In this document: positions 1 to 64,000 of the stretch, one piece after another
Layout: each line of letters starts with the position of its first letter
How positions within the stretch are numbered: position 1 is the stretch's first letter
DNA from: a virus
Length of the DNA: 64,000 nucleotides
IMG/VR virus record: IMGVR_UViG_3300049844_000277
Coordinates: 36,520 to 100,519 of that record
Direction: 5' to 3' (one strand)
Notes under the pieces: model-generated
The model's database searches: none
Told to the model about the DNA's origin: nothing
The model's input: the letters and a program-made list of their open reading frames with translations, nothing else
Position numbers and translations under genes: made by a program

Positions 1-1203
1 AAACATTCCCGTAGACCCGAGTTGCTCAAGAAGCTGTGGGTGCTGTGCGAATAGGTCAAAAATATGACCTTGCATAGCTATAATACCGTCCAGCACGTGG
101 TCTGGAATCTGGGTTCCGGGCGCTAACCGCTCCACAATCATCTTAACAAATTCAGGCGTAGTGAGAATAACGCCAGCAGCGGACAGCGTAGAAAGCACCT
201 GCGCGACGGGATACTTAGATAAAGACTTTAGCGTATCGTCGTCGAACGACGGCATTCGCTGAACCGCGGGAAGAATCATATCGCGGTAACGCTGAATACC
301 GACGGCTTCCTGTTCAGACAAGGGCGACGTTTTGTGGTCAACTGCTACGCCTCGCACAATTTTATCAATGTCCGCGATTTTACGAATAGCAGCGCGCTTC
401 TCGTCCATCGCGTCTAGGTACTCACCGAGTTCAGCGGAGGTGCGTATGTTATACGCATTCTCTTCGGCTACTTTTTTGATCATATAGCCCGTGAGATCAG
501 CTGGCTTGGTTACAAAACTCAAATCGAAGAACTTTGGAGATGGATTGAGAGCTCCAGCGCGCAAGCCGCTAGCGGTTACTTGTCGCATTCCAAACTTTAG
601 GTGATCACAATACTGTTTACGTGTCGGAGCTTTGTGACCACAAACTGTGCAAACATCGTAGGCTATACGGGTTCCCATGCTTACAGCCGGATATTCTCCA
701 TCCGCGATCCGTTCCGCCAAATCCGGCGCGAGCTCATTCCTAAGTCCTAGGAGCAGCTCAACTCGATGCATTTGGGAGTTCCAAAATGCTTTGAGAATGT
801 CGCCGCAAGATTTCAGCGGATCTTTATTAAGATGGTGCCTATAGATCTTCCCGTGCGTCTCAAAACGCTTGTAATGATTCGGTAGAACTTCTTCTTGCGT
901 GACCCACGCGCCATCCGCCTGACAACAACCGCAAGTAGGTTTGAAACCGGTCTTGTAGGGGAACTCGTTGAAGCCGTCGCCATTACGGTTTAAATCGTAG
1001 GTTTCGTACGCTCCTAGCGCGATAACAAGAACAATGCTTGTTCCAGGTTTCGGCTCCACCGCTTTGATGTACTCAGACGCCTCGCTAGCCGTCTTAGTGA
1101 ACTTTTCACGCAAAGGTCTACCGTTGGCACCCCATAGAAGTACCGGTTGAACCGTTGCTTCGCCTGTAGCGAAGTGCGTGTCTAGTTCATAGATTTTCTT
1201 CAC
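1..1203 (-). CDS. Hypothetical protein, partial (C-terminal part lies beyond the window start). Several Cys pairs (CGCC, CTVCGH).
   Basis: Manual minus-strand translation gives an uninterrupted frame from a GTG at 1203 down to position 1. An AGGA Shine-Dalgarno sits about 9 nt upstream (acgAGGAttattcgcGTG). The ORF is absent from the track only because its stop is outside the window. Confidence 0.5.
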   Translation of the reverse strand, partial: MKKIYELDTHFATGEATVQPVLLWGANGRPLREKFTKTASEASEYIKAVEPKPGTSIVLVIALGAYETYDLNRNGDGFNEFPYKTGFKPTCGCCQADGAWVTQEEVLPNHYKRFETHGKIYRHHLNKDPLKSCGDILKAFWNSQMHRVELLLGLRNELAPDLAERIADGEYPAVSMGTRIAYDVCTVCGHKAPTRKQYCDHLKFGMRQVTASGLRAGALNPSPKFFDLSFVTKPADLTGYMIKKVAEENAYNIRTSAELGEYLDAMDEKRAAIRKIADIDKIVRGVAVDHKTSPLSEQEAVGIQRYRDMILPAVQRMPSFDDDTLKSLSKYPVAQVLSTLSAAGVILTTPEFVKMIVERLAPGTQIPDHVLDGIIAMQGHIFDLFAQHPQLLEQLGSTGMF

Positions 1204-1592
1204 GCGAATAATCCTCGTAACAACTTTACCGCGTACTCCCGCCCTAGTAGCTGAACAGAACGGGTTGCGTCGTAATCGGCCCCAGACAATTTCTCAAGCT
1301 GCGCAGATAGCACATCATCAACGAGAGACGCGGCTGCCAGCTTGTGCATGAGCTCGTTAACGACAGTAGTATCCGAAGCTACCTTTTCACCAATTCCTTG
1401 GGCGGTGTTCCAAAGTTCCAAGAACGCCGTAACAGTATCCGATGACGCGCTCTTCACTGTCCCGAACAGATTATCGCACGTTGACGCCAATAGCTGCTGC
1501 GCTTCCGCTGACACTGAAGGGTCGTCACTCGCAGCCAGCTTCTCAAGCCCGGCCACGGTCTGTAGCGTCTTCCAGAACGTGGGGTAGTGCAT
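1200..1592 (-). CDS. Hypothetical protein. The track ORF is 1200..1658; the start is probably the internal ATG at 1592.
   Basis: The internal ATG is preceded by a strong AAGGAG with 5-nt spacing. Starting here removes the 64-nt overlap with the upstream gene. Confidence 0.5.
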   Translation of the reverse strand: MHYPTFWKTLQTVAGLEKLAASDDPSVSAEAQQLLASTCDNLFGTVKSASSDTVTAFLELWNTAQGIGEKVASDTTVVNELMHKLAAASLVDDVLSAQLEKLSGADYDATRSVQLLGREYAVKLLRGLFA

Positions 1593-1594
1593 AG

Positions 1595-1816
1595 CTACTC
1601 CTTGTCCGTTTCGGTCAGAGAAGTAAGCGCGCTCAGACCCTTCTGAATCTGACGCCACTCCGCCAAACGCGTCATCATCTTCGCACCAATAATCTCAGAC
1701 GCCGTCTTTGCGTCTATCTCTTCCACGCCATACATTTTAGCCGCTATCTTGTTAAAGCCGAAACGACGTACCGCCTCGTGGAATTCAGGCGCGATAAACT
1801 CAGTTAAGTCTTGCAT
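1595..1816 (-). CDS. Small hypothetical protein. The track ORF is 1595..1846; the start is probably the ATG at 1816.
   Basis: GGAGGG RBS 7 nt upstream of the internal ATG. Starting here abuts the upstream gene's stop at 1818. Confidence 0.4.
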   Translation of the reverse strand: MQDLTEFIAPEFHEAVRRFGFNKIAAKMYGVEEIDAKTASEIIGAKMMTRLAEWRQIQKGLSALTSLTETDKE

Positions 1817-1817
1817 G

Positions 1818-2825
1818 TTAGTGCCCTCCGTACGTGGGCCGAGCATCCGCGATAGATCGCTCAGTATCCACTAAATTCTTGATAGTGGCATAATTTACGC
1901 CCGAGCCGCCAAGTACGGCTTCTCTAAGAAAAGACCTAACAGCATTAACATCTAAAGAAAGAGTAGGCGCGAATCTTACCATTGTACCGTAAGACTCTTT
2001 AAGCATCGACTTCGCCTCGGGATTACGCGAAATCGCGTCGCTTAGAACTGGGTCGGATTTGAGTAAAGTCTCGAATAGCGCTTTACGACGAGGTTCGACC
2101 ATAAAATGGTCTCTAAGCGCATCGAAACTCGTACCGATTCCGTGCGCCATTAAGCTAACCAGTGCTCCACCCGCTGACTGCCCTAAGCCTTTACCTAACC
2201 CTTCAACTACATTCTTTTGCGAAGATTCCCAGAACGTGGGTTCCGGCGGTAACGAACGTTTTACAGCACGGGACGCAGCTCTTGCGACAGCCGCTAAATC
2301 TTTTCTACGTTGTGCCCTTACTGCCGGAGGAATCTGGAAAGATGGTGTAGCTGCTTCCTTGGTCATCGAATGGAGCTCAGCTTTTTTCTCCAAAAACTTA
2401 TCCAGACTGGCGGTAATAACTCTCGTTGGATCCGCGTAAGCGTTCATGAGTTCTTCCTCATTTTGTCTCTGGGAAGCGTCAAAGGCTTTACCAAGTATAG
2501 GCGCTAAAAACGCAGTACCTATGGCGGCTCCAGCCAATCTAGGACGCTTGGAAAGAAAACCGTGTGCGCCCTGTAAACCTCGCGCTAAAACACCTGACTC
2601 GTTTGACGCAGGGGATAAAAATTTATCAATACCTCGACCAACGGTACCCGCTAAATTCTTAACACCTTCCGCGGTTCCCTTAGCGCTTTCAATAAGCGCA
2701 AGGCCACGACGTAGGTGTCCTCGTTGACCTTCGGGAAGCTCGGTGAGAACCTCGCGCGGATCTCTTCCGAGAGCCGTCTTCTCGAACAAAGCATCCACGT
2801 ATTCTTTAAAGAGTGCGTTATTCAC
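1818..2825 (-). CDS. Hypothetical protein (335 aa)
   Basis: Long ORF with a GTG start immediately after the upstream gene's stop, suggesting translational coupling. No motif recognised. Confidence 0.55.
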   Translation of the reverse strand: MNNALFKEYVDALFEKTALGRDPREVLTELPEGQRGHLRRGLALIESAKGTAEGVKNLAGTVGRGIDKFLSPASNESGVLARGLQGAHGFLSKRPRLAGAAIGTAFLAPILGKAFDASQRQNEEELMNAYADPTRVITASLDKFLEKKAELHSMTKEAATPSFQIPPAVRAQRRKDLAAVARAASRAVKRSLPPEPTFWESSQKNVVEGLGKGLGQSAGGALVSLMAHGIGTSFDALRDHFMVEPRRKALFETLLKSDPVLSDAISRNPEAKSMLKESYGTMVRFAPTLSLDVNAVRSFLREAVLGGSGVNYATIKNLVDTERSIADARPTYGGH

Positions 2826-2826
2826 G

Positions 2827-3639
2827 TCAGCGCCCTAGAGCAGGCATGTTTTTATCGACCCAAGCTAACGCCTTCGTCATTTTCTCGTAGGTCTGCCGCT
2901 CGGCGCACGCTTCCTTCAAGAGCTTCAGTTCCGGTGTTTCATCGGTCACCACGCGCTCTTGTAAAAAAGCTACCTTTTCAAAATCGGGCGGCGTGTGCTT
3001 GACGCGTAACTCCTCATACAAGAAAGCCATTTCCGCGGAAGCATCTGCGCCTAATTCTGCCCATGCGTTCTTTTCAAATTCGCTGAACTTGGGTCCGTAT
3101 CCCGGTGCTTTCTTGAATGTGCGAGCCAGGGAAGCCAATTTCTCCTCCCACTTTGCTCCGGCGGAAATCTTTTCAAGCTTAAACTCTGTAGCCAACTTTC
3201 GAAGATTCATTACAACAATATCTTCGCGGGCAGGTTTTTCAGTATACTCGGCAGTCTTCTCTTCTAGAGGTCCATCGAACTTCCGACCCAAACGCTTTTC
3301 CCGCATCATGTCGGGAACTTCGTTAGCTAGCTTATCGTTATGAACGCTGGCCGGACGAGGAGGCTCATTAGCCGTATTTAGTAGATTTCGAATTACGGTC
3401 TCAGGATCCCCTGTATCGAATTCAATCATACGGTCAGGGGCTCCTTCTTTCGCCTTGAACATGTTTTGAAAAACATAAACATTGGCCAGGCGAACAAGCG
3501 TTCGAATCTCGTCCGGATTTAGCTTGTGCTCTGAAGCAAACTTTTCGCAGAGTTCGTTAAGACTCTTTTTCGATACGAGATGCTGCTCTGCGATTCCCTG
3601 CGCATTCTTAATAAACTCATTCTCAGACCAGCGTGGCAT
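2827..3639 (-). CDS. Hypothetical protein (270 aa)
   Basis: Long ORF in the co-directional minus-strand block. No motif recognised. Confidence 0.55.
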   Translation of the reverse strand: MPRWSENEFIKNAQGIAEQHLVSKKSLNELCEKFASEHKLNPDEIRTLVRLANVYVFQNMFKAKEGAPDRMIEFDTGDPETVIRNLLNTANEPPRPASVHNDKLANEVPDMMREKRLGRKFDGPLEEKTAEYTEKPAREDIVVMNLRKLATEFKLEKISAGAKWEEKLASLARTFKKAPGYGPKFSEFEKNAWAELGADASAEMAFLYEELRVKHTPPDFEKVAFLQERVVTDETPELKLLKEACAERQTYEKMTKALAWVDKNMPALGR

Positions 3640-3701
3640 TGGAAAGCTCCTTGCGAAGTTGTGTCCAGCGCCACGCTGAGTAGAAGAAGTCGGCCATGGC
3701 G

Positions 3702-4394
3702 TTAGTGCAGAATATCATCGAGCGGAACGGGAGCTTTTTCAACTGGGATTGTTTCGTCCTTACCTTCCAAGGCAATCCGTAGCTCTTCGTAAGCTTGTTT
3801 CGCTTCTTGAGGCTCCATCTTCTCAAGAATCTCTGCGTTCTTGATAGCCGTGGTCCACCACTTCTGAGCCTCCTTGGCTACGCGACTTGTAAGGCTATTC
3901 CCCTTGTGCGACATTCCTCGATAAAAAGAATCGATCATCGTATGTCGAACAATGGTACGAGTATCCACGGCGTCGCGTCCGCCATACATCCAAACCAGAT
4001 AATCTGAGCCGACCATTACGCCCGTCTTCAACAGCTCTACTGCGTAAGGGTCTCCGTCATACATGGAAGCATAGCTAATTCTTTCCAACCGGTTTCTGAA
4101 AACCGTAACATCGAAAAAGAGGTACGTGTAAGTTAGTAAAACCGATACGGGAATACTAAGTACACGCGAAACCGTAGTCGGGTCTGCGTCAGACAAAATA
4201 AACGCATCCATGACTGCACGGTGATTGCTGTCTAAGTACAAGTCGTACGCGTACTCTACCGTCGGGCTCACTTCTCCTCGGTCAACTATGTACGCGTACA
4301 ATGACTTCTCTAACTCGCCTTCAGGCGCAGGCGCAGAAGTCTTTACCATTTCCAACACCGCCTCAAACCGATGGCGGGGAGATATCTGTCGCAT
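3702..4394 (-). CDS. Hypothetical protein (230 aa)
   Basis: Long ORF in the minus-strand block. Confidence 0.55.
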   Translation of the reverse strand: MRQISPRHRFEAVLEMVKTSAPAPEGELEKSLYAYIVDRGEVSPTVEYAYDLYLDSNHRAVMDAFILSDADPTTVSRVLSIPVSVLLTYTYLFFDVTVFRNRLERISYASMYDGDPYAVELLKTGVMVGSDYLVWMYGGRDAVDTRTIVRHTMIDSFYRGMSHKGNSLTSRVAKEAQKWWTTAIKNAEILEKMEPQEAKQAYEELRIALEGKDETIPVEKAPVPLDDILH

Positions 4395-4396
4395 AA

Positions 4397-7180
4397 TTAC
4401 CCCCGATATACGCTAGGGTCGTTTTGATTTCGAAGAACCAGAGTATTCTGGTTAATCTTCAAAATTAAATCACCCATTCCGCGGAATGTCGAGCGCAGAT
4501 TATCTTCCAGGGAAACGTAAGCAATGTCTCCGACATCACCCTTAATTCGAGTCTCATCCATCCAAAGAGTGAGTAAAACCCGCCCTAAGTTATCCAGAGA
4601 TTTCTCAAGATTAGGGAGATAGCCGGCAACCATTTCCTTAATCGCCGGAGCTTGGGCCATTGATGCCAGCGCTGCAGCGTCAAACGTGCCCGCGTCGTTA
4701 AGCTGCCCCGCTTGCTCAATGAATTGCGGATTCACCTGAGACTGGACGGTATCCACCGAACCGTCATCCGCTGCCATCATAGCTTGCGGAGGCTGCTGCT
4801 GCGCCTGAGCATTAGGGTCAGCGGCCATTTGAGCATTAGGGTCCGCACCCATCTGCTGCTGCGGTGCAGCCATTCCTTGAACCGGCGCGCCTGCGCCCAT
4901 CATCGACGGGTCCATTGGACCACCCATCGCAGCTGCCGCTGCGGCGGGAGCAGCTCCGGCTCCCCCGCCACTAGCAATCATACTCGCCCGCTGCTGGATG
5001 GCTTGAACCATCTGCTGCATTTGCGTCAAAGCCTGCATCTGGCTTTGAATGTTCTGCATCTGTTCAGCGACCGCCATATCAACGGGCGACGGACCTTGCG
5101 GAGGCTGCATCTGCGCCATCTGCATCTGCTGCATCGCGGCCTCAGCGGGATCGGCTTGCTCAGGCTGCTTCTCGGCGGCGCTCTTAGCGCGGCTCCGGAA
5201 TCCGGATTCCATCTTAGCCATGCTGTTGAACCGCTCCCCTGCCTGACGTGATGTCTCGCTAGCGCCGGGCTTGGAGAGGCGGGCCGAGGGCTCTTGCATC
5301 TTGCGAAGAACCGCTGAATCAGCGCTGCGTACTTTTTCAGCGATTACTCGGGGATCCCTAATTGACGTACGGTTCTCAGCAACGCTCAGCCGAGCCGCCA
5401 CCTTCTCCAACTTCTCCGGCTCAATAATCCAGAAAGAATAGTTCCCCTTCTCCGCCGCTTGCTTCAGGGCAAACTCAGCGTCATCAACAGAGATGACCGC
5501 GTCCGTTGCCAGCTTACGCAACGCTGAAACGAAGTTTGGCGCGTACTCACCAGAGATATTGAAACCATTCTCTCCGGTGTACTTCGACACCTTCACCTTC
5601 TCCGCGCCTTCAGCCAACATAGCGTCGGTCGTCCAGCAGAAGATGCTCTTCGGCGTGGTGAGGAAATCGCGCTGCGTGAGCTCATTCTTGGTTGGAAACC
5701 AAACGAAGTTGCTCGGCAAATAGACAATGTCCCCGTGCGTAGGAATCATTAGCTTACTGCCAGGATATTTATCGTCAGTAACCAGCGTCTTCTTGCCCCA
5801 AGAACCAATCACATCGATCCGTCGACTACCCTCAAAATCAGAGGTAACTGAATCAATAGTAACCGGAGCCGTGGCAACAAACGATGCACCGCGACGCTGA
5901 ACAAAGATACCCTTCTGACCCTTGCGAGGACCTGCGGCAGACGCTTCACCAACAGCCTTCTTGAAGACCTCAGAGCCTTCAAGCTGACTCATCGCTACTT
6001 GCGTACCGAGAAGGTCCGTAGAATCTATGAGGTCGCCGTCTTCGGTAATACCGACGTAACGGTCAATATGAAACTCATCCCGATAGCCGTCCTTGCCAGG
6101 GACACGGTACCGCTCATTGTGGCCCTGCATCTCATTCGCAGGTGCTGCGTTTGAGGGACGGAAACGAATGTTACGCGAAGGAATTCGCTTACCTTCAGCA
6201 TCGCCGAATAGGTTGATGGGGTTCGCGATAACTAAAGCAACAACAGGCTTACCGTCGCGCTTCCATAACTTGTAAGCACCGGCATCCTTAGGCTCATGTA
6301 AATCAAGATACGGTTGAATCGCTACCGCGCGATTAACACGCTTACGGTCATCCTTGGCGTAATAGCCCTTTACCTTCACGCCTTGAAAAGCGGCGGGTGA
6401 CTTAGGCCCAAAGATGTCTTTGAATTCAGCGGACGTAGTCTTGTCGTCCGCGACATACAACGCGCCACCATGATTCTTGATTCCACCGCCGTAGTCAGCC
6501 GTTTTCAGCGCATCGACAAGCGGCTTTTCACCATAGAACCACACCGCTTGCTTGAGCAATCGGGGCCGCGTCTCAAGCATCTTGGCCGCAGCCTTCTTGA
6601 CGCGAGAGGGCGCATTGCTGAGGAAAGTTAAAAATGAAAGCTCAGGCTCAGTCTGATTTCGTGCTTCATCAAAGACACGACTCGCCTGCTTAACCGCACC
6701 AGAGACGTCCGAGGCATAGCTGTAACGTCCAGTCGTCGGAGGAACGACCGTATTACGAATGTCGACGTCCGTCGGCATCGTTGTGGGCGGAGTTACACCC
6801 TTGCCCATTTCACCCAGAGATTGCTTGTCCAACTCCTCCAACCAGTCTTTGGATAGTGGGACGAAGACATTCAGATTCTTGTAGTACAAAATGTCCAGCG
6901 GCTTAATCTGATTATCCGCCATCACAACAGGAACGTAGAGCGTCTGCCCTCGCCTAAGGATAACAAACGCGCCGACACCCGAGCCGTCATCGGGTGAAGT
7001 TTCCAGGACTTTGAATGTAACAACGTCCGGAGCAATATTGGGTAATTTCGAGAGGAGGACGTTGTACGCCATTTGGGAAAGACCTTGGTCGAACAAAGCT
7101 TTCGCTTGATCGCCGGTTCCTCCCAGCTGTCCCATCGCTTGCGTCCTAGGCGAAATCGCTGGCATGTCATCTCCCGACAA
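4397..7180 (-). CDS. Large hypothetical protein (927 aa), possibly a virion/structural component, with a central Q/M/A/G-rich low-complexity segment.
   Basis: Single long ORF. Residues about 640-790 are MQQMQMAQMQ.../AAPAAAAAAMGG... low complexity, encoded by short direct DNA repeats (gagcattagggtc twice near 4806-4843). Confidence 0.6.
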   Translation of the reverse strand: MSGDDMPAISPRTQAMGQLGGTGDQAKALFDQGLSQMAYNVLLSKLPNIAPDVVTFKVLETSPDDGSGVGAFVILRRGQTLYVPVVMADNQIKPLDILYYKNLNVFVPLSKDWLEELDKQSLGEMGKGVTPPTTMPTDVDIRNTVVPPTTGRYSYASDVSGAVKQASRVFDEARNQTEPELSFLTFLSNAPSRVKKAAAKMLETRPRLLKQAVWFYGEKPLVDALKTADYGGGIKNHGGALYVADDKTTSAEFKDIFGPKSPAAFQGVKVKGYYAKDDRKRVNRAVAIQPYLDLHEPKDAGAYKLWKRDGKPVVALVIANPINLFGDAEGKRIPSRNIRFRPSNAAPANEMQGHNERYRVPGKDGYRDEFHIDRYVGITEDGDLIDSTDLLGTQVAMSQLEGSEVFKKAVGEASAAGPRKGQKGIFVQRRGASFVATAPVTIDSVTSDFEGSRRIDVIGSWGKKTLVTDDKYPGSKLMIPTHGDIVYLPSNFVWFPTKNELTQRDFLTTPKSIFCWTTDAMLAEGAEKVKVSKYTGENGFNISGEYAPNFVSALRKLATDAVISVDDAEFALKQAAEKGNYSFWIIEPEKLEKVAARLSVAENRTSIRDPRVIAEKVRSADSAVLRKMQEPSARLSKPGASETSRQAGERFNSMAKMESGFRSRAKSAAEKQPEQADPAEAAMQQMQMAQMQPPQGPSPVDMAVAEQMQNIQSQMQALTQMQQMVQAIQQRASMIASGGGAGAAPAAAAAAMGGPMDPSMMGAGAPVQGMAAPQQQMGADPNAQMAADPNAQAQQQPPQAMMAADDGSVDTVQSQVNPQFIEQAGQLNDAGTFDAAALASMAQAPAIKEMVAGYLPNLEKSLDNLGRVLLTLWMDETRIKGDVGDIAYVSLEDNLRSTFRGMGDLILKINQNTLVLRNQNDPSVYRG

Positions 7181-7268
7181 AAATCATTGTACTACGTAAA
7201 GCGAAACGGCCGCCGGTCCATTAGGACCCAGCGGCCGTCGTGGGCCCACTAACTGGGAGCGAAGGAAC

Positions 7269-8528
7269 TTAGCTCGCCGAAGCCGCGATTTCTCGAATGC
7301 GACCCAGAAGAGCGCTCTCCTTCTTCTGAGCCTTACCCGATTCGTCCTCGTGCTCAACTTCCTTCTTCATCTTCTTGCCCTTCTCAGACTTCGACTCGTC
7401 GCCCTTCATACCTTCCGCGCAAGCCGCCTCTGCTGCCTTCTTCTCCGCATGCAGATGGTTTAAGTACTCCTGCCTCGCGGTGTGGTCGTACCCAATCATC
7501 CGGCTGATAGCCGCAACCTTCTCGTCATCGCTCATCTCCGGAAGGTACGGACCCACGTCTTCCGCGGTCTTCTTAAAGAGGACCAGGAAAGCATCTTCCT
7601 CTGAAGTCTTGGAAGCTTCAATGACCGAGTTCGTCCCAGCGGGGCTGTTCTTAGGCGCCTTAGGGTGCGGCATCTCAGTGCCGACATGGTGCGTCTGAGG
7701 CTCCGAGATGTTGGCGTTACCCATTCCAACTAGGTACGCCCCCTGAGGACGATTCTTTGCGTCAAGCTTCGCCACTGAATCTACCGAGTCGGTAAGCTTG
7801 TTCTTGTCCTTACCGTCATGTAGTCCAACGAGCTTATTCGCAATCTTCTTAAGCTCGGCATCAAGCCCCGCCGCCTTCGCCGAACCGGCGTCCTTCGCTA
7901 CCGAATTCGTACCAGCAGGCGTATTCGCTGGACCCTTGGGATTCTTGCTCAAGTCACCAACGTGACCCTGCATAGACTCGAGCTCAGTCTTGCCCATGCC
8001 GTGGTGATACATTCCCTCGGGTCGTTGCTTTTGGTCTAACGCAGCAACCTCCCCATTATGTGCAGCTTGCGCGGGGTCATTACCCTTGTCGCCACCGTGC
8101 ATGAGAGCGCCGCCGGATGCTTGCTTAACCTCTTCCGCAGCCTTGGTCATACAGGCAACAGCCTCTTCGCCCGCAAGAGACTCGTAGTCCGCTTGAGCAG
8201 CGGTCTTCGTAACTTCAGCAGCAGCTTTTGCTACCTCGGGGCTGGGAGGAGGAAGCGGCATACCGCCCTCACCCGGAGGACCACCGGCAGCGCCGGCCTG
8301 CTCCATGAGCGCGTGAGCAATTTCCATGAGCTTATTCGCCACAGCGGCAAGCTCTTCCGGCGAATGACCGCCCTCAGGAGAAACTTCCGGCATTGGCGCG
8401 GCTACCGGAGAATCGGCGACAGCATCCGCCGCCTCATCCATGGCTTCCTTTGACGGAAACGCGATGATCCCCTGGCGAACCAGTTCGTGTGCAACTCCCC
8501 GTGCTGCGGCGCGCTTAAAGAGTCCCAT
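7269..8528 (-). CDS. Acidic Ala/Gly-rich hypothetical protein (419 aa) with an internal tandem duplication of an about 45-aa module.
   Basis: The modules ...RPEGMYHHGMGKTELESMQGHVGDLSKNPKGPANTPAGTNSV... and ...RPQGAYLVGMGNANISEPQTHHVGTEMPHPKAPKNSPAGTNSV... are clearly homologous. Confidence 0.55.
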   Translation of the reverse strand: MGLFKRAAARGVAHELVRQGIIAFPSKEAMDEAADAVADSPVAAPMPEVSPEGGHSPEELAAVANKLMEIAHALMEQAGAAGGPPGEGGMPLPPPSPEVAKAAAEVTKTAAQADYESLAGEEAVACMTKAAEEVKQASGGALMHGGDKGNDPAQAAHNGEVAALDQKQRPEGMYHHGMGKTELESMQGHVGDLSKNPKGPANTPAGTNSVAKDAGSAKAAGLDAELKKIANKLVGLHDGKDKNKLTDSVDSVAKLDAKNRPQGAYLVGMGNANISEPQTHHVGTEMPHPKAPKNSPAGTNSVIEASKTSEEDAFLVLFKKTAEDVGPYLPEMSDDEKVAAISRMIGYDHTARQEYLNHLHAEKKAAEAACAEGMKGDESKSEKGKKMKKEVEHEDESGKAQKKESALLGRIREIAASAS

Positions 8529-8633
8529 GAAAGTTTGCTCCTTTTACTTTTACTTTGGCCGGAGTGTAGGCCAATGGTTGAGATTTAACAATCAATGTAG
8601 TCGGTCGGCGCCGCTACGTACAACTTAGGAGAA

Positions 8634-9083
8634 TCACCCGCCTGAAACAACTTCAGGCTTTGTATCGAACTTGCGCCCCAGTTCGCGCCCAAGAGTTCCT
8701 AACAACATACCACCGCCAAGCTGTCCCGCAAATCCGCCCAAAGGAGCCCCTAACAGAGACCCTGTTAAATTTCCAATAGCTTGTCCTACTACTTCTCCGC
8801 GATATTCAGACGGTGTCGCCTTAGTTTGTAGTGCTGTAAACACCAAAGGAAGCGTAAGAGTTCGCGAAAGATCTCCGCCTGTACGCGGTAAACCTTGCGT
8901 GTATAATCCTGTCTCTGGGTGAAAAAGTGTGCCGTGGTATATTTGCTTTGCGGCCTCTATCGGTCTTCCAATCGCTGAAATGCGTGCCGCCGTAAGAAAA
9001 TCACGAAACGCTCCCGCGCACTTAGTAGCCTCGAAATCTCGTAGTGCGTTTGACGCGCCTGCTATATACGCCCAGTCACGCAT
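8634..9083 (-). CDS. Small Gly-rich hypothetical protein with a hydrophobic C-terminus.
   Basis: ORF in the operon. The C-terminal GGFAGQLGGGMLLGTLG segment is membrane-like. Confidence 0.4.
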   Translation of the reverse strand: MRDWAYIAGASNALRDFEATKCAGAFRDFLTAARISAIGRPIEAAKQIYHGTLFHPETGLYTQGLPRTGGDLSRTLTLPLVFTALQTKATPSEYRGEVVGQAIGNLTGSLLGAPLGGFAGQLGGGMLLGTLGRELGRKFDTKPEVVSGG

Positions 9084-9085
9084 AA

Positions 9086-10885
9086 TTAGTAACGCCCTTC
9101 CGGACCCATCCCAAATTCAGCCCCATAAGCATAGGCGGGTACCGGATGCGTACTGTGTAAATCAGACGCAGCGCCGGTTCGTGCCCCCTGCAGAAGGGAA
9201 TCCTTTAGATATCGGTGAGCCAAGCGCGCCATCCAGTCAGGATGTAGCAGTGGATTACGTGCCATCGGACGCATCAAAAATTCTACCCGAGGTAATGTAG
9301 TGGCGACAGATACTTCCGAAATTTTATGCTCATTCAATTTCTGTATAACTGATGGTGTTAACGGAGTTCCGGCGGTGAAGTGAAGAACTTCTTTACCGAG
9401 TACACCACCCTCCGCCTGCTTCAACGGAACAGATTTACTGTGCCGTGCTGCGGCATCTCTATACGTTGAGTAAGGAATAACCTCGCCCTTTACCAACGTA
9501 GGATGCTCATCAGTATGCTCGAGAACTTTGACGTGGTTGAGGTCCGCGCGGGCAACCAACTCAAGGTGCCGCTTGTCGACATTGAGTCCTTGTCCATGAT
9601 AGATGTCGTGCAATGTGTCCACGAGGTACTGTCGTCCGACACCAAAGCCCTTGTGATGAATGAGCTCGTCTGGTTTCGGAATTCCTTCTGATAAGACATC
9701 CCCCGCCTCTACTTTCTGTCCCACATGAACTAAGATTTTTAAGTTTGGTCCGGCGTAATGTTGTAAAGCATCAACATGCACGTATGTTCCACCGTGCGGA
9801 GCTGGGATTATTTTTGTAATAGTACCTGCGTGCTCTGCTAGCGGTGCTTTATTAATGAAGGTCTGGGGGATTTCCAAAAGCTGACGGATACCAGACATCC
9901 CCTCTAACTTGGGGGATGTACCTTTGAGTAACCGCATACCGTGCTTAGCGCCGAGCGCCATTTGAGTCAACGGTTCGGAGATAGACTGGGCGGCACGGAC
10001 TCCGACGTTAACACCGATAGCGTGCGGACGTCCTCGCTCATCTAGACCCTGGCACTTACGACAGACGCCATCCTTGGTGACGCAGGTCATTGGTGAACGC
10101 ACGTACACTGTACTGACCTTTGCCTGAAGCTTAGACGCCACTTCTTTTGTAACTAAATCATTCCGATGAAATCCAGCCTGGTCTCGAGATAAATAGCGGT
10201 CAACAATATTTCCATCGGAACTATTCATTGCGAGACCGTTATCAGTTCCGCAATCGTCCTGGGTAATAACCAGCGGATACATATTGTTGGTCATCACCTT
10301 AGACATATCGCCAGGCTCTGCGATGGCCGTATAGGTTTGTACGATGTTATGTCGCGCTTCGTTTCCTGCGGCCCAATGGTCAGCAGCGGACAACCCTTCG
10401 GCGTAGGACTTACTGATTAGCCAGGGATTTATCTCCCCTTTGCTTGTCGTAGTCGCAACCGGGGACGCAATGGTTTTCATCAGCTGCGGAATATTGCCGC
10501 GCGCACCCGACAATGCCATCGAGGTCATAGAACCTGGATGCTTTTTGGTGTGCTCAAGCATCTTCTTTTGTACATCTAAAATAATCTTCTCTTTGGCGTC
10601 TCTATTGTCCGCGTTTTTAATTGCGGCGACAGCGGGCTGCATGATGCTGTCGCGTTCTTTGTACTCCGGCGTAATGTCATCCAACCCTACAGAGACACCT
10701 TCAAGCGTAGAGATGTCGTCCCCTAAGGTTTTTAGCTTAGAGACAATTTCTACGTATTCGGCAGGATCTTCCTTGGCCAAGTCCAACATTTTCTGTTGGA
10801 ACTCTTTTTTATTTAGTGTGCCCGTAATGTGATGCTTCCCGGGCAGCAGGCTATTGACCAGAAACCTACCTAACGGCTGAGCCAT
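9086..10885 (-). CDS. rpoC: DNA-directed RNA polymerase beta' subunit, C-terminal module (trigger loop / regions F-H). This is the split second half of beta'.
   Basis: N-terminus [31 protein letters not shown] aligns with E. coli beta' [54 protein letters not shown] matches the AAQSIGEPGTQLTMRTFH motif. [20 protein letters not shown] matches [20 protein letters not shown]. Confidence 0.85.
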   Translation of the reverse strand: [599 protein letters not shown]

Positions 10886-10891
10886 GGGAAT

Positions 10892-11308
10892 CTATCTCGC
10901 CCCGTATGGGTCATTAGGAGGCGGAGGTTGTTGAGGTTGAGACGGTGTCATGGCCTGCTGTATGCCCATCATAGCTAGGGGAATAGACGCTTGAATCGCC
11001 ATATCCCGCCCAAAACTTTTTAAACCTGATTTCCAACCACCTGGCTCTTGGGCTGGCGTTGCGGGGACCTCAGGTGTCTTTGGTACAGTGTCCGCAGACG
11101 TCACTGCCGGATTGGCGGTACCACCAAAAATAGGCGGCTTGCCTGCTGGCTGCTGTACCGGCGCTGCTGGCGATGTCTTCGGCGTAACAGGTTTGCCCTT
11201 CTGACCCTTCGCGAAGCGCAGCATCTGAACGGGCGCAGGCGCAGCCGTTTTCGTAAACGTCATCCACGCATCAGTAGTTCCCACAGAATAAAAGATATCG
11301 GCAATCAT
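10892..11308 (-). CDS. Pro-rich small hypothetical protein.
   Basis: ORF between the RNAP gene pieces. PQQPPPPNDP and PAAPVQQPAGKPP tracts. Confidence 0.4.
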   Translation of the reverse strand: MIADIFYSVGTTDAWMTFTKTAAPAPVQMLRFAKGQKGKPVTPKTSPAAPVQQPAGKPPIFGGTANPAVTSADTVPKTPEVPATPAQEPGGWKSGLKSFGRDMAIQASIPLAMMGIQQAMTPSQPQQPPPPNDPYGAR

Positions 11309-11664
11309 ATCGCAGCTCCGTCCCGACCAATGCCGGAGTAATCATACGTAGGCGAGCCGCCGCTCCAAGGACTTGATACTCCGCCCCATCGTACGGGGTT
11401 CCCAAAACGCTCGCGACGTTTATCACGCTCAGGGGAAATCCCCGGGTCCATGTCCGTAAGATGCTTAGCTAACCGCTCCGCGGCTACGTTCATATCCCCG
11501 TGCGGAATAGCATGCTGCATGGCATGAGCGGCGGTTCTCACGCCGAAATCTTCTTCTGCGCGAATTCTACCTTCAGCGTAAGCTAAATTCGTCATACGAA
11601 AACCTAGGCTACTCTCGCCCACTACGCAATCGATTAGGTGTAACAGCGTTCTCTTTCCAACCAA
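11305..11664 (-). CDS. Hypothetical protein (119 aa) with a faint, unproven resemblance to RNAP omega.
   Basis: Position inside the RNAP operon. The segment MTNLAYAEGRIRAEE weakly resembles the omega SKYRLTVVVAKRAQQL helix pattern. Weak evidence only. Confidence 0.35.
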   Translation of the reverse strand: MVGKRTLLHLIDCVVGESSLGFRMTNLAYAEGRIRAEEDFGVRTAAHAMQHAIPHGDMNVAAERLAKHLTDMDPGISPERDKRRERFGNPVRWGGVSSPWSGGSPTYDYSGIGRDGAAI

Positions 11665-11750
11665 CTAAAGCTTCGCGCTTTTTAACGGCATCCTTTAGTT
11701 TCTGCGCTAATTCTTCAGCGGCGATGCGCTGTCCTTCCTCGTAAGCGTAC

Positions 11751-12380
11751 TTAAGTACCGGCTCCACGGGAACCTCCTTCACAGAACATCATTCGCCGTA
11801 GGTCATCAGCATGCTGCTGGTCAGTAAGGACCATTTGCTCCAGCATGACCTTAAGCGACAAATTATCTCCGGCCATGTCTGACAGATGTCGTAACTCTTC
11901 AATCAATTGCTTCTCAGTTTGTAGAAGAGTCATGAAAATCTGGTGGAGGTCACTCATGTTCGGGATGACACCTACCTTAGGAATAGGTTCTCCGCCTAAC
12001 GCCGTAATCTTCATTGCGAGATGGTAGGCGTCCATCCGCTCTTCTTTGATGTGCTCTTTAAAGTGGTCGTAGATAACATCTCTAAAGTGCGCACGAATAC
12101 GATCGCCATAATTCATATACATGAAGATGATGGTATATTTGTAGCGCAGCAACTTATTACACTGAGCCACTACCTTATCCTGGGCAACCGCGAAGAATCC
12201 TTCCTCGGCCGATACAGCAAGAGGATGAGCACCAGCAGATGCTGTGGCAAGCGGAGGCATGGCGAACATCTCCTCCGTGTGCGGGGATGACTCCATTGTG
12301 TCCGCCATTGGACTGCTAGGAACTGGAAGACTCGAGCCACTCTCAGCCATGGAAGTACCCACTTTGTAGCGCTGCGTCAT
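11751..12380 (-). CDS. Ferritin-like (bacterioferritin/Dps-fold) four-helix-bundle protein.
   Basis: KEERMDAYHLAMKITALGGEPIP matches the EExxHAD.L.ERI..L.G.P helix-B pattern of bacterioferritin/Dps. C-terminal LEQMVLTDQQHADDL matches the ILESEEEHIDYL pattern of the last helix. Confidence 0.5.
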   Translation of the reverse strand: MTQRYKVGTSMAESGSSLPVPSSPMADTMESSPHTEEMFAMPPLATASAGAHPLAVSAEEGFFAVAQDKVVAQCNKLLRYKYTIIFMYMNYGDRIRAHFRDVIYDHFKEHIKEERMDAYHLAMKITALGGEPIPKVGVIPNMSDLHQIFMTLLQTEKQLIEELRHLSDMAGDNLSLKVMLEQMVLTDQQHADDLRRMMFCEGGSRGAGT

Positions 12381-15300
12381 GTACCCACCTCAACTCGAGT
12401 ATTGAGCGTAATCTCCCCGCGCTTATAGGCGGCGAGAGCTTCTTCTCTATTTTTGAAATGGCGTACTTTATCGTTCGCGGAACTCTCGGCTTTGGACGCC
12501 AAATGTACCCCAAGCATAGCTTCCATTCGTGGCGCTACCATCAAGCTATCTTTTTCACGGTCCGAGAATAGAAGGTTTGAGAGAGTCATCCCCTTCACTT
12601 CATCTATCGCGGGCTTCAGTACGGGAACGTGGATTTGGAATGTGTCCCAAACTACGAGGCCGTCGTTGACCGCGAAAATTTGTGTGTCAGGAACAATAAG
12701 GTCATAGACGGTTTCTTTTCTTAATACCTCGACCGACTCTACTAGATCCCAGGTAATTCCAACGTTCTCAACGATCCTTGCCCAAGCATCGACATCTGGT
12801 GTTTTGGCCGTCCGGAAAAAATGCAACATACGCCGAGCGTTTTGCCTCGTAACGTATGGAGCCTCTTTTCGTTTAGATCGTAGCGTAGCCAATGATGCGC
12901 AGAACGAACTATCTTCCGCGCACGGACCAGTACGGCTGGAGGCGAGGGTCATTAGATTTTTAGGAACAGGAACAATATCCACCTGATCCACAAGTTCATC
13001 AGCTTCTAGGAGGTTCAAAGCCTCCAAAGATTTAGAGTTGTTCCAAATTCCTCTACGAAGCCAGGACACGTTACGCTGGAGGTCTACGGTACTAATAGGT
13101 ATCGTATAAGCTACAGCTTTTTGGAGACGTCCCTCCTTCGGATATGCTTCGCTCACAGAACACCGGACGCCGATAGTTTGTAACAAAAAACGTAATGAAG
13201 CTGCTAACGCAGCAGACGACGTGTGAAGGGCGGCCATCACTTGAAGTTTTGCCTTACCGGCGCTGACAGTGAGTGTACCGTCACCGTTCAACATTCCGAT
13301 GAGCACACCCCACCGAGCCTCCTCAGACCAGTCCCCAAACGCTGGCACGCGTTTCGAGAGACAAGAGCGTCCGGGTACCCTCTCATCTAAGTAACAAGTC
13401 TTGAACAGCTCAACGCACTTCTGCGCACCACTAAAGTGGTCTTTGATACTTTGTCCTGTTATTCCGTTAGATGCGTCGTGTACCTCACGATACGTATTTC
13501 GCTTAATGAGCTTACCCTCAAACGCATTCACCGCGGCAGCAAAGCGTTCACGGTGCACGTCACTAACTTTCGTGTACCCGAAATAATGATCGGTTTCACC
13601 CAGTAAGAAACCGTCGGACAAGAATGCGCCGACCATCCATCCAAACTCAAAATCCCCCTGTGACCCCGTTAACGGTAAATGCCGCACAACCGGAGCTAAC
13701 TTTCCAACGGAATCCGAGGGCGCTGTTGCTTCGATCTGACCTGTTTCATGGTTATAAATACACAACGACTCATTCGTCGACGCCGTAACGCTTAAACCAC
13801 GACGCATTTCTACTTTCGCCACTTCGCATCCGTCTTCAATCGTAAGTCCTGTCACCGGGGACATTACTGATTTACTTGCGGAGTGGTCGTAAGAAAGAAC
13901 GCGAAAACCCTCCGGAACGGCGTAACTGCGAGCACCATTCTTGTCGATACTATAGGGCTCCTCAGCGTGTGGAATCTCTTGAAGCTCCGCTTCCACCAGC
14001 GCCTGTACCGCTGAGGTCCAACAAACACGAGTCTCTGCCGCGAATTTCATGGCTGTCTCCTTGGCTTCATCGCCAAGGAGCGCTTTACAAGCCGCACCTT
14101 CTGCTGTCAACACAACTTTCGTCGAACCCAAGAAACAGTTTCCATCGTAATCCGCATTGAAGCCAAGCTCTGCGAACGGATTTACGCGAATCGTCTTCCC
14201 CGCAACAGGGACGGCGTGAGCGCCAATAAACCCGTACCGGTGGAGAGTCGGAGCGCGATTCACCATCACCGGACGCTCCTTAATCTCCGCCATCAACGCG
14301 TCGTGCGCTGCCGGATGTTTCTTTTCCAACATCTCTTTCGCTTGAATGGCTCCGAAGCCGCGACGGATAAGGCGTGAGATAATAAACTTCCCGTACATGC
14401 CCCAAAGCATGTCTATCGGAATACCTATCTCATCCATGCTCAGAGAGCCGTCTGGAGCTATGGTTCCGCGGCCGGAGATATCTTGCTGCCGCTTCATTAT
14501 TCGTTTTTGGAAAAAGGAACTGTTCCCCGATACGGAAGGTTTACCGTTACGGCGAACAACTACAGTACCATTAGGGACTGTCACACAATACACGGTTCCT
14601 TTGTACGGGTACGCCTCGGTAAAAGAGCCCGACTCAATGGTGACATCAGAAAACCCCCGCACAGAAAAAAGATAATGCGGGAGATGGTGATCCTTAACTG
14701 GCGGACAAATTCCTCTAAAAATAACTTGGTAACCTATTTTTGCAGCGAGATGCTGTAGGTCATCAATTAATTGTAAACTAGCGGTACCGGCGTGAGCACT
14801 CAGCGGTTTACGCCGATAATGGGTTTTCGGGTTTTTCACGTTCTTCGCTAACGAAGGGTGAAGGGTTCCATCTCCACGCAGATATCCGCGCAATAATCCC
14901 TCTAACATAGCAGAAGGCCACGCTAAAATATCTGAAGATAAGTGTTTACTCTCGCACCCACGCCCGCAATGATGCGTTAACCAATCCGCCAGTGAGCGTA
15001 ACCTAATAGTCCACCAGATTACCTGGTATCCATCTTTACGCGTATATGTTTTGCGTACAAAGGGAATATCCAATTTTTTAAAGCACAAATCCACCGCGCG
15101 AACGTGTGGAGACGTTGCGGCTTGACACAAAGAAACCTGGGTTCCTGTTGTGGAAATCCAACCTTCCGCAATCCACCAACCTACAAACTCCGCAAAGGCC
15201 AAAGGATCTGGAGTAAATGTTCCTACTAAATTAGCCGTACGCCGTTTTTTGTTATCCGTAGAAACTTCACACGTATCTCCCGCGAAAACCAACTCCGGAA

Positions 15301-18300
15301 AAGTACCCTCCCACTCCTCAGCGCTAACCATTACCCTCCGGCGGTCCGTGCCTATAAAAGTATCCGCGCGTACCTTTTCCCACGGAGTCCAGACATAGAG
15401 CGCCTTACCGTTACTTACGCGCTTACGGCGATACGAGACTACATGTTCGTGGTTAGGTGTTACACATAAATCAAGTTCACGGCTGCGCGTATGTATCAGA
15501 TCTCCGTCGAACGGCATGGATACTAACGCGGTCGGCTTCTGCCATTCAAATTCCCGGGTGTCTAAGTTAACCGTAGCGACACGAGTTTTTCCGGTGTACT
15601 TAGAAAAACGAACCCACCCTTTTTCTGTAAGAATATCTGTTTGATCATCGTAACATTTTGGCGTAGTTTTCCCGGTAATATGCTCGAGAAATCCCTTTAC
15701 GTTTCTCTTTTGGAGTTTGGGGTTATCTGATTCGTGCGTACCAATCACGGCGCCTACCGCGTGAAACAAGTTCTGACGAAGCTTCGCTTGTTCATCCGGC
15801 GGAAGAATTGGAGATTCAATTTGCTTCCGTAATGACTGATTATGAAGGATAGCGCTTTGGTACAGGTAGTTCGAATCACCTACTACGAGCTCAGAGCCAC
15901 TCTTCCCCGGAAGAATGGGTCGCATTATTGGAGGAAGAACAGGCAACTTGGATAGGACGTACGCATCTCCCGGCTTGAGCTCCTGCCGATTCAGCGCCTC
16001 AAGGAACTTCAACTGCTTTACTGCGTCATCTAGCTTCGTACCGGAGAGCGACTTAATAGAGTTACGGAGCTCCGCGATACGCGCCTTAACGTCGATAGCG
16101 TTAAGCTTTTTCTTTACCGCAGCGCCACCATTCGTATGGTGATACTGGTCAAAATCTTTCGCGGTCATCCCCAGCAAGCGACGGGCAGGGTCGGCGAATA
16201 CAGGATTTACAACGGGCTCGGCGAGCTCAATGTGGCTCCACCGTGTTCCAGTGGTACCGCCAGTAACCGCGGGGTCAAACAATCCCCCACGTTCAGCGGC
16301 CAAATCTTTAGCGCGTACTAACTTCTCATTTTGTACTTCGCCAGATGACATCCGTAGAATGTCTTTATCGGTAAGCGGAGAGAGCGTGCTGATACTTCCA
16401 CGCGAATCAACTTTGACCCCTGCGCCATGCAGCATACCGATGAACTTGTCATAAACGAACGACGACTTGAGTGGAGGGAGAGGCAGTCCCAGCTGAATCG
16501 CCCGCCAGAACTCATCGTTCTTCTGGCTCTTAATAGCCGCCGTCTCTCGAAGCACGTTCCGCGCATTATGTGCAACGAGGGCATTGAACTCCATTTTACC
16601 GACGGCTTTCGCGCCTTCGTCACCGCCCTTAATTGGCTGCTGATTAACGTCGTACGCACCCGTACCGCGCGCGGCGTAGTTGGTCTCCGTGGTCTTAAAC
16701 AAGCGAAGTACGTATTGCGGCCCAACCAGGATTCCCGGAATCTTTTTACCCGACACAGGGTCTATCAGCGTTTCCTTGTCCTTGACCTTGTGCTCCTTCA
16801 GTAAATCCTTTGCCCACTGTACGTTGTCACGCCCTGAAAAGTTTTCAACGACAATAGGTTTACCGATTTTCTTGGCAACCTTAGCGACACACGTCTCTAG
16901 TATTTGCGACGGATTGATTCGGGAAATTACGCCAGCCGAGGTATACAAAACCTCAATCGGCTTACCCGTCTCATCTTGAAGCATCTTGTGATCGGGAACA
17001 ATAAGGGAAACAACGCCCTTGTTTCCGTGGCGTCCTGTGTTTCCGCACCATACTGATTTACCATTTCTGCGAACATACAAAACATGTCCAGGAACAGTTA
17101 CACAGTAAACTGGTGATTTGTACGAATCTACAAAACATTCCACCTGACCCTTCTGTCGTTTGATATGTCCATGATTCACAGTAGGTGTTAATTTCGAATT
17201 AATAATTCGTACCTGCCAATAATCACGACACCAAAAATCTTTACCTTTGATTGTTTGATACCCTTCAGCTTTCGCTAACGACACATTAGCAGCTTTACCA
17301 ATATGTAGTGCGAGACGCTGAACATCATCCGCCAAACGTTTGGATGTTGTTTTGTAGCATATCGGTTGGCCATTTTTAGTATGACCGTCACCCCACATCA
17401 ACCAGTTGAATAGCGTCTCTTGATCCGCTCGAGACCAAGCGAACACCTCAAGCGGGATAAATTTCTCGTAAGACTTACCGAACTGTTTAAAGTACTGCCA
17501 ATATTGCTTGGAATGAATACGAACCTTATCACCTGTGTCCGTGAATAAAATCCCTTCCTCACGAAGAAACTTTTCTAACTGTTTTCGATTTGGCTGATTA
17601 ATTTGCGTAATCTCTATGCCGTAAGTACCGGATTCTTCAATCGTAATGAGATTACCTTCAGATAAAAACGCACCGAGAAGAGCGGCTAAGGTTTTAGTCG
17701 GAAGCGCTTTATCATCTAAAACACGTAAACCCCGGCCCCCTTGTCCCGCGCGCACAGTTATCGAGTCAAATACAAACGACTCAGGAGAGTGCCCCACCCA
17801 AATCCCATCCTTCTTATAACTGACCCTTTTTCCTGCGATTTCATACGCCGGTAAAAGTTGGAAAGATTTCTCGTTGCGCGGTTGAACGTACATATGATGT
17901 CCGTCGGTCACAAACAAATCTACCTGTTGTGATTCGATGCGGTACATCCGTCCGCCTTCTGGATACGAATGAATTGCGTCGGGCTCTAGGTACTCGATAT
18001 TTTCGCCATTCTGTAACGTACAAATCTTATCCGTAATACGTACATCCGCTATCGGTTTCCACCCTTCCCACGTGAGAACCTCAGTCTCTGCATCATAACA
18101 GAGCTTGTCTCCGACGCGCATCGGCTCACGGGTCTTAACCGTTACAACGACACGCTTGTCCGTCACATAAACATCCATGACTTCACCTTCGAAGTCGTGG
18201 TCCCACGTACGAACAAGTTCCCGATACGGCGTAACTAACGTCTTCTTTAGGTTACCGAGAAGCGCATCAGACGCCGAAAGTTTACCTCGTGTGACTCCAG

Positions 18301-25430: not shown

Positions 25431-27488
25431 ATGCCGGAAATTTCCCTCGAACAAATAAACGGAACCGCCGTATTCACTTCGGCGGGTATGCTTCCGGGTC
25501 TAGAACGCGTTCACGCAGGAATGCTGGATGTAGATAAAAAACGCTGGTGGTTTCCAGCGTATCCTCCGTTCGGACTTCTAGCAATTAACGACCTAAAAAA
25601 AATCATAAAAGGAGTCTCGTTCTCGAAAGAAGCGATACAACAAATTGACTTCTTGGAATCCGTCCCAGAGAGATTAACAAAACGTACCCTACCAGAGGGC
25701 TTTCAATTTATCACGCAGCCGTTCGAGCACCAGATTGACGTTCTCACACACGCGCTTCACTATCCGCGCTTCGCCCTCTATCTCGATCCGGGAACCGGTA
25801 AAAGCAAGATAATGGTTGACCTCAAACGCTGCTTCCCGGACGAGCGTATGTTGGTCATCACACCCAAAGTTACTGTAGTCAATTGGGTTAGAGAAGCAGC
25901 TCAACATTCTGGAAATACTCTTAAAGCCGTAGCGCTTCAAGGTACTCCAGAACAAAAAAGAGATATCATTCGAAGGTATAAGGAGTACGATATAATCATA
26001 GCATCTTATGGAACAGCAAGGAACTTGGGATATCCCCGACTGTATCCTGAAACCTTAAAAGCGTTGAAGGCGGCTACGGAAGCAGGAACCCCTCTCACAG
26101 AGAGCGGCCTTGCAACGTTGGTAAGGGGGATTCGTTTTATTTCGGATCCAGGTAGACAATTTGATTTAGCTTTGGCGTGGGCACTCGGTGCTCCAATAGC
26201 ACGAGTATGTGCGTGGGCTGAGGAAGAATCAAAAAAAGAACCACAGTGGTTGAAAGATATTGACTTCAAAATAATAGTAGCGGACGAAAGTCAAAACCTT
26301 AACAATACGTCAGCTGACCAAACAAAAGCCGCACTAGCGTTATCTAAGCAAGCGCCGCGAAGATATTTGATGTCAGGTACTCCAACTCTCGGAGACCCGC
26401 GACATCTCTACGCGCAGATGAAGTTTCTTTCGCCGGCCATCATTCCGGAAAACTGGTTACAGTTTTCAGATATGTTCTTAGTGCGAAGCACCTACAACAA
26501 AAAAATCGTAACAGGGTTCAAGAATATAAATATCCTGAACGAGCGCGTAAACAGAGTAGCAATTCGTAAGACAAAAGAGGAGTGTCTCGATCTTCCTCCG
26601 AGAACAATCATCGACGTTCCGGTGGACTTGTCGAACGAGCAGAAAAAGCTTTACAACAAGATGGTCGAAGAGATGCAGATTGATTTGCAGGATTTCTTCG
26701 ACTCAGAAAGTACTTTAGCTGTACAAAATGCTGCGGTTCTCTTGAACAAGTTGGCACAAGTTACGTCGGGTTTTATCATCGACAGCCAGCGTAAAACTGA
26801 CCTCTGCGACACCTGTATTCACCTAGTAAAGTGCGTCGATTCAAACATCCAGCCATATACAGAACGTTGCCAGGTTGTACAAAAGAGTCCGCCTGGAAGT
26901 GTGAATCTTCTTAAAGAAAACCCAAAGCTAACTATCCTCGACGGACTGCTGGATGAAATCTTAGTGAATGAAACCTCAAAAGTAATTATTTGGGGCCAAT
27001 ATCACGCCGAACTCGATTCAATAGAGGAGCTATTACAAAAGAAGAAAATTACTCTGGTGCGTGGTGGAGAAGGGAATATTCAGAAGAGAATAGATACGTT
27101 CAACCTCGACCCAGACTGTCGCGTATACCTCAGTCACGTAGCAACTGGTGTAGGTATTACTCTGAACTCTGCCGCGTACATGATTTTTTATGCGCTCCCT
27201 TGGTCACTGGGACATTATCTTCAAGCTATCGACCGAAACTTCAGAGCCGGACAGAAGATGAAGACCGTCGTATATAGGTTGATCGCCGCAGATACTGTAG
27301 ATTACTTCAAAGCATTAGCGCTCTCTGAGAAAAAAGATTTGAGCGCTATGTTGACCAATAAGATCGCGTGCGCTACGTGCACTCACGCGCAGAAATGCCT
27401 GCAAAACAATATTGAGGTATTTGAACCTGGCTGCATATATCAACGAAACGTCAAACGTACTATAGCGAAGGCGAGGGTACTCGAATGA
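25431..27488 (+). CDS. SNF2/RAD54-family (SF2) helicase.
   Basis: - Motif I: LYLDPGTGKSKIMV.
- Motif II: IIVADESQNL.
- Motif III: YLMSGTPTLGDP.
- Motifs V/VI in the C-terminal helicase domain: LSHVATGVGITLN, QAIDRNFRAGQK. Confidence 0.85.
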   Translation: MPEISLEQINGTAVFTSAGMLPGLERVHAGMLDVDKKRWWFPAYPPFGLLAINDLKKIIKGVSFSKEAIQQIDFLESVPERLTKRTLPEGFQFITQPFEHQIDVLTHALHYPRFALYLDPGTGKSKIMVDLKRCFPDERMLVITPKVTVVNWVREAAQHSGNTLKAVALQGTPEQKRDIIRRYKEYDIIIASYGTARNLGYPRLYPETLKALKAATEAGTPLTESGLATLVRGIRFISDPGRQFDLALAWALGAPIARVCAWAEEESKKEPQWLKDIDFKIIVADESQNLNNTSADQTKAALALSKQAPRRYLMSGTPTLGDPRHLYAQMKFLSPAIIPENWLQFSDMFLVRSTYNKKIVTGFKNINILNERVNRVAIRKTKEECLDLPPRTIIDVPVDLSNEQKKLYNKMVEEMQIDLQDFFDSESTLAVQNAAVLLNKLAQVTSGFIIDSQRKTDLCDTCIHLVKCVDSNIQPYTERCQVVQKSPPGSVNLLKENPKLTILDGLLDEILVNETSKVIIWGQYHAELDSIEELLQKKKITLVRGGEGNIQKRIDTFNLDPDCRVYLSHVATGVGITLNSAAYMIFYALPWSLGHYLQAIDRNFRAGQKMKTVVYRLIAADTVDYFKALALSEKKDLSAMLTNKIACATCTHAQKCLQNNIEVFEPGCIYQRNVKRTIAKARVLE

Positions 27489-27931
27489 GATTAATCCTAG
27501 AAAAAAACGAAATCGTCGCCATCTTGGGAAAACATTTCGACGTTGAACTAGACCCCGAAAAAGTAATCATCAAAACAGACCCGCTAGAAATCGAAGTAAG
27601 CGGAATTCCCATGACCGACGCACAACCACGAGAAGAAACGAATGTTGTAACGCTAAGGTCTGGACCAGGAACATATTCAGCGGTGAAGAGCTCTGCGGTG
27701 GATCCAACGGACATCGTCAAAAAGCGAGATGACCCCGACGCTACGACGGAACCGCCTACACCAGGAGACGATGACTTGGGCGGTCCGGGACAAGACTTAC
27801 ACCCGGCAGCAGTCCTTGCGGCATCAAAAGCTCTCGAGCGACAACTCGAACAAGAGAATCCCCTCCTTAAGAGACGAGCCGGACGAGGAACCTCTCGCGC
27901 ACCTGAAGGATTTGAAAACGAGATTACGTGA
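27485..27931 (+). CDS. Acidic hypothetical protein (148 aa).
   Basis: ORF overlapping its neighbours by 4 nt, suggesting translational coupling. Confidence 0.5.
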   Translation: MRLILEKNEIVAILGKHFDVELDPEKVIIKTDPLEIEVSGIPMTDAQPREETNVVTLRSGPGTYSAVKSSAVDPTDIVKKRDDPDATTEPPTPGDDDLGGPGQDLHPAAVLAASKALERQLEQENPLLKRRAGRGTSRAPEGFENEIT

Positions 27932-28833
27932 TGACCAAAGGCAACGTTCTGGAACAACCTCACGCGACGGGCCCGAAACCCTCACGTACACAAAAACTGT
28001 TACATCAATTAAACGTTAAGGAAGACTTTCTAGACCTTAAGCTACCCAAAGGTTTTTTCTCAAACTCGCAGTACAACAGCTGGCTAATTTGCGGTCGAGC
28101 ATACGAGTTTAAGTACGTAGAGCAAGTTCCTACGCCTGAGTACGCCTCAACAAGCCGTGGAAACGCTGTGCACGCGGGCGTAGAGCACATGCTTCGAGCG
28201 AAGCTCGCTAGCAAGCACACGACAGTAGAGGAAGGTAGAGAAGTAGTAAGTAAGGTATTCGACGAAAAAGCAAAAGGCGTTGTTGATTGGGGCGAAGAAG
28301 AACCCGGTAAGATTAAAGACGTAGCCATACGACTATTTAACACCTACGCAACATACGGATTACCGAAGGTCAATCCCATAGGGATCGAAGAAGGATTCGC
28401 GAAAAAAGTAGGTGACGTACCGATGGTTGGGTGGGTAGATTTAATCGACGAACAACCCGCCGTAGTAACCGCCAACATGGCGGAAGAGGATGCCGCACTA
28501 GCTCCAACACGCTTAATCACCGCAGACCTAAAAACCGGAAAAGCGAAATGGAGCGAAAAGGAAGTAGCACTTGACCCACAGCTGACTCTGTACTCATACG
28601 TAGTCGGAACACCTTATGTGCGTGTCGACCAACTCATCGACCACAAAAAGGCACCGACATTTCTTCAAGCTAACAGCACAAGAACTCCCCGAGATGCTGA
28701 AATTTTGGTAGAGCACGTCAACGAAGTAGCTGACTTCGTAAGAAAAGGAATCTTCCCAAAAACACACATTGATAATTGGGCATGCGACTCCGGGCATTGT
28801 TCGTTCTGGGATCTGTGTAGAGGAAAAAGATAA
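27928..28833 (+). CDS. Cas4-like / RecB-family PD-(D/E)XK exonuclease with a 4-Cys cluster.
   Basis: - GWVDLID ... ITADLKTGKAK ... QLTLYSYVV (D...D/E-x-K core).
- N-terminal WLICGRAYEF.
- C-terminal CDSGHCSFWDLC, as in Fe-S Cas4 nucleases. Confidence 0.75.
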   Translation: MMTKGNVLEQPHATGPKPSRTQKLLHQLNVKEDFLDLKLPKGFFSNSQYNSWLICGRAYEFKYVEQVPTPEYASTSRGNAVHAGVEHMLRAKLASKHTTVEEGREVVSKVFDEKAKGVVDWGEEEPGKIKDVAIRLFNTYATYGLPKVNPIGIEEGFAKKVGDVPMVGWVDLIDEQPAVVTANMAEEDAALAPTRLITADLKTGKAKWSEKEVALDPQLTLYSYVVGTPYVRVDQLIDHKKAPTFLQANSTRTPRDAEILVEHVNEVADFVRKGIFPKTHIDNWACDSGHCSFWDLCRGKR

Positions 28834-28836
28834 GAG

Positions 28837-29439
28837 ATGTACTGTGCTACATGTAATACTGACTTACCAGAATCCGCGTTCGGAGATAGAGCAGAAACAG
28901 CCTCTGGAAAACGATATTATTGTCGAAAATGCGGAACCAAGAAAAACGTACACTGGCGAAAAAAGAAAGCGGCAGAAGGTTTCTGCTATTCATGCGGTAA
29001 GCGAAAACCTCTTAAAAATAAAACACGGTGTAGGCGTTGCATAGCAATAGCGAAAAAAAGATATCTTGAGAAAACACCTGAAATGCACGCGGAAGCGAAC
29101 CTGAAACAACGAACCAGGTTGGCCGCATTAAAACGGGAAGTTTACGCCGCGTACGGCGGTTATCGCTGCGCCTGTTGTGGTGAAAAACACGAAGAATTCT
29201 TGAGTATTGATCACATAGAAGGAAACGGTAAGCAGCACCGGAAGGAAGTAGGCAGTGGGGGACGCGGTAGTGCGTTGTACAGGTGGCTAAAGAAAAATAA
29301 TTTTCCACCGGGGTTCCAGATTCTGTGCATGAACTGTAACTTTGCGATAGGACACTACGAATCGTGCCCACACAACCCCACGGTAAAAAGAGTAGTTAAA
29401 CGCAGAAGAACCAGGGAACACACATGGCCATCAAGATGA
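28837..29439 (+). CDS. HNH endonuclease.
   Basis: CACCGEKHEEFLSIDHIEGNG ... LCMNCNFAIGHYESCPH (H-N-H with Zn-binding Cys pairs). N-terminal CxxC/CxxC zinc ribbon. Confidence 0.75.
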   Translation: MYCATCNTDLPESAFGDRAETASGKRYYCRKCGTKKNVHWRKKKAAEGFCYSCGKRKPLKNKTRCRRCIAIAKKRYLEKTPEMHAEANLKQRTRLAALKREVYAAYGGYRCACCGEKHEEFLSIDHIEGNGKQHRKEVGSGGRGSALYRWLKKNNFPPGFQILCMNCNFAIGHYESCPHNPTVKRVVKRRRTREHTWPSR

Positions 29440-29789
29440 GCATGAAGTGTACTCGTTGTCACCGCGAAGACATCCTCGAGCTGGAGACGCTCGCGGAAGC
29501 CACTGCTCTGGAGGAGCACCAGAAGCGTAAGGCGGTTGTGCTGAAGAAGCTCAAGGACTTCGTAGGAAGTCTTCCCGCAGAAGACCTCCCGGATTTCTTC
29601 GCGGTCCTAGGGGACAAGGTTCTGATTCACGACTACCTGTGCGACCCACAGGATGACTCAAAGCGCTCCTGCGCTAGTCGCGTAAGTGACTTGCTCGCGG
29701 GTGTGAACGAACTCGGCGAGCGTAAGCCGAGAACGAAGAAGGAAAAGGAAAAGGAAAAGGAAAAGGAAAAGACTCCGCAAGCGGCGTAA
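29424..29789 (+). CDS. Hypothetical protein ending in a (KE)n repeat.
   Basis: ORF. The C-terminus KPRTKKEKEKEKEKEKT is encoded by a (ggaaaa)5 microsatellite at 29741..29770. Confidence 0.45.
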   Translation: MAIKMSMKCTRCHREDILELETLAEATALEEHQKRKAVVLKKLKDFVGSLPAEDLPDFFAVLGDKVLIHDYLCDPQDDSKRSCASRVSDLLAGVNELGERKPRTKKEKEKEKEKEKTPQAA

Positions 29790-29793
29790 GCGT

Positions 29794-30003
29794 ATGAAAG
29801 AGAGGATCCCTGTGCCGGATACTGAAAAATATGGCGTTGAAGAAGTAGAAAACGCGGAAAAGCTGGCGGAGGAAAACCTAAATACGTGTCCTCGATGCCG
29901 GAGTAAACTTCGTCCGCGCGACGTCACAGGGATCCTCTTGTGTTTGAAATGTGGTACCTTACCTTTTGAGGCTACGGACCATGGCACTCCGAAGTCTCGC
30001 TAA
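29794..30003 (+). CDS. Small zinc-ribbon protein.
   Basis: CPRCRSKLRPRDVTGILLCLKCG. Confidence 0.4.
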   Translation: MKERIPVPDTEKYGVEEVENAEKLAEENLNTCPRCRSKLRPRDVTGILLCLKCGTLPFEATDHGTPKSR

Positions 30004-30235
30004 AAATTCGGCTAGAGTTCAGCGAAAACTAGCCGCGCAGCAGCATCTCATCTACAAGCTCAAAGCCATACGAGCTTTATGGGTTACAGCCCATAATACG
30101 CCGCAGGCGATTGAGAAAATGGAACGAGAGTTTCTTTTTCTTGTAGGTGAGATAGTGGAAGGTACCCCTGTAGAAAAACTTGTTATGATCAACATAAACA
30201 AGTCAGCCTTTCTACGGGAATTTAACGACGGATAG
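29951..30235 (+). CDS. Small hypothetical protein. It overlaps the previous ORF and the start is uncertain.
   Basis: ORF only. Confidence 0.3.
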   Translation: MVPYLLRLRTMALRSLAKNSARVQRKLAAQQHLIYKLKAIRALWVTAHNTPQAIEKMEREFLFLVGEIVEGTPVEKLVMININKSAFLREFNDG

Positions 30236-30275
30236 CGTTCCCATTCAGCTAAAACACCGTACATGGAGGAGCCAC

Positions 30276-31250
30276 ATGGCTGCCGCCGAAAAACCTGTAT
30301 TGCCTACGTGGACCAAACCGAACCTCGTGACTATTGAACCAACACCGAGGAACCCTCCGAAGCTCATTGAACTCGCGGTCAAGGATATCCTCACGAAAGC
30401 GGGAGACAATATCCGAACAGGAGAACTTCCCGATATTGAAGAGCTTGCCAAGAGTATCAAAGCCGAAGGATTGCTAGAACCAATCATCGTTACTGCCGCA
30501 GAGACGCCGGGAAAGTACTCGGTGATTGCAGGGCACCGCCGACTGACCGCCGTTCGAAGCTTGGGCGAAGAATCTGTCCCTGCGTTGGTAGTAGATGCGG
30601 ATAGCAATCGACGCATCAAGCTAGCGCTCATCGAAAACATCCAACGAAAGGACATGGCTCCGTTGGATAAAGCGAAGGCGTTCGCGAAGCTCATCAAAAA
30701 TACAGGGCTGGAGCAGCAGCAAGTGGCTCAGGCTATCGGAGTTGCCCCAGGATACGTCTCACAATATTTGACTCTCCTCGCGCTACCGGAATCAGCTATC
30801 TCTGCGCTTCGAGATGAAACGCTTTCATTCACACAAGCGCGAGTTCTTTGCCGACTACTTCCGCACATAAAAGAAATCGACGCCCTAGTACTCGAAGCCT
30901 CCAACCTTACCGCTGCCGCGATGGAGACAAAGGTTGCGCATATCCTTGGGACGCTCAAAGCATCGAAAGCTGAAGCTGAAGCTGAAGCCGATGCTGAAGA
31001 TGATAAGGTAAACCCTGAGGATGCGGACGGACGTCCGAAGAAGAAGAGAGTAGCTAAGACCGTGGTACCCGATAAAGCAGTCGAGTATTACGCCGAAGCG
31101 GACTTCCATCCGCTCAAGAAAGAAGACATTCGGGAACTGATGGTCAGCTACAAGCGAAAAGAAGTAAACGCTGAGAGCGAGAAAAAGAGAGAAGAGTATC
31201 GCCTGATTCTCAAGGGAATCACGTTAGCAGCGGATCTTCGTCTTAAGTGA
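30276..31250 (+). CDS. parB: ParB/Spo0J-like nuclease-domain DNA-binding protein.
   Basis: PIIVTAAETPGKYSVIAGHRRLTAVRSLG (ParB box GxRRxxA). ALIENIQRKDMAPLDKAKAF plus the HTH GLEQQQVAQAIGVAPGYVSQYL. Confidence 0.8.
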   Translation: MAAAEKPVLPTWTKPNLVTIEPTPRNPPKLIELAVKDILTKAGDNIRTGELPDIEELAKSIKAEGLLEPIIVTAAETPGKYSVIAGHRRLTAVRSLGEESVPALVVDADSNRRIKLALIENIQRKDMAPLDKAKAFAKLIKNTGLEQQQVAQAIGVAPGYVSQYLTLLALPESAISALRDETLSFTQARVLCRLLPHIKEIDALVLEASNLTAAAMETKVAHILGTLKASKAEAEAEADAEDDKVNPEDADGRPKKKRVAKTVVPDKAVEYYAEADFHPLKKEDIRELMVSYKRKEVNAESEKKREEYRLILKGITLAADLRLK

Positions 31251-31259
31251 AGAGATTCA

Positions 31260-32093
31260 CTACTCAAGAAAAACATCTTGAGACGTTTCTACTTGATTTG
31301 CCAATAAGTATGTCTTGATTTGCGCGAGAGTGTCCTTCTTAATCTGCCGGACACGTTCAGAAGATAAATCTACTCTTCTGGAAATCTGCCGGAGATTTTT
31401 AGGCTCTTCTCTCGCGCCGTAATACGCCAGGACAATATATTTATCTCGTTCGCGTAGAGATAAGTTATCTAACGCACGACGTAACATAGTAAGGCCGTAC
31501 GTATTCACTAAATCACGTTCTAAGCTCACATCGCAGTGTCCAGCTACGTCAATAGCGCCAACAGCATCCAACGTAACGTGCGGCTGCTCTACATCAACAC
31601 CGCCACCACTCTTACGTTGCGCTCTTAACGCTTTCTGCTTATGGGCAGGGACACGAATAATTCCTTGACTATCTAACTCCTCTAGTATTTTCTCGCGAAC
31701 CCACCACGCAGCGTATGTAAGAAACTTAGTATTGCGTGAGGTATCAAAACGATCCGCCGCGACTAGAAGTCCTACGTTACCGGCGGATATCAGTGACGTC
31801 AATAGTTCGTTGTCGAACTTTGGTCCCTTAGTGCGATAAGCATATTCTTTCGCTACTTTCACAACAAAGCGAAGGGCTCCCGAAATAAGTCGATCACGCG
31901 CTTTAAAGTTTCGCGGAGTATTACACCTAGGACATCGGGTAGCTGAAGATCCCAAGCTATACGAAGACCTGCACGCAGAACAAGTGCGGTAGGCCTTTAC
32001 TAGATCGCGTTCCTCTCGTTGAGGAATGAATTCATTACCACGTAAATCAGCGAAATAAGCCGAGACTACACGGTCATTGTCCATTGGGTTCAT
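31260..32093 (-). CDS. Sigma-70-family RNA polymerase sigma factor with an N-terminal zinc-ribbon insertion. Antisense to the surrounding plus-strand module.
   Basis: - Region 2.1/2.2: ARDRLISGALRFVVKVAKEY.
- Region 2.3/2.4: FLTYAAWWVREKILEEL.
- Region 4.2 HTH: ISRRVDLSSERVRQIKKDTLAQIK.
- Insert: CSACRSSYSLGSSATRCPRCNTP. Confidence 0.8.
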   Translation of the reverse strand: MNPMDNDRVVSAYFADLRGNEFIPQREERDLVKAYRTCSACRSSYSLGSSATRCPRCNTPRNFKARDRLISGALRFVVKVAKEYAYRTKGPKFDNELLTSLISAGNVGLLVAADRFDTSRNTKFLTYAAWWVREKILEELDSQGIIRVPAHKQKALRAQRKSGGGVDVEQPHVTLDAVGAIDVAGHCDVSLERDLVNTYGLTMLRRALDNLSLRERDKYIVLAYYGAREEPKNLRQISRRVDLSSERVRQIKKDTLAQIKTYLLANQVETSQDVFLE

Positions 32094-32206
32094 TTTTAAA
32101 CGATCCTCGTTTTAGTGCTGGAAATAGTCAGAAGCTGGGAGTAAGGTGCCCGAGCAATCAACGCAACGAAACCAACAACTAATCCACAAATCAAGAAAGC
32201 ATAACA

Positions 32207-33250
32207 ATGGCTAAGAACAAAGACGTGACCCCCGCCGCGGAACCGGCCGTAATCGTTAATCCGCCGAACGCGACTTCCGCTATCGTCAAAACTGAAGAAA
32301 GCGGGTCTTCGGAGTTCGCTGCGCGCAAAGCTTTGGCCATGCGACTACCCGAAGCCATTCGACCTCGGGCCATGATGTTGAAGCGTCCTACGCCGAATGA
32401 GCTCATGGAGATTGTCATGAACCTTCCTGAGAATAGCCAGGAAGCGATGATGACTCTGGTGGCCAAGACTAACCCAGAGAAGCAGGGGTTGCACACCTCG
32501 TCTAGCGGCTTCGAGCCAACCGCGTTGAAGGTTTACCACGGTACCGGTAACGACCCCATTAGACCCCGACAAACGCTCCCAGGTCAATTCTACTCCGCGG
32601 ACTCTCGGGTTATCGGTGAGAAGTTCAACGCCGTTCCTCTGGCAATCTATGAGGGACACATCCTATGGCCAGAGAAGACCAAGGATTCCAACGAGAGTAA
32701 AGCACCTATCTGCGTTTCAGTCGACCGTAGGATGGGGAGCAAATACGGAAACTGCGACGCTTGTCCGCTTCACCCAAACCTTCGTCCGTATGCGCAGGGT
32801 GGGTGCATGCGAGAAATAACTGTGTACCTCCTCGACCAAGACATGACGTCCATCTACGAGCTCAAGTTCAGTAAGACGAGCGAGGGTGCCGGTAAGGCGC
32901 TCATGGGTGTCATGAAGAAGTCCAACTTCCTCTGGGAGCGCTGGTTTACCTTCGAGGCGAAGGAGCGAGTCGACAAGGGTAACAAGTGGTACATCATTCA
33001 GTCTAGTCCTGTTGCCGATGCTACAAAGGCAATCACGGATACGAAGTTCCATCCGCTATTCAACGCGCTCTCAAAGGTCATTGACGCGGACATCTACTAC
33101 ACGCAGATGGCGAACATCTATGACCGCGCTCGTAACAGTCCTGACTCGAGTGAATCGGTGGTAAACGCCACCCCGGTCGTAGCGTTCGATGAGAAGGCGT
33201 TTCTGAAGAGCGATACCGACGCCGTCCCGGATTACTCCAAGAACGTCTAA
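32207..33250 (+). CDS. Hypothetical protein (347 aa).
   Basis: Long ORF. Cys cluster CVSVDRRMGSKYGNCDACPLHPNLRPYAQGGC. No family recognised. Confidence 0.55.
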   Translation: MAKNKDVTPAAEPAVIVNPPNATSAIVKTEESGSSEFAARKALAMRLPEAIRPRAMMLKRPTPNELMEIVMNLPENSQEAMMTLVAKTNPEKQGLHTSSSGFEPTALKVYHGTGNDPIRPRQTLPGQFYSADSRVIGEKFNAVPLAIYEGHILWPEKTKDSNESKAPICVSVDRRMGSKYGNCDACPLHPNLRPYAQGGCMREITVYLLDQDMTSIYELKFSKTSEGAGKALMGVMKKSNFLWERWFTFEAKERVDKGNKWYIIQSSPVADATKAITDTKFHPLFNALSKVIDADIYYTQMANIYDRARNSPDSSESVVNATPVVAFDEKAFLKSDTDAVPDYSKNV

Positions 33251-33288
33251 GCAATTATCGTCGTAACTAACAGGAGGGCGGGGCTCAT

Positions 33289-34128
33289 TTGAGCTCCGCT
33301 CTACCTGTCTGTGTCATTACAAAGGACGCGCACATGTCTTTACCCCTGCCCGAGTACGTACTGAAAGGCATGCCGTGGTCCATCTCTAAGGCGGGGGTAG
33401 TATCTAAGTGCTCCCAGCAATACGAATACAAATACGGCCCGCTAAGAAGAACGTACATTGAAGAAACGTCTTCTTCTGAGGAGAGCCGTATCGGAATCGC
33501 AGTACACCAAGCACTAGAGTTCAGCTTAGACAGGATTCCTGTAAAGCAAGCCTTCCAATTCGCCGCCGACAAGAATGAGCTCACGACTAACGAAGTAGAA
33601 AAGATCAAAAGTTTCTACGACCAAGTCACTCGCTTCGTCGCGTTCATCGAACGCTTTAAGGCAAAGTACGGAGTAAAGCCACAAAACGTACTCATCGAAT
33701 ACCGGATGGGGTTATCTCCGGAGTTCAAGCATACGTCATTCAACGATGACAGCGGACTATTCCGGGGCGTAATAGATTTGATGATGATAACCGAACAAGG
33801 TGACGCGGTAATCATCGACCACAAAACCGGAAAACAAAAAGAGATGTCGATGTACGAGGACCAGTGCAAAGCTTACTGCATCCTTGCTTTAGCCCTGCGC
33901 CCTGAACTCAAGGGAGTTCAAACAGCGATCAACTTCGTACAAACCGACCAGGTTAAGTGGAACTCCCGAGTAACCGCGGAAACTATCCGTGAAAAGTACT
34001 ACCCATGGCTCGTCGATTTCCTAACGCAAGCCTGTGCTGCGCTACAGAATCCTCCCCAGCCTAATGAGGGTTGGTGGTGTGGCTGGTGTGGATACAAAGA
34101 TACGTACTGCCCCAAATTCAAAAAATAA
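33289..34128 (+). CDS. Second Cas4-like PD-(D/E)XK nuclease with a Cys cluster.
   Basis: GVIDLMMITEQGDAVIIDHKTGKQK ... YEDQCKAYCILA. N-terminal KCSQQYEY. C-terminal GWWCGWCGYKDTYCPKF. Confidence 0.7.
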   Translation: MSSALPVCVITKDAHMSLPLPEYVLKGMPWSISKAGVVSKCSQQYEYKYGPLRRTYIEETSSSEESRIGIAVHQALEFSLDRIPVKQAFQFAADKNELTTNEVEKIKSFYDQVTRFVAFIERFKAKYGVKPQNVLIEYRMGLSPEFKHTSFNDDSGLFRGVIDLMMITEQGDAVIIDHKTGKQKEMSMYEDQCKAYCILALALRPELKGVQTAINFVQTDQVKWNSRVTAETIREKYYPWLVDFLTQACAALQNPPQPNEGWWCGWCGYKDTYCPKFKK

Positions 34129-34143
34129 CCGCACGAGCTACTC

Positions 34144-37100
34144 GTGCCCACAACCCGAGGAGCTCTCATGGAGAAGCCCGCAGAAATCTGCAGCGGATGT
34201 CCTCGAGAAATCGAGACAGAGACCCATCCCTACGGTTATGTTGAATCGTGGATTGATTCAAACGCCGAACTCATCATCATAGCGGAAGCTCCTGTCTGCG
34301 ATCGCCACGGTAACGTTCCTAGCTCTTTCGACGATGACAGCGGTAAAATCATTCGAACCGCCGTATCCGAGCTACGTAACTTACCTTCGCACAGTAAGCT
34401 AGCGGTCTCGTATACGTACGCAGTACTCTGTACAAGCAACCAGGGCGACAAAGACCCCGAAAAAGCCGTACTGCAACGGTGCCGTACGCTGCTCCAAGCT
34501 GACTTACGTCGCGCAAACAAGAACGCCGTCCTGCTGGTAATGGGTATGTCTGCCCTTCGCGCACTAGAAATAAAAGCCGCGAAGTTGAAGGACATGCAGG
34601 GGCGATTACTCCAAAAGCAGAAAATTGGAGAAGGTGATGACGCTCCGATATTCGATGTCGTCGTAACCGTCTCGACAAAACAGTTGTTCGCGATGCCGGG
34701 AATCTACACGACGTTCGTAGCGGACCTGCGACGAGCTGCGGACGCTGCGAGCGCAGGTGGATTAACACACGTTACCCCACTCGAAAAACTAACCGAAAAA
34801 TACGTAATCCCGAAAACAATCGAAGAAGTACGCCAAATCTGTCGCGAAATACTGAATTATCAAGAAGGTAAAGTATCTGCAGATAACTGGCCTATCTCTG
34901 TAGACACCGAGACAAACACCAAGTTTCCACACCGAGAAAACTTGAAAGTATTGGCGGTGTCCTTCGCATGGGCGGAGGGTAAAGCTACTGCAATTCCATT
35001 AGAGCACCCCACTACACCCTACGCGTACCAAGACGCGATACCGTACGTACGCGAAGTCTTAGCGAGCAAGAAGCCGAAGTTCCTTCATAATGCTAAGTTC
35101 GACCTTAAAGTCTTCATGAAAGCGGGCTGGCCGATTAACGGGTTCGCTTGGGATAGCATGCTAGGGGAACATGCTCTCGAAGAAGATAAAAAGGGACAGT
35201 ACGGATTAAAGCAGTTGACCCGTACTTTCTTCCCGGAATTCGCGACATACGCCGACTCTCTTCAAGAAATGCTCACGCACGAAGAGGGCGACTCGCAGCT
35301 CGACAACCTGAGGAAAGCGCCAAAAGCTTCAACTTCGAAAGATGGGGGATTTGAAAGTATCCCACTTCCCACGCTATTGCTTTATGCGGCAGTCGATGCA
35401 GATATGACACGGCGGCTAGTGTTACTGCAGGAAAAAAGAATTACCGACGAGCAGAACAGAGTAATCGTAGAAACGAATATAACGAAGAGAGAGCAGGCGC
35501 TGGCGATTTCGGCGAGGAAGAAAATACGGCTGAGAATTGCGCCGCTACATAGTGAGACGGAGATGTTGAAGAAGTACATGGTGCTCTACCCCGTCCCAGA
35601 ACTCTGTTCCGCTGATAAGCCGGTAAGACAACTAGTACTGAACAACGTATTCCCCGTTACCCCAGCTCTCGCGAGAATGGAGTTTAAGGGCATACGGATA
35701 GACAGACCGTACCTAACTACGTTGCGTGAAGCGTTGGGAAAAGTCGTCACAGAAACCGCTGCAGAGCTACAGGATATGGCGGGCAGAGAGATAACTCTCA
35801 ATAGTCCGGCAGAGATAGCTGAAATCCTGTTCAACAGCGGGTTTATACATCCAACAACTCACGCCCCCACGACTTATCCCCTCACAGGCATCGGTAAGAC
35901 AAAAACGGGACAGATACAAACCACCGAGAAAGTGATGCAGTACTTGGTGGCGAAGTATCAGTGCCCCTTTGCAGCTAAAAAACTAATCTACGCCAAGGCA
36001 TATAAAGCGAAAAATACGTTCTGTCAGAATGTGTGGGATCTCTCGGAGCTCGACGGGTATCTACACACGAACTACAACCAGCACGGCACAAATTCGGGTA
36101 GACTGTCCTGTGTCGCGGGAGAAACCGTACTAGATACTAATTACGGAAAAATCGAGATACAGAATCTCGATCTGGAGAAGATGCCGGGGATTACCATCCA
36201 GACCCACGAACTCCGCGAACAACCGATTCTACGTAAAATAGAAAAAGGCATTGAAGAAATGTTCGAGGTCGAACTCGAAGACGGGCGCACCATCACCGTG
36301 ACTAAAAAACATCGCTTCTTGACGCCGACGGGGTGGAAACGACTCGAGGAACTGTCAGAAAATGCCGAAATACTCTGCGCCGCCTCCGTGGGTAGTGGAC
36401 CAAATATGCGACTCGTTACAACCCGGATAAAAAGCATACGTCCCGTAGGTCCTAAGAAAGTCTGGGACCTCACAGTAGCGGTCGATCACTCTTACATCGC
36501 CCACGGATTTGTTAACAAAAATTCCAACGATGAAAACATGCAAAACATCCCCAAGAAATTGGCGGGTGTTAACATTAAGAAAGTGTTCCTCCCGGACGAT
36601 GATTCGTATGTCTTCGTCAACGCTGATGCGAAGGGTGCCGAAGTACGAATCCTAACCGCCTACTGCCGAGACCAAGCGCTCATACAATCGCTCAACGCGG
36701 GGCAGGACACGCATTGTTTCATCGCGTCCAAGATTGTTGAAATCGTACGTCAGAGTCCTGGTGCAACGGCGGTTCTCGGAAGCATGAATCTAAGCGATGA
36801 GTATCCTCTGACGTACGAAGACTTCGCGGCTAGAGACAAGCTAAAAGAAACCAATAGTAAGTACGGGGCGATGCTCGACAAATTCAGAACCGCTGTCAAA
36901 CGCGTAGTGTTCGGTATTCTGTACGGCGCCGGTCCTCAGAAAATTGCGGAAACTATTGGTATCAGTCTAGAGCAAGCACAACAGCTCATTCACACTCTGT
37001 TCGCTTTGTTTCCGTCCATCAAGACGTACATGGCGCAGACAAAGTGGGAACTACAACAATTTAATTTAGTCGAAACGTTCTTCGGTAGACGCCGTAGATT

Positions 37101-37527
37101 TAGTGTATCGGGAGCGCCGAAGTATCAAATAGGGAGAGCTGAACGTCAGACAGTTAATTTTAAAATCCAAAGCACAAGCTCTGATATCGTAATGGGACGA
37201 TTACTAGCAATCGAAGAACCTCTCAAAGATTTGGGAGGTAGACTTCTATTGACAGTGCACGACAGCCTTGGGTTTCAAATCAAGAAAAAATATATCCGAC
37301 AGCTACCTGATTTCATTTATACGTATTTGGAGAAGGGTGCAGCAGACGCCCATCCATGGCTCCCAGTCGCATTTAAATGGGACTACGAAGTTGGGTCATC
37401 ATACGGCGAACTCAAATCACTGGAATCCTACCTTGCCAACACGAAAATAGAGGAATACTCGAACGATGCCTACGTCGCCGAGGCTTTCACAGAAGAAGAC
37501 GCAAGAACCTCCCTCTCCGAACCCTGA
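34144..37527 (+). CDS. polA: Family A DNA polymerase (Pol I-like) with a 3'-5' exonuclease domain, interrupted by a mini-intein.
   Basis: - Exo I: ISVDTETN.
- Exo III: YAAVDADMTRRL.
- Pre-motif A GRLS//SNDENMQNIP matches GRLSSSDPNLQNIP.
- Motif A: FVNADAKGAEVRIL.
- Motif B: RTAVKRVVFGILYGAG.
- Motif C: LLTVHDS. Confidence 0.9.
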   Translation: MPTTRGALMEKPAEICSGCPREIETETHPYGYVESWIDSNAELIIIAEAPVCDRHGNVPSSFDDDSGKIIRTAVSELRNLPSHSKLAVSYTYAVLCTSNQGDKDPEKAVLQRCRTLLQADLRRANKNAVLLVMGMSALRALEIKAAKLKDMQGRLLQKQKIGEGDDAPIFDVVVTVSTKQLFAMPGIYTTFVADLRRAADAASAGGLTHVTPLEKLTEKYVIPKTIEEVRQICREILNYQEGKVSADNWPISVDTETNTKFPHRENLKVLAVSFAWAEGKATAIPLEHPTTPYAYQDAIPYVREVLASKKPKFLHNAKFDLKVFMKAGWPINGFAWDSMLGEHALEEDKKGQYGLKQLTRTFFPEFATYADSLQEMLTHEEGDSQLDNLRKAPKASTSKDGGFESIPLPTLLLYAAVDADMTRRLVLLQEKRITDEQNRVIVETNITKREQALAISARKKIRLRIAPLHSETEMLKKYMVLYPVPELCSADKPVRQLVLNNVFPVTPALARMEFKGIRIDRPYLTTLREALGKVVTETAAELQDMAGREITLNSPAEIAEILFNSGFIHPTTHAPTTYPLTGIGKTKTGQIQTTEKVMQYLVAKYQCPFAAKKLIYAKAYKAKNTFCQNVWDLSELDGYLHTNYNQHGTNSGRLSCVAGETVLDTNYGKIEIQNLDLEKMPGITIQTHELREQPILRKIEKGIEEMFEVELEDGRTITVTKKHRFLTPTGWKRLEELSENAEILCAASVGSGPNMRLVTTRIKSIRPVGPKKVWDLTVAVDHSYIAHGFVNKNSNDENMQNIPKKLAGVNIKKVFLPDDDSYVFVNADAKGAEVRILTAYCRDQALIQSLNAGQDTHCFIASKIVEIVRQSPGATAVLGSMNLSDEYPLTYEDFAARDKLKETNSKYGAMLDKFRTAVKRVVFGILYGAGPQKIAETIGISLEQAQQLIHTLFALFPSIKTYMAQTKWELQQFNLVETFFGRRRRFSVSGAPKYQIGRAERQTVNFKIQSTSSDIVMGRLLAIEEPLKDLGGRLLLTVHDSLGFQIKKKYIRQLPDFIYTYLEKGAADAHPWLPVAFKWDYEVGSSYGELKSLESYLANTKIEEYSNDAYVAEAFTEEDARTSLSEP
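36109..36522 (+). mobile_element. Intein 5: mini-intein (138 aa, no endonuclease domain) in the DNA polymerase.
   Basis: - Starts CVAGETVLDTNYGKIEI.
- Ends VWDLTVAVDHSYIAHGFVNKN with +1 Ser.
- Boundaries codon-verified (tgt at 36109 = Cys; aat at 36520-36522 = Asn). Confidence 0.8.
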
Positions 37528-37792
37528 TGTGGTAGTGCACACGCCTCTAGCGCTACACACCAAGAACCTCAAAGAAGCTGTAGGTACCCTCGTCATCTTT
37601 TACCTCGTAAACAACGGAAGACCTCTTCGAGGAATTTTGTTGGAATATGACGATGAGACAGTAGTTATCGCTCCTAAAACTACAATTCCCCGCGAAAAGA
37701 TAGTAGCCTTCTATCAGGCCAAAAATGCTCCTCCCAAAAACAAAGAAGTTCCAAGATCTTCTGTTCGTCGATACAGAAACGACGGGACTTGA
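37466..37792 (+). CDS. Small hypothetical ORF overlapping the Pol end and the exonuclease start. A GTG start near 37529 is possible.
   Basis: ORF only, with overlaps on both sides. Confidence 0.3.
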   Translation: MPTSPRLSQKKTQEPPSPNPDVVVHTPLALHTKNLKEAVGTLVIFYLVNNGRPLRGILLEYDDETVVIAPKTTIPREKIVAFYQAKNAPPKNKEVPRSSVRRYRNDGT

Positions 37793-38297
37793 CCCTACTA
37801 AGCATGAGATACTCGAGGTCGCGGCGATACGTACAACGCCTGATGCGAAGCAGGTGCTGACGACGTATCACGCGAAAATAAAGCCACTACGTATCGAAAC
37901 CGCGGAACCAAAGGCTCTTGAGATAAACAAGTATTCCGCGGAGGAGTGGACCTTTGACAAGTGCGTCAATCCTGAGGTTGTGGTAAGAGCCCTAATGGCT
38001 ATGTCGCACAATACGGTGCTAGTAGGGCACAACGTATCGTTCGATGAGGGATTTCTTACGGCTTTATTGCGTCAATTCTACGCGACAGTTCCGTGGGGAT
38101 ACCATAAGATCGATACAGTCGCACTCGCGTGGCCCCTATTCATGTACACTCCCGCTGAAGGAGTGAGCTTAGAAAAGGTTTGTAGATATCTCGGTACTAC
38201 AAACAAACCTGAGCATCGAGCAATGAACGATGCCCTCGCGTGCAGGGATGTGTATTTAAGTCTGATGTCTCGTTGGGAAAAAGCTTGTGAAGCGTAA
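37725..38297 (+). CDS. DnaQ-like DEDDh 3'-5' exonuclease.
   Basis: - Exo I: LLFVDTETTGLDP.
- Exo II: LVGHNVSFDEGFL.
- Exo III: HRAMNDALACRDVY. Confidence 0.8.
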   Translation: MLLPKTKKFQDLLFVDTETTGLDPTKHEILEVAAIRTTPDAKQVLTTYHAKIKPLRIETAEPKALEINKYSAEEWTFDKCVNPEVVVRALMAMSHNTVLVGHNVSFDEGFLTALLRQFYATVPWGYHKIDTVALAWPLFMYTPAEGVSLEKVCRYLGTTNKPEHRAMNDALACRDVYLSLMSRWEKACEA

Positions 38298-38333
38298 CCT
38301 GTAGATACGTAAAATCTTTGTTCCAGTACATCT

Positions 38334-38355
38334 GGAGTCAGCGTAGCGCTGACAT
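38334..38355. repeat. Palindrome-containing repeat, copy 1 (ggagtcagcgtagcgctgacat; hairpin gtcagcg-tag-cgctgac).
   Basis: Seen directly. A second near-identical copy lies 174 bp downstream. Flanking similarity extends the repeat to about 30 bp. Confidence 0.6.
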
Positions 38356-38507
38356 GCTTCCCAGAGCTCTTAGTTTGGTAGCCTAGCTAACAAATATAAG
38401 GTCAATGGCCGCCGGGGAAAAATGAACTCCCTGAACCCCACCGAGCTCGAGCAAACAATAAATATATAGTAGAACATAGAAAGATCTTTCCTGCCCGGTA
38501 CCATTTC

Positions 38508-38529
38508 GGAGTCAGCGTAGTGCTGACAT
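38508..38529. repeat. Palindrome-containing repeat, copy 2 (ggagtcagcgtagtgctgacat).
   Basis: One mismatch relative to copy 1. Both copies lie in the 496-bp convergent intergenic region between the exonuclease gene and terminase. Confidence 0.6.
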
Positions 38530-38772
38530 ATGGCCCGATGTTAGCGCGAAGCCTAGCTTCAAGCTAAGAGAAGGTCATTATGGGCCGCCTCCGCCTCAAG
38601 GGCAATATCCTTAAGTATGTGGCGCCTATATTGGACATTCCGCGGAATCATAGAACTAAGAGGAAAGACGTAGGGAGCGTAGGGATTCGAGCTGTAAACA
38701 CAGCGCCCGCGTAGTGCGGGCAGCCGTAAGCTGTTCAGATAAGCTATGAGATAAGCTTGAAATCAACCATAT

Positions 38773-38787
38773 CCTCACTGAATGAGG
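38773..38787 (-). terminator. Possible weak terminator hairpin (cctca-ctgaa-tgagg) 7 nt downstream of the terminase stop.
   Basis: 5-bp stem, then a U-containing tract on the minus-strand transcript (UUGAUUUC). Weak evidence. Confidence 0.3.
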
Positions 38788-38793
38788 AATCCC

Positions 38794-40398
38794 TTACGCG
38801 TAGAATTTCAGGTCATTAGACACAAGCTTATGTGCAAACCATCCGAACAGTTGTGCATGAAGACAATCGTCAGGTAATTGGGGACTGTGTCGCCAAACCT
38901 TTTTACCTGACGACGTAACTTCTTCATAGACGTTCAGAATATCTTTAATCGCTTCACGTGATTCTTCTCGTGGCGGATATACAACCGAACCCCGCTTCAG
39001 AAACATGAGATAGTTATCAATCATCGTCGTGCGGTCAGCGAGATACCTGTCCAAGCCATTGTGCTTTATCGGCTGACCTAACGCTCCGTACTGCATCATG
39101 TGCACGCGGTGAGCGCCTAGACGGTCTCGTAGCGTCGCATTAGGTAGTGCGCCTTCGCCAGCGTCACCGATGACCATCGCAACAGCGTAATGCTGGCAAA
39201 TCGCAGCGATATTCTCGACATCTGCGACGGCGTTGCTTCCTGGGTAAATTCGGAAGTAGAGCGTACGTAACTTCTGTGTTGCGGGATGAAAGCCCCACAC
39301 CCATAGGACCGTACGGCTAACGCCCGTCGTTCCGCCGCCCGACCAATCAACGCCGGCAACAGTAATCGAACAGCCTTCCAAATTTTTACCTGGCGTAGGG
39401 GATATCTGGGGGCCTGTGCACAGTGCTTCGAGCTCCTCCAGTGAAATAAGTCTACGACCTACGGCATCTGATACACCCAAGACCTCATTGCGGAACTTAG
39501 CCGCGGAAAACATGTCATGGTCACGGAGGATATCATCCCAACGCGCCTGAGCGTCCTCGACTGCACTCGGCTTTTCGGGCGTATTTTTTACACACGACGG
39601 GATGTTCAGCGGCATAATCAATTGAGAAATGTGAAAGCCTTTAATGGAGTGTTTTCCAGTACCCTTGTCGGCAATACGCATATCGATCCACTGCCCTGCG
39701 CGGGGATTTAAAACCTTCCCACAATTAAGACAAATGGGGCCGTGTTTACCGAGAGACTTCTCACTAATAACGAAGTTGTATTTACTACACCCCTCGCACT
39801 TCATCACCCATTCGCTCTGAGAAGACTGATCCCACAAAAATTGAATGGAGTTCTCCATAGTTTTCGGAGTTCCGGCGTAAGTTTCGAACCGGTACGCGGA
39901 ATTCTTCATACACGCCAAAATTACGGGAATGACACTGTCGTATAATACGTCCTGTACTTCGTCAAACAAACAACGGTCAGCGGAAAAACCACGCGCACGA
40001 TCCGCGTCATCGGTCGCGTACGTGAACCCGTTCTCTGACCCGTTCGTATACGACCGATGTAATACGCGATCCGCGTGATCTGGAGATAAGAAGTATTTCT
40101 TAATCAACGGCGAATACGACAATGTTTTACCAACACGCGTGTTAGAGAACAAGAGAGTTTGCTCGCGTGAAGGACTGGAATAGTAACTCTTGAAAAATGG
40201 GCGAGAAACAGATTCAGATATAATAAAGTTAGCCAGAGATGTGCTTTTACTGACCTGACGCGCAGTCATCAGAAGCGTCGATTTATAACCTCCGTCATAT
40301 ATCGATTTGAAAAATGGATAGTCTGTAAGACTAAAGGGAGCGCCGTCTAGCCATAATAGACGCTCAGCCACTTCCGAAAGACGTTTACTTCCAATCAC
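38794..40398 (-). CDS. terL: Terminase large subunit (ATPase + nuclease).
   Basis: - Walker A-like: TARQVSKSTSL.
- Walker B: RCLFDEVQDV.
- C-terminal RNase-H-like nuclease region: VAGVDWSGGGT.
- Overall 534-aa architecture typical of TerL. Confidence 0.8.
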   Translation of the reverse strand: MIGSKRLSEVAERLLWLDGAPFSLTDYPFFKSIYDGGYKSTLLMTARQVSKSTSLANFIISESVSRPFFKSYYSSPSREQTLLFSNTRVGKTLSYSPLIKKYFLSPDHADRVLHRSYTNGSENGFTYATDDADRARGFSADRCLFDEVQDVLYDSVIPVILACMKNSAYRFETYAGTPKTMENSIQFLWDQSSQSEWVMKCEGCSKYNFVISEKSLGKHGPICLNCGKVLNPRAGQWIDMRIADKGTGKHSIKGFHISQLIMPLNIPSCVKNTPEKPSAVEDAQARWDDILRDHDMFSAAKFRNEVLGVSDAVGRRLISLEELEALCTGPQISPTPGKNLEGCSITVAGVDWSGGGTTGVSRTVLWVWGFHPATQKLRTLYFRIYPGSNAVADVENIAAICQHYAVAMVIGDAGEGALPNATLRDRLGAHRVHMMQYGALGQPIKHNGLDRYLADRTTMIDNYLMFLKRGSVVYPPREESREAIKDILNVYEEVTSSGKKVWRHSPQLPDDCLHAQLFGWFAHKLVSNDLKFYA

Positions 40399-40426
40399 AA
40401 GTTAAACCGTGGTAGGAAATGATTAA

Positions 40427-40627
40427 ATGAGCAACGTTGGACAGGAAAAAACTGTACAAGGCGAAAATTATTGGGACCGCTGCGTTATGCCACGGATTAC
40501 TCCGTACGAAGGATCGACTCTAAGCGTAGCATATAAGTGTTTCGAACTAGCCTGTAGAATCACACGATCCTTTCAACGCAAAAACATTCTTAGCGATAGT
40601 AGCGAATACGTAAGGGTCCTCGTGTAG
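40427..40627 (+). pseudogene. Gene fragment: diverged duplicate of the N-terminus of the 41213..42496 ATPase gene, overlapping the 3' end of the HNH gene on the other strand.
   Basis: MSNVGQEKTVQGENYWDRCVMPRITPYEGS versus MSNTAQNSVATTESYWDKYGIPRVTLHEA (start of 41213). Confidence 0.35.
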
Positions 40628-41185
40628 TAAGCCGAAAGCAGCATTACAATTACCGTGCGCTAACCCCCGAACAACGCCTGTAGTGTGGTCATGGTCAATT
40701 TTCGGAACCTCAAAAAGAGGGCGATCGCATAACCAACAACGTCCCGACTGAGCGATAAGTAACGTATGCCATCGGGAAAGAGTTAGTCCGTAGGTGTGAC
40801 GTGCACGGTGTCCTGGATTAGCGAGACGCCACGCTTTTGTACGCGCTTTCGCCGTTGCCGAATTAGCACGGTAGTACGCAGCTTGATACTCTCTAATCTT
40901 ATCGCGGTTACTAGCGTAATATTTCGAAGCACGAGCCTTTACTTTCTGCGGATTAGCTTTACGGTAGTCAGCTCTTTGTAATCGGATCTCTTCCGCGTGC
41001 TCCTCCCTATAATTCTTACTGTACTTCTTAATCCGAGGCGCATTCTTCTTACTATATTTTTTCTGCTGTGCGCGAATTTCCTCACGATGCGCGTAATAGT
41101 ACTGAGCCGCCAATATTCTCGAGCAGGGCGCGCATCGCCCATCTTTGCGTTTCTCCGTACTCCCACACTTGTTACATTTTCCCAT
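40547..41185 (-). CDS. HNH endonuclease, adjacent to terminase, with a basic repetitive N-terminus.
   Basis: CWLCDRPLFEVPKIDHDHTTGVVRGLAHGNCNAAFG (HNH core). N-terminal CNKCGS...C zinc ribbon. KKYSKKN...KKYSKNYREEH repeats. Confidence 0.75.
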   Translation of the reverse strand: MGKCNKCGSTEKRKDGRCAPCSRILAAQYYYAHREEIRAQQKKYSKKNAPRIKKYSKNYREEHAEEIRLQRADYRKANPQKVKARASKYYASNRDKIREYQAAYYRANSATAKARTKAWRLANPGHRARHTYGLTLSRWHTLLIAQSGRCWLCDRPLFEVPKIDHDHTTGVVRGLAHGNCNAAFGLLHEDPYVFATIAKNVFALKGSCDSTG

Positions 41186-41212
41186 TTACACAATATACAC
41201 TAGAGCAAACAT

Positions 41213-42496
41213 ATGAGCAATACCGCGCAAAACAGCGTAGCCACCACAGAAAGTTATTGGGATAAGTACGGGATTCCTAGAGTAACACTTCACGAAGCCC
41301 TTGCACAAATTGAACTCTCCATTATCTACAATCAAACAAGAGGAGTTTTTTGTTTAATCTCAGAAGCTGGAGAAGGAAAATCGCAAGGAATTCACCAACT
41401 AGCTCGAAAACACCGAAGGCGTGTGGTGGACATCCGAACATCGCAATTTTCTATGATTGGCGCAGGTGTTCCCCAGAGAGCAGACGAAACAGGGCACTTC
41501 AAAATCGCCATCCCAAATGATTACCCGAAACCGGGAGAAAAGTGCCTACTAGTATTCGATGAAATCAACCAAGGGCAACAACACGCCGTAGCGCTATTTT
41601 TCAAACTATTGGAAGATCGAGGAATCTACGACTACACACTCCCCAACGATTGCATCATCGTTGCTTTGATGAACCCCTCGACCGCGAACTACTCAGTCAC
41701 TAAAATTGAAACTAATTCAGCTTTTAACAGACGACTACAAAAACTCTACGTATACAACACTTTCTCCGATTGGAAGAAGCACGCACAAACAAACGACTTC
41801 CACTACACAGATGGGCTTCAGAAGCCCTGCCATCCGATGGTTGTACGGTTGCTCACAGCTACTCCCGCCATGCTGTATACCGCCAAGGATAGAGACGGGA
41901 ATAAGCAGTATGCCTGTCCCGCAACCTGGCAGACCGTATCTCTGTCGCTCTACAACCTCGCCGATGCGGGCGTGGACCTCACAAGTGAGCGAGCGGAGAA
42001 TCGAATCGCCGCGTCTATCAATATCGTCAACGCGCGGATGCTCGTGGAGTTCATCAAGAACAACGAGATACTCATCGGCCCGGAAGAAGTTCTGTTCAAG
42101 TACAAGCCGAAGAGCAAGCTTCGAGAGCGAGTGCTCGAAATACAAAAGGAGCCCGGCGGTACGTACACGCAGCTCGTAGAAGATGTCGCGCAATACATCT
42201 TCCGCGAGAGACCGGAAGCCGAAGTCATCGCGCCCAACCTCGTTCAGTTCTGGCACGATATGCCGGTCGAACAAGCGCAGCCGTTCTACCAAATGCTAGA
42301 TGCTGCCTGTCAGGCACACGGCGGTATCAAGGAGCCCAAGAACGTTCAGTACATGCAGGCGCTCACCACCGCGAATCGTCAGTATCCGCTGTGGAAAGAA
42401 ATCAACGACAGAATCAACCGCATTCACGACGAGGTCGAGAAGAAGATTCATGGGCGAGGGGTCGGGAAAGACCCCATGCTCAGTGCTCAAATGTAG
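41213..42496 (+). CDS. AAA+ ATPase, MoxR/AAA_5-like.
   Basis: Walker A LISEAGEGKSQG. Walker B LLVFDEINQG. Sensor IIVALMNPS. Confidence 0.75.
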   Translation: MSNTAQNSVATTESYWDKYGIPRVTLHEALAQIELSIIYNQTRGVFCLISEAGEGKSQGIHQLARKHRRRVVDIRTSQFSMIGAGVPQRADETGHFKIAIPNDYPKPGEKCLLVFDEINQGQQHAVALFFKLLEDRGIYDYTLPNDCIIVALMNPSTANYSVTKIETNSAFNRRLQKLYVYNTFSDWKKHAQTNDFHYTDGLQKPCHPMVVRLLTATPAMLYTAKDRDGNKQYACPATWQTVSLSLYNLADAGVDLTSERAENRIAASINIVNARMLVEFIKNNEILIGPEEVLFKYKPKSKLRERVLEIQKEPGGTYTQLVEDVAQYIFRERPEAEVIAPNLVQFWHDMPVEQAQPFYQMLDAACQAHGGIKEPKNVQYMQALTTANRQYPLWKEINDRINRIHDEVEKKIHGRGVGKDPMLSAQM

Positions 42497-43223
42497 CGAG
42501 CTCTCGACGCAGATGCTTGGTTCTATCTTCGACGTAACGCCAAGCAACAGCTAACCGGCCAAGCTGCGCCCCCAAGGCGGAAATATCGAACGTACGTGCT
42601 TTTCGTTCGAGCTCCTCCTTGGGGAGCGCTTGCCAAGCCGCTTCGGTTTCTTTTTGAAGCACTAAGGAATCCGCGCTCAATTTACTCGTCAACTCTTCCA
42701 ACGCGAATCCCAAGCCGACGGGTGGAAGTACTAGTCCCTCGTCGAAGAGAGATACACCGACGTACGCAGCGACGCTCTCGTCATATTCAGGTCGAGTAGA
42801 TTCACCATCAGTCAGCGCAAACAAGAGCTCCGCCTCAAAAGCGGCCCACGCCATCTGCGCTGAATCACACTTCGGCACGTCGTTCGGACTTACCATCTCC
42901 TGCGTCAAGGCGTGCGTCGTTGCGCCGAATACGCGGTAATCCCAGTAAAAGCTGGGAGTCAGCGCGAGCGCAACACCCGCCATTAATTTATCTCGATTCG
43001 AGGTGTGGATGGGTAGTTCGTGCCATAGCGTTTCAGGCTCGTAAGCCGTGAAATGTGGACCCAGTAAATAACGGGCTGATACAAGTAAGGCTGTTGCAGA
43101 CGTATCTGCGTTTTGTAGCAACTCTTTAGCGGTCTGCTCGTGTACGGACGTAGGGATGCGGAAATATGCCGCATAGGCTTCCTTTACTGCGAGACGTTGT
43201 AGCTCAGAAAGCGTCATCGACAA
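42480..43223 (-). CDS. Hypothetical protein (247 aa).
   Basis: ORF. Confidence 0.5.
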   Translation of the reverse strand: MSMTLSELQRLAVKEAYAAYFRIPTSVHEQTAKELLQNADTSATALLVSARYLLGPHFTAYEPETLWHELPIHTSNRDKLMAGVALALTPSFYWDYRVFGATTHALTQEMVSPNDVPKCDSAQMAWAAFEAELLFALTDGESTRPEYDESVAAYVGVSLFDEGLVLPPVGLGFALEELTSKLSADSLVLQKETEAAWQALPKEELERKARTFDISALGAQLGRLAVAWRYVEDRTKHLRRELATFEH

Positions 43224-44239
43224 TGCGCCCTCAACTGAAGCTTCAAATCCAGAGGAAGCGTATCGACTACAACAGCAAGCTTGGATTGGTCAACTTCACC
43301 CCCGGGTGCTACCTCATCTCGAAGTTCCTTGCCGCCTAAATCTTCCCAGAAAGAAGCGGGAAGCGCTGCTATCTTCTTCATCGGAACAAACGTACCACCC
43401 AAATCAACAGAATGGGCCGCCTGCTTTTCCGTATTGAACACCGTCCTCACGGCATCCGGAAGATTTCGGTCGTAGTGCTTATCTAAACCTGACTGCTCGT
43501 CGAGCTCCGCGAGAACCGACGCAAACTTCATCAAGCCTTTTCGATCAAAAATTTCTACAGGCTTCTGCTTCAAGCCGTCCGCCAAAGTTTGATACGCTAG
43601 CTTAAATACCTTCGCATCTTCGGGAAGCTTGTTTGCACGGGCCTCAACCCAATCCCGCGCGGTCTTCGTATTCGAGACTACGAGTCCCGCGAGTTGTAGG
43701 ACCTCAGGGCGGAGCTCGACGTTAAGCTCATCTGCTCGCTTCACCAACTCCGCGCAGGCCGAGACACGGTGCTCCATATCCAACTTGGGCAAGGACTCTA
43801 CCAGTTCTTCTTGTGCCCGCTTACACTGCTCAGGATTCGTCACACGAAACAGCCTAAGAGTTGGTAAAAGATATTGATTATCCTCCGAAGCTACCTTCGC
43901 CGTCTCCTCTTGGAAGATAGATTCAGGAACGGCGTATACCTCTAACGCCTGCGCGATATTCGCGCGTACCTCCTCAGGAAGCTCCGAAGCTACCTTTGAG
44001 TACGCGTAGCTCAGCATGGCGTGCTCAGGTGTATGAAGAGGAAATTTTCGCTCCGACGGCCAAGCAAAGGCCGAATCGGGAAGCGCATCAGCTTCACTCG
44101 GCTCTATCGTCGCCTGCTTAACAAACTCCTCCATAGCAGGCATACGGTTGATCTGCCGGTACAAGGTACCAAATGCGGTATCGGAAAATTGGTCAATCGC
44201 TGACATTGTTGACCTCTGCAAGAGAAGACGTCGCGTCAA
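43214..44239 (-). CDS. Hypothetical protein (341 aa).
   Basis: ORF overlapping the previous one by 10 nt, suggesting coupling. Confidence 0.5.
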   Translation of the reverse strand: MTRRLLLQRSTMSAIDQFSDTAFGTLYRQINRMPAMEEFVKQATIEPSEADALPDSAFAWPSERKFPLHTPEHAMLSYAYSKVASELPEEVRANIAQALEVYAVPESIFQEETAKVASEDNQYLLPTLRLFRVTNPEQCKRAQEELVESLPKLDMEHRVSACAELVKRADELNVELRPEVLQLAGLVVSNTKTARDWVEARANKLPEDAKVFKLAYQTLADGLKQKPVEIFDRKGLMKFASVLAELDEQSGLDKHYDRNLPDAVRTVFNTEKQAAHSVDLGGTFVPMKKIAALPASFWEDLGGKELRDEVAPGGEVDQSKLAVVVDTLPLDLKLQLRAHCR

Positions 44240-44251
44240 GAGTATAGGCGG

Positions 44252-45946
44252 ATGTTGGGAAGTGAGCCAGCATACTTCTTAAAGGATATCCAAAAAATGT
44301 CAAACCAGCCTGAACAAGAAAATGCACTCCAGAAATCGATGGTTTTCTGGGTGTCCCGCCGAGGAGCCTCTAACTACTGGGCCTCGGTCGTGAATGGAAT
44401 GAATAAGAGGTTCTCTAACGACGAAGGAACAATGTCGGTGCAGCTCACAGAGAACTGGAAATATATCCTCACCTGCCATCTTCCAGCGTTCGAATCGTGG
44501 TCGCCGAGAATGCGACTACTTGCTCTCGTTCACGAATGCGCTCACGTAGTTCTTCAGCACATTCCCCGGCTGTTCAAGATGTTGGCCAATTGTACAGACC
44601 CGTTCGTACGCACAGCCATCACATCGACGTTCAACTTCGCAGCAGACTTCGCGGCGAATGACGCAATCGTTCGACTTGAAGACGGATTCACAGAAGCGCA
44701 CAAAGCCTTCATGCACGTCAGTCCAGACGGAAAGCCGATTCCTCTCTCCAAAGAAGAAGAGGAGAAACTTCCCGGTGAATGGCCATTTCTTTTGCCAGAA
44801 GAATTTGGACTACCTCGTGGAAAGACAATGGAAGAGTACTTCGTGCTCATCCTCAAGGACCTCCCGAAGTTCAAACAACACGTCGAGGAGATGATGAAAA
44901 ACCTCGAACGTATTCTGAGTGAAATGGGGGAAGACTCCGAAGGAGAAGGAGAGGGAGAATCAGAGGATGGAAGTGGCGGCCAGGGAAAATCTCCCTCCCG
45001 TCGAAACATTCCACCTAAAGGGATTCCCGGCATTCCCGACGAAATCGTCAAGCACGCTCTCAACTCACCAGAGACCTTCGAGATGTTGCAGAAGGCCTTT
45101 GATAAGATTTCCAGTAAAGCACACAAGCAGTGGAACGAAAAAGCAAAGGAGATGACACCTGAGGAAGCAATCTCTGCGGGCAATAAGCTCAAGAAGCACG
45201 CGCAGACGATGGTCAGGGCCGCGAATGACCGCGTAAAGAGAGACCGCGGATTCATGCCCGGCGGAGTCCAGAAGATAATTGACGCGCTGATGGAGCCGGA
45301 CCAGATTCCCTGGGATTCAATTCTTCGAGACATCATTCACGGAGCAATAAGCGCTCGCGTTCAAGAGGAGATGGTCTCTCCGAATCTGTCTCTCATCAAC
45401 GAAGACTACTTGGAGCCGTGGCCTGGGCAAACATTGGAATTTGGCTTCAACATCACCTGGATGACCGATACCTCTGGTTCGATGGGTGATAGTGAATACG
45501 CGCGGGCGTGTAACTGCATGAACTCGCTGCTTGCGCAGAACAAGTTCGTATCCGTCACATACTGCGAGTGTGACGCCATCATGCAAAAGGAGGTGAAAGT
45601 CACAAACATCGAACCGCTCACAGAGGAATACTTGAGCGAGCTCCGTACACGCCGAGGATATGGAGGAACTGTCTATACGCCGTTCTTCAAGCGCGTAATG
45701 GGTGCGGATGAACCTCGGGATTGGATTGATGGCGCACCACGACTAGAGGATGCGCATCCCAAACCGGACTTAATGGTAATCTGCACGGATGGTGGCGTTC
45801 GTCTCATGGGAGAATGCTTCCCGAAGTATCGGCCAGAATGTCCCATCATCTGGTTGTTGATGCCAGGCTGCCATGCTACGACCGGAATGGATGATGTCGC
45901 GCCGGACCGGTTGATTCAGATGTATAAAATGCGGGAGGAGGAGTAG
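44252..45946 (+). CDS. Putative metallopeptidase-like (HExxH) + von Willebrand factor A domain protein. Likely partner of the MoxR ATPase.
   Basis: LALVHECAHVVLQH (HExxH). Acidic linker EDSEGEGEGESEDGSGG. MIDAS-like FNITWMTDTSGSMGD (DxSxS). This architecture commonly pairs with MoxR AAA+ proteins. Confidence 0.65.
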   Translation: MLGSEPAYFLKDIQKMSNQPEQENALQKSMVFWVSRRGASNYWASVVNGMNKRFSNDEGTMSVQLTENWKYILTCHLPAFESWSPRMRLLALVHECAHVVLQHIPRLFKMLANCTDPFVRTAITSTFNFAADFAANDAIVRLEDGFTEAHKAFMHVSPDGKPIPLSKEEEEKLPGEWPFLLPEEFGLPRGKTMEEYFVLILKDLPKFKQHVEEMMKNLERILSEMGEDSEGEGEGESEDGSGGQGKSPSRRNIPPKGIPGIPDEIVKHALNSPETFEMLQKAFDKISSKAHKQWNEKAKEMTPEEAISAGNKLKKHAQTMVRAANDRVKRDRGFMPGGVQKIIDALMEPDQIPWDSILRDIIHGAISARVQEEMVSPNLSLINEDYLEPWPGQTLEFGFNITWMTDTSGSMGDSEYARACNCMNSLLAQNKFVSVTYCECDAIMQKEVKVTNIEPLTEEYLSELRTRRGYGGTVYTPFFKRVMGADEPRDWIDGAPRLEDAHPKPDLMVICTDGGVRLMGECFPKYRPECPIIWLLMPGCHATTGMDDVAPDRLIQMYKMREEE

Positions 45947-45958
45947 AATAGGCGCACT

Positions 45959-46264
45959 ATGCCAACCGTCACTCCTCCAATAACTGATGACTCGGATTGC
46001 AGGGGCTACAAAGTACGATTCAACGAATCTTGGGAAGGGTCTATCTACAAAGCGAACCGTCATTGCTGGATGGCTACGCTAACCAAGAAACAGAAGAATC
46101 GCGCGCTTGTCATTCGTCCCGGAAAAAATTTTCCAAATCCTACGGAAGCGAAGAAATGGTGTGAAGAACAATTTGAACTAGAAGAAAAATCAGCGGTCCC
46201 ATACGAACAAAAACTTCGAGACGTACTCGTCGCAATCCGTAAACAAATAGAAGAAACCCTATAA
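45959..46264 (+). CDS. Hypothetical protein (101 aa).
   Basis: ORF. Confidence 0.5.
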   Translation: MPTVTPPITDDSDCRGYKVRFNESWEGSIYKANRHCWMATLTKKQKNRALVIRPGKNFPNPTEAKKWCEEQFELEEKSAVPYEQKLRDVLVAIRKQIEETL

Positions 46265-46265
46265 C

Positions 46266-46652
46266 ATGTCGCTATACAACTCGCTTTTCGGCCAAGAAAC
46301 TCTGGCCCCAGTTCTCCTAAACGCGCTGAACCTGTCTCGAGAAACCGTCGGAAGATATCGAGACTGTTATCTGGCGAAGGGGGAAGACTTAGGAATGCGC
46401 ATCATCGTATTCACGCGAAACGGTGGCGGTAATCGTGAAGACTACGAAGAAGTAACTCGCTATCTTCAAGCACATCCCCTGTACGTTCGCGACTGGGATG
46501 AAGAGTACGATTGTACTTACGCGTCGTACGAGTTTCGCGTACCAGAGTCGCTAGCCAAGGCCTTGGAAAAATTTGATGAGGAAGAACTCATGCCGCAGTA
46601 CGCACCGATGGAAAAATTCAAAGCGGTAATTGAGAAGCTCAACAGTCAGTAA
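46266..46652 (+). CDS. Hypothetical protein (128 aa).
   Basis: ORF. Confidence 0.5.
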   Translation: MSLYNSLFGQETLAPVLLNALNLSRETVGRYRDCYLAKGEDLGMRIIVFTRNGGGNREDYEEVTRYLQAHPLYVRDWDEEYDCTYASYEFRVPESLAKALEKFDEEELMPQYAPMEKFKAVIEKLNSQ

Positions 46653-46683
46653 CAGTCCTCCTCCCCCTCCCCTTCCCCCTCTA

Positions 46684-46721
46684 GGGCTTCTACGTACGCG
46701 TAGGAGCCCTTTCTTTTTCTT
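46684..46721 (+). terminator. Rho-independent terminator: 11-bp stem (gggcttctacg/cgtaggagccc, one G-U), 4-nt loop, then tttctttttctt.
   Basis: Seen directly, 32 nt after the stop of 46266..46652. It is preceded by a 26-nt polypyrimidine run (cctcctccccctccccttccccctc). Confidence 0.7.
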
Positions 46722-46728
46722 AGGTACC

Positions 46729-47331
46729 ATGGACCTCTACTGTCTTCGTGTTCGTAGGAACATCGCTGGACGTAAATTTCCCTTCGATAGAGTGTATCTC
46801 GCGAAATACGGGGATCACGTTATATTCAAAAGATTATTCAGGTATGCCTTCATCCTTCCCGTTGAAGGCGTACTAAAGGAAACGCTGTACTGTCTCCCCA
46901 TTGAAGACAGCATGACGCACGCATTCGACAGAGTAGAAACGCCTGAGAAAATTCCAGATGTAGAGTGGAAGACGCTCATCGACTCGACGGACTGGGTACT
47001 CGCGGTACCGATTCTATCGAAGTACGTGACCGCTAACATGCCGAGATATATTATTGCCAAGTCCACGGTGCCCCGAAGAGACAAGAAAAACTCTAACGCG
47101 TGCGCAAACCCGTTTCCAAACATGACGTACTTGCAGACACCCGAGCAAAACATTCGGCCAATATGTGTCGCATGTCCGAACTTTATCCAGCATCAGAACG
47201 GTCACTGCGAACTTGGAGATAAGCTCTGCTACGACTCTCTTTCCCTGGGAATCCGAAATCACTTTGAAGAAGGCATGATGGTTCCTCCTGCCCCGGAAAA
47301 AGAACAAGTGACTGAGGAGGGGAACGACTAA
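46729..47331 (+). CDS. Hypothetical protein (200 aa), first gene of the RT operon. The track ORF starts at 46630, but the upstream part crosses the terminator and is non-coding.
   Basis: First ATG after the terminator, in frame. The stop overlaps the RT start (TAATG). Cys-rich C-terminus: CVACPNFIQHQNGHCELGDKLC. Confidence 0.5.
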   Translation: MDLYCLRVRRNIAGRKFPFDRVYLAKYGDHVIFKRLFRYAFILPVEGVLKETLYCLPIEDSMTHAFDRVETPEKIPDVEWKTLIDSTDWVLAVPILSKYVTANMPRYIIAKSTVPRRDKKNSNACANPFPNMTYLQTPEQNIRPICVACPNFIQHQNGHCELGDKLCYDSLSLGIRNHFEEGMMVPPAPEKEQVTEEGND

Positions 47332-48467
47332 TGCCTGTCTACAAACAAAATTTCCTTGAGCGAATTGAAGTACGCGAGCCACTCATCAAAGGCGTACCCC
47401 TTATCGTCGATGACTGGAGTCTGGCATTCCAGCTAGGTTTTACGGGTAAGACCGCGTGGTACATCATCCATGAACGCGCCAGTATGTACCGGGAGTTCAT
47501 GCTGAAAAAGAAGTCTGGGGGTCTCCGTAGAACGTTTGATCCAACTAACCTCCTGCGCATTTTCCAGAAACAACTACGCGCACGCATTCTGTTCCCGCTC
47601 GTATCTCGCCTAGGTCCGCACGTAGCCGCGTATCAGGTCGGTAAGAGCACGCTTGATGCGGCAAACTGGCACCTGCGCGAGTGTAAAATCTGCGACGACA
47701 CGACCCGTCCCGGCACGAGTCCTGTGAAACATGAGTGTCCTCGACGGGGTGTGAAGTTCAAAATGGATTTGAAGGATTTCTTTCTATCGACTCGTCGGTC
47801 CTGGATACGACAGTATTTCCACGAAGTCGTCGGATACAATCACTACGTCTCGTCGATTCTGGGGCACCTACTGACGACGAGTTATAAAGATGAGCGGAGA
47901 AAAGACAGGAACGGCGTTCCGCCAGGCGCATTAACAGCTGGCGATATTTGTAATCTCATCTGTGATTGGAAGATAGATCAACCGCTTATGGCGGCACTAC
48001 CCACAGGCTGGAAGTACACACGGTACGCCGATGACTTGTATTTCTCGTACGACGCACCCCTTCCATCAAAAGAAGTAAACAAGATAATCCGACTAGCCTC
48101 GGACACCATCACCGGCTCCGGTTACCGGGTAAATTGGAAAAAGCTCCAAGTGCAACACTGGAGCCGGCCCCAGCGAGTACTAGGTATCAATATCAACAGA
48201 AAACTAAACATCCCTGCGACTGAGTACCGTCGAATGCACATGATTCTGTATAAAGCAAAGAAGCATGGATTCCAGGCGCAACTTACGTGGGCAAAGAAAG
48301 CCGATGTTCCGGAACTTCACGCCTGGATAACCGGCAAACTGAATTACTACGCGCGATTCGCACCAGATAAAACCAATAAACTACAACGGCTTTATCAAGA
48401 AGCGAAGGACGCGAATCCAAGCGAAGAGGCCGCGGTGTTCAACTTTGGAACCGGTGCAAACCCATGA
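47331..48467 (+). CDS. Reverse transcriptase (retron/DGR/group-II-like clade) with a Cys/His-rich insertion.
   Basis: - Motif 1: KKKSGGLRRTFDP.
- Motif 2a: AAYQVGKSTLDAA.
- Motif A: VKFKMDLKDFFLS.
- Motif B: VPPGALTAGDICNLI.
- Motif C: YTRYADDLYFSY.
- Motif 6: VLGINI.
- Thumb: GKLNYYARF.
- Insertion: CKICDDTTRPGTSPVKHECP. Confidence 0.85.
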   Translation: MPVYKQNFLERIEVREPLIKGVPLIVDDWSLAFQLGFTGKTAWYIIHERASMYREFMLKKKSGGLRRTFDPTNLLRIFQKQLRARILFPLVSRLGPHVAAYQVGKSTLDAANWHLRECKICDDTTRPGTSPVKHECPRRGVKFKMDLKDFFLSTRRSWIRQYFHEVVGYNHYVSSILGHLLTTSYKDERRKDRNGVPPGALTAGDICNLICDWKIDQPLMAALPTGWKYTRYADDLYFSYDAPLPSKEVNKIIRLASDTITGSGYRVNWKKLQVQHWSRPQRVLGININRKLNIPATEYRRMHMILYKAKKHGFQAQLTWAKKADVPELHAWITGKLNYYARFAPDKTNKLQRLYQEAKDANPSEEAAVFNFGTGANP

Positions 48468-49840
48468 ACATGTACACGGTTTGCCACGCGTACGATGCAC
48501 GTAACGCAAGGTCAGATGCACTTGCGCTTTTGTTCAATACTCCCGACACTAAAAAAATAGCAGGAATCCCTGAGCTCTCCGAAATATATCCCAACGGATA
48601 TTTCGTCACTAGTATCTCCGACATAAAATCAGGAGACCCCTACAGACACTCATACTACCAAAGACAAAGATACTCCCACAATCCTGCTCCTTACACGATG
48701 GTATCCATTTTCGCTACGTACCCCCGTCCAGATGAGGCAAAACTAAACAGCGAAGATATTTGCTTCTTCGTAAATGGAAAAACATATCAGGTTAATCTAC
48801 GTACCCGCTACAACCACTGCCTGTCGTTGTTCAAAGCGGTAGGTTGTGCGCAATGCCCTGATAACGGGCTCCCCTGCGTATCCCAGGAAGCCGAAGAGCT
48901 AATCGAGCTTGATAAGAAACTCACCGACGCCGAAAGGCCTGTGTATTTCAACGAGACAGCGTTCTCGAACAATACCGAGTTCTTGAACGATATCGACGAC
49001 ATAGAGTTCTTAAAGTACCTACAAAGAAAGCACCCGTCCCTCGGTGACTTCAAACTTGTCAAACCCGGATCAACAAGTCCACGTTCGTTCCATAGTACTT
49101 TCCGCCCGTACTGGGACCACGACTTTTCGCTAGTTCCACGTAATGAAAAAGAAAAGTCAGACGCGGCATCTCGAGCAGCACGGACACGTAAGTTCAAGAA
49201 GGAAGAATGTCCTCAGTGCGTCATCAAAGATAGCTGCTCGAATGCATCCCGGTGTGATGGTAGATATCCGCCACAGGAGACGATTATCAAGCAGGCGAAT
49301 GCGGAGCTTACTGCGGCGATAGCCGGGTCGATACTTCCCGAGTGGGCGATATGGGAAGTTGCTCGAGGCGCGGGACAAACAGCAAAACATTCCAGGTGGC
49401 ACATCATGCTCACCGGAATACTATTAGACCGATATGGAAATGGGTCTCTCCGCGCTACAGTTCACCGCGCAAAAACAGACATCGATGAGTACAAAAGACT
49501 CAATACGTACGAAGAAATCGCTGAAGTATTTAACTTAGCGAAAACGGAAAAAGATGTGCCGCCCGAGCGTGGACCACTGAGGAGCTTTGAGCTCCGCGCA
49601 GTTTGGTGGTTGGCGCTTCTTGCTCGCTCAACCGCTCGAAGGGCTACAGGTTGGGGAGGTTCCCGGTACGTCGTAAGTATCGGTGTAGATGAGAAGACCG
49701 GTATCTCGCTCGAATGGACAAACGGGCGAGATATATCCCACTGGCACAGCAACAATCTACGTAAGATTGAAGATGTATCGAGGTGCCTCACGCCGAATAG
49801 TTTGTACGGCGTAGCTAAGGAACAATTCGTTCAGCGGTAG
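48464..49840 (+). CDS. Hypothetical protein (458 aa) translationally coupled downstream of the RT.
   Basis: Start overlaps the RT stop (ATGA). Cys clusters (CAQCPDNGLPC, CPQCVIKDSCSNASRC). No family recognised. Confidence 0.55.
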   Translation: MNMYTVCHAYDARNARSDALALLFNTPDTKKIAGIPELSEIYPNGYFVTSISDIKSGDPYRHSYYQRQRYSHNPAPYTMVSIFATYPRPDEAKLNSEDICFFVNGKTYQVNLRTRYNHCLSLFKAVGCAQCPDNGLPCVSQEAEELIELDKKLTDAERPVYFNETAFSNNTEFLNDIDDIEFLKYLQRKHPSLGDFKLVKPGSTSPRSFHSTFRPYWDHDFSLVPRNEKEKSDAASRAARTRKFKKEECPQCVIKDSCSNASRCDGRYPPQETIIKQANAELTAAIAGSILPEWAIWEVARGAGQTAKHSRWHIMLTGILLDRYGNGSLRATVHRAKTDIDEYKRLNTYEEIAEVFNLAKTEKDVPPERGPLRSFELRAVWWLALLARSTARRATGWGGSRYVVSIGVDEKTGISLEWTNGRDISHWHSNNLRKIEDVSRCLTPNSLYGVAKEQFVQR

Positions 49841-50918
49841 GACACACTTCCTGGTACGCAAGGAAGGCTTCTGTATCTGCGAGGAGGGCGGCCGACTGAG
49901 CTTCGTCGGCTGCTCTCTTCGCTGTCGCCGCTTCGGCGGCAGCCGTATCTGCGTCTTTCTTTTTTTGGCTCGTAATGGACACTTCACCGAGCTTATTAGT
50001 ACAGGTGAGCGCCATATCGCTTCTAAACGCTTCGAGGACTGACTGTCCGTTCGTAACTTCATCCACGACCGCTGCATCCATGGCAGTCTTAGCGGCGTCC
50101 CAGATGGCTTTCGCGCTGGTGTAGGCGCTCTTTGCGGCGTCGTAGGTAGCATTATCTGCGGTACCTGCTCGATAGGCGTCGGCCACACTAACGAACGTAG
50201 TAACTGCGTTGGTGTAGGTAACCGACGCTGAAATAAAGTTGTTGACGCTTGCCCGGTACGTGCTAATAGCCGTGTTCCCGGAGTTGAAGCGCCCCAGCAT
50301 CGCGCTACACTTCTGGCTCTCACTTAACGCCGTGACGTTGTCTTCGTTCGCCGCTGAAGCTGCGGCTGCGGTTACGGTAGCGTCCGTCGTTGCTTCGGCT
50401 GCCGTCACTTTGCTAGCCAGGTACTCGGCGTGCGCCGTAGTGTACTCGGACTCCCGTTCCGCAACGATGCCCGCGGTGAGGGGCATTGAAATCGTCGAGT
50501 AGTCTGGCGGCGAGGTAAGAGGCGCCAAAAACTGCTCGTTGTAGGTATGCCAATCGGCAATCAGATTGTCGACACGTTGTTGAATGAGAAGCTTGGCGCT
50601 CGAGGCCGTAGCAATGTCATCATAAACAACCGTGAAGTTCGTGCTGAGATAAAGGGTCTGATTTAAGCCGACCGCCGTTTCTCGGCCTAAGGACAGCGTC
50701 GTCAAATCAGCTACGTTAGCGACGCGAAGAAAAGTATCTGACTTTGGATCAACTGAGTTAACTATCTGATGGACAAAAATATTTGACGTGTACGGAGAAG
50801 GCCCGTATAGGGGGAGATCTCCTGCCTCGACCGAGTCGATGCTCGAATCAATCTTGAAGCGTTGAATACTAGCTTCGTCGAGAAATACAGTGCAACGTTG
50901 TCCAAGAGTGGTAGGCAT
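49815..50918 (-). CDS. Ala/Thr/Ser-rich hypothetical protein (367 aa), possibly structural or fibre-like.
   Basis: ORF. Composition (TVTAAAASAANEDNVTALSE...) suggests an extended or fibrous protein. Weak evidence. Confidence 0.45.
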   Translation of the reverse strand: MPTTLGQRCTVFLDEASIQRFKIDSSIDSVEAGDLPLYGPSPYTSNIFVHQIVNSVDPKSDTFLRVANVADLTTLSLGRETAVGLNQTLYLSTNFTVVYDDIATASSAKLLIQQRVDNLIADWHTYNEQFLAPLTSPPDYSTISMPLTAGIVAERESEYTTAHAEYLASKVTAAEATTDATVTAAAASAANEDNVTALSESQKCSAMLGRFNSGNTAISTYRASVNNFISASVTYTNAVTTFVSVADAYRAGTADNATYDAAKSAYTSAKAIWDAAKTAMDAAVVDEVTNGQSVLEAFRSDMALTCTNKLGEVSITSQKKKDADTAAAEAATAKRAADEAQSAALLADTEAFLAYQEVCPTAERIVP

Positions 50919-50945
50919 TTTTTGTTTTTCTTGTTTCCCTTGTTC

Positions 50946-51395
50946 TTACGGCACCGTAACGGCGGTAGTGCCAATCACGAACGAGGTCGCGATTATATCA
51001 TACTCTTGCGCCAAGCTCGTCAAGCGTGACTCGATGGTCGCCGCAAAGTCGATAGCCTGATTCGCCGCAGTATACAACTGGGTAACAGTGTTTTGTCGGT
51101 AAAAGGGAATGGCGGGCGTTGCTACGTCGGGATACGTCTGCACGTCAAGCACGGTGGCTATATGGTCATAGAGGCCGTCGCTGTACCGGTACACAAACAC
51201 AGCGTCATCGATATTAACCGTACTGGTGACCGTAGCCGCAACGCTGTATTGCGCCGGTGGACCAGTAATCGTCGACTGAACCAGATTGTACGTGATGCTA
51301 GTAGCGGCCATGGTGCTCCCAGTATAGGCCGCACATCTATCCATGTCTAAACAACTTCGAATCGGCCTTTGGGATGTGCAGAAGACCATCCCCAT
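50946..51395 (-). CDS. Hypothetical protein (149 aa), Thr/Val-rich, possibly structural.
   Basis: ORF co-oriented with the previous gene. Confidence 0.45.
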   Translation of the reverse strand: MGMVFCTSQRPIRSCLDMDRCAAYTGSTMAATSITYNLVQSTITGPPAQYSVAATVTSTVNIDDAVFVYRYSDGLYDHIATVLDVQTYPDVATPAIPFYRQNTVTQLYTAANQAIDFAATIESRLTSLAQEYDIIATSFVIGTTAVTVP

Positions 51396-51427
51396 TCTCT
51401 ATTTCTACCGTGTAAACCCCCGAACTG

Positions 51428-51937
51428 TTGATGACGACAAACTCAGATTATTGGCTGAGATGGGCAAGCGCCCAAGGAGCTACGATGCCGGCACACTCCC
51501 GAGGTCAAAGTCAAAGTCAAATCCAAAACCCAAATCTGGACGTGTTTCTAGAAGGTGACGTATATACGACGAATTGTCGATGCTCTGATTGTGGGAACAA
51601 TCACAGGAAAACAGAAAGAAAAGAATATTACTGGGCCACGGTCTCGAACTGCCACCGTGAATTAGCTCGAGCAGCAGAGGTTTACACGGCGGTCTGGGAG
51701 CCGAACACGGCGGGGTCTACCGTCGCAAAGCAGCTCATCGTTCCGCTGACCATCGGCCTCGCGGAGCTTGAAGTTCATCCTGAAAAATTTGAGAGCATCG
51801 CTCGTCGAAGCGTGTGTGCTCCGTACGGGGGATATCAATCCTTCGTGCATTTCATCCAAGGCTATCTGCAAGCGTGCATCGAGTACCCTGACGCCACCGT
51901 GCGGGTATCTACGCATAATTGGGGGCTACGTGATTGA
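51428..51937 (+). CDS. Hypothetical protein (169 aa) with a CxxC pair.
   Basis: ORF. CRCSDCGNNH. Confidence 0.45.
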   Translation: MMTTNSDYWLRWASAQGATMPAHSRGQSQSQIQNPNLDVFLEGDVYTTNCRCSDCGNNHRKTERKEYYWATVSNCHRELARAAEVYTAVWEPNTAGSTVAKQLIVPLTIGLAELEVHPEKFESIARRSVCAPYGGYQSFVHFIQGYLQACIEYPDATVRVSTHNWGLRD

Positions 51938-52250
51938 TCTAATCGAGCAGCTAACTCGGCAGAAGGAGTTCTCTCTTAGGACCTTTGGGCCCGGCGATTC
52001 ACGCGAGAGATTCGCTGGATTGCGGGAGCATATTGAGAAGGAACTGAGAGAGCTGGAGTCCGCCCCGTACGACTTGGAAGAGTGGATAGACATCATCTTG
52101 TTGGCGCTGGACGGCGCATGGAGGACCGGCGCAAGTCCAGCAGAGATAATCGCAATGCTCCAATACAAGCAACGAAAGAACGAAGAAAGAAAGTGGCCCC
52201 GCTGGCAAGACGTTTCGTTTGAGCGAGCGATGGAACACATCAAGGACTAA
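51930..52250 (+). CDS. Hypothetical protein. The track ORF 51768..52250 overlaps the previous gene by 170 nt; a GTG start at 51930 is proposed.
   Basis: A GTG overlaps the previous stop (GTGATTGA). The downstream part has ordinary protein-like composition. Confidence 0.35.
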   Translation: MIDLIEQLTRQKEFSLRTFGPGDSRERFAGLREHIEKELRELESAPYDLEEWIDIILLALDGAWRTGASPAEIIAMLQYKQRKNEERKWPRWQDVSFERAMEHIKD

Positions 52251-52275
52251 CTGCGTAGTATCCCTCCCCACGACT

Positions 52276-52614
52276 ATGTCTGACTGCTCTTCTTCTTCCC
52301 TTCCCTCCCCTTCTTCCCTTCCCTCTTCTTCTTCCCCTTCTTTTGACGCCGACATTCTGGCCGATGCCGAATCACGCGAGTACAACGAGTTCCTTCGCCG
52401 CGCTTACCTCCGCCGACGAATAGATAAACCTGGCTCTCGGTTAATCGGATACGGCGGCATGCCGAAGAATGACCAGCAAGCGAGATTCGGGCCCGCGATT
52501 TGGGAGTTTACGCCGGAGATCGCCAATATGGCGGCGCGGTATGCTTCTTATGTGCAGGGTCGGTACCTCCGATATCTCCGCGTCCGTCTTCCCCCACGAC
52601 ATCGGGAGTCATAG
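52276..52614 (+). CDS. Hypothetical protein with a Ser/Pro/Leu-rich N-terminus encoded by a 58-nt polypyrimidine tract.
   Basis: ATG at 52276 chosen over the track start at 52219 to avoid overlap. Composition is unusual, so the coding call is doubtful. Confidence 0.3.
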   Translation: MSDCSSSSLPSPSSLPSSSSPSFDADILADAESREYNEFLRRAYLRRRIDKPGSRLIGYGGMPKNDQQARFGPAIWEFTPEIANMAARYASYVQGRYLRYLRVRLPPRHRES

Positions 52615-52619
52615 TCACA

Positions 52620-53651
52620 ATGGAACGTGCGTACGGCGTAGCAATTGCCTCCATCTATTTGGAGAAGCTGAAGTATCACGTCTTTCCTATTCGGCAGATA
52701 CTCGGAATAACGACTGGAGAACCCCGCTGTGACTGTACGGATGAAACGTGTCCGAACGTCGGAAAACATCCGCGAGTAGCGTGGTCTAAGAATACTGCGA
52801 CCGCGTCTGCTTGGGAACGTTGGCCAAATGACGGCTTTGGAATCGCAACAGGTGCGCGTTCGGGTATTTGGGTCTTGGATGTCGACCCGAAGAATAACGG
52901 TCCGGAGACACTACGGGTGCTCGAGCAGGCTCCAGGGCACGCTCCATTACCCAGGACAATAACCGTAAAGACGGGCTCGGGAGGGGAACATTACTACTTC
53001 CGATATCCTGGTCCGAATTACCGTAACACCGCCGGTGCGCTCGGGTTGGGACTAGACACGCGTGGTGACGGTGGATTCGTCGTTGGGCCTGGGTCACTGC
53101 ACAAGAGCGGGCGACGGTACACGTGGAAGCATGGGCCCGCCGATGCGCCGCTCGCCGATCCGCCTGAGTGGTTGCTCAAGTTGGTGAAGCAAACAGCCAA
53201 ATACCGGCGAGACGTGAACGTTGAAAAACAAGGGCTGCACACAGCACCTGTCCCACGCGCAGAGGCGGAATATCTTCTCGAAATAATGTTGGACCCGGAC
53301 TGCAGGCTAACGCAGTGGATGCGCACGTCTCCCGACGACGTCAGCCGAGAAACGTGGCGAGGATTTGCGACAAACCTCGCTTGCGCTGTAGTCGATCATC
53401 CTGAGTTGATCGAAAAAGCCTGCGAAGCGTTCCACGAAATCTCGTCCGGATATTCGCGCTATAAGGTTTCTGAAACGGAGCGAGTATTTAGAGATTCCGT
53501 AACAGTTGCACGGGTTTACGGCCCAATGTCGTTCGAGCACATGGTGAGGTCAGGAATGCCCTCAGAGCACGCTATTCCTCCCCACGCAAAAAACTTGTTG
53601 CACTCCGCGCAGTTGGAGATGCGGAGAAAAAGGCCTCGCAAGTCGGATTGA
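52620..53651 (+). CDS. Bifunctional primase-polymerase (Prim-Pol) N-terminal domain protein. The track ORF starts at 52500; an ATG at 52620 with a GGAG RBS is preferred.
   Basis: CPNVGKHP. VLDVDPKNNG (DxD). SGGEHYYFRYPG. GPGSLHKSGRRYTW. These are the classic Prim-Pol motifs. Confidence 0.75.
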   Translation: MERAYGVAIASIYLEKLKYHVFPIRQILGITTGEPRCDCTDETCPNVGKHPRVAWSKNTATASAWERWPNDGFGIATGARSGIWVLDVDPKNNGPETLRVLEQAPGHAPLPRTITVKTGSGGEHYYFRYPGPNYRNTAGALGLGLDTRGDGGFVVGPGSLHKSGRRYTWKHGPADAPLADPPEWLLKLVKQTAKYRRDVNVEKQGLHTAPVPRAEAEYLLEIMLDPDCRLTQWMRTSPDDVSRETWRGFATNLACAVVDHPELIEKACEAFHEISSGYSRYKVSETERVFRDSVTVARVYGPMSFEHMVRSGMPSEHAIPPHAKNLLHSAQLEMRRKRPRKSD

Positions 53652-53826
53652 AAAGTGGAATCCTCTCCGCTTCACACTTCACGCTTCGCGTCCGCGGCGC
53701 CTTCGAAAAACCTCGCCACACCCTTGCCGTCCGAACACATAAGCGGGTCTTCCCGTACCCACTCAGTCAAAGACGGCAAGGATGTGACGTAGGCGCCCCA
53801 CCATCCCCCACGGAAAGAGGAGCATA

Positions 53827-55728
53827 ATGCTGCTGCCTAGTCCTGCTGAGGTCAAAGAACTAATCGTCTCTGCAGCCTTTCAAAGCGATGCGTTCATCGT
53901 GGCAAAAGGCGAAAAGACGCAAACAATGAAGGATATAGAAGCTGAAAAAGCGGCCCACGCAATGGCGGCCCGTCAGTCTAGTGGTCTACCACAAAGTACA
54001 AACGCACTTCAAACTTCGCCAAACCCGGACCCTGCGCCACCTCCCGTAGTGGAGAAGTTGGCCGGGGTTCTTAAGTTCCTAATCCAGAATGACCCCGTAC
54101 TGCTAGCAAAAACGAAGATTGAATTCAAAAAGCATTTCACAGGAGTCCTGACAAAGGGAAAGCTCATCTTAGAGCCTCTTTGTGACTCCCTCTTCGATTC
54201 AGCATCGGCCGAAGACATCACCTACAAAGAATTACGTAAGTTGGGAATGCATCGGGGCGGGCAGATACCCGGCGTGGAGACGTTGGGCCGGTGGATTCGA
54301 AGTGAAGCGTATAGCCAGTGCGTACCCAACGGACCACTGACCGATGACTACGTCTCCTTAATAGTCTTACTCACGCTCGACCCTGAGCTTCTAAAGGGCA
54401 AGCTGGAGTGGGACGATATGAACAAGGCTATTACGATTAACAGAGAACCTATTGATTTAGCAAAGACAGTAAGTCGAATCCGTACGCAGATAGGGGATAC
54501 TTACTCTCAGGAAGTCGGACGCTTACGTAAAATGCGTCGAATCGTCCCCTCACATCAATCTGTAGAGCAAGCCCTGGAAGCCCTGGCGAAGGAAAATCCG
54601 TTCCACGCAACGAAAGAATGGATGGACGCGCTCCCTGCGTGGGACGGCGTCGACCGCATGCTTCCGCTCCTAAAGGCTATCAGAGGCTGGGTGGATACGT
54701 CTGCCATTGACATGCCGCAACATATAAAAGAAGAGCACGAAAGGATAAACAACCTAGCGCTGAAACAGCTAACCAAAACACTCATCGGCACGGTAGCTAG
54801 AACATACGAGCCCGGGTGTCAGATGGACACGATGTTAGTGTTAAAATCCAAGCAGGGGACCAAGAAATCCACATTATTCCGCGTACTGGCACCAGCAGGT
54901 AGGTTCTCGGCATCGCACGGTGAATTCGGGACTAAAGACTCCCGAATGGTATACACGAAGAATACCTGGGTAGAGATTGCGGAACTGAGTGGGATGCAAC
55001 GCAAAGAAATACAAACAATCAAAGCTGAAATCAGTGACCGCAGTGATGACTTCCGACCACCGTACGCTAAAGCTATCATCAATAACCCTAGGTGGTGCGT
55101 GCTCGTAGGGTCTACGAACGACGATAAGTTCCTGAAAGACCAGTCGGGGTCGCGTCGATTCTGGATTATCGTCATAGGAGACGACACGAAGGCGGATATG
55201 GTCTTCGTGGAGAACAATAAGCCACAGCTATGGGCACAGGCGGTGGCTCTCTATAAGGCTGCCCCTATGTGCCAGGACTGCCTCGCGCGGGCCGATGGGG
55301 AGACCCGCTGCCCGACGCACCGCTGGTGGCTTACCGACGAGGAGGACAGCTTCAGAGAGAAGTACAACGAGAACTTCACGGAAGTGGAACCCTACGTAGA
55401 GGCGCTCAGGGACTGGATGAGCAGCGCAATCTCGGACCGTCGTTCGTCGAAACAGGGGCTACACACGGCGGTAAAAAATACCGACCACATGACGGTCGCG
55501 CAATTTCTTCAGGAGGTCATTATGCTACCGCCAGAGAAGGTTTTTGATCGAATCCAGCAGGATAGAATGGCCCGAGCACTCAAAATTTGCGGATACACTA
55601 AAAAACACACAGAACACGGAAATATTTGGATAAGTCCAGGAATGCGCAATAGACCAGATTTGAAATTAGTCGCTAAAGAAAAAACAGAGGCGGTATCGGA
55701 GAATTTGACAAAAACGTCGGAACAATGA
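53827..55728 (+). CDS. D5/P4-family SF3 helicase, the primase-associated C-terminal domain protein.
   Basis: Walker A LVLKSKQGTKKSTLF. Walker B region and SGSRRFWIIVIGDD, characteristic of D5-like NTPases. AGAGGAG RBS. Confidence 0.75.
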   Translation: MLLPSPAEVKELIVSAAFQSDAFIVAKGEKTQTMKDIEAEKAAHAMAARQSSGLPQSTNALQTSPNPDPAPPPVVEKLAGVLKFLIQNDPVLLAKTKIEFKKHFTGVLTKGKLILEPLCDSLFDSASAEDITYKELRKLGMHRGGQIPGVETLGRWIRSEAYSQCVPNGPLTDDYVSLIVLLTLDPELLKGKLEWDDMNKAITINREPIDLAKTVSRIRTQIGDTYSQEVGRLRKMRRIVPSHQSVEQALEALAKENPFHATKEWMDALPAWDGVDRMLPLLKAIRGWVDTSAIDMPQHIKEEHERINNLALKQLTKTLIGTVARTYEPGCQMDTMLVLKSKQGTKKSTLFRVLAPAGRFSASHGEFGTKDSRMVYTKNTWVEIAELSGMQRKEIQTIKAEISDRSDDFRPPYAKAIINNPRWCVLVGSTNDDKFLKDQSGSRRFWIIVIGDDTKADMVFVENNKPQLWAQAVALYKAAPMCQDCLARADGETRCPTHRWWLTDEEDSFREKYNENFTEVEPYVEALRDWMSSAISDRRSSKQGLHTAVKNTDHMTVAQFLQEVIMLPPEKVFDRIQQDRMARALKICGYTKKHTEHGNIWISPGMRNRPDLKLVAKEKTEAVSENLTKTSEQ

Positions 55729-55960
55729 ACTTATTAAAAAACAATAGGTGTAAGCAAGTTTCGGGCCAACAAACTTTTTCAAAAATTCCTGAAAGGGGCG
55801 TTCAGCCGCAAATGTCCGTAATTACTAAAACTCGAAGAAAAACCTGAACAGGCTGAATGCCCTGACATGGTGCTTCTTATATAAGCATGGAGTAACAGGG
55901 GTATTACTGACCCACCCTGGGTCATTTTTGACGGACACTGGGTATAAAGTTCAGAAACAT

Positions 55961-56040
55961 ATTCAGGGTATTCAGGTATTCAGTTATCCAATAAAATCAA
56001 GTACTTAGAACGAAAAATGGCTGAATACCCCCTGAATATC
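55961..56040. repeat. Iteron-like cluster: TATTCAG core three times direct (attcagggtattcaggtattcag), then twice inverted (ctgaataccccctgaatatc).
   Basis: Seen directly in the AT-rich half of the 1.16-kb non-coding region. Confidence 0.6.
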
Positions 56041-56084
56041 CCCCCCTATGGCACCAGAATTGCTTGTGCGGTCAAAATCGAACT

Positions 56085-56108
56085 TTCTGGGCTATTTTCT
56101 GGGCTATT
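56085..56108. repeat. Tandem 2 x 12 bp repeat (ttctgggctatt).
   Basis: Seen directly. Confidence 0.6.
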
Positions 56109-56436
56109 ATTTTGTTCAGTATTCCTTTTAACCAAATGCCCGAACTGGCGAACATTGATCACGTGCCATCCCGCGCGCCCAACATTGATCCCGTGCTGTC
56201 CGAGCCGACCCTCAGCGGGGTCAAGCTCCCGTGCTGTCCGCGCCAGCCTCCGGCCGGCCCCGCTTCCGCAAGGGAAACCTTCCCGACGTCCCGACGAAGA
56301 CTATACCCTAGCCTAGCCTTATCCTCCACCCCCGTCCCCACTCTCGCTGTAGCCGTAGATTTCCTGGCAAGTCTCGCCAAAGGCCTCCAGCGGGCCGTAG
56401 GACCGACGAACCGGCGTAACCCGGTCCGACCCCTTG

Positions 56437-56482
56437 CCCGACCCCCGAACGTCGCTCCTGCGCCCGCCTAGGCCCCTTCCCG
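56437..56482. repeat. 46-bp direct repeat, copy 1 (cccgacccccgaacgtcgctcctgcgcccgcctaggccccttcccg).
   Basis: Identical to copy 2 at 56562..56607, period 125 bp. Embedded in a GC-rich CCGAC-rich segment. Confidence 0.7.
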
Positions 56483-56561
56483 CCGGTCCGCCGAATCCGC
56501 CTCAAACCGCCCTGAGTGGCCTCCAGGCGCTCAAACGCCCCAGACCCGACCCAAGACCCTA

Positions 56562-56607
56562 CCCGACCCCCGAACGTCGCTCCTGCGCCCGCCTAGGCCC
56601 CTTCCCG
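56562..56607. repeat. 46-bp direct repeat, copy 2.
   Basis: Identical to copy 1. Confidence 0.7.
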
Positions 56608-56888
56608 GCCTAGACTCGAGGGGAACTCTCGCCGGGAGAAGACCCTTGAAGCCCCTACCCGCCCTGACGCTTCGCGACGTCCTCAAGAACGAAATTGAAA
56701 ACGATCGACGGAACGTCGAACAGATTTCCGTCTCTCGCCAGGATTCAGTTAACCGTTCAATCGCCATATGTGCGCGCCGGTACATCGAAGCGCTGGACTT
56801 TGGCGATGAAACGTTGTTGTTTGATGCCGAAGATAATTTGCGGCTTGCGCTTGATAACGTTCGTTCTTGATTATTCGCTTACTTCAAA

Positions 56889-57446
56889 ATGTTATTTCTC
56901 GGAGTCGATCAATCACTACGCAGCTCCGGAGTGGCTGTCATTTCCGAGGAACAAGAATCTGTCTATCTTGGGCGTATAGCCCCTGCTAAGCTTTCAGATG
57001 CACCAAGGTTGGCTGCAATAAGAGACGCATTACAGACACTCATTACTACAACACCAGACATCCGCTTTGCCGCGCTAGAAGGGTACGCGTATGACGTTGG
57101 CGCTGGTAGAGTGTTTGAGCTGGGTGAAGTTGGCGCTGTTGTTAAGTTGGCGCTTTATGACGCTAAAATCCCGTTTATCGTCGTTCCGCCGGCCTCTCTA
57201 AAGCAATTCGTAGCTGACCACGGCAACGCCAATAAGACGCAAATGCGGATATCTGTATTACGTCGTTGGGGTTATGACATTACCCAGGACGACGAATGTG
57301 ATGCCTTTGGTTTGGCGCAAGTCGCTAGAGCTGTACACCTTAACAAGGGCACGACTCGCTCCGAACTCGAAGTACTGAAGAAGCTACGTACAACAGACAA
57401 GAAGGTTTCTTTAGTCAGCTTCAAGACCCGATTCCCTTCCATCTAA
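56889..57446 (+). CDS. ruvC: RuvC-like Holliday-junction resolvase (RNase H fold).
   Basis: MLFLGVDQSLRSSG (Asp1). ALEGYAY (Glu). DDECDAFGLAQVA (Asp/His region). Size about 185 aa. Confidence 0.7.
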   Translation: MLFLGVDQSLRSSGVAVISEEQESVYLGRIAPAKLSDAPRLAAIRDALQTLITTTPDIRFAALEGYAYDVGAGRVFELGEVGAVVKLALYDAKIPFIVVPPASLKQFVADHGNANKTQMRISVLRRWGYDITQDDECDAFGLAQVARAVHLNKGTTRSELEVLKKLRTTDKKVSLVSFKTRFPSI

Positions 57447-57458
57447 GAGAATAAGAAT

Positions 57459-57659
57459 ATGCGTTGCTCCAACTGCGAATCCCCGATGAAGGATGTCGAC
57501 GGTATGACTGTTCGGCTTAATAAGGACAATACAGCCCTCACGCATCTCTGCGGTGAGTGTATCTCAGGAGTTTTGACGCTTAAGATTGTCTTGTCCCGTC
57601 AGCGGGCGCAGGATTCGTTTACGTTTTCTGGTTATTTGCCGGTAGCGTCGGAGAGGTGA
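57459..57659 (+). CDS. Small Cys-containing protein.
   Basis: CSNCESP...CGEC. Confidence 0.4.
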   Translation: MRCSNCESPMKDVDGMTVRLNKDNTALTHLCGECISGVLTLKIVLSRQRAQDSFTFSGYLPVASER

Positions 57660-57886
57660 GTGAGAGTGAGGAGCTTATGAGCAAGAGACGTTGCATCGAG
57701 TGCGAAGAAATAATTCCACCGGATTCTCTTTTTTACCGAGTGACTCGCCCAGGAGACCAAGCCATTGAGAGCTGCTGTGCGCGATGTGTTCCGAGCTTAC
57801 GGGCTCGCGTGAAGGCCGCCAATGCTTTGTACGTGGAATTCGGTCGCGCCGATGAGGTGGCTCCTTTACCGCAGCCGGTGAACTGA
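57656..57886 (+). CDS. Small zinc-ribbon protein.
   Basis: CIECEE...CCARC. Confidence 0.4.
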   Translation: MSESEELMSKRRCIECEEIIPPDSLFYRVTRPGDQAIESCCARCVPSLRARVKAANALYVEFGRADEVAPLPQPVN

Positions 57887-57889
57887 ACG

Positions 57890-58375
57890 ATGCCTCTTTT
57901 ACCGAGTACATTGTCGTCCGGACTCATAAAGCTCGACGACCCGAGTGGTCCCAATCCCAAGAACATCCCTGCGGTAGCGCAGGCTTGGTTTAATCTTTGG
58001 TGGGACTATGCGCAGAACATGACGTACTTGGTTCCTGGAGGCGGCGGACGGCCTCTCGTCGAAAGTTCGTTCAAATCAATTTTGATGGGCGGGCTTTCAC
58101 CGGTTCCTGTGCCGATAACTTTCTTTGTAGCTTTGGGCACAGCGATGTTGGCGGCGTGGGCGACGCTAGGAACTCCGGCGACTCTCACACCGCCGATTGT
58201 ATCCCTGATTCCGCAGCCCGTACCGTTTGCACCAGCGGGCGTCGCAATAGTTCCAATCGGGATGGCATCAAAAGATAAGAAGCTTCCTCGGGCGGCGCTA
58301 GCGACGCTCATTCATACGTGGACAATCACAGCGCAGGCCGTTGGTCCCAGCGGTCCTGTGGGGCCTATCTCGTAG
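57890..58375 (+). CDS. Hydrophobic/Pro-rich protein, possibly membrane-associated.
   Basis: ORF with hydrophobic stretches: ITFFVALGTAMLAAWATLG, AGVAIVPIG. Confidence 0.45.
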   Translation: MPLLPSTLSSGLIKLDDPSGPNPKNIPAVAQAWFNLWWDYAQNMTYLVPGGGGRPLVESSFKSILMGGLSPVPVPITFFVALGTAMLAAWATLGTPATLTPPIVSLIPQPVPFAPAGVAIVPIGMASKDKKLPRAALATLIHTWTITAQAVGPSGPVGPIS

Positions 58376-58699
58376 GTGACCGGGATGATTATCAGTGAAC
58401 GCGACGGGTGGGTAAACCCACGCCACGCATCCGTTGTTTATGATTTGTTCTGCCGCAACTGCTGTTTACCACGCTCGAAGCACGTCGACGGTAAGTGCTT
58501 ATTTGATTCTACCTCTTTCGAGTTTGCATCTCTGGAGCGACAAATATCACTCGCTTGCGCGCAGATGTTTGAAGGTAGGCCGGCTACTGAGCGTACGCTG
58601 GATATAGTCCAGCAGTACGCAGCTTATTTGCGAAGGGATTTATGTCTCTTGGGGTTTACAGAAAAGAATCCAACTGGAATACAGTTTAAACATGTCTGA
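58376..58699 (+). CDS. Hypothetical protein (107 aa).
   Basis: ORF. Confidence 0.4.
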   Translation: MTGMIISERDGWVNPRHASVVYDLFCRNCCLPRSKHVDGKCLFDSTSFEFASLERQISLACAQMFEGRPATERTLDIVQQYAAYLRRDLCLLGFTEKNPTGIQFKHV

Positions 58700-58943
58700 T
58701 ACTTCCGATGCGGTTGCGTATTTTCGAGACCGAGAGAAATTTTTATTCAAGCGTAGTTTGAATGAACTCTTCTCCGAGCAGGAAGCAGTGTGGGAACGCC
58801 ACTCTCGCACACTCGACCGATTCAATAGATTGACCGACGTAACGGCGGTGACCAGTGAAAATACAGTAAATATGGTAGCGGTTGATGTGTCGGGGAAGGG
58901 AATCTATTCCTCGGATGTTGGGGTATTTTTTCTAAGTCGTTAA
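58692..58943 (+). CDS. Hypothetical protein (83 aa).
   Basis: ORF. Confidence 0.35.
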   Translation: MSDTSDAVAYFRDREKFLFKRSLNELFSEQEAVWERHSRTLDRFNRLTDVTAVTSENTVNMVAVDVSGKGIYSSDVGVFFLSR

Positions 58944-58955
58944 AGGAGTCTTAAA

Positions 58956-59867
58956 ATGTCTGCTCAAATTGTTCCGTTTCAGTTCGAAGGCGAAGAAGAA
59001 GTTCGAGTCATCATGAAGAACGGAGAGCCGTGGTTCGTTGCTTCAGACCTGTGTCGGGTCCTGGACATCAAGGACGTCTCCGTCGCCGTACGTAACTTCC
59101 CGGAATCACTGATTGGTCGGTGTTTAACACCGACGAGCGCGGGGGAGCGAGAAGCCATTACCCTCAGCGAAGCCGGCATGTGGCGGCTGGTCATGCGCTC
59201 CGACAAGCCCAAGGCCCTCGAGCTCCAACAGTGGCTTTCGGAGCACGTACTTCCGAGTATTCGTAAGACCGGTGTGTACTTTGCCGGGATTTCTCCTGAA
59301 TCGCTGAAAAGCCAGCGCGTTCAGCACGCTATTCAGCTCGTACACCTCACTGCTGAATTCGAGTTAGCACAGGAGCAACTTAACGAACATACCCGGCAAC
59401 TGATTCGGCAGAATCAGGCTCTCAATAAGCATGAACAACAGTTGAAGACCCTCGAAGAGACAACGGCCATCATCGACGACTACGTCACCATTAAGGGAGC
59501 CGCAAAGAAGCTCGGGGTACGCATCGATTCAACTCTCGCTGGAATGATGGGTAAAGTCGCAGCGACCCGAACTAAGCAGCGGGGGTTACTCATTCGAGAT
59601 GTTGCTGATTTACAACACGGAACAGTGCACGCATATCCTCGAGAAATCGCGGAAGAGGCAGTGCTGTTTGTAACGGCGAATGAACCACAGCGGCTCATCG
59701 AAAAACAAGAAGCCGCAGCGAAGAGGGAAGCGAAGAAGCTTGAGCAGATGAAGGAGGAAGCTAGCGCAGTTCCTACTTCTAACGGAGCGTCGAAGCATAG
59801 GCTCCAATTTATCGATCTTCCGGATGACGCATTTTTGAAGGAAGATGATAAGTCGACCATACAATGA
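58956..59867 (+). CDS. Bro-N domain (antirepressor-like) protein with a C-terminal coiled-coil region.
   Basis: FQFEGEEEVRVIMKNGEPWFVASDLCRVLDIKDVSVAV ... GMWRLVMRSDKPKALELQQWL (Bro-N/KilA-N-like). Confidence 0.7.
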   Translation: MSAQIVPFQFEGEEEVRVIMKNGEPWFVASDLCRVLDIKDVSVAVRNFPESLIGRCLTPTSAGEREAITLSEAGMWRLVMRSDKPKALELQQWLSEHVLPSIRKTGVYFAGISPESLKSQRVQHAIQLVHLTAEFELAQEQLNEHTRQLIRQNQALNKHEQQLKTLEETTAIIDDYVTIKGAAKKLGVRIDSTLAGMMGKVAATRTKQRGLLIRDVADLQHGTVHAYPREIAEEAVLFVTANEPQRLIEKQEAAAKREAKKLEQMKEEASAVPTSNGASKHRLQFIDLPDDAFLKEDDKSTIQ

Positions 59868-59946
59868 GCTAGGAACGCCCGTGCCTATTTCGGCGGATCT
59901 CGATGTTGAATAGTTCTGAAGAGACGATTATTTTACGGGGAATCTA

Positions 59947-60339
59947 GTGAGTATTAAGGAACAGTTAAAGAAGTACACAAAGGCGCATCACCGGTTGGAA
60001 TGGTTAGCCCGGGTTGAGGTTATACAGGAAGAGGCAGCTAAGGACGCGTATGGAGCTGCGGAGGAGATTCGTACTCGTCAGTTAGAAGTAATAACCCATT
60101 TGCTAAAGGCTGAATCTAGTAGCAAGCTCATTACGGAGCTGAAGCAGATTCGCGAACAGCGCGCGAATGACGATGATTGCGCGGATGAGACGGGAATGGA
60201 GACGTTGTGGGAGTTGGTTACGCATGGGGCTGCAGGACTTCATCACGATTTGGATTTCTCCAATAGGCGGAAACTGGACGCGTATGTTCGCGTTCTCAAC
60301 GGGATTCTTCGTATGGCTACGAAGGGGTCTGAGTACTGA
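59947..60339 (+). CDS. Hypothetical protein (130 aa).
   Basis: ORF. Confidence 0.45.
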   Translation: MSIKEQLKKYTKAHHRLEWLARVEVIQEEAAKDAYGAAEEIRTRQLEVITHLLKAESSSKLITELKQIREQRANDDDCADETGMETLWELVTHGAAGLHHDLDFSNRRKLDAYVRVLNGILRMATKGSEY

Positions 60340-60376
60340 GTTCCCGGGAATCACTTTTTATTGAAAGGAGTTTTAC

Positions 60377-60691
60377 GTGGCTCTATCGACCGCATCACAC
60401 CAGTTTCAGGATTTGGGCGAGGTACGTACGGTGGTTAAGCAGGGAGAACCGTGGTTTGTCGCGGAAGATTTGTGTCAGATGCTGGGGGTAGAGGATGTTC
60501 CAGGAGCTGTTGCGCTCATTCCACGTGTTTTAAGGGAGACTGTGGAGGTTGAGACTTTAGATGGGCCGGAGCAGGCGGTGGTTCTTCGTGAATCTGGTAT
60601 GCATTTATTGGTGCAAAGAGCCAATTCGATTAATTCACTGCCCCTTCGTACGTGGTTGAAAGAAACCATTATTCCGAGCATTGAAGTGTGA
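60377..60691 (+). CDS. Second Bro-N domain protein (104 aa, domain only).
   Basis: FQDLGEVRTVVKQGEPWFVAEDLCQMLGVEDVPGAV ... GMHLLVQRANS. Paralogous to 58956. Confidence 0.65.
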   Translation: MALSTASHQFQDLGEVRTVVKQGEPWFVAEDLCQMLGVEDVPGAVALIPRVLRETVEVETLDGPEQAVVLRESGMHLLVQRANSINSLPLRTWLKETIIPSIEV

Positions 60692-60972
60692 GCAAAGAAC
60701 AGCAGCTCCAGGGAATTACGCCGTACGTACTTAGATTGAGCGCTCACTACGCTGCGTTGGGCATCGGTACGTATTACCCAAAGGGCTATAGCCAGTTCGA
60801 TCGTGTTGAAGTAGGTGTCAAGCAACCTTGGCAACCAGGCAAGCTCTTCACCGAGTCTTGTCTGATTCTCGAGGTTGCTTTTTTTAGCTCTAACGAGATG
60901 CTTCGCTACGTGGAGTTCGCACTGACGCCGGCTGGGTTTGGTGGGCGGCCGATCGTCAAAGAGATTAAGTGA
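60688..60972 (+). CDS. Hypothetical protein (94 aa).
   Basis: ORF, start overlapping the previous stop. Confidence 0.4.
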   Translation: MSKEQQLQGITPYVLRLSAHYAALGIGTYYPKGYSQFDRVEVGVKQPWQPGKLFTESCLILEVAFFSSNEMLRYVEFALTPAGFGGRPIVKEIK

Positions 60973-60979
60973 GTTATCG

Positions 60980-61396
60980 CTATAATCCGAACACGCTACT
61001 CGCCGCATCATATCCTTGTCGGTAAGCAGCAGGGTCTCCCGCCTTCTTCACCTCTTCGTAGAGCCCGCGGACCTTCTTGTCGCTCTTGTTCGCCTCGTCG
61101 TGCGCGGTCTCGTAGTTCATCCCACGGTTCTTCATCAGACGATGCTCGATGGCCTCGTGAATGACCGTTGAGACGCGGTCCTTAGGGGAGAGGTTCTTCT
61201 CCACCCACATCTCGCCTTTCGGGATGTACGAGTACCGCGAAGGGTTCCCGCCCATCGTGAAGTCGGTGTCGATGTCGTCCCGGACCTTCGTTCCGTCCAC
61301 CGTCTTTATTTTTAGCTCGTCGGGGCCTGAACGGGGCGCAGTGTCGCGGCGTTTTTCATCTGCTATTTTGGTGAGGTTCGTTGTTCTCGTAACCAT
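60980..61396 (-). CDS. Small protein with an HExxH motif. Possible minimal metallopeptidase (ImmA/IrrE-like?).
   Basis: VIHEAIEHRLM. Weak evidence. Confidence 0.35.
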   Translation of the reverse strand: MVTRTTNLTKIADEKRRDTAPRSGPDELKIKTVDGTKVRDDIDTDFTMGGNPSRYSYIPKGEMWVEKNLSPKDRVSTVIHEAIEHRLMKNRGMNYETAHDEANKSDKKVRGLYEEVKKAGDPAAYRQGYDAASSVFGL

Positions 61397-61542
61397 TTCT
61401 TAGTTTAGTTCATTTTGAGTAGGCTTAATTCCTTGGCGACTGTTACGGAATATCCTGAAATTCTTGTCCGGTACCCGCGACGTTGACAACTTCATGCCGC
61501 TGCCCGGTTAGGTTTGTGATGGATAGTCGTACCATGTAGAGA

Positions 61543-61554
61543 GTATAGCTATAC
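61543..61554. promoter_or_regulatory. Perfect 12-bp palindrome GTATAGCTATAC, 7 nt upstream of the 61562 ATG. It also contains a TATACT -10-like hexamer.
   Basis: Seen directly in the divergent intergenic region 61397..61561. Confidence 0.35.
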
Positions 61555-61561
61555 TCCCTCC

Positions 61562-62122
61562 ATGCGCGTCGCCATCTATGATAAAAATCCAGGGTATGGT
61601 CTGTGGCAACACTTCCTCGCCTTAACCTGGCGCATCGGCTGCTGCATCCACTGGGTGTTCGGTAAGCTTGATGCGTATTACGGCGCATCATCGTGGGATG
61701 ATGCTTTTAAGTGGCTTGAGTCGAGGCCGGGGATGCTCACATCAGTTCAGTATTGGGGGCACGGAAGTCCCGGCACGGCGTGGCTTGCCGGGAAGCCGAT
61801 CGACGTCACCCAATTTAAACGTATCCAACATAAAGTAGTTCCGGCTACCGTCCTTTGGTTTCGTACGTGTTCGACGTTTCAAGGCGAGAGCGGACACACG
61901 GTATCGAAGTACCTGACTAACCTGCTAGGCTGTACCGTAGCCGCGCATACTCGAATCATCGGCGTATTTCAGGGCGGCTTACACACTCGACGTCCCGGCG
62001 AAGAACCAAGTTGGCCTGTGACGGAAGGCGAATTCCCGAATTCCAAATTGGCGCAGCTAGGACTTAAGTGGGGCAACAACACTGTCCTGTGCTTGGCGGC
62101 GAGAATTCCTAAGGGTTGGTAA
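61562..62122 (+). CDS. Hypothetical protein (186 aa).
   Basis: ORF. YWGHGSPG segment. No family recognised. Confidence 0.5.
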   Translation: MRVAIYDKNPGYGLWQHFLALTWRIGCCIHWVFGKLDAYYGASSWDDAFKWLESRPGMLTSVQYWGHGSPGTAWLAGKPIDVTQFKRIQHKVVPATVLWFRTCSTFQGESGHTVSKYLTNLLGCTVAAHTRIIGVFQGGLHTRRPGEEPSWPVTEGEFPNSKLAQLGLKWGNNTVLCLAARIPKGW

Positions 62123-62183
62123 TAGTCTCGACTTCACTAAACCGTCTGCTTCACCAGCGCGGTAGACCTTGGGGTTTAGTGAA

Positions 62184-62256
62184 CTCCCCGAGTAGGACTC
62201 GAACCTACGACCTAGCGATTAACAGTCGCTCGCTCCACCAGCTGAGCTATCGGGGA
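62184..62256 (-). tRNA. tRNA-Asn (anticodon GUU), 73 nt, no encoded CCA.
   Basis: Manual fold:
- Acceptor: TCCCCGA/TCGGGGA.
- D arm: GCTC-AGCTGGTG-GAGC.
- Anticodon arm: AGCGA-CTGTTAA-TCGCT.
- Variable loop: AGGTC.
- T arm: GTAGG-TTCGAGT-CCTAC.
- Discriminator: G. Confidence 0.8.
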
Positions 62257-62261
62257 AGATG

Positions 62262-62459
62262 TTACTCTTTTTCTTTTTTAGCTTTTTCGCGGGAGATAAT
62301 CAGATTCGACGACATCGGAGTTAGTCCGTGTTTGGCGGCGAGCTTCTCTCTTACGTCTTTTGCCGCATCCATGAAACTCTTGAGAAGCTTGTTCTGCGTG
62401 AATCCATTCTTCTTTTGCAGGAATGTGATTTCCCAAGTGAACTTGACGATATCACTCAT
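62262..62459 (-). CDS. Small hypothetical protein (65 aa).
   Basis: ORF. Confidence 0.3.
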   Translation of the reverse strand: MSDIVKFTWEITFLQKKNGFTQNKLLKSFMDAAKDVREKLAAKHGLTPMSSNLIISREKAKKEKE

Positions 62460-62466
62460 TTAGAGA

Positions 62467-62910
62467 TTACCGAGTAACGTAGACACCTAATACCACGCCC
62501 GCTATTACTCCGACGGCGAGGCCGACCCCGCCCGCGATGGCCCACGCTGGAAAAGGTCCGGGGCGTGCCTCTGCAGCGGTAGCGCGCGTCGTCTCAAGTG
62601 TGAGCAGGAAGTTCAGCCTCTCGTTATTTGATTGCAGAGTACTACACGCAGTCTTCTCGGCGTTCAGCGCTTCCTTAAGCTTGCTTACCGCTTTTTCGTG
62701 TTCTACTTTGATTTCGGCGTGCTTATTCTCCAGTTTAGTCAGCCTGTCTATTTCCAAATCCAGCGCAATCAACTTCCAAGCATCGTTGAACTCATAGCAC
62801 GCCTTATCGCCGCACATCTTCCACTTGGGGATGTACTTCAACTCGTTAGCATGCGCGGGTACAGAGAGACAGACGATGATAGTGATAGCGCCGAAGGGTC
62901 TACGGTTCAC
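62467..62910 (-). CDS. Secreted/membrane coiled-coil protein: N-terminal signal-like segment, C-terminal TM helix. Possibly lysis-related.
   Basis: N-terminal MNRRPFGAITIIVCLSVPAHA. Central coiled coil. C-terminal AIAGGVGLAVGVIAGVVLGVYV. Confidence 0.4.
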   Translation of the reverse strand: MNRRPFGAITIIVCLSVPAHANELKYIPKWKMCGDKACYEFNDAWKLIALDLEIDRLTKLENKHAEIKVEHEKAVSKLKEALNAEKTACSTLQSNNERLNFLLTLETTRATAAEARPGPFPAWAIAGGVGLAVGVIAGVVLGVYVTR

Positions 62911-63305
62911 AGCTTAACTCCCGCAAGCTTGTTGAGCGCCGTCCAGTCTTTATTTGCTACGGCTTGTAAGAGCTTCATCTGAGTTCGATGTTCTTCTTCG
63001 ATGAGATTGAGCTCTTCCTCTTTTCGCCGGACGGCTTTCAGAGATTCCTCGGCTACAACCTCGGCGACCATCCTTCGCTGCAGATTCGTCTCGACTTTCG
63101 CAGCAACGGCGGCCTGTTCAGCATCGAGCTTCCATCGATTGATTTCGTCTCGACGGATAGCCAATTCAGCGGCCCGCTTCTTAAGCAAACGATGAATCTG
63201 CACAACCATGACGGCAAGAAGTATTCCGCCTAGCAGTTTCCACCACCAGCTAGGCGGGTTCTTCACCTTCTTGGCGAGCTCGAGGATGCGGGATTTGATG
63301 GTCAC
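62907..63305 (-). CDS. Type II membrane coiled-coil protein, i-spanin-like topology.
   Basis: Short basic N-terminus. TM WWWKLLGGILLAVMVVQI. Then a coiled-coil periplasmic domain. Overlaps the downstream gene by 4 nt. The spanin assignment is tentative. Confidence 0.4.
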   Translation of the reverse strand: MTIKSRILELAKKVKNPPSWWWKLLGGILLAVMVVQIHRLLKKRAAELAIRRDEINRWKLDAEQAAVAAKVETNLQRRMVAEVVAEESLKAVRRKEEELNLIEEEHRTQMKLLQAVANKDWTALNKLAGVKL

Positions 63306-63323
63306 GGTTTGTTTACGTAGCTG

Positions 63324-63614
63324 TTAGGCGTCTACTGTCTCTGTTGTATCTTCTTTGGCTTCGTCGTTGGTTTCAGATTCGTCGTCGGCTTTTTCTTTAA
63401 TTTTTGGCAATACGTCGACTGTGAACGTTAGTGTCATAGGGATCGGCGTACTGTTGTTCGCATACTCGTCTACAAGCGTAGCGAGGAATACGAGCTTTAA
63501 TCTGCGTGTAGCATCCTCGGATGTGCTTCCCAAAGCCCACGCCCAGTTCAGTCCTGGGACGAAGGCTTTGTGTGTACCATCGAGCTGCTCTTCGATTCCG
63601 ATGCGGATTAGCAT
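63324..63614 (-). CDS. Small acidic hypothetical protein (96 aa).
   Basis: ORF. Confidence 0.4.
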   Translation of the reverse strand: MLIRIGIEEQLDGTHKAFVPGLNWAWALGSTSEDATRRLKLVFLATLVDEYANNSTPIPMTLTFTVDVLPKIKEKADDESETNDEAKEDTTETVDA

Positions 63615-63623
63615 TTAATAGGC

Positions 63624-64000
63624 TCAAGGAGGACTGATTGTGATCGTTCTCACTGTTCCACCGATTTTTATTTTGAGCGCGGAGCCGGTGACCCAGATGT
63701 CTCCGTCTTGTGGACTTCCTGGATCTCCTGTACGTGGTGCTATGCGTATAGTACCTCGGTTTGAGTTTATCGCAGAGAATATCGCCGCTAAGCCTGTATT
63801 TGCAATATTTTGACCATAGAAGCAGGTATGTGTACCGTTGTTACTCGTATTCGAATCAATGGAGGAGTAATAGCCTATATGCGCTGATGAGCCATTACTA
63901 GGATAGCTATAGGTGGAGAAAGCGTATCCGTCAGAACAAGATCCGATTACCGCGGCCGTCTCCGGGGAGTTTACAGTTGATGACGCGTAAATCCCGCTCG
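63624..64000 (-). CDS. Tail-fibre-like protein, partial (only the C-terminal about 125 aa are in the window; the start lies beyond the window end).
   Basis: Manual minus-strand translation ...SNNGTHTCFYGQNIANTGLAAIFSAINSNRGTIRIAPRTGDPGSPQDGDIWVTGSALKIKIGGTVRTITISPP-stop. The GDxW / Ser-Asn-Gly-rich composition is typical of fibre tips. Confidence 0.45.
   Translation of the reverse strand, partial: SGIYASSTVNSPETAAVIGSCSDGYAFSTYSYPSNGSSAHIGYYSSIDSNTSNNGTHTCFYGQNIANTGLAAIFSAINSNRGTIRIAPRTGDPGSPQDGDIWVTGSALKIKIGGTVRTITISPP

Follow-up and report, generated by a model that had tools for sequence, protein, structure and literature searches.

A bacterial-type multisubunit RNA polymerase of a tailed phage, probably built from two polypeptides and matured by three inteins, one of them inside the Mg2+-binding triad

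The window analysed here, the whole 64,000-nucleotide stretch of a viral record in IMG/VR, carries two genes for parts of a bacterial-type multisubunit RNA polymerase (RNAP), and every feature that is given coordinates below lies on its minus strand (-). The larger gene, at 12377..20887, is an open reading frame (ORF) of 2836 aa that Pfam and phmmer identify as the precursor of a fusion in which RNAP beta is joined to the N-terminal half of beta'. The smaller, at 9086..10885, encodes the C-terminal half of beta' in 599 aa (Pfam Rpb1_5 and, weakly, Rpb1_4). An earlier note, made from the letters of this DNA, had described both ORFs as a beta–beta'(N) fusion with beta'(C) in a gene of its own, a few genes downstream, and the Pfam Rpb2/Rpb1 domains and phmmer colinearity bear this out. 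Its view of the DNA as that of a phage also holds, since the window has a tailed-phage context that includes genes for a portal, a large terminase (TerL), a family-A DNA polymerase (PolA), an SNF2 helicase and a PrimPol/VapE protein. No DGR-type template/variable repeats were found around the reverse-transcriptase gene.

Beta occupies aa 1-~1497 of the 2836-aa ORF and is followed head-to-tail by the N-terminal half of beta' (aa ~1498-2836, corresponding to E. coli beta' ~15-550), with Pfam matches to Rpb2_3, Rpb2_6, Rpb1_1 and Rpb1_2. When the fusion is taken without its inteins, aa 88-523 and 739-1117 resemble bacterial beta (E 1e-60, phmmer against PDB) and aa 1226-1604 resemble beta' residues ~174-550 (E 1e-45, same search); colinear coverage spans beta ~97-1034 and, within this ORF, beta' 30-63, 100-137 and 174-550. 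The GTFIINGxER-like motif reported previously is present as GRHTFILDGNEY at aa 99-110, the double-psi barrel loop of beta with its two catalytic lysines (GDK..RHGNKG) becomes contiguous once an intein is removed, and the clamp helices of beta' are recognizable as LPVLPPIMRP...DSNYLYQ, aligned to beta' 174-280. The extraordinary length of the ORF is due to three LAGLIDADG inteins (354 + 378 + 498 aa, or 1230 aa) and an inorganic pyrophosphatase (InPase) domain, and not to the polymerase itself. The predicted mature, spliced fusion has 1606 aa, and its exteins are colinear with the intein-free gp206 of Salmonella phage Arash (1525 aa) and with metagenomic homologues of ~1600 aa.

The 599-aa protein takes up beta' from about E. 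coli residue 590 on. It holds the F-loop/bridge helix, a second cluster of Cys residues, a trigger loop lacking any SI3-type insertion, region H and the C-terminus; both motifs that had been quoted for it are present. Coverage by phmmer reaches at least residue 1395 of 1524 in T. thermophilus, and motifs read in the C-terminal 130 aa suggest that it continues to the end of beta'. Between them, the two ORFs hold colinear conserved regions of beta and beta', bridge helix and trigger loop included (Pfam, phmmer). In an alignment with cyanobacterial RpoC2 (8gzg_Z, query 40-317 to 31-342), residue ~10 of the 599-aa ORF falls on residue 1 of that subunit, which puts the split point within ~10 residues of the RpoC1/RpoC2 split and agrees with the cyanobacterial-like division proposed for this locus, a likeness that would be one of functional analogy only, with nothing pointing to common descent. 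Near the N-terminus of beta', ILRMSSGEV..GLFDPAVTG aligns to residues 30-63 and TRWSHIELAEPVVNPVF to residues 100-116, each weakly and in colinear order. The suspected deletion of the N-terminal zinc ribbon is confirmed by this alignment, in which about 4 residues without cysteines replace the ~36-residue Cys4 ribbon (E. coli ~64-99) at GGLFDPAVTGG-TTGT-RWSHIELAEP (16214..16288), and Arash has the same short form.

In 66 of 80 IMG/VR loci, beta'C lies downstream of the fusion gene on the same strand and at a distance of 0.5-5.7 kb. Between the two genes in the window are a 138-aa ORF directly upstream of beta'C (10892..11308), a conserved 96-aa ORF (11305..11595) and a gene for a ferritin-like protein of 209 aa (11751..12380; Pfam Ferritin 4e-11). 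The earlier note had proposed that beta' is split across four genes, and the presence of three to four small ORFs between RNAP genes, together with a 96-aa family whose profile matches an ORF in this gap in 53 of 68 related loci, could be read in favour of four consecutive beta' genes. However, the halves meet in beta' coordinates (~575 to ~590), which leaves no missing segment of beta' to fill. Moreover, none of the ORFs in between resembles RNAP in Pfam or PHROG, one of them is ferritin-like, and among relatives they vary in number and identity, with as many as nine genes in Arash. We find a four-gene beta' hardly credible on these grounds, and count two pieces. The ferritin-like gene, present in related loci L004 and L005 and missing from L006 and Arash, is variable cargo and no part of the RNAP, and the 138-aa ORF, which has no Pfam or PHROG match, has weak similarity in L004 only. 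The 96-aa ORF likewise has no Pfam or PHROG match; its 29 close homologues, a shallow set, are without a Pfam domain, and an AF2 model of low confidence (pLDDT 61, pTM 0.24) consists of two helices and a disordered tail. Its product is no fragment of beta' and may be an RNAP-associated protein.

A sigma70-family factor of 277 aa with regions 2 and 4 is encoded at 31260..32093, where such a gene had been predicted (Pfam Sigma70_r2 4e-9 and r4 4e-9; PHROG 351, 1e-27), and the gene is syntenic in L004 and L005. This protein would be the likeliest specificity factor for the phage enzyme, which retains the canonical docking site of sigma, the clamp-helix region of beta'. It could equally redirect the RNAP of the host, which is probably still needed for early transcription. 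The self-sufficient transcription apparatus suggested in the earlier note is a conjecture. Among 46 window ORFs compared with Pfam, none matched RNA_pol_A/L or Rpb6, so that these 64 kb, out of a genome of probably ~180 kb, yielded no homologue of alpha or omega.

Between conserved regions E and F of beta sits an insertion of ~130 aa that is matched as a type I inorganic pyrophosphatase of OB fold (Pfam PF18823; aa 585-716, 18740..19135; E 1.6e-32, 112.6 bits against a cutoff of 26.8). Its matches in PDB are the C-terminal domain of portal gp19 (9b41_L, 3e-13) and the H. pylori PPase 1ygz (0.024), to whose DGDPVD motif the conserved pattern YGxIP...DDGExxD...DEDK aligns; in 50 domains, residues Y629, D639, E641, D644, D669, E670 and K672 are at least 95% conserved. 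Most likely, the domain, placed in a surface loop of beta, would hydrolyse the PPi released at each nucleotide addition and so pull synthesis forward, and PPi clearance has been proposed for this domain family (PMC5512222). The same paper raises a nucleotide-like substrate for phage InPase domains, which could here be, for instance, a host alarmone or defence signal and not transcriptional PPi. The Arash fusion is without the domain. In some relatives a GNAT acetyltransferase occupies the same site of beta, which may thus be a place where accessory enzymes in general dock, and this speaks for the alternative substrate. A nucleotide-like substrate nevertheless appears rather unlikely to us: the PPase catalytic residues are conserved, the domain is duplicated in tandem in two relatives (P0006 and P0038), and the simplest rationale for it is that it is covalently embedded in an enzyme that produces PPi. 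If the domain does clear PPi, this polymerase would offer a direct natural test of whether PPi removal limits transcription.

The first two inteins are of a familiar kind. Intein 1 (354 aa, aa 930-1283, 17039..18100) is inserted in beta at GDKL↓TGRHGNKG, where the arrow marks the splice junction, and has Cys1, block B TDGH and the C-terminus GN↓T. Intein 2 (378 aa, aa 1745-2122, 14522..15655) is inserted in the switch-2 region of beta' at GKTTPK↓SSFFQKRIMKRQQDISGRG, a site that reads GKTTPKSSFFQ in intein-free homologues, and has Cys1, block B TPNH and the C-terminus GN↓S. Both fit class 1 (Cys1, block B TxxH, C-terminal Asn, Ser/Thr at +1), with Gly rather than His as the penultimate residue and with acidic LAGLIDADG motifs, and these motifs are intact in all three inteins of the gene. 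Judged by their distribution, the three are mobile homing elements whose presence differs from one close relative to the next: P0004 and P0008, at 81-82% identity, have none, P0003 has one, P0001 and P0002 have two and the window has three, while the exteins remain 76-82% identical to those of intein-free relatives. An intein stands at the site of intein 1 in ~50 of 120 homologues, and the GC content of intein 1 in the window is 0.435 as against 0.51 for the exteins. Hot spots for inteins across the family lie at HMM columns ~400, 933, ~975, ~1395 and ~1523, as located by multi-domain hmmsearch coordinates, hmmalign to an intein-free profile being prone to misplace large inserts. Since each intein breaks an indispensable motif (the GDK..RHGNKG loop of beta, switch-2 and the Mg2+ triad), the precursor should not be active, and the enzyme subunit would be the 1606-aa spliced product. 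Splicing must precede assembly where RNAP inteins occupy buried catalytic sites (PMC1635734). A maturation by three inteins would make polymerase activity contingent on splicing and possibly serve as a timing or condition switch during infection.

Intein 3 (498 aa, aa 2251-2748, 12644..14137; Pfam Intein_splicing, two LAGLIDADG motifs), of a kind that we call type A, is inserted inside the Mg2+-binding triad itself (NADYDG-N↓CFLGS...VVWD↓TFQIHVP). The motif region read as NADFDGD in the earlier note is present, at aa 2244-2250, but it is encoded as NADYDGN and interrupted by the intein, and a triad of three Asp is therefore not what the gene encodes. At the third catalytic Asp position stands an AAC codon (14138..14140) for Asn2250, the -1 residue of the intein, whereas all 132 intein-free homologues (79 + 53) have DxDGD. 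Every type-A allele, in at least 79 clusters at 50% identity, pairs Asn at -1 with a final Asp in the intein; this count covers the 79 clusters in which a DxDG motif lies close to where the N-junction is predicted. Of 138 representatives, 135 have D↓T or D↓S as their C-junction. In 8 aligned members, C2251 and T2749 are invariant, providing the Cys1 and the +1 nucleophile. Block B reads VTASTN(E/D)S (TNES in the window) and is without the His of class 1, the C-terminus is VV(W/Y)-D, with Trp as the penultimate residue in the window and no C-terminal (His-)Asn, and the usual His is absent from blocks B, F and G. The N↓C state spans extein divergence down to ~41% and extends to the mini-intein of P0122, whose beta' context differs. 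At the same site, inteins of two related types, B and C, keep Asp at -1, and type B also ends in Asp. Type-A members were collected by an exhaustive representative search, a word-indexed protein search with intein 3 having returned only 2 proteins, and the type was not found in 50,697 phage records.

Given this pairing of Asn(-1) with a terminal Asp, canonical splicing would leave DxDGN (DYDGN in the window), and substitution of the third Asp in a two-barrel polymerase is expected to cripple catalysis. It may be that the mature enzyme keeps this Asn, with a working DxDGN site, and that Asn(-1) is needed for efficient, non-abortive splicing. Standard class-1 chemistry predicts just such an N-T ligation, no variation is seen in Cys1, Thr+1 or the terminal Asp, Mg2+ can be ligated by the side-chain oxygen of Asn, and inteins with a C-terminal Asp can splice, as Amitai et al. 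(2004, JBC) are reported to have shown. That N(-1) never reverts to D in at least 79 clusters also argues that the intein requires Asn. Nonetheless, retention of Asp in every intein-free homologue speaks against an enzyme with Asn, as does the Asp triad, which to our knowledge is invariant in active two-barrel polymerases, and types B and C, by holding Asp(-1) at the same site, indicate that an Asp-compatible intein is attainable. We therefore give retention of Asn a chance that comes close to even without reaching it. Tentatively, and as a less likely outcome, we consider that a conversion coupled to splicing or following it restores the Asp, so that the amide of Asn(-1) is lost and the mature site is DxDGD; either the bond between Asp(last) and Thr(+1) would be attacked by the Asn side chain at the stage of the branched intermediate, or deamidation would be assisted by Asp. 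In alignments, excision of 'N C ... W' recovers the intein-free DYDG-DTFQ exactly, which is equivalent to an amide swap between the -1 and last residues. The N(-1)/D(last) pairing persists in the 79 clusters, across deep extein divergence and in the P0122 mini-intein, and the lack of the usual His in blocks B, F and G suggests altered chemistry. Yet the proposal is purely inferential, we know of no precedent for splicing chemistry that restores an Asp, nor was one found in literature searches, and type B ends in Asp while having Asp(-1), implying that a terminal Asp alone does not entail a swap.

Two further arrangements were set aside. Intein boundaries that excise N...W and retain the Asp were rejected as a canonical mechanism, because Asp cannot be the +1 nucleophile, and the idea is kept only as the net outcome of the hypothetical reaction. 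An intein that stays unspliced, loops away from the active site and offers its final Asp as the ligand was rejected on steric grounds, given that the Mg2+ triad is buried. Returning to restoration of the Asp, we suggest, as a possibility that comparative data raise without making it probable, that type A is a large, previously undescribed intein family exclusive to the Mg2+ triad of phage RNAPs, in which splicing or a coupled reaction transfers or removes the Asn amide and regains DxDGD. If so, this would be new protein-splicing chemistry, a post-translational 'editing' of a catalytic residue, and polymerase activity would depend strictly on intein excision. The Asn-for-Asp rule means that either a two-barrel polymerase works with DxDGN or splicing chemistry of an unknown kind regenerates the Asp.

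Altogether, to judge from its sequence, the locus very probably gives the phage the catalytic core of its own multisubunit RNAP of the bacterial type, made of two polypeptides, matured by inteins and accompanied by an InPase and a likely sigma partner. The first polypeptide would comprise beta and the N-terminal ~540 residues of beta', from which the zinc ribbon is missing, and mature by three protein-splicing events; the second, of 599 aa, would contribute the bridge helix, the trigger loop and the C-terminal clamp part of beta'. That one gene contains three inteins and encodes a catalytic Asp as Asn could instead mark the polymerase gene as a non-functional relic in decay, taken over by selfish elements. 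This seems highly improbable to us, since the 8.5-kb ORF is intact, every other catalytic motif is conserved, the exteins remain as close to those of intein-free relatives as stated above, the splice-junction residues and endonuclease motifs are conserved, and the N↓C state is kept across deep divergence in which the exteins are themselves conserved. An RNAP of two polypeptides that lacks the zinc ribbon, is split as in cyanobacteria and may do without alpha and omega would represent a compact new class of phage transcription enzyme, widespread (>500 IMG/VR loci) and essentially undescribed.

The architecture had been called unusual, and among phages of this kind it is the norm: the fused form is standard for a large family of >521 IMG/VR loci, thus in hundreds of metagenomic phage contigs, and occurs in cultured relatives, Salmonella phage Arash (OQ632216) and Vibrio phages D181 (with the interruption described below), D148 and D69. 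No near-identical DNA was found in cultured phages. The proteins of Arash and the Vibrio phages are colinear with those of the window at 33-39% identity and share its two-piece design and its loss of the zinc ribbon, and portal and structural genes likewise surround their RNAP genes. In Arash the two pieces are gp206, a beta–beta'N fusion (1525 aa), and gp216, a beta'C (~606 aa), neither of them annotated as a virion protein. Unlike the window, Arash has no inteins and no InPase, and its nine genes between the halves lie on both strands; in D181, the fusion is cut into 515 + 1007 aa by a free-standing homing-endonuclease gene. Records of the Arash/D181 type label these proteins only 'beta subunit' or 'hypothetical', and no paper on such RNAPs was found in the literature.

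In cellular lineages, the RpoC1 gamma and RpoC2 subunits of cyanobacteria and plastids share the split point of the window to within about 10 residues. In cyanobacteria, beta and RpoC1 are separate proteins, the genes stand side by side, and the trigger loop of RpoC2 carries a very large insertion, whereas beta'C of the window has only 599 aa and lies 1.5 kb from the fusion gene. The RpoB-RpoC fusions of Helicobacter and Wolbachia join beta to beta' head-to-tail, as in the window, with essentially no linker; they are cellular, have a full-length beta' that retains the zinc ribbon, and contain no inteins or PPase.

Among phages, the multisubunit-RNAP-encoding Caudovirales (mReC) of Weinheimer and Aylward (2020; PMC7481178) are, like the source of the window, uncultivated tailed phages (~100-300 kb) whose RNAP is homologous to cellular beta/beta' and has the NADFDG motif. 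The mReC genes listed there encode ~1365-1377 and ~1005-1010 aa, or ~1010 and ~905-930 aa, as compared with 1606 and 599 aa in the window; that text mentions fusion only for the crAssphage RNAP, and inteins and pyrophosphatase are absent from it. None of the JGI sample and contig identifiers checked for relatives of the window matched an mReC contig entry. The RNAPs of phiKZ/AR9-type jumbo phages (PMC7824862) are also two-barrel phage enzymes with non-cellular splits and fusions and with no alpha or omega, as in the 64 kb scanned here, and one of them has an HD phosphohydrolase fused to the C-terminus of beta. They consist of 4-5 very divergent pieces and make no use of sigma70, whereas the enzyme in the window is much closer to bacterial RNAP and is fused, not fragmented. 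As for the inteins, those in second-largest subunits of RNAP (PMC1635734) and in the catalytic loop of PolD DP2 (PMC4996933, PMC8175363) occupy the most conserved buried catalytic sites of two-barrel polymerases, as in the window. In PolD, the homologous Mg2+ loop houses the intein (PMC4996933, PMC8175363), upstream of the acidic residues (KRN↓C...Q↓CDGDED) and with an Asn(-1) that is native, whereas that of the window follows the third metal ligand, and the ligand has been changed to Asn.

The earlier observation that this phage encodes a fused multisubunit RNA polymerase is real and well above chance. Both genes were recovered exactly where they had been placed, on the minus strand and with ATG starts: ORF 1, the beta-beta'N fusion (12377..20887, 2836 aa), and ORF 2, beta'C (9086..10885, 599 aa), in sequence that belongs to a 65,971-bp Logan assembly contig (SRR35532809). 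A Pfam scan matched ORF 1 to Rpb2_3, Rpb2_6 (two stretches), Rpb1_1, Rpb1_2, InPase (PF18823), LAGLIDADG_3 and Intein_splicing, and ORF 2 to Rpb1_5 and, weakly, Rpb1_4. Translation without the inteins gives a 1606-aa protein, of which residues 88-523 and 739-1117 align with bacterial beta (best E 1.3e-60) and residues 1226-1604 with beta' ~174-550 (E 1e-45); the beta C-terminus (…FVYDKFIGMLHGAGVKVDSRG) is joined directly to the beta' N-terminus (…LSPLTDKDILRMSSGEV…), with the junction at ~aa 1498. In the alignment, the beta' N-terminal zinc ribbon of ~36 residues is cut to four, between GLFDPAVTG and RWSHIELAEP, in agreement with the proposed deletion. ORF 2 covers beta' from ~590 (E. coli numbering) to near the C-terminus and contains the bridge helix, region H and the trigger loop (AAQSISEP), together with a Cys cluster. 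Its residues 40-317 align with 31-342 of cyanobacterial RpoC2 (8gzg_Z), which places the beta' split no more than ~10 residues from the RpoC1/RpoC2 split and bears out the suggested cyanobacterial-like break. Since ORF 1 ends at beta' ~550-575 and ORF 2 starts at ~590, no segment of beta' is missing between the halves.

The outline drawn in the earlier note, a fused beta-beta'N with a separate beta'C, is thus upheld by Pfam families and colinear alignments; its claim that beta' is split across four genes is not, and it had overlooked the inteins and the pyrophosphatase. The ORFs between the halves showed no RNAP resemblance: a 209-aa ferritin-like protein (11751..12380, minus strand) whose gene shares 4 nt with the fusion gene at the stop of the latter, a 96-aa ORF (11305..11595, minus strand), a 138-aa ORF and a 52-aa ORF that is a gene call only. 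Gap content also varies among relatives. In 66 of 80 IMG/VR loci beta'C lies downstream on the same strand, across a gap of 0.5 to 5.7 kb; the ferritin gene is limited to close relatives, and the gap in phage Arash holds nine genes on both strands. Because the intervening genes are variable and unlike RNAP, and no beta' segment is missing, we reject the four-gene split. The 96-aa protein belongs to a recurrent family found in the gap of 53 of 68 loci (L010-L088 gaps and the window), with the invariant motifs AYxEG...FGxR...RLAK...RWG...DYSGxGxDxAA; disorder is predicted for most of its length (low-confidence AF2 model, pLDDT 61), and it may be an RNAP accessory factor.

The large size of ORF 1 is due to its inteins and the pyrophosphatase. 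Intein bounds were set by comparison with the intein-free Arash homologue, gp206, and coordinates were verified by translation. Intein 1 (aa 930-1283, 17039..18100, minus strand, 354 aa) has the junctions GDKL|C...GN|TGRHGNKG, intein 2 (aa 1745-2122, 14522..15655, minus strand, 378 aa) GKTTPK|C...GN|SSFFQKRIMKRQQDISGRG, and intein 3 (aa 2251-2748, 12644..14137, minus strand, 498 aa) NADYDGN|CFLGS...VVWD|TFQIHVP; each carries two LAGLIDADG motifs with acidic residues. Profile-based mapping places recurrent intein sites of the fusion family at HMM columns ~400, 933, ~975, ~1395 and ~1523, three of which are occupied in the window. Another homologue, P0010 (2825 aa), likewise has three inteins, and the largest representatives reach 3363 aa. 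Among close relatives, P0004 and P0008 (81-82% identity) have none, P0003 one, and P0001 and P0002 two. The GC content of intein 1 (0.435, versus 0.51 for the exteins and 0.48 and 0.50 for inteins 2 and 3) suggests that it was acquired more recently, and together with the polymorphism among close relatives is consistent with ongoing homing.

The window DNA is that of a tailed phage, and inteins are not confined to its polymerase. The portal gene (22363..25374, minus strand), whose product is 30-33% identical to the portals of Arash (gp204) and Vibrio phage D181, carries a Hint + LAGLIDADG intein of ~385 aa; intein-free homologues in two related loci (L004 and L005) are 566-576 aa. A family-A DNA polymerase (34144..37527, plus strand, 1127 aa) has an Intein_splicing match at aa 678-793, which brings the intein count of the window to five or more, spread over three essential genes. 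It also encodes TerL, an SNF2 helicase, PD-(D/E)XK nucleases, PrimPol, VapE, endonuclease VII and a BRO-N protein. The accompanying sigma70-family gene (31260..32093) was confirmed, with r2 and r4, and no alpha or omega family matched among the 46 window ORFs scanned. A reverse transcriptase lies at 47331..48467 (plus strand, RVT_1 2e-14); a search of 44000-52500 around it gave no DGR-like template/variable direct repeats. The sole tRNA, tRNA-Asn (GTT; 62183..62257, minus strand), is probably unrelated to the AAC codon for the Asn that precedes intein 3.

That Asn, in place of an Asp of the beta' Mg2+ triad, is the most surprising element of the locus and is cheap to test. Of the first 121 sequences, the 79 that are intein-free all have DxDG-D|T, and a further 53 of 53 intein-free IMG/VR alleles have the Asp. 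In those 121 sequences the metal site hosts three intein types: type A, that of the window (N-junction DG-N|CF.G(S/T), C-junction VVW-D|T), type B (DG-D|(S/C)xD(S/C) and IV(F/Y)-D|T) and type C (DG-D|variable non-nucleophile and ILS-N|T). Type A lacks the usual histidines, with VTASTN(E/D)S in block B and Trp or Tyr as the penultimate residue. An exhaustive search with intein 3 returned 495 cluster representatives, 120 of them at E<1e-30. Among the best 150 of the 495, RNAP exteins were detectable in 126, including 71 beta + beta'N fusions; of 138 C-junctions, 135 were D|T or D|S; at the N-junction, 79 representatives had N|C, nine D|S and one D|Q, and the other 61 lacked a DxDG motif near the predicted site. 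A more distant lineage is represented by P0122, a metagenomic stand-alone beta' N-half (806 aa) with a mini-intein at the switch-2 site and an endonuclease-less type-A intein (DFDGN|C...VYD|T). Type A divergence parallels that of the exteins (72 to 44% vs 76 to 41%), and the N|C...D|T state is therefore ancient.

Canonical splicing of type A predicts a DxDGN site. No type-A allele has gone back to Asp at the residue before the intein, evidently because the intein needs Asn there, and no intein-free allele has lost the Asp, evidently because the polymerase needs it. These constraints can be reconciled in two ways: the mature metal site keeps Asn and the polymerase tolerates it, or the Asn is turned back into Asp by an uncharacterised conversion. 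The closest parallel is the intein of PolD DP2, which occupies the homologous catalytic loop, but lies upstream of the acidic residues and has a native Asn(-1) (PMC4996933, PMC8175363).

The InPase domain (PF18823, E 1.6e-32; aa 585-716, ~130 aa) is an insertion that separates conserved regions E and F of beta, and is absent from Arash gp206. In 50 domains from 48 proteins, G608, Y629, G630, P633, D639, E641, D644, Y646, D669, E670 and K672 are at least 95% conserved and fit the signature YGxIP / DGDxxD / DxxK seen in the alignment with H. pylori PPase. Such a domain would clear PPi during transcription, though it possibly works on another phospho-substrate. The closest solved structure is a phage portal C-terminal domain (9b41_L), in agreement with the InPase-portal fusions noted in PMC5512222. 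Across lineages (P0006, P0038, P0097, P0111, P0115, P0030, P0054, P0070) the loop at window aa ~577-727 is empty or holds one InPase, two tandem InPase or a GNAT acetyltransferase; this part of beta is a hot spot of accessory enzyme domains. We found no description of a beta-embedded InPase in a jumbo-phage survey (PMC7824862), the InPase description (PMC5512222) or a wider literature search.

The family of the window enzyme is large and essentially undescribed. A word-indexed search returned 355 homologues of the fusion protein, and a pattern scan more than 521 IMG/VR loci; the typical homologue is a ~1600-aa beta-beta'N fusion, most with InPase, on contigs of up to ~197 kb. Among cultured phages, Salmonella phage Arash (gp206, 1525 aa, and gp216, 606 aa) and Vibrio phages D181, D148 and D69 encode relatives at ~33% identity. 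In D181 the fusion is cut into ORFs of 515 and 1007 aa (7650..13164 of its locus, L002), and the ~930-bp gap between them holds an annotated free-standing homing-endonuclease gene. The paper on the multisubunit-RNAP-encoding Caudovirales (mReC) mentions fusion only for crAssphage RNAP, and inteins and PPase not at all (PMC7481178). The window enzyme is a new variant on the phage multisubunit RNAP theme, with genes of 1606 (spliced) and 599 aa against ~1370 + ~1010 or ~1010 + ~920 aa in the mReC set.

Follow-up and report, generated by a model that had tools for sequence, protein, structure and literature searches.

A ferritin-fold protein with a remodelled metal site is encoded between the two halves of the RNA polymerase beta' subunit in a large tailed phage

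A precedent for the loss of the ferroxidase centre within the ferritin fold is provided by vertebrate L-chain ferritin, where a Lys-Glu salt bridge occupies its place; this protein has a non-catalytic role and forms iron-storing 24-mers together with H chains. As for transcription, the RNA polymerases (RNAPs) of jumbo phages possess extra subunits, such as phiKZ gp68 and AR9 gp226, which are small phage-specific proteins encoded beside the split beta/beta' genes and have been shown to associate physically with the enzyme. In mini-bacterioferritin, the di-iron ligands are Glu16, Glu49, His52, Glu91, Glu124 and His127, while haem is bound at the dimer interface by Met50, which is strictly conserved among mini-bacterioferritins (PMC13168243). 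Mass spectrometry of purified virions of Salmonella phage Arash placed the RNAP subunits Gp206 and Gp216 among the most abundant proteins (PMC10585845); the authors considered contamination by abundant intracellular enzymes possible, and the virion proteome of 116 proteins includes obvious cytoplasmic enzymes and is therefore not clean (PMC10585845). Iyer et al. (2017) recognized the InPase type that is also found in the locus described here as a domain of phage polyvalent proteins, which are likely packaged and injected, and suggested that it removes pyrophosphate to the benefit of early transcription or replication (PMC5512222).

The window, by which we mean the whole stretch of 64,000 nucleotides that was analysed, encodes a large terminase, a portal-like protein with an intein, a family-A DNA polymerase (PolA) with an intein, a sigma-70-type factor, ParB, an SNF2 helicase, PD-(D/E)XK nucleases, a Prim-Pol, a VapE-like helicase and a reverse transcriptase. 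Among deposited sequences, its beta'C protein has its nearest relatives in Salmonella phage Arash (181 kb) and in Vibrio phages D181, D148 and D69 (~187 kb), at ~33% identity. On the basis of this gene content and of these relatives, what the first-pass annotation had called a mobile element can be specified as a large tailed phage. The RNAP block of the window contains the following features, from upstream to downstream:

12377–20887, minus strand: RNAP beta + beta'N fusion gene, 2836 aa, upstream of the ferritin-like gene in the same transcription unit
12384–12391, minus strand: Shine-Dalgarno sequence GAGGTGGG of the ferritin-like gene, inside the final codons of the upstream RNAP fusion
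12377–12380, minus strand: ATGA, shared by the stop codon (TGA) of the RNAP beta-beta'N fusion and the start codon (ATG) of the ferritin-like gene
11751–12380, minus strand: ferritin-like gene, 209 aa, the span including the stop codon
12186–12380, minus strand: N-terminal extension of the ferritin-like protein, aa 1–65, acidic and predicted to be disordered
11775–12185, minus strand: four-helix-bundle core of the ferritin-like protein, aa 66–202
11773–11780, minus strand: Shine-Dalgarno sequence GAAGGAGG of the 52-aa ORF, encoded by the 'CEGG' codons at the ferritin C-terminus
11609–11767, minus strand: small ORF, 52 aa from the second GTG, kept in close relatives
11305–11595, minus strand: small ORF, 96 aa from the ATG at 11595, kept in close relatives
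10892–11308, minus strand: small Pro-rich ORF, 138 aa
9086–10885, minus strand: RNAP beta'C gene, 599 aa, with Pfam Rpb1_5 (7.6e-19) and Rpb1_4

The upstream fusion contains the Pfam domains Rpb2_3, Rpb2_6, Rpb1_1, Rpb1_2, InPase, LAGLIDADG_3 and Intein_splicing, and is interrupted by three inteins and an InPase domain insertion; intein-free homologues are ~1600 aa long (one of them 1604 aa). Since Rpb1_1 and Rpb1_2 are located in this 2836-aa fusion and Rpb1_4 and Rpb1_5 in the downstream 599-aa ORF, the ferritin-like gene is indeed situated between the beta' halves, as had been proposed. The beta'C protein is 33% identical to Gp216 of Arash. Of the three small ORFs (52, 96 and 138 aa) that separate the ferritin-like gene from beta'C, the first showed tblastn identities of 64–74% in four related loci (L001, L007, L009 and L011), and the second 59–64% in close relatives with no Pfam or PHROG match; the Pro-rich ORF had no significant family match in Pfam or PHROG, and L001 carries an ORF of similar size at the same place. 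No strong minus-strand terminator was detected within the run from the RNAP fusion to beta'C.

The open reading frame of the ferritin-like gene is real, and both strings quoted from it in the first-pass annotation, KEERMDAYHLAMKITALGGEP and DQQHADDL, occur in the 209-aa product. The public JGI gene call starts this protein at Met38 and is hence 172 aa long. The conservation of the N-terminal 'RYK(I/V)' motif, with Tyr5 kept in at least 90% of sequences, and the presence of a Shine-Dalgarno sequence before Met1 support Met1 as the better candidate start. This GAGGTGGG sequence is located four bases upstream of the ATG, and comparable GAGGTGGG or GGAGAT motifs precede the ferritin-like gene in relatives. 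The overlap of stop and start codons couples translation of the ferritin-like gene to that of the RNAP fusion. Coupling had been proposed in the opposite direction, with the ferritin stop overlapping the RNAP start; the overlap itself is real and conserved, but it is the ferritin start that overlaps the RNAP stop, and the 3' end of the ferritin-like gene overlaps the start of the 52-aa ORF.

A Pfam search identified the Ferritin family (PF00210) at residues 73–196 with an E-value of 4.3e-11 and 43.3 bits, against a gathering cut-off of 24.5. Sequence matches in the PDB included 2qqy (E 1e-8) and the mini-bacterioferritin 9qq4 (E 6e-6). The AlphaFold2 model, with a pLDDT of 85.8 overall and >95 in the core, displayed a predicted up-down-down-up four-helix bundle, and structure comparison returned mini-bacterioferritin, Dps-like and bacterioferritin folds as the nearest. 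In addition, 78 homologues were recovered at 90% clustering, all of them metagenomic and on contigs of up to 190 kb, and a profile search of 1.84 billion representatives gave 675 matches at E <= 1e-3. Membership of the ferritin-like superfamily is thereby confirmed beyond chance, and the first-pass assignment to a ferritin/Dps fold was correct. Matches to sigma factors in the PDB (E 0.19–0.23) were regarded as chance.

Related loci, to which two scans of IMG/VR contributed, were compared for gene order. In every locus with enough flanking DNA the order was SNF2 (on the opposite strand), portal, a 165-aa gene, RNAP fusion, ferritin-like gene, small ORFs, beta'C and, further downstream, four conserved genes. 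Approximately 25 distinct loci keep the ferritin-like gene in this position, although identity falls to ~42–48% for the RNAP fusion and to 26% for the ferritin-like protein. Of 16 RNAP-linked loci that were examined, 13 have start and stop overlapping by 1, 4 or 20 nt (there was no call for the other three). Location between the beta' halves and coupling are thus conserved in relatives. The whole block is syntenic, however, so that a conserved position alone is no proof of a specific partnership with the RNAP. The InPase insertion in the RNAP showed no correlation with the presence of the ferritin-like gene, as several loci contain the gene and lack the insert. Searches of Arash (1–50 kb and 127–153 kb) and D181 (138–164 kb) by HMM gave no ferritin-like ORF even at E 10; since these phages have the same RNAP arrangement with no ferritin-like gene nearby, the gene is dispensable for an Arash-type polymerase. 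Judging from gene order, it has long been fixed in one large group of phages and is not a general feature of this polymerase type.

These comparisons bear directly on the proposal that the protein belongs to the phage multisubunit RNAP itself, as a genuine stoichiometric subunit or as an assembly factor, with the ferritin fold as a structural module that would, for example, hold beta-beta'N and beta'C together or replace alpha or omega. A gene encoded between beta'N and beta'C with a stop/start overlap, whose position is kept in ~25 loci while its product diverges to 26% identity, would suit such a role, as would the degradation of the catalytic-type di-iron site described below; the RNAPs of jumbo phages, moreover, have extra non-homologous subunits (phiKZ gp68, AR9 gp226). 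Against it, the protein has no sequence or fold likeness to any of the known RNAP subunits (alpha, omega, delta, epsilon and sigma), and the Arash and D181 polymerases of the same architecture are found with no ferritin-like gene. Its closest relatives outside the phage group either have no RNAP genes nearby or are parts of large structural-module proteins, and no RNAP-ferritin fusion was present among the best 150 of the 675 profile matches, none of which was longer than 1117 aa; the 12 large proteins that were scanned with Pfam contained no RNAP domain. We consider a role as a subunit unlikely.

The metal site was mapped by aligning the protein with mini-bacterioferritin, using pairwise and profile alignments for the di-iron ligands and the pairwise alignment with 9qq4 for the haem ligand. 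The residues correspond as follows (mini-bacterioferritin first):

Glu16: Lys81 (helix A)
Glu49: Glu114
His52: Asp117 (helix B)
Glu91: Glu156
Glu124: Asp187 (helix D, bridging)
His127: His190
Met50 (haem): Arg115

In place of the canonical six-ligand set Glu / Glu-x-x-His / Glu / Glu-x-x-His, the phage protein has Lys81, Glu114-x-x-Asp117, Glu156 and Asp187-x-x-His190. The first-pass annotation had singled out the ferroxidase-site residues for checking; by alignment the canonical site is absent, with Lys81 and Asp187 each in place of Glu and Asp117 in place of His. The residues that make up the remodelled site are Lys81, His106, His110, Glu114, Asp117, Glu156, Asp187 and His190. Among the 74 sequences of the family alignment, Lys81, Glu114, Glu156, Asp187 and His190 are invariant and position 117 is Asp, Ala, Ser, Cys or Gly; His98, His106, His110 and Tyr88 are conserved. 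On helix B, the alignment revealed a conserved cluster of His98, His106, His110 and Glu113-114, the spacing of which differs from that of the inter-subunit ferroxidase site of Dps (His, His, Asp / Asp, Glu).

A tally of 149 aligned sequences, comprising the top profile matches, the query and the PDB references, revealed that positions 81 and 187 covary: the pair was Glu/Glu in 70 sequences, Lys/Asp in 68 and Arg/Asp in 4. The helix-B His was present in 67 of the 70 Glu-type sequences, versus 8 of the 73 Lys-type sequences, and Lys-His-Asp intermediates occur. In the neighbour-joining order the Lys/Asp forms fell into at least two to three separate clusters, on a rough tree from which the number of events is provisional; the paired change of Lys81 and Asp187 seems to have arisen more than once in phage lineages. 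As read from the alignments, one iron position of the ancestral di-iron centre is dismantled, and the half formed by Glu114, Glu156, Asp187 and His190 is invariant. The simplest reading is that the Lys amine would replace iron 1 and pair with Glu114 and the shortened Asp187 in a putative salt-bridge geometry, whereupon the His at position 117 would be dispensable. Some metal chemistry, at a single-metal or alternative site, may persist, since four canonical ligand positions and His98, His106 and His110 are conserved.

The N-terminal extension of 65 aa has a pI of 4.5 and a net charge of -5 (the family median pI is 5.2), and residues 1–60 were modelled with a pLDDT of 58–75. The motif 'M-x-x-R-Y-K-(I/V)' at the end of the tail is conserved, as is a 'TASxGxHPLAVSxEEG(L/F)F' motif just ahead of helix A, in which Glu60 is invariant. 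Cleavage by a prohead protease at 'S-x-E-E-G', freeing an N-terminal targeting propeptide, was considered, but the motif is inconsistent with the equivalent 'G-x-L-E-G' of the large fusion proteins and no protease was identified, so that the idea stays speculative. Encapsulin cargo was rejected, the C-terminus ...RRMMFCEGGSRGAGT being without the targeting peptide and the neighbours being RNAP genes with no shell gene. The presence of Arg at the position of the haem-binding Met led us to reject a haem-binding bacterioferritin; since both the ligands and the haem position differ, the protein is not a bacterioferritin or mini-bacterioferritin. The basic (Lys/Arg-rich) terminal tail of Dps-type proteins was not observed, and the acidic tail in its place disfavours a DNA-binding Dps; hence the protein is not a typical Dps. 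On these grounds a classical ferritin, bacterioferritin or Dps role is unlikely.

The same observations weigh on the proposal that the protein is a working ferritin/Dps-type protein, which would sequester or oxidize iron or detoxify peroxide and so shield the infected cell or the DNA of the phage, and which would be encoded in the RNAP block only incidentally. The fold is closest to mini-bacterioferritin, Dps-like and bacterioferritin structures; Glu114, Glu156, Asp187, His190 and Tyr88 are conserved; a further metal site could be built from the conserved His98, His106 and His110; sister lineages retain the full Glu/Glu-x-x-His/Glu/Glu-x-x-His set; and Dps-/ferritin-like proteins are common in phage structure databases. 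However, Lys invariably takes the place of the helix-A Glu, the position of the helix-B His is variable or has lost it, Arg115 aligns with the haem Met50, and the dimer-site residues His29, Glu56 and Glu60 of mini-bacterioferritin correspond to Arg94, Leu121 and Ile125 (by counting the residue offset on the 9qq4 alignment). Protein and tail are acidic, unlike the DNA-binding tails of Dps, and strict co-translation with RNAP would be unexpected for a stress protein. Overall, we regard a working ferritin as improbable. Of the functions initially suggested for the protein, iron storage and classical protection from oxidative damage are weakened by the changes in the site, the acidic tail and Arg115, and a role as a non-enzymatic structural partner is favoured, by genomic context only.

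To place the gene in a wider setting, we searched with the ferritin-like protein and the domain of a canonical relative by tblastn against 50,697 deposited phage records, which gave no match, as did megablast of the locus. A scan of 185,579 cellular species genomes produced a single weak match of 36 residues, and a prophage or host origin was dropped because the clade is virtually absent from these genomes. By its distribution, the clade is an essentially virus-only, undescribed branch of the ferritin superfamily. Not all stand-alone genes of the Lys/Asp type are located in structural blocks. On phage contigs of 127–436 kb such a gene lies outside the structural block and adjoins SbcC-like, RecA-like and RuvC-like genes; the location of this subgroup, and Arash and D181 being without the gene, count against a virion accessory.

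Among the best 150 of the 675 profile matches, 72 were proteins of 500–1100 aa, and nearly all of these carry the ferritin-like domain at the N-terminus. The large fusions have a related '...PPDxxGxLEGxF' leader before the domain, with the equivalent of Glu60 conserved, and after it low-complexity, glycine-zipper and Gln-rich coiled-coil segments, sometimes with DUF5661. Genomic context was available for two of the large-fusion genes: one is preceded by a major-head-protein gene and three small genes, and a tail-sheath gene lies four genes downstream of the second; both annotations, head and sheath, are modest PHROG matches (4e-8 and 3.5e-5). For the large fusion P0132, no close relatives were detected in IMG/VR. 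A search of viral protein structures revealed that Dps-/ferritin-like domains are common in uncultured tailed phages, where some are fused to proteins named prohead protease.

Fusion to domains of polyvalent proteins was observed in two relatives, the window protein itself being a stand-alone single domain. P0115 combines an HExxH-like domain, a ferritin domain and InPase, and P0260 combines MazG, InPase, DUF5661 and a ferritin-like domain; the InPase parts of both match PHROGs for a minor head protein, a virion structural protein and a DarB-like antirestriction protein. The three domains of P0115 occur as three separate features in the window, namely the ferritin-like gene (32% identity), the InPase insert of the RNAP fusion (42%) and the following:

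60980–61396: HEAIEH protein, 138 aa, 41% identity to the P0115 domain

A metallo-enzyme whose remodelled site would be mononuclear or hetero-binuclear, with Lys81 catalytic or carbamylated, and which would work alongside the pyrophosphatase InPase on nucleotides or nucleic acids, could be read from the invariant polar cluster in the bundle (Lys81, His110, Glu114, Glu156, Asp187 and His190) and from the repeated fusion of related domains to InPase or MazG nucleotide-pyrophosphatase domains, but is very improbable, given that the 140-aa bundle is minimal and without extra substrate-binding elements, that ferritin-like oxygenases score no higher than storage-type ferritins, and that we know of no precedent.

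We favour a tentative reading, to which we assign a probability of about 0.4, in which the ferritin-like protein is a virion-delivered, co-translated accessory of the phage transcription module. Delivery with the virion is proposed on the basis of the virion RNAP of Arash, the relatives that are part of structural modules, the fusions to InPase, the InPase insert in the RNAP of the window and the fusions named prohead protease. In Arash, the homologous RNAP genes are located between portal and structural genes, and the block described here is of a structural type (portal – RNAP – ferritin – beta'C – structural proteins) and would be expressed late. The steps would be the following: (i) the protein would be made at a fixed ratio with beta-beta'N through the overlapping stop and start codons, (ii) packaging would place it in the head, from where it would be delivered into the cell alongside the DNA and the virion RNA polymerase, (iii) the ferritin bundle would provide a stable, possibly single-metal-binding and possibly oligomeric body, and (iv) the acidic N-terminal tail, whose end motif is conserved, would serve for tethering or targeting. 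The protein would have no role as an iron-storing ferroxidase, and it is probably not an iron store; packaging, tethering and the absence of ferroxidase activity are what we infer from the context and the altered site.

A bolder form of this virion-accessory reading, which we hold to be doubtful, is that a ferritin-fold protein incapable of iron oxidation forms a dedicated stoichiometric part of a virion-packaged, sigma-dependent multisubunit RNAP machine. It might serve, for example, as an oligomeric hub whose acidic tails would dock the polymerase, or silence it, in the capsid until injection. Were this dedicated component real, tailed-phage capsids would carry a ferritin-like cargo, a counterpart of the encapsulin cargo in HK97-fold shells.

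Ferritin-/Dps-like genes have already been annotated in phages; the position in an RNAP operon and the Lys/Asp remodelling are apparently new as far as the literature was searched. We found no account there of a ferritin-like gene in phage RNAP operons, of the coupled Lys/Asp remodelling, or of a link to structural-module proteins or InPase fusions. Should the protein work with a packaged polymerase, it would represent a new kind of accessory factor for phage multisubunit RNAPs and a re-use of the ferritin fold for a non-iron role in virus particles; if it is merely a degenerate stress or iron protein, the significance is modest. The seemingly repeated paired change of Glu to Lys and of Glu to Asp amounts to a natural experiment in taking a di-iron centre apart, and a virus-only ferritin branch may connect the contents of phage capsids with encapsulin cargo.

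Compared with the known systems, the arrangement of Lys81, Glu114 and Asp187 likely follows, by analogy, the logic of L-chain ferritin, to which the phage protein has no close sequence relationship. The ferritin-like di-iron-carboxylate protein of the Bacillus anthracis sigma-B operon (PDB 2QQY) retains Glu / Glu-x-x-His / Glu / Glu-x-x-His, whereas the phage protein does not; it is also cellular, not viral, and is without the 65-aa N-terminal extension. Relative to Mper-mBfr (PDB 9QQ4; PMC13168243), Glu16, His52, Glu124 and the haem ligand Met50 are replaced in the phage protein by Lys81, Asp117, Asp187 and Arg115, and none of the dimer-site residues His29, Glu56 and Glu60 is retained. The Dps/ferritin-like phage proteins in BFVD (e.g. 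A0A6J5QUQ7) have the same fold and come from tailed phages, some being fused to capsid-maturation proteins, but share 12–17% identity with the window protein and, as far as examined, have no linkage to RNAP genes. The extra subunits of jumbo-phage RNAPs (PMC7598289) have no sequence or fold likeness to the ferritin-like protein. The text of the paper on polyvalent InPase proteins (PMC5512222) does not contain the word 'ferritin'; relatives of the phage ferritin domain are nevertheless fused to InPase, MazG, DUF5661 and a small HExxH-like domain, whereas in the window the ferritin-like protein stands alone and the same type of InPase is inserted in the neighbouring RNAP.

The sigma-70-type gene listed below, taken together with the detection of the sigma factor of Salmonella phage Arash (Gp10) in virions (PMC10585845), suggests that the phage group represented by the window has a sigma-dependent, virion-carried multisubunit RNAP. 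The features in and around the RNAP block that we considered are as follows (window coordinates).

31260-32093 (-), phage-encoded sigma-70-type factor with regions 2 and 4
12377-20887 (-), RNAP beta-beta'N fusion gene with three inteins (approximately 17042-18100, 14522-15655 and 12644-14137)
18761-19120 (-), InPase (PF18823) pyrophosphatase domain, an insertion within the beta portion of the fusion
11609-11767, 11305-11595 and 10892-11308 (-), three small ORFs (52, 96 and 138 aa) between the ferritin-like gene and beta'C
8634-9083 (-), glycine-zipper protein of 149 aa downstream of beta'C, with the segment GSLLGAPLGGFAGQLGGGMLLGTLG
21800-21833, near-perfect hairpin with a 15-bp stem

The public JGI call for the identical ferritin-like protein, P0001, is 172 aa long; by beginning at Met38 (12267-12269) it leaves out the ATGA overlap as well as the motif conserved at the N-terminus. 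None of the three small ORFs gave a family match; the 52- and 96-aa ORFs are kept in close relatives at 59-74% identity, and all three are candidates for additional polymerase or virion accessories. The hairpin, located directly 3' of a 165-aa gene that itself follows the portal, lies at the boundary that precedes the RNAP block and a gene of divergent orientation, and is likely a bidirectional terminator.

The InPase insert is absent from the RNAP of Arash, of Vibrio phage D181 and of several ferritin-bearing relatives, and its presence is therefore variable. RNAP fusion homologues without inteins are about 1600 aa long, the intein sites differ among related loci, and a LAGLIDADG domain was found in at least one of the three inteins. 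Two further intein-containing genes bring the total in the 64-kb window to five; these are given here with two other genes.

22363-25374 (-), portal-like gene of 1003 aa (576 aa in relatives), intein with Hint and LAGLIDADG domains
34144-37527 (+), family-A DNA polymerase with an intein (Intein_splicing)
47331-48467 (+), reverse transcriptase (RVT_1), which could be part of a diversity-generating retroelement or of a defence/anti-defence system
60980-61396 (-), 138-aa protein with a HEAIEH (HExxH) motif

The HEAIEH protein had no match in Pfam. It shares 41% identity with the N-terminal domain of P0115, which combines HExxH-like, ferritin and InPase domains, and could represent a minimal polyvalent-protein-type metallopeptidase.

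Ferritin-like domains were also encountered in two other contexts.

L030 10001-12391 and L031 2425-4857, large ferritin-fusion genes (proteins include P0116, P0126 and P0132)
L016 9845-10450, L018 9941-10450 and L025 10004-10498, stand-alone Lys/Asp-type ferritin-like genes

The former belong to a large and hitherto undescribed family of phage proteins of 500-1100 aa, encoded between the head and tail-sheath genes. At the N-terminus these proteins carry a ferritin-like domain of either the Glu-type or the Lys/Asp-type, with DUF5661, glycine zippers and Gln-rich coiled coils C-terminal to it. The segment GSLLGAPLGGFAGQLGGGMLLGTLG resembles the glycine-zipper stretches of these proteins. The stand-alone genes reside on phage contigs of 127-436 kb and adjoin SbcC-like, RecA-like and RuvC-like genes, a context that differs from the RNAP block of the window.

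Follow-up and report, generated by a model that had tools for sequence, protein, structure and literature searches.

A phage RNA polymerase gene with three predicted LAGLIDADG inteins and an asparagine rule at its catalytic Mg2+ motif

The RNA polymerase locus and its three inserts

Within the window, the whole stretch of viral DNA analysed here (64,000 nucleotides), the precursor of an RNA polymerase (RNAP) is encoded by a single ORF of 2836 amino acids in which beta is fused to beta' as far as approximately 90 amino acids beyond the Mg2+ motif. The ORF contains the Pfam domains Rpb2_3, Rpb2_6, Rpb1_1 and Rpb1_2 and matches the NCBIfam models rpoB, rpoC and fused beta/beta', which together with Rpb1_4 and Rpb1_5 in a partner ORF account for the beta and beta' core domains of a multisubunit RNAP. 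The two ORFs lie in the same order in the relative L094. The 2836-residue product represents the main catalytic chain of a multisubunit-type RNAP of a phage. Its homolog in the nearest cultured relative, Arash gp206, is packaged in the virion and is the protein that mass spectrometry of virions found most abundantly (PMC10585845). The ORF is interrupted in frame by three inserts (354, 378 and 498 amino acids, 1230 in total), the remaining 1606 amino acids comparing with approximately 1600 in intein-free homologs (P0004-P0009 and others). A non-intein InPase domain is also inserted in beta within this ORF. The features are as follows, a slash marking each extein-intein junction:

12377..20887, minus strand: RNAP precursor, single ORF of 2836 aa
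9086..10885, minus strand: separate ORF of 599 aa without an intein, remainder of beta' (Rpb1_4 / Rpb1_5), part of the same RNAP
17039..18100, minus strand: intein 1, 354 aa, in beta, residues 930-1283, GDKL/CYDAETEVLT...RRNGKSVWCGN/TGRHGNKG
17894-17911, minus strand: block B of intein 1, VTDGHH
17651-17680 and 17381-17404, minus strand: LAGLIDADG motifs of intein 1, ending FLSEG and WGDG
14522..15655, minus strand: intein 2, 378 aa, in beta', residues 1745-2122, GKTTPK/CYDDQTDILT...RRNGKPSVSGN/SSFFQKRIMKR
15446-15463, minus strand: block B of intein 2, VTPNHE
15158-15187 and 14864-14887, minus strand: LAGLIDADG motifs of intein 2, ending WIAEG and RGDG
12644..14137, minus strand: intein 3, 498 aa, in the Mg2+ motif of beta', residues 2251-2748, NADYDGN/CFLGSTKVVLT...VYDLIVPDTQIFAVNDGLVVWD/TFQIHVP
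13763-13792, minus strand: block B of intein 3, SVTASTNESL, with Glu at the expected His position
13607-13636 and 13274-13303, minus strand: LAGLIDADG motifs of intein 3, ending FLSDG and NGDG

The initial annotation, made from the sequence alone, had placed three large inteins at 12644-18100, occupying around 1230 of the 2836 residues, and both the coordinates and the sum proved exact. As it had also proposed, all three begin with Cys, the nucleophile pairs at positions 1 and +1 being C930/T1284, C1745/S2123 and C2251/T2749, and each carries two LAGLIDADG (DOD) motifs with their acidic residue. LAGLIDADG_3 (PF14528) matches all three (intein 1, E 9.5e-9; intein 2, E 1.3e-4). AF2 models of inteins 1 (pLDDT 90.9, pTM 0.91) and 3 (pLDDT 86.4, pTM 0.83) predict with high confidence the Hint fold that had been suggested as a check, and their best Foldseek matches include solved inteins, namely the TliVMA intein 7qsu (E 3e-15), PI-SceI and PI-PfuI, together with the Hedgehog Hint domain, for intein 1, and the TliVMA intein 7qss (E 1e-17) and PI-PfuI 1dq3 (E 3e-17) for intein 3. 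Structural matches to I-DmoI, I-SceI and I-OnuI agree with a monomeric two-motif endonuclease of the alpha-beta-beta-alpha-beta-beta-alpha fold. Intein 2 is a paralog of intein 1 (BLASTP E 5e-17, full length), and its Hint fold is covered through this homology, models having been made for inteins 1 and 3. The inserts share with PI-SceI (Sce VMA1), PI-PfuI and Tli VMA a bipartite Hint domain hosting a two-motif LAGLIDADG domain, Cys1, Ser or Thr at +1, conserved host motifs and a patchy distribution. These features support the view that each of the three is an intein with a LAGLIDADG homing endonuclease domain and that each interrupts a strongly conserved motif of the RNAP core.

Inteins 1 and 2 are canonical, with Cys1, block B TxxH (TDGH and TPNH), a terminal Asn and Thr or Ser at +1; within their family, which is common in phages, the TxxH Thr is nearly invariant and the His invariant. 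They end in Gly-Asn rather than the His-Asn of class 1 LAGLIDADG inteins, absence of the penultimate His being a known variant (PMC4031507). Intein 1 resembles, over its full length, inteins of Corynebacterium phage P1201 thymidylate synthase, Lak phages and the Gordonia phage GMA6 terminase (25-30% identity, E down to 1e-28), although hosts and sites differ, being here GDKL/TGRHGNKG of RNAP beta and GKTTPK/SSFFQ of beta'. Inteins are known from the archaeal RNAP subunits Mja rPol A' and A'' and Nph rPol A'' and from eukaryotic or viral RPB2, RPA2 and RPC2 (PMC1635734). These likewise occupy the most conserved active-site-cleft positions of the two largest subunits and need to splice before assembly, but their hosts are cellular organisms or eukaryotic viruses whereas here the host is a fused beta-beta' RNAP of a bacteriophage. 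The window also contains a portal intein of 427 amino acids (23269-24549) and a DNA polymerase A mini-intein of 138 amino acids (36109-36522), which bears out the earlier count of five inteins in 64 kb.

Occupancy among relatives, selection and probable homing

The inserts are absent from Arash gp206 and Vibrio phage D181 in the alignment, and among close relatives they are missing singly or all together, all three sites being empty in some with 80-85% extein identity. At least one insert is present in 83 of 121 RNAP homologs, in which the GDKL site of intein 1 is filled in 49 and empty in the others, the DxDG site of intein 3 is filled in 36, and the TTPK site of intein 2 in only four (the gene studied here, P0010, P0011 and P0030); the site map of these homologs includes three further insertion sites. 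Some homologs carry mini-inteins without an endonuclease at the GDKL site. Intein-free alleles were therefore found for every site, and carrying an insert is not the conserved condition. In D181 the homologous RNAP gene is broken up by a free-standing gene for a homing endonuclease.

In comparison with the syntenic L094, synonymous sites are saturated (pS approximately 0.8), while pN is 0.29-0.32 for the inteins and 0.08-0.14 for the exteins, values that indicate purifying selection on both; the ORFs have stayed intact. The patchy occupancy in close relatives, the mini-inteins at the GDKL site and the strict linkage of an Asn codon to intein 3 (see below) lend indirect support to homing by site-specific cleavage of the empty allele and gene conversion, as proposed from the location at conserved core motifs. 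During a mixed infection the endonuclease would cut an intein-free allele at the conserved motif, and repair would then copy the intein together with adjoining extein codons.

That the inserts are instead permanent lineage-specific RNAP domains, in-frame introns with endonuclease ORFs, or assembly chimeras is very improbable. Lineage-specific insertions do occur in RNAP large subunits, the InPase domain in beta of the same ORF and the interrupted D181 gene being cases that would favour such readings. Against them stand boundaries exact to the residue, each insert starting with Cys, finishing with Asn or Asp and being followed by Thr or Ser, together with the predicted Hint fold, the absence of stops or frame changes, the recurrence of the same inserts in many independent assemblies with the same synteny, and the endonuclease-free mini-inteins at the same GDKL site.

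Altered residues of intein 3 and the asparagine before it

The description of all three inteins as canonical, and of their C-terminal block as VYCVTVP...RRNGK...GN, holds for inteins 1 and 2 but not for intein 3, which ends VYDLIVP...NDGLVVWD and whose block B (VTASTNESL) reads S-T-N-E in place of TxxH. In comparison with class 1 LAGLIDADG inteins it has Glu for the block B His, Trp-Asp for His-Asn (or the Gly-Asn of inteins 1 and 2) and Gln/Lys for the block F His; it is thus without three residues that normally assist or carry out catalysis, namely His in block B, His at the penultimate position and Asn at the C-terminus. Its site had been given as the interior of NADFDGD. It does lie in this Mg2+ motif, but Asn directly precedes it at the place of the third Asp, the encoded RNAP reading NADYDG-N, the intein, then T, so that the host allele is without the third catalytic Asp codon. 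The two residues concerned are:

14138..14140, minus strand: Asn2250, codon AAC, -1 extein residue of intein 3, at the third catalytic Asp position of NADFDGD
12644..12646, minus strand: Asp2748, codon GAC, last residue of intein 3, homologous to the terminal Asn of the type III inteins described below

Searches with intein 3 returned 647 clusters at E < 1e-30, including 148 full-length members, 47 of which form clusters of its own type (type I; mutual identity at most 50%). All 47 have Asn at -1, Cys1, the block B motif S-x-N-(E/D)-S with Glu or Asp at B:10, Asp at F:4 and the ending (W/Y/F/M)-D followed by T or S, while the acidic residues of the two LAGLIDADG motifs are kept in 47 and 44 of the 47. 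Among 34 distinct type I DNA junctions, which partly overlap the 47 protein clusters, the Asn codon is AAC in 18 and AAT in 16, and Asn before Cys1 was read in all 27 junctions found via the block B motif. Asp occupies the third catalytic position in all 93 intein-free proteins (DYDGD), and uninterrupted loci in IMG/VR read DG-D-T in 81 cases and DG-N-T in none; since an intein-free Asn allele was not found, Asn seems disfavoured without the intein. Type II and type III inteins fill the same DxDG site yet keep Asp at -1. In the alignments, types I and II have their terminal Asp where type III has its terminal Asn, and the Cys1 of type I falls on the Ser1 of type II. The occurrence of Asn(-1) with the intein 3 type is a rule and not decay, and intein 3 belongs to a large, separate family that is particular to the DxDG(D) site of beta' and has altered catalytic residues. 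A tblastn search of 50,697 GenBank phage records gave no match to intein 3, and full-text literature searches found no description of its type.

Inteins with C-terminal Asp or Gln are known, including Pab and Mma Pol II, CIV RNR and others (cited in PMC4031507). By analogy with these the terminal Asp of intein 3 could still cyclise and cleave the C-terminal junction, but intein 3 adds the loss of the block B His and an obligatory Asn(-1) replacing a host catalytic Asp, a linkage with terminal Asp that we did not find in the literature on such inteins. Type III inteins are without a position 1 nucleophile, like class 2 inteins (Mja KlbA) and class 3 inteins (WCT, such as mycobacteriophage Bethlehem DnaB; PMC2807308) and unlike intein 3, which has Cys1. 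Type III fits neither class, because it has Asp at F:4 where class 3 has Cys, and Thr at +1 where class 2 has Cys.

Predicted splicing of intein 3 and the mature active site

We favour, at a probability of about 0.6, a reading in which three selfish Hint and LAGLIDADG inteins invaded the RNAP gene, intein 3 splices in a class 1-like manner and Asn(-1) is kept as an adaptation. Each intein would excise itself after translation with joining of its flanks, and, with every insertion site located in the catalytic core, the RNAP would become active only after loss of all three. Inteins 1 and 2 are expected to follow the class 1 route, from the Cys1 thioester through transfer to Thr/Ser+1 and cyclisation of the terminal Asn to the acyl shift. 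For intein 3 the best reading is a Cys1 thioester with the block B Glu in place of His, cyclisation of the terminal Asp and Thr+1, the terminal Asn of step 3 being replaceable by Asp or Gln (PMC4031507). Asp at -1 leads to premature N-terminal cleavage in many inteins, while Asn at -1 is slow (PMC11842431), and the isosteric Asn(-1) is most readily understood as an extein adaptation forced by intein 3 that avoids such cleavage. A few related inteins (P0093, P0104, P0108, P0196 and P0249) combine Cys1 with Asp(-1), and the incompatibility of thioester and Asp is therefore not absolute.

The predicted spliced product has the metal motif DYDGN-T (D-x-D-x-N). Published work describes the RNAP Asp triad as conserved universally and as the ligand of Mg2+ A (PMC13198411). 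The favoured reading sits uneasily with the three usual residues missing from intein 3 and with a DYDGN product that would be without the third Asp of this triad. The commonness of type I (47 clusters) beside the Asp-keeping types II and III would also be odd if the Asn were truly costly.

An alternative that we consider unlikely is that removal of intein 3 restores the catalytic Asp, giving a mature DYDG-D-T. This might happen if the activated Asn(-1) were converted to Asp during splicing, by cyclic imide or isoimide chemistry at either the thioester or the ester, or by an intein-catalysed deamidation using the conserved block B Asn-Glu and block F Thr-Lys, or if the excision frame were shifted by one residue (NC...W removed), so that the Asp before Thr+1 is kept. 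Asn and Asp indeed look exactly swapped between the intein-free DG-D-T and the type I DG-N/C...W-D/T, and taking out NC...W regenerates the intein-free sequence with its length unchanged. The invariance of Asn(-1) in type I (47 clusters, 34 junctions) and of Asp in the 93 and 81 intein-free sequences speaks in the same direction, as does the abundance of type I at a site shared with the Asp-keeping types II and III. Furthermore no extein position other than -1 was found to co-vary with type I, which leaves no sign of a compensating change. However, known intein chemistry offers no such reaction, and on our own chemical reasoning a C-terminal succinimide derived from Asn opens to Asn or isoAsn and not to Asp. 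In the shifted frame the intein would have to begin with Asn and be followed by Asp at +1, two residues that do not serve as splicing nucleophiles, and the canonical frame is the homologous one across types I-III, because the terminal Asp or Asn and Cys1 or Ser1 align.

Less likely still, intein 3 may not be productively spliced, being a splicing-dead endonuclease carrier or cleaving only at one or both junctions, and the RNAP would then be inactive, fragmented or mature only under particular conditions. The missing block B His, penultimate His and terminal Asn, the lost host catalytic Asp and a match to Pfam Intein_splicing (E 8e-6, 26.2 bits) under the curated cut-off of 35.8 would agree with this. 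Yet the odd residues together with Cys1, F:4 Asp and Thr+1 are invariant in the 47 clusters, which is the reverse of decay; within its Hint part intein 3 has pN 0.28-0.31 against pS 0.66-0.86 in the comparison with L094, and the surrounding exteins remain conserved. In addition, a second DxDG(D/N) motif was not found within the window, and from RNAP structures a 55 kDa domain retained in the Mg2+ loop would be incompatible with the active centre (PMC13198411, PMC1635734).

Were restoration of the Asp true, type I inteins would carry out a hitherto undescribed splicing reaction, and the third metal ligand of this RNAP would be made only by protein splicing. Retention of the Asn, which we judge likelier than Asp restoration, would mean that a natural multisubunit-type RNAP works with a D-x-D-x-N motif, itself unusual.

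Three inteins in a fused beta-beta' RNA polymerase gene

Three large in-frame inserts interrupt a single RNA polymerase (RNAP) ORF of 2836 aa at 12377-20887 (minus strand), in which Pfam recognises the domains Rpb2_3, Rpb2_6, Rpb1_1 and Rpb1_2 and NCBIfam the rpoB, rpoC and fused beta/beta' models, with scores all far under full-length. The ORF encodes beta fused to beta' and ends ~90 residues past the Mg2+ motif, the remaining part of beta' being encoded separately. The inserts account for 1230 residues, leaving an RNAP of 1606 aa.

Features of the window (splice junctions marked by an arrow; residues are those of the RNAP ORF)
17039-18100, minus strand: intein 1, residues 930-1283, 354 aa, GDKL↓C...CGN↓TGRHGNKG
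14522-15655, minus strand: intein 2, residues 1745-2122, 378 aa, GKTTPK↓C...SGN↓SSFFQKRIMKR
12644-14137, minus strand: intein 3, residues 2251-2748, 498 aa, NADYDGN↓CFLG...VVWD↓TFQIHVP
18761-19120, minus strand: InPase domain (PF18823, E 1.6e-32), residues ~590-709, inside the beta part
11751-12380, minus strand: ferritin-like ORF (PF00210), 4-base overlap with the RNAP stop codon
9086-10885, minus strand: ORF for the remaining beta' (Rpb1_4/5), co-directional with the RNAP ORF and a few genes downstream of it
23269-24549, minus strand: portal intein, 427 aa, LAGLIDADG, in ORF 22363-25374, RKANE↓CVSLDT...GGATKN↓SIALEH
36109-36522, plus strand: DNA polymerase A mini-intein, 138 aa, in ORF 34144-37527, NSGRLS↓CVAGETVL...GFVNKN↓SNDENMQNIP

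The initial annotation had read the inserts as three homing inteins, and we consider this correct: they are almost certainly inteins, and boundaries derived from the sequence are identical to those it proposed. Each insert matches LAGLIDADG_3 and carries two LAGLIDADG motifs ending in Glu/Asp, as had been claimed. Confident AlphaFold2 models built from family alignments were obtained for intein 1 (pLDDT 90.9, pTM 0.91) and intein 3 (pLDDT 86.4, pTM 0.83), and Foldseek searches of the PDB with both returned endonuclease-bearing inteins, followed by free LAGLIDADG enzymes and mini-inteins. The best matches were TliVMA (7qsu, 3e-15) for intein 1 and TliVMA (7qss, E 1e-17) and PI-PfuI (1dq3, 3e-17) for intein 3; PI-SceI was matched by both models and the Hedgehog Hint domain by intein 1. 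Intein 2 resembles intein 1 over its full length (24% identity, E 5e-17) and is its paralogue; intein 1 has further kin in other phage genes including the P1201 thymidylate synthase, Lak phages and the GMA6 terminase. Compared with L094, a syntenic metagenomic relative, the inteins show pN 0.29-0.32 and the exteins (the host-protein flanks) 0.08-0.14, while pS is saturated at ~0.8, so that dN/dS is unusable and only the pN/pS contrast can be read; low pN against saturated pS and intact frames indicate purifying selection on the inteins. The residue-exact boundaries, the predicted Hint fold and independent assemblies speak against introns, assembly artefacts and permanent insertion domains, and these readings are rejected.

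The initial annotation assigned canonical splicing blocks to all three, which holds for inteins 1 and 2 but not for intein 3. Inteins 1 and 2 are canonical, with Cys1, a Cys at the conserved position F:4, a terminal Gly-Asn and Thr or Ser at +1 (the first extein residue after the intein); their block B reads TDGH and TPNH respectively, the T being nearly invariant and the H invariant in the family. Both are new representatives of an intein family already known and common in phages, and are of little importance by themselves. The portal and DNA polymerase A inteins, the latter within the GRLSS..NLQNIP motif, also look canonical.

The closest cultured relatives of the RNAP are Salmonella phage Arash gp206 and its counterparts in Vibrio phages D69/D181 (~36-39% identity). 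Because gp206 is the protein most detected in Arash virion preparations (PMC10585845), the comparison suggests that the enzyme may be a virion-packaged early RNAP. The split-gene order is common to L094; in the window a ferritin-like ORF and three small ORFs separate the two RNAP ORFs. Megablast with window positions 9000-33000 (24 kb, RNAP gene included) found no near match in GenBank phage records. The InPase insert, an inorganic-pyrophosphatase-like domain, has no intein ends and is missing from Arash and D181; other relatives carry at this spot a PF00719 pyrophosphatase (P0006, P0038) or GNAT acetyltransferase domains (P0097, P0111, P0115). A PPi-hydrolysing domain inside an RNA polymerase is, to our knowledge, unusual. 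In Vibrio phages D181 and D148, small ORFs and a free-standing homing endonuclease gene part the homologous RNAP gene into two ORFs. This interruption, at 5525-6473 of the D181 locus and close to extein position ~500, is not an intein and may be due to an intron or to a split of the gene.

Patchy occupancy among RNAP homologues

To map occupancy, 120 metagenomic homologues and the window's RNAP were aligned to the spliced sequence, counting inserts of ≥90 aa. Inserts were absent from 38 of the 121 proteins and numbered one to four in the other 83, the inteins being spread over six to seven sites.

Occupied sites among the 121 proteins
GDKL↓ (intein 1 site): 49
DxDG (intein 3 site): 36
RTPE↓: 19
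TTPK↓ (intein 2 site): 4
VISR↓: 2
GKKW↓: 1

At the five non-DxDG sites the family inteins read C...GN↓S/T/C, except in a few rows with a slipped automatic boundary (e.g. P0020, P0073). All three inteins are missing from Arash and D181, and the nearest relatives, with exteins 80-85% identical, carry none (P0004-P0009), intein 1 only (P0003) or inteins 1 and 3 (P0001, P0002). The possibility that the insert-bearing state is conserved in all homologues, raised by the initial annotation as grounds for refutation, is thus contradicted by intein-free close relatives, and the patchy occupancy is the pattern expected of homing elements. Four relatives (P0044, P0091, P0099, P0120) have mini-inteins of 143-147 aa without endonuclease at GDKL↓, where others have 350-aa inteins, which fits the gain-decay-loss cycle of homing elements. 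The phage RNAP lineage of the window is exceptionally intein-prone. Known RNAP inteins, in archaeal A'/A'' and eukaryotic and viral RPB2/RPA2/RPC2, always occupy conserved cleft sites (PMC1635734), and a survey found few inteins in core transcription proteins (PMC4760082). Our literature searches found no paper on phage RNAP inteins at the window's sites or on any intein at DFDGD↓.

A family of inteins at the catalytic Mg2+ motif

Intein 3, inserted in the beta' motif NADFDGD (site 3), departs from the canonical set. Its block B, VTASTNESL, lacks the His, and its C-terminal block, VYDLIVPDTQIFAVNDGLVVWD, ends in Trp-Asp. The residue before Cys1 (position -1) is Asn, where intein-free homologues all read NADYDG-D-TFQIHVP, so that canonical splicing would give DYDG-N-T, without the third Asp of the triad by which every multisubunit RNAP coordinates Mg2+ A (PMC13198411).

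Judged by sequence, intein 3 belongs to a large family that is specific to its site and apparently undescribed. A profile of site-3 inserts, searched against 1.84 billion cluster representatives (50% identity clusters) with an E-value limit of 1e-30, matched at least 647 clusters; of the 150 matches listed, 129 span essentially the whole profile including the DxDG flank and the rest lack the N-terminal side. With the C-terminal 637 aa as query, a word-index protein search gave 9 matches including one new type I sequence (see below), and intein 3 had no tblastn match among 50,697 GenBank phage records. Proteins with site-3 inteins reach 3300-4739 aa and contain up to 5 profile-matching stretches (for example P0251, P0247, P0180); some metagenomic RNAP genes therefore hold many inteins together. 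Alignment of 148 full-length inserts to the profile separated three types.

Types of intein at site 3
Type I (the window): 47 clusters; -1 always Asn; position 1 always Cys; block B S-x-N-[E/D]-S; ending [W/Y/F/M]-D↓T/S
Type II: 13 clusters; -1 Asp; position 1 mostly Ser; block B mostly S-x-D-H-S; ending [W/Y/Q]-D↓T, with +1 once S and once C
Type III: 88 clusters; -1 Asp; position 1 Q/D/A/E/L and others, Cys/Ser in 4/88; block B T-D-D-D-P-(R)-A-V, without His; F:4 Asp; ending S-N↓T

Within type I the N, E/D and S of block B and the Asp at F:4 occur in 47/47, the block-F Thr in 45/47 and Lys in 43/47. Type III hosts comprise P0010, P0021, P0033, P0056, P0061, P0091, P0102, P0112, P0117, P0119 and 78 further clusters. 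Type III inteins match neither class 2, which has Cys at +1 where they have Thr, nor class 3, which has Cys at F:4 where they have Asp (PMC2807308).

The Asn of type I is a rule at the DNA level as well. In GTDB, IMG/VR and JGI metagenome loci, all 27 of the 27 junctions located upstream of a block-B motif have N↓C. Across 34 distinct type I DNA junctions Asn is encoded by AAC (18) or AAT (16), and the terminal Asp by GAC (16) or GAT (8); since both Asn codons are used and Asp is one transition off, Asn has been kept through synonymous turnover. Asp occupies the -1 position in each of 93 intein-free proteins, and IMG/VR contains 81 uninterrupted NAD[FY]DG-D-T..hH loci and none with Asn in place of the third Asp. 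Asn is not neutral, because it is wholly missing from intein-free alleles. A GTDB scan for type I inteins in bona fide cellular rpoC genes matched only 5 MAG contigs, of which the one examined whole, a 'Thermoplasmata' contig (L006), carries the same phage-type fused RNAP.

The fate of the third catalytic Asp

Excising 'NC...W' rather than 'C...WD' would restore the intein-free sequence exactly, as if Asn and Asp had been swapped. This exact swap could point to regeneration of the catalytic Asp on removal of intein 3, as could the abundance of type I beside Asp-preserving types and the lack of compensation: apart from the -1 site, no extein position co-varied with type I when a compensating acidic residue was sought. 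The 64-kb window contains no second RNAP Mg2+ motif DxDG[D/N]. The shifted frame, however, is without nucleophiles, an Asn-derived succinimide reopens to Asn or isoAsn, and we know of no splicing chemistry that regenerates Asp from Asn, making regeneration unlikely. The canonical frame is supported by alignment of the three types over their whole length, in which the Asp that ends types I and II is the homologue of the Asn that ends type III, and Cys1 that of Ser1. Working inteins that end in Asp rather than Asn are documented (PMC4031507). That intein 3 is a non-splicing or cleavage-only element is also unlikely, given that its non-standard residues are invariant and that a 55 kDa domain would be impossible to keep within the Mg2+ loop.

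We favour, with a probability of roughly 0.55-0.6, retention of the Asn through a class-1-like route. According to PMC11842431 (citing Amitai 2009 and Oeemig 2012), Asp at -1 leads in many inteins to premature N-terminal cleavage rather than splicing, and Asn at -1 is slow to react. The DxDGD↓ site imposes Asp at -1, and the three types may represent three routes round it. Type II mostly has Ser1, with its less reactive oxyester, and type III dispenses with a position-1 nucleophile; that the -1 Asp of type III itself acts as nucleophile, via a cyclic anhydride, is speculation. Type I keeps Cys1, with the extein Asp replaced by isosteric Asn and Glu in place of the block-B His. Avoidance of Asp(-1) cleavage appears the most economical explanation of the Asn. 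Intein 3 would then have forced a substitution at an invariant catalytic position of the host enzyme, the mature RNAP being D-x-D-x-N. The third Asp of E. coli RNAP touches only Mg2+ A (PMC13198411), and Asn as the third metal-site residue might be tolerated.

The site-3 family is bound to the motif that cellular-type RNA polymerases as a whole conserve best and has three internally conserved catalytic configurations, all off the textbook set, that of the window being invariably accompanied by loss of the host codon for the third catalytic Asp. If Asp is restored, the chemistry would be new to proteins, with obvious protein-engineering uses. If the spliced RNAP truly has Asn, it would be a natural test of the dispensability of that ligand and a clear example of a change in an invariant active-site residue forced by a selfish element.

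Follow-up and report, generated by a model that had tools for sequence, protein, structure and literature searches.

A putative class-1-type intein clade that pairs asparagine at the third Mg-binding position of phage RNA polymerase β′ with a terminal aspartate

The closest described counterparts of the intein analyzed here lie in the PolII gene (PolD DP2) of P. abyssi and P. horikoshii. PolD, an archaeal two-barrel polymerase, is functional with the motif N-x-D-G-D, and its N962D mutant is active (PMC7708050). In about half of PolD species, an intein is found immediately after the motif Asn (PMC7708050; PMC8175363). The eukaryotic and giant-virus RNA polymerase genes RPB2, RPA2 and RPC2 also bear inteins (PMC1635734). 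We found no report in the literature of an altered catalytic residue in inteins of RNAP genes. RPB2, RPA2 and RPC2 are presumably second-largest-subunit genes and do not encode the β′ Mg loop. In 2004, Amitai et al. reportedly described a Carboxydothermus hydrogenoformans RIR1 intein with a C-terminal Asp, and we know of no Asn(-1) or Glu B:10 signature reported for inteins of this RIR1 type. Splicing of C-terminal-Asp inteins is assumed to take the class-1 route, Asp at G:7 being a known rare variant (PMC4031507).

The window, a viral DNA stretch of 64,000 nucleotides (positions 36,520 to 100,519 of IMG/VR record IMGVR_UViG_3300049844_000277), contains one open reading frame in which RNAP β is fused to the N-terminal half of β′. 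Pfam matches in the 2836-aa product are Rpb2_6, Rpb2_3, Rpb1_1 and Rpb1_2, the last of which ends at residue 2250, and removal of all three inteins would leave a computed length of 1606 aa. The host gene and its parts are as follows, with slashes marking splice junctions:

12377..20887, minus strand: RNAP β plus β′ N-terminal half, one ORF of 2836 aa with three inteins
17039..18100, minus strand: intein 1, 354 aa, β motif GDKL/C...CGN/TGRHGNKG, Pfam LAGLIDADG_3 match
14522..15655, minus strand: intein 2, 378 aa, GKTTPK/C...SGN/SSFFQ
14138..14158, minus strand: β′ Mg-binding loop N-A-D-Y-D-G-N, in which Asn (AAC, 14138-14140) is the third triad position and extein residue -1
12644..14137, minus strand: intein 3, 498 aa, Cys2251 to Asp2748, an in-frame insertion relative to homologues
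12380..12643, minus strand: C-extein, 88 aa, from Thr+1 (ACA, 12641-12643; Thr2749), TFQIHVP..., to the end of the β′ N-terminal half
12377-12379, minus strand: stop codon of the 2836-aa ORF
9086..10885, minus strand: β′ C-terminal half, a gene of its own, 599 aa, Pfam RNA_pol_Rpb1_5, E 7.6e-19

Inteins 1 and 2 are canonical, with T-D-G-H and T-P-N-H, respectively, in block B and a terminal Asn in both; an intein also occupies the site of intein 2 in P0032. For intein 3, a first-pass annotation had read the β′ loop as N-A-D-Y-D-G-N followed directly by the intein Cys, and the minus-strand codons 14158..14135 (AAT GCG GAT TAC GAT GGA AAC TGT) do encode N-A-D-Y-D-G-N-C. The interval it gave, 14135-14160, is exact apart from two bases that belong to the preceding Phe codon. 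Relative to NADFDGD, the first and second Mg-binding Asp are present, and the third (D464 in E. coli) is encoded as Asn. The DNA also bears out the described intein end, ...VVWD followed by TFQIHVP, with the Asp codon GAC at 12644-12646 and then ACA TTC. Excision at the standard boundaries would give ...NADYDGN-TFQIHVP, as had been proposed, and this product is colinear with the NADYDGD-TFQIHVP of intein-free homologues.

Intein 3 is a HINT splicing domain with a LAGLIDADG homing endonuclease nested inside it, and its conserved elements can be placed as follows:

14135..14137, minus strand: Cys1 (TGT), the N-terminal nucleophile, opening block A, CFLGSTKVVL
13766..13780, minus strand: block B, S-T-N-E-S, with Ser at B:7 and Glu in place of the catalytic His B:10
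13604..13642, minus strand: LAGLIDADG motif 1 of the endonuclease, GWMVGAFLSDGFL, read from sequence
13271..13312, minus strand: LAGLIDADG motif 2 of the endonuclease, WGVLIGMLNGDGTL, read from sequence
12674..12709, minus strand: block F, VYDLIVPDTQIF, with Asp F:4 retained and Gln at F:13
12644..12661, minus strand: block G, G-L-V-V-W-D, with the terminal Asp (GAC) at 12644-12646

The in-frame insertion, Cys1, Asp F:4, Thr at +1 and the HINT fold are those of a class 1 intein, but the T-x-x-H of block B and the C-terminal His-Asn are missing. In block G, Trp replaces the penultimate His (G:6) and Asp replaces Asn (G:7), and at F:13 intein 3 has Gln, where 90% of the Asn(-1) clade described below has Lys and canonical inteins have His. 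None of the three canonical His residues is present (0/3). Intein 3 also differs from class 3 inteins (no N-terminal nucleophile, Cys at F:4 and a WCT signature) in having Cys1 and Asp F:4. Blocks F and G are in register with those of the Ssp DnaB mini-intein (...IIVHN); Asp F:4 lies in V-Y-D-L, aligns with VFDL of Ssp DnaB and is 99% conserved in the clade. Glu B:10 aligns to the His of Ssp DnaB T-A-N-H, in a region where the alignment is weak. The best PDB match to an AF2 model of intein 3 (pLDDT 76, pTM 0.74) is PI-PfuI (Foldseek, E 5.9e-17, TM 0.59/0.67), and the TliVMA and PI-SceI inteins are matched as well. The model further matches I-SceI, I-OnuI and I-DmoI in fold, consistent with a LAGLIDADG endonuclease; Pfam LAGLIDADG_3 gave no match to this copy at E ≤ 0.01.

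A word-indexed protein search with intein 3 returned just 5 relatives, so the family is visible only by exhaustive profile search. This search gave 6230 profile matches, of which 150 are listed, and junctions were counted over the cluster representatives in which they were resolved in an HMM-anchored tabulation (n=108). Among the matches listed, 104 of the 108 junction-resolved representatives have Asn(-1) and a terminal Asp, the other 4 being Asp/Ser1. The shared form is D-x-D-G-N/C...aromatic-D/T or S; among the listed matches, it reads N/C...D/T in 100 representatives and N/C...D/S in 4, and the penultimate intein residue is Tyr in 60, Trp in 34 and Phe in 6. Cys1 is found in all 104 Asn(-1) representatives among these matches and in the window copy. 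Block B of the clade is S-x-N-E, with Asn conserved at 100% and Glu at 91%. The terminal Asp in place of Asn, which the first-pass annotation had pointed out for the window copy, is present in 104/104 clade representatives among the matches listed. That annotation did not foresee the family-wide nature of Asn(-1) and terminal Asp. No relatives of intein 3 were found in IMG/VR, GTDB genomes or deposited phage genomes.

The same junctions are seen at 10 fetched DNA loci (L001-L010; L004 and L005 are identical at the junctions), of which L004-L010 are seven metagenome loci retrieved with the intein profile, and L001-L003 and L006 are four relatives with split genes. They recur in P0022, an independent, 99%-identical C-terminal fragment that bears the intein. 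A natural split about 25 residues after Cys1 occurs in L001, L002, L003, L006 and P0185, and endonuclease-free mini-inteins of 195-302 aa show the same junction pattern. Asn(-1) is encoded by AAT in 6 and AAC in 5 DNA sequences, and the terminal Asp by GAC in 9 and GAT in 2; the use of both codons for each residue points to purifying selection. Of the 21 positions with a conservation of 90% or more across the family, the window copy retains 19; it also matches 27/30 conserved positions, where the family median is 28. In an NJ tree, the Asn(-1) clade is monophyletic in 48 of 60 bootstraps, which were run with capped distances.

Judged from these alignments, the combination of Asn(-1) with terminal Asp is far beyond chance. 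The best explanation of the sequence data is that intein 3 is intact and belongs to a large class-1-type clade, apparently undescribed so far, whose homing target is the Mg-binding loop of β′ in phage multisubunit RNAPs. The insertion point of the clade is exactly between the third triad position and the next Thr, and its signature is Asn(-1), Cys1, S-x-N-E, Asp F:4, Lys or Gln at F:13, a C-terminal aromatic-Asp pair, and Thr(+1).

Alleles lacking the intein look different at the catalytic position. In 106/106 intein-free homologues, which are up to 83% identical and colinear across the intein 3 junction, the third triad position is Asp (DGD); Asn occurs in 0/106. A word-indexed search with the spliced C-terminal region likewise returned intein-free DGD homologues only, except for P0022. 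No intein-free DGN allele of the phage type was present among 84 candidates (word-indexed, 63 predicted DGN-T junctions), which is a weak negative, and no compensating acidic residues are visible near the junction when the window is compared with 82%-identical intein-free relatives. Intein-bearing alleles that combine DxDGD with other intein boundaries, an outcome the first-pass annotation had allowed for, were not found. The +1 residue is Thr or Ser in 104/104 intein alleles among the matches listed, whereas the IMG/VR intein-free set has Thr in 49, Ala in 28 and Ser in 3 (Ala 28/80, 35%). A +1 residue that is always Thr or Ser with the intein, but Ala in 35% of cases without it, speaks for genuine splicing at the standard boundaries.

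A sister clade has Asp(-1), mostly Ser1 and S-x-D-H in block B, with the same terminal Asp, so that Asn(-1)/Cys1/S-x-N-E covaries against Asp(-1)/mostly Ser1/S-x-D-H. Among the matches listed, the Asn(-1) clade has 104 representatives and the Asp(-1) sister 16. A strict Asp/Asn swap between -1 and the intein end was considered and rejected, because both positions are Asp in the sister clade. A second intein family at the β′ site ends ...LSN/T after DGD and lacks a position-1 nucleophile; in one of its subclades, the second triad residue is an Asn followed by Gly (D-F-N-G-D). The similarity of inteins is only weakly coupled to that of their exteins (Spearman 0.29).

From the observed anatomy, conservation, covariation and fold, we infer the splicing chemistry and the mature residue, and we lean toward class-1 splicing with cyclization of the terminal Asp, giving a mature DYDGN enzyme. 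An N-S acyl shift at Asn(-1)-Cys1 would be followed by transesterification onto Thr(+1), release of the intein as its terminal Asp cyclizes, and an O-N shift that produces ...NADYDGN-TFQIHVP..., with ...GFNADYDGNTFQIHVPVLK as the predicted junction peptide. Asn(-1) would then be a co-adapted piece of the splicing active site, a partner of Glu B:10, and an isosteric substitute for Asp that avoids premature N-terminal cleavage. Asp at -1 leads to such cleavage in many inteins, and Asn at this position cleaves slowly (PMC11842431); for this reason Asn may have been imposed. The -1 residue can compensate functionally for the block B His (PMC6333167). Since the Asn codon adjoins the intein, it would probably be co-converted on homing. 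The mature polymerase would hold Mg-A by Asp-Asp-Asn, and the third triad Asp of msRNAPs contacts Mg-A only (PMC13198411). The noncanonical active site suggested by the first-pass annotation is thereby favored but unproven, with conversion of Asn to Asp as the rival.

Several points count against a DYDGN enzyme. Asn never appears without the intein (0/106), although it would be expected sometimes if well tolerated, and descriptions of msRNAPs give the Asp triad as universally conserved. In E. coli RNAP, replacing the triad aspartates with Ala causes severe defects. Given the weak intein-extein coupling, Asn has apparently spread into many RNAP backgrounds in which no compensating changes are visible near the site, and it is odd, if Asn is costly, that the Asn clade is more diverse than its cost-free Asp(-1) sister. 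With all three canonical His missing, the splicing chemistry may itself be nonstandard. As an analogy, the PolD precedent is limited, because its Asn is at the first triad position rather than the third and is retained without an intein.

The main rival keeps the standard boundaries but has Asn(-1) turned into Asp while splicing proceeds or immediately afterwards, which would make the mature enzyme DYDGD; we consider this rather unlikely. The amide would shield the -1 carboxylate from attack on the Cys1 thioester and then be removed with splicing, an idea we likewise regard as doubtful. Possible routes are hydrolysis or transamidation via Glu B:10 or Cys1, donation of the amide nitrogen to a terminal-Asp anhydride, or Mg-assisted deamidation once the polymerase active site has assembled. 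Such an intein would be addictive, since its precise deletion from the DNA would leave a defective DGN gene. The full split between Asn in 104/104 clade members among the matches listed and Asp in 106/106 intein-free alleles fits this rival, as do the movement of Asn into diverse RNAP backgrounds and the success of the Asn clade, which outdoes its Asp(-1) sister and survives as endonuclease-free mini-inteins and split inteins. The intein active site is also unusually acidic, without any of the three canonical His. Asn-Gly is a classic site of fast deamidation, and the D-F-N-G-D subclade of the second family has it at the second triad position. However, no known intein chemistry is of this kind, and we found no paper describing it; literature searches on polymerase DFDGN/DYDGN loops, on NADFDGD with an intein and on splicing-coupled deamidation returned nothing relevant. 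Where a canonical intein naturally follows an Asn, as in archaeal DNA polymerases, that Asn stays unchanged, and the known succinimide routes from a C-terminal Asn lead to Asn or isoAsn rather than Asp. The terminal Asp has no specific tie to an amide swap, because 16 sister inteins with a terminal Asp have Asp(-1), and PolD shows that a triad Asn can function.

Processing without ligation, in which cleavage at both junctions nicks β′ within the catalytic loop, is very unlikely. The unligated N-fragment would end in Asn or isoAsn (an Asp α-amide, from the opened succinimide), and, just as improbably, its free carboxylate would stand in for the third Asp. Relatives already split their genes at precisely this point, the window's own β′ is encoded by two genes, and succinimide hydrolysis can yield iso-Asn (PMC4031507). 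Yet Thr or Ser at +1 in 104/104 alleles among the matches listed, despite the common Ala without the intein, is expected only with transesterification and hence ligation, and Cys1 is invariant too. We know of no precedent for a nick in a buried Mg loop.

Hardly plausible are shifted boundaries, by which the excised segment would run N-C...W and DYDG would join DTFQ to give DYDGD-T, with the intein's terminal Asp serving as the polymerase's catalytic Asp. This would account for the invariant terminal Asp and the free choice of Asn or Asp at -1, and the product would be canonical for either clade. The first-pass annotation had offered an atypical junction as one option, which we find unlikely: blocks A, F and G are in the register of canonical inteins, which places Cys at position 1 and Asp where these have Asn G:7, and the Asp(-1) sister clade reaches a canonical product with the same boundaries. 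The second family at the site ends ...SN/T after DGD, a Cys acyl shift activates the Asn-Cys bond and not Gly-Asn, Asp is unable to act as a +1 nucleophile, and the terminal Asp must always be followed by Thr or Ser.

We give almost no credence to a degenerate, non-splicing intein in a dead polymerase gene, which that annotation had also raised: although intein 3 lacks His B:10, His G:6 and Asn G:7 and scores under the curated cut-off of Pfam Intein_splicing, the residues it has instead are conserved with synonymous codon variation in 104 representatives among the matches listed, the junction pattern is co-adapted and under purifying selection in more than 100 clusters, the window intein is typical of its family (19/21 and 27/30 positions kept), its 8.5-kb ORF is intact with two more intact inteins, and the split-gene relatives would be functionless without trans-splicing.

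Taken together, one of two surprises must hold, either working Asp-Asp-Asn msRNAPs or an intein-driven Asn-to-Asp conversion. If the DYDGN enzyme is real, a large group of phage msRNAPs lacks the Asp triad described as universal, which would revise the essentials of Mg-A binding, and the parallel to PolD N-x-D-G-D would hint that polymerase active sites can be remodeled under pressure from inteins. If instead the Asn is a masked Asp, its post-translational editing would be splicing chemistry new to inteins, and an active DxDGD polymerase would be obtained only via the intein, a protein-level addiction mechanism. In both cases, extein and intein are clearly co-adapted, and an intein active site without the three canonical His, with Glu B:10 and an aromatic-plus-Asp end, is of mechanistic interest. 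The natural mini-inteins, down to 195 aa, and the split forms, whose N-fragment is about 25 aa long, could serve as protein-engineering tools and as models of how inteins deal with a -1 aspartate.

Among known systems, the PolII inteins share with intein 3 a site within the acidic motif by which a two-barrel polymerase binds metal, an Asn(-1) at a triad position, Cys1 and a terminal residue other than Asn (Gln in PolII), and PolD tolerates Asn or Asp at the motif position (PMC7708050; PMC8175363). They differ in that their host is an archaeal DNA polymerase rather than a phage RNAP, their site follows the first triad position (N/CDGD) rather than the third, and their +1 residue is Cys. In addition, Asn is the PolD consensus with or without an intein, whereas in phage RNAP it is found in intein-bearing alleles only. 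The C. hydrogenoformans RIR1 intein, likened here by its description, has the terminal Asp and presumed class-1-like splicing with Asp cyclization, but its host protein and site are different, and it is a single example against a clade of more than 100 clusters.

PI-PfuI (1dq3), TliVMA (7qss) and PI-SceI (1vde) have the fold and domain order of intein 3, and together with the Ssp DnaB mini-intein (1mi8) they share its Cys1, Asp F:4 and +1 hydroxyl nucleophile. Compared with these canonical class-1 inteins, the clade has Glu for His B:10, Ser for Thr B:7, Lys or Gln for His F:13, and an aromatic residue plus Asp for His-Asn, at 10-13% identity. AceL-TerL, GOS-TerL and VidaL are atypically split inteins with a short N-fragment. 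They resemble the split relatives of intein 3, but differ in host gene and catalytic residues, and the window copy is contiguous.

Pfam places the Rpb2_3 and Rpb2_6 domains of beta in the first half of the polymerase ORF and Rpb1_1 and Rpb1_2 of beta' in its second half, so the gene is a fusion of beta to the N-terminal half of beta'. It is interrupted by three inteins (slashes mark splice junctions; -1 and +1 are the flanking extein residues):

12377-20887, minus strand: beta-beta' ORF, 2836 aa, containing intein 3
9086-10885: separate gene for the C-terminal half of beta'
17039-18100, minus strand: intein 1 (aa 930-1283), GDKL/C...CGN/TGRHGNKG
14522-15655, minus strand: intein 2 (aa 1745-2122), GKTTPK/C...SGN/SSFFQ
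12644-14137, minus strand: intein 3 (aa 2251-2748 of the beta-beta' ORF), in the beta' Mg-binding loop

Re-reading the codons reproduced exactly the junctions described in the first-pass annotation. AAT GCG GAT TAC GAT GGA AAC TGT (codons 14158-14135, minus strand) encodes N-A-D-Y-D-G-N-C, and intein 3 ends GGC CTC GTA GTT TGG GAC (G-L-V-V-W-D) before ACA TTC ... opens T-F-Q-I-H-V-P. Intein-free homologues, at most 83% identical, read uninterrupted NADYDGD-TFQIHVP across the junction. The insert, modelled together with its flanks by AlphaFold2 (pLDDT 76, pTM 0.74), has PI-PfuI (E 5.9e-17), the TliVMA intein and PI-SceI as its closest PDB matches, followed by free-standing LAGLIDADG endonucleases, and two LAGLIDADG motifs are legible directly in the sequence. 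Block A, C-F-L-G-S-T-K-V, matches the usual C-x-x-x-x-T-x-V pattern; two classical sequence features, T-x-x-H in block B and a C-terminal His-Asn, are absent. Aligned without any shift to the Ssp DnaB mini-intein, blocks F and G of the family profile read VYDLvvPetkVFavanGlivYD against VFDLTVPGPHNFVAND-IIVHN, which puts an aromatic residue at the position of the penultimate His and the terminal Asp at that of Asn G:7. In block B, a weaker stretch of the same alignment, DnaB has T-A-N-H whereas the family has S-x-N-E. By its insertion pattern, fold, Cys1, Asp F:4 and +1 nucleophile, the insert is an intein.

Five relatives from a word-indexed protein search, 30-47% identical, have the same junctions, and some of them are naturally split genes whose N-fragment stops some 25 residues past Cys1. 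Searched exhaustively with HMMER, 1.84 billion cluster representatives yielded 6230 matches, of which the best 150 were analysed. In 108 of these 150, tabulation anchored on the HMM defined both junctions: N/C...D/T in 100, N/C...D/S in four and D/S...D/T in four, the penultimate residue of the Asn type being Tyr (60), Trp (34), Phe (6) or another (4). Seven metagenome loci have the same pattern, and in one of them the host polymerase is more divergent, its loop reading GGDFDGN. In the eleven DNA sequences compared, AAT (6) or AAC (5) encodes Asn(-1) and GAC (9) or GAT (2) the terminal Asp; judged from these sequences, both residues are kept constant while their codons drift. An endonuclease is missing from at least seven members among the best 150 of 6230, mini-inteins 195-302 aa long. 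Of the 21 positions conserved to 90% or more in the clade (same 150), the window copy shares 19; lowering the threshold to 80% gives 27 of 30, where the family median is 28. The first-pass annotation had considered a degenerate intein in a dead polymerase; we reject this reading because the junctions are family-wide, the codon drift is synonymous and the window copy is a typical member.

Two variations were seen within the family. Split relatives at the DNA loci L001 (4443-7443), L003 (83-3159), L006 (~4031) and L002 (3608-5788) and in the cluster representative P0185 share the short N-piece, for example ...DFDGN/CIIGGSKLIIRIDKNSEAWKQIMGC and then a stop, and are predicted to be atypically split inteins placed in the polymerase active site. 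At least 13 Asn(-1) alleles among the best 150 of 6230 read D-H-D-G-N, with His for Phe/Tyr between the first two Asp (P0051, P0057, P0058, P0065, P0068, P0081, P0085, P0088, P0093, P0119, P0130, P0132, P0164); such a His occurs in none of 80 intein-free IMG/VR relatives of the window.

At this insertion site, another 36 of the best 150 of 6230 matches carry other inteins. In sixteen, the terminal Asp is combined with Asp(-1) and mostly Ser1 (DFDGD/SCIGST...YD/T, DFDGD/SGRF...QD/T), with Cys1 in three; the other 20 form a different family with the canonical end ...LSN/T and no position-1 nucleophile. When a neighbor-joining tree of 264 core columns is rooted on this LSN family, 48 of 60 bootstraps group the 104 Asn(-1)/Cys1 representatives and the window copy into a single clade, and the sixteen Asp(-1) inteins are its sister. 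The Asn(-1) clade has Cys1, S-x-N-E-S in block B (Asn 100%, Glu 91%) and Lys F:13 (90%), whereas in the Asp(-1) clade Ser1 predominates and block B reads S-x-D-H-S (Asp 87%, His 87%), so that the canonical His B:10 is retained. This pairing of Asp(-1) with His B:10 and of Asn(-1) with Glu B:10 suggests contact between the -1 side chain and B:10. In canonical inteins B:10 activates the N-terminal scissile bond (PMC4031507), and experiments on the Ssp DnaB intein have demonstrated direct functional interplay of its -1 residue with the block B His (PMC6333167). Intein and extein similarity correlate weakly (Spearman 0.29), which indicates that the intein, together with the adjacent Asn codon, moved among diverse polymerases.

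A subclade of the LSN family (P0151, P0153, P0167, P0169, P0175) reads D-(F or H)-N-G-D, with the second triad Asp replaced by Asn; beside the DGN clade, this makes Asp-to-Asn triad changes recurrent in intein-bearing alleles. Inteins at DGD/T junctions (P0094, P0133, P0138, P0146, P0147, P0154, P0155, P0159, P0161-P0163, P0168, P0170, P0177, P0179) have Q, A, D, N, E, F or S at position 1, a penultimate Ser, a terminal Asn and +1 Thr. In this they resemble inteins of class 2 or class 3, whose N-terminal nucleophile is missing, yet their block F is G-Y-D-L rather than having Cys F:4.

The third triad residue is Asp in 106 of 106 intein-free relatives, 26 from the protein search and 80 from IMG/VR (49-83% identical, on contigs of up to about 195 kb), and Asn is confined to intein-bearing alleles. 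A protein search with a profile of the predicted spliced DGN-T junction yielded no intein-free DGN allele of phage type in 84 candidates. A 130-aa fragment, P0183, carries NADFDGNQMVGHVPLSIEAQAE, in which the third triad residue is Asn and several other residues are substituted as well; it resembles plastid or cyanobacterial rpoC1, and probably represents a decayed copy of plastid origin that has no relation to the phage family.

The +1 residue is Thr in 49, Ala in 28 and Ser in three of the 80 intein-free IMG/VR alleles, and Thr in 100, Ser in four and Ala in none of the intein-bearing alleles among the best 150 of 6230. That it is always Thr or Ser with the intein but often Ala without it points to selection for a +1 nucleophile, which would imply true transesterification and ligation at the D/T bond. 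The constraint also argues against a cleavage-only role and against a one-residue shift of the junction; with blocks F and G in canonical register, the atypical splice junction that had earlier been offered as an explanation is unlikely.

From the anatomy, conservation, covariation and fold observed in this family we infer, leaning towards it on balance, a parsimonious mechanism of class-1 splicing that would yield a mature Asp-Asp-Asn enzyme. The terminal Asp would cyclise where Asn normally does, and the product would read ...NADYDGN-TFQIHVP.... The class-1 route is the general understanding for inteins ending in Asp, Gln or Glu (PMC4031507), and a study of the PolII intein, as cited in PMC7708050, concerns intein-promoted cyclisation of a flanking Asp. 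In many inteins Asp(-1) triggers N-terminal cleavage too early, and Asn(-1) is among the slow-cleaving residues (PMC11842431), so insertion immediately behind a catalytic Asp poses a known difficulty; Asn may act here as an isosteric, uncharged stand-in. The third triad Asp contacts Mg-A only and the first two bridge Mg-A and Mg-B (PMC13198411), which, with the precedent of archaeal PolD, makes an active Asp-Asp-Asn enzyme plausible.

Alternatively, the Asn could be converted to Asp during or after splicing, which we consider unlikely, if worth weighing. A harmless Asn should sometimes occur without the intein and never does, and the Asp triad is described in the literature as universally conserved. 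The Asn clade is also much more diverse than its sister, for which Asp(-1) is cost-free, and persists as immobile mini-inteins and split inteins. In the five D-F-N-G-D representatives of the LSN subclade, the Asn lies three residues away from the splice junction and forms an Asn-Gly pair, a context that deamidates readily. However, we know of no such conversion chemistry, and our literature search found nothing on Asn-to-Asp conversion coupled to splicing. If conversion did occur, the intein would also be addictive to its host. The other readings are weaker than conversion: given the +1 Thr/Ser constraint, the in-register blocks and the conservation data, a cleavage-only role is very improbable, shifted boundaries still more so and a dead copy least credible of all.

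A terminase, PolA, an SNF2 helicase and a VapE-like protein are also encoded in the window, which identify its source as a phage. Inteins 1 and 2 are alike: both begin CYD..., share VYCVTVP...VRRNGK, finish ...GN, and combine Cys F:4 with Cys1 and the canonical His B:10; the cluster representative P0032 has an intein at the site of intein 2. The family A DNA polymerase (ORF 34144-37527) contains a 138-aa mini-intein (36109-36522, plus strand; ...GRLS/CVAGETVL...FVNKN/SNDEN), and a 1003-aa protein of unknown family without a PHROGs match (ORF 22363-25374) contains a 427-aa LAGLIDADG intein (23269-24549, minus strand; KANE/CVSLDTL...GGATKN/SIALE), making at least five inteins in 64 kb. Within the beta part lies an InPase-like domain (PF18823, E 1.6e-32; 18761-19120, minus strand, aa 590-709). 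A pyrophosphatase inside an RNAP subunit is unusual, and could remove pyrophosphate and so pull polymerisation forward. Between the two beta' gene halves (10892-12380, minus strand) are a ferritin-like ORF (11751-12380; Pfam Ferritin, E 4e-11), whose start overlaps the polymerase stop by 4 bases, and two small ORFs with no match in Pfam or PHROGs.

Deposited phage genomes, IMG/VR and GTDB genomes yielded no relatives of intein 3, and we found no description in the literature of a beta' Mg-loop intein, a DxDGN msRNAP or the S-x-N-E/aromatic-Asp signature. Either mature residue, Asn or Asp, would be surprising. A C-terminal Asp is itself a known rarity among inteins. Conceptually nearest is the PolD/PolII intein, which sits beside the Asn of an acidic motif. 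The catalytic core of archaeal PolD is homologous to that of msRNAPs, with the consensus N-x-D-G-D; PolD is active with Asn or Asp at the first position, and in about half of PolD species an intein directly follows that Asn (PMC7708050), flanked as ...KRN/C...Q/CDGDED (PMC8175363). PolD differs from the system described here in triad position and host, and its Asn is independent of the intein.
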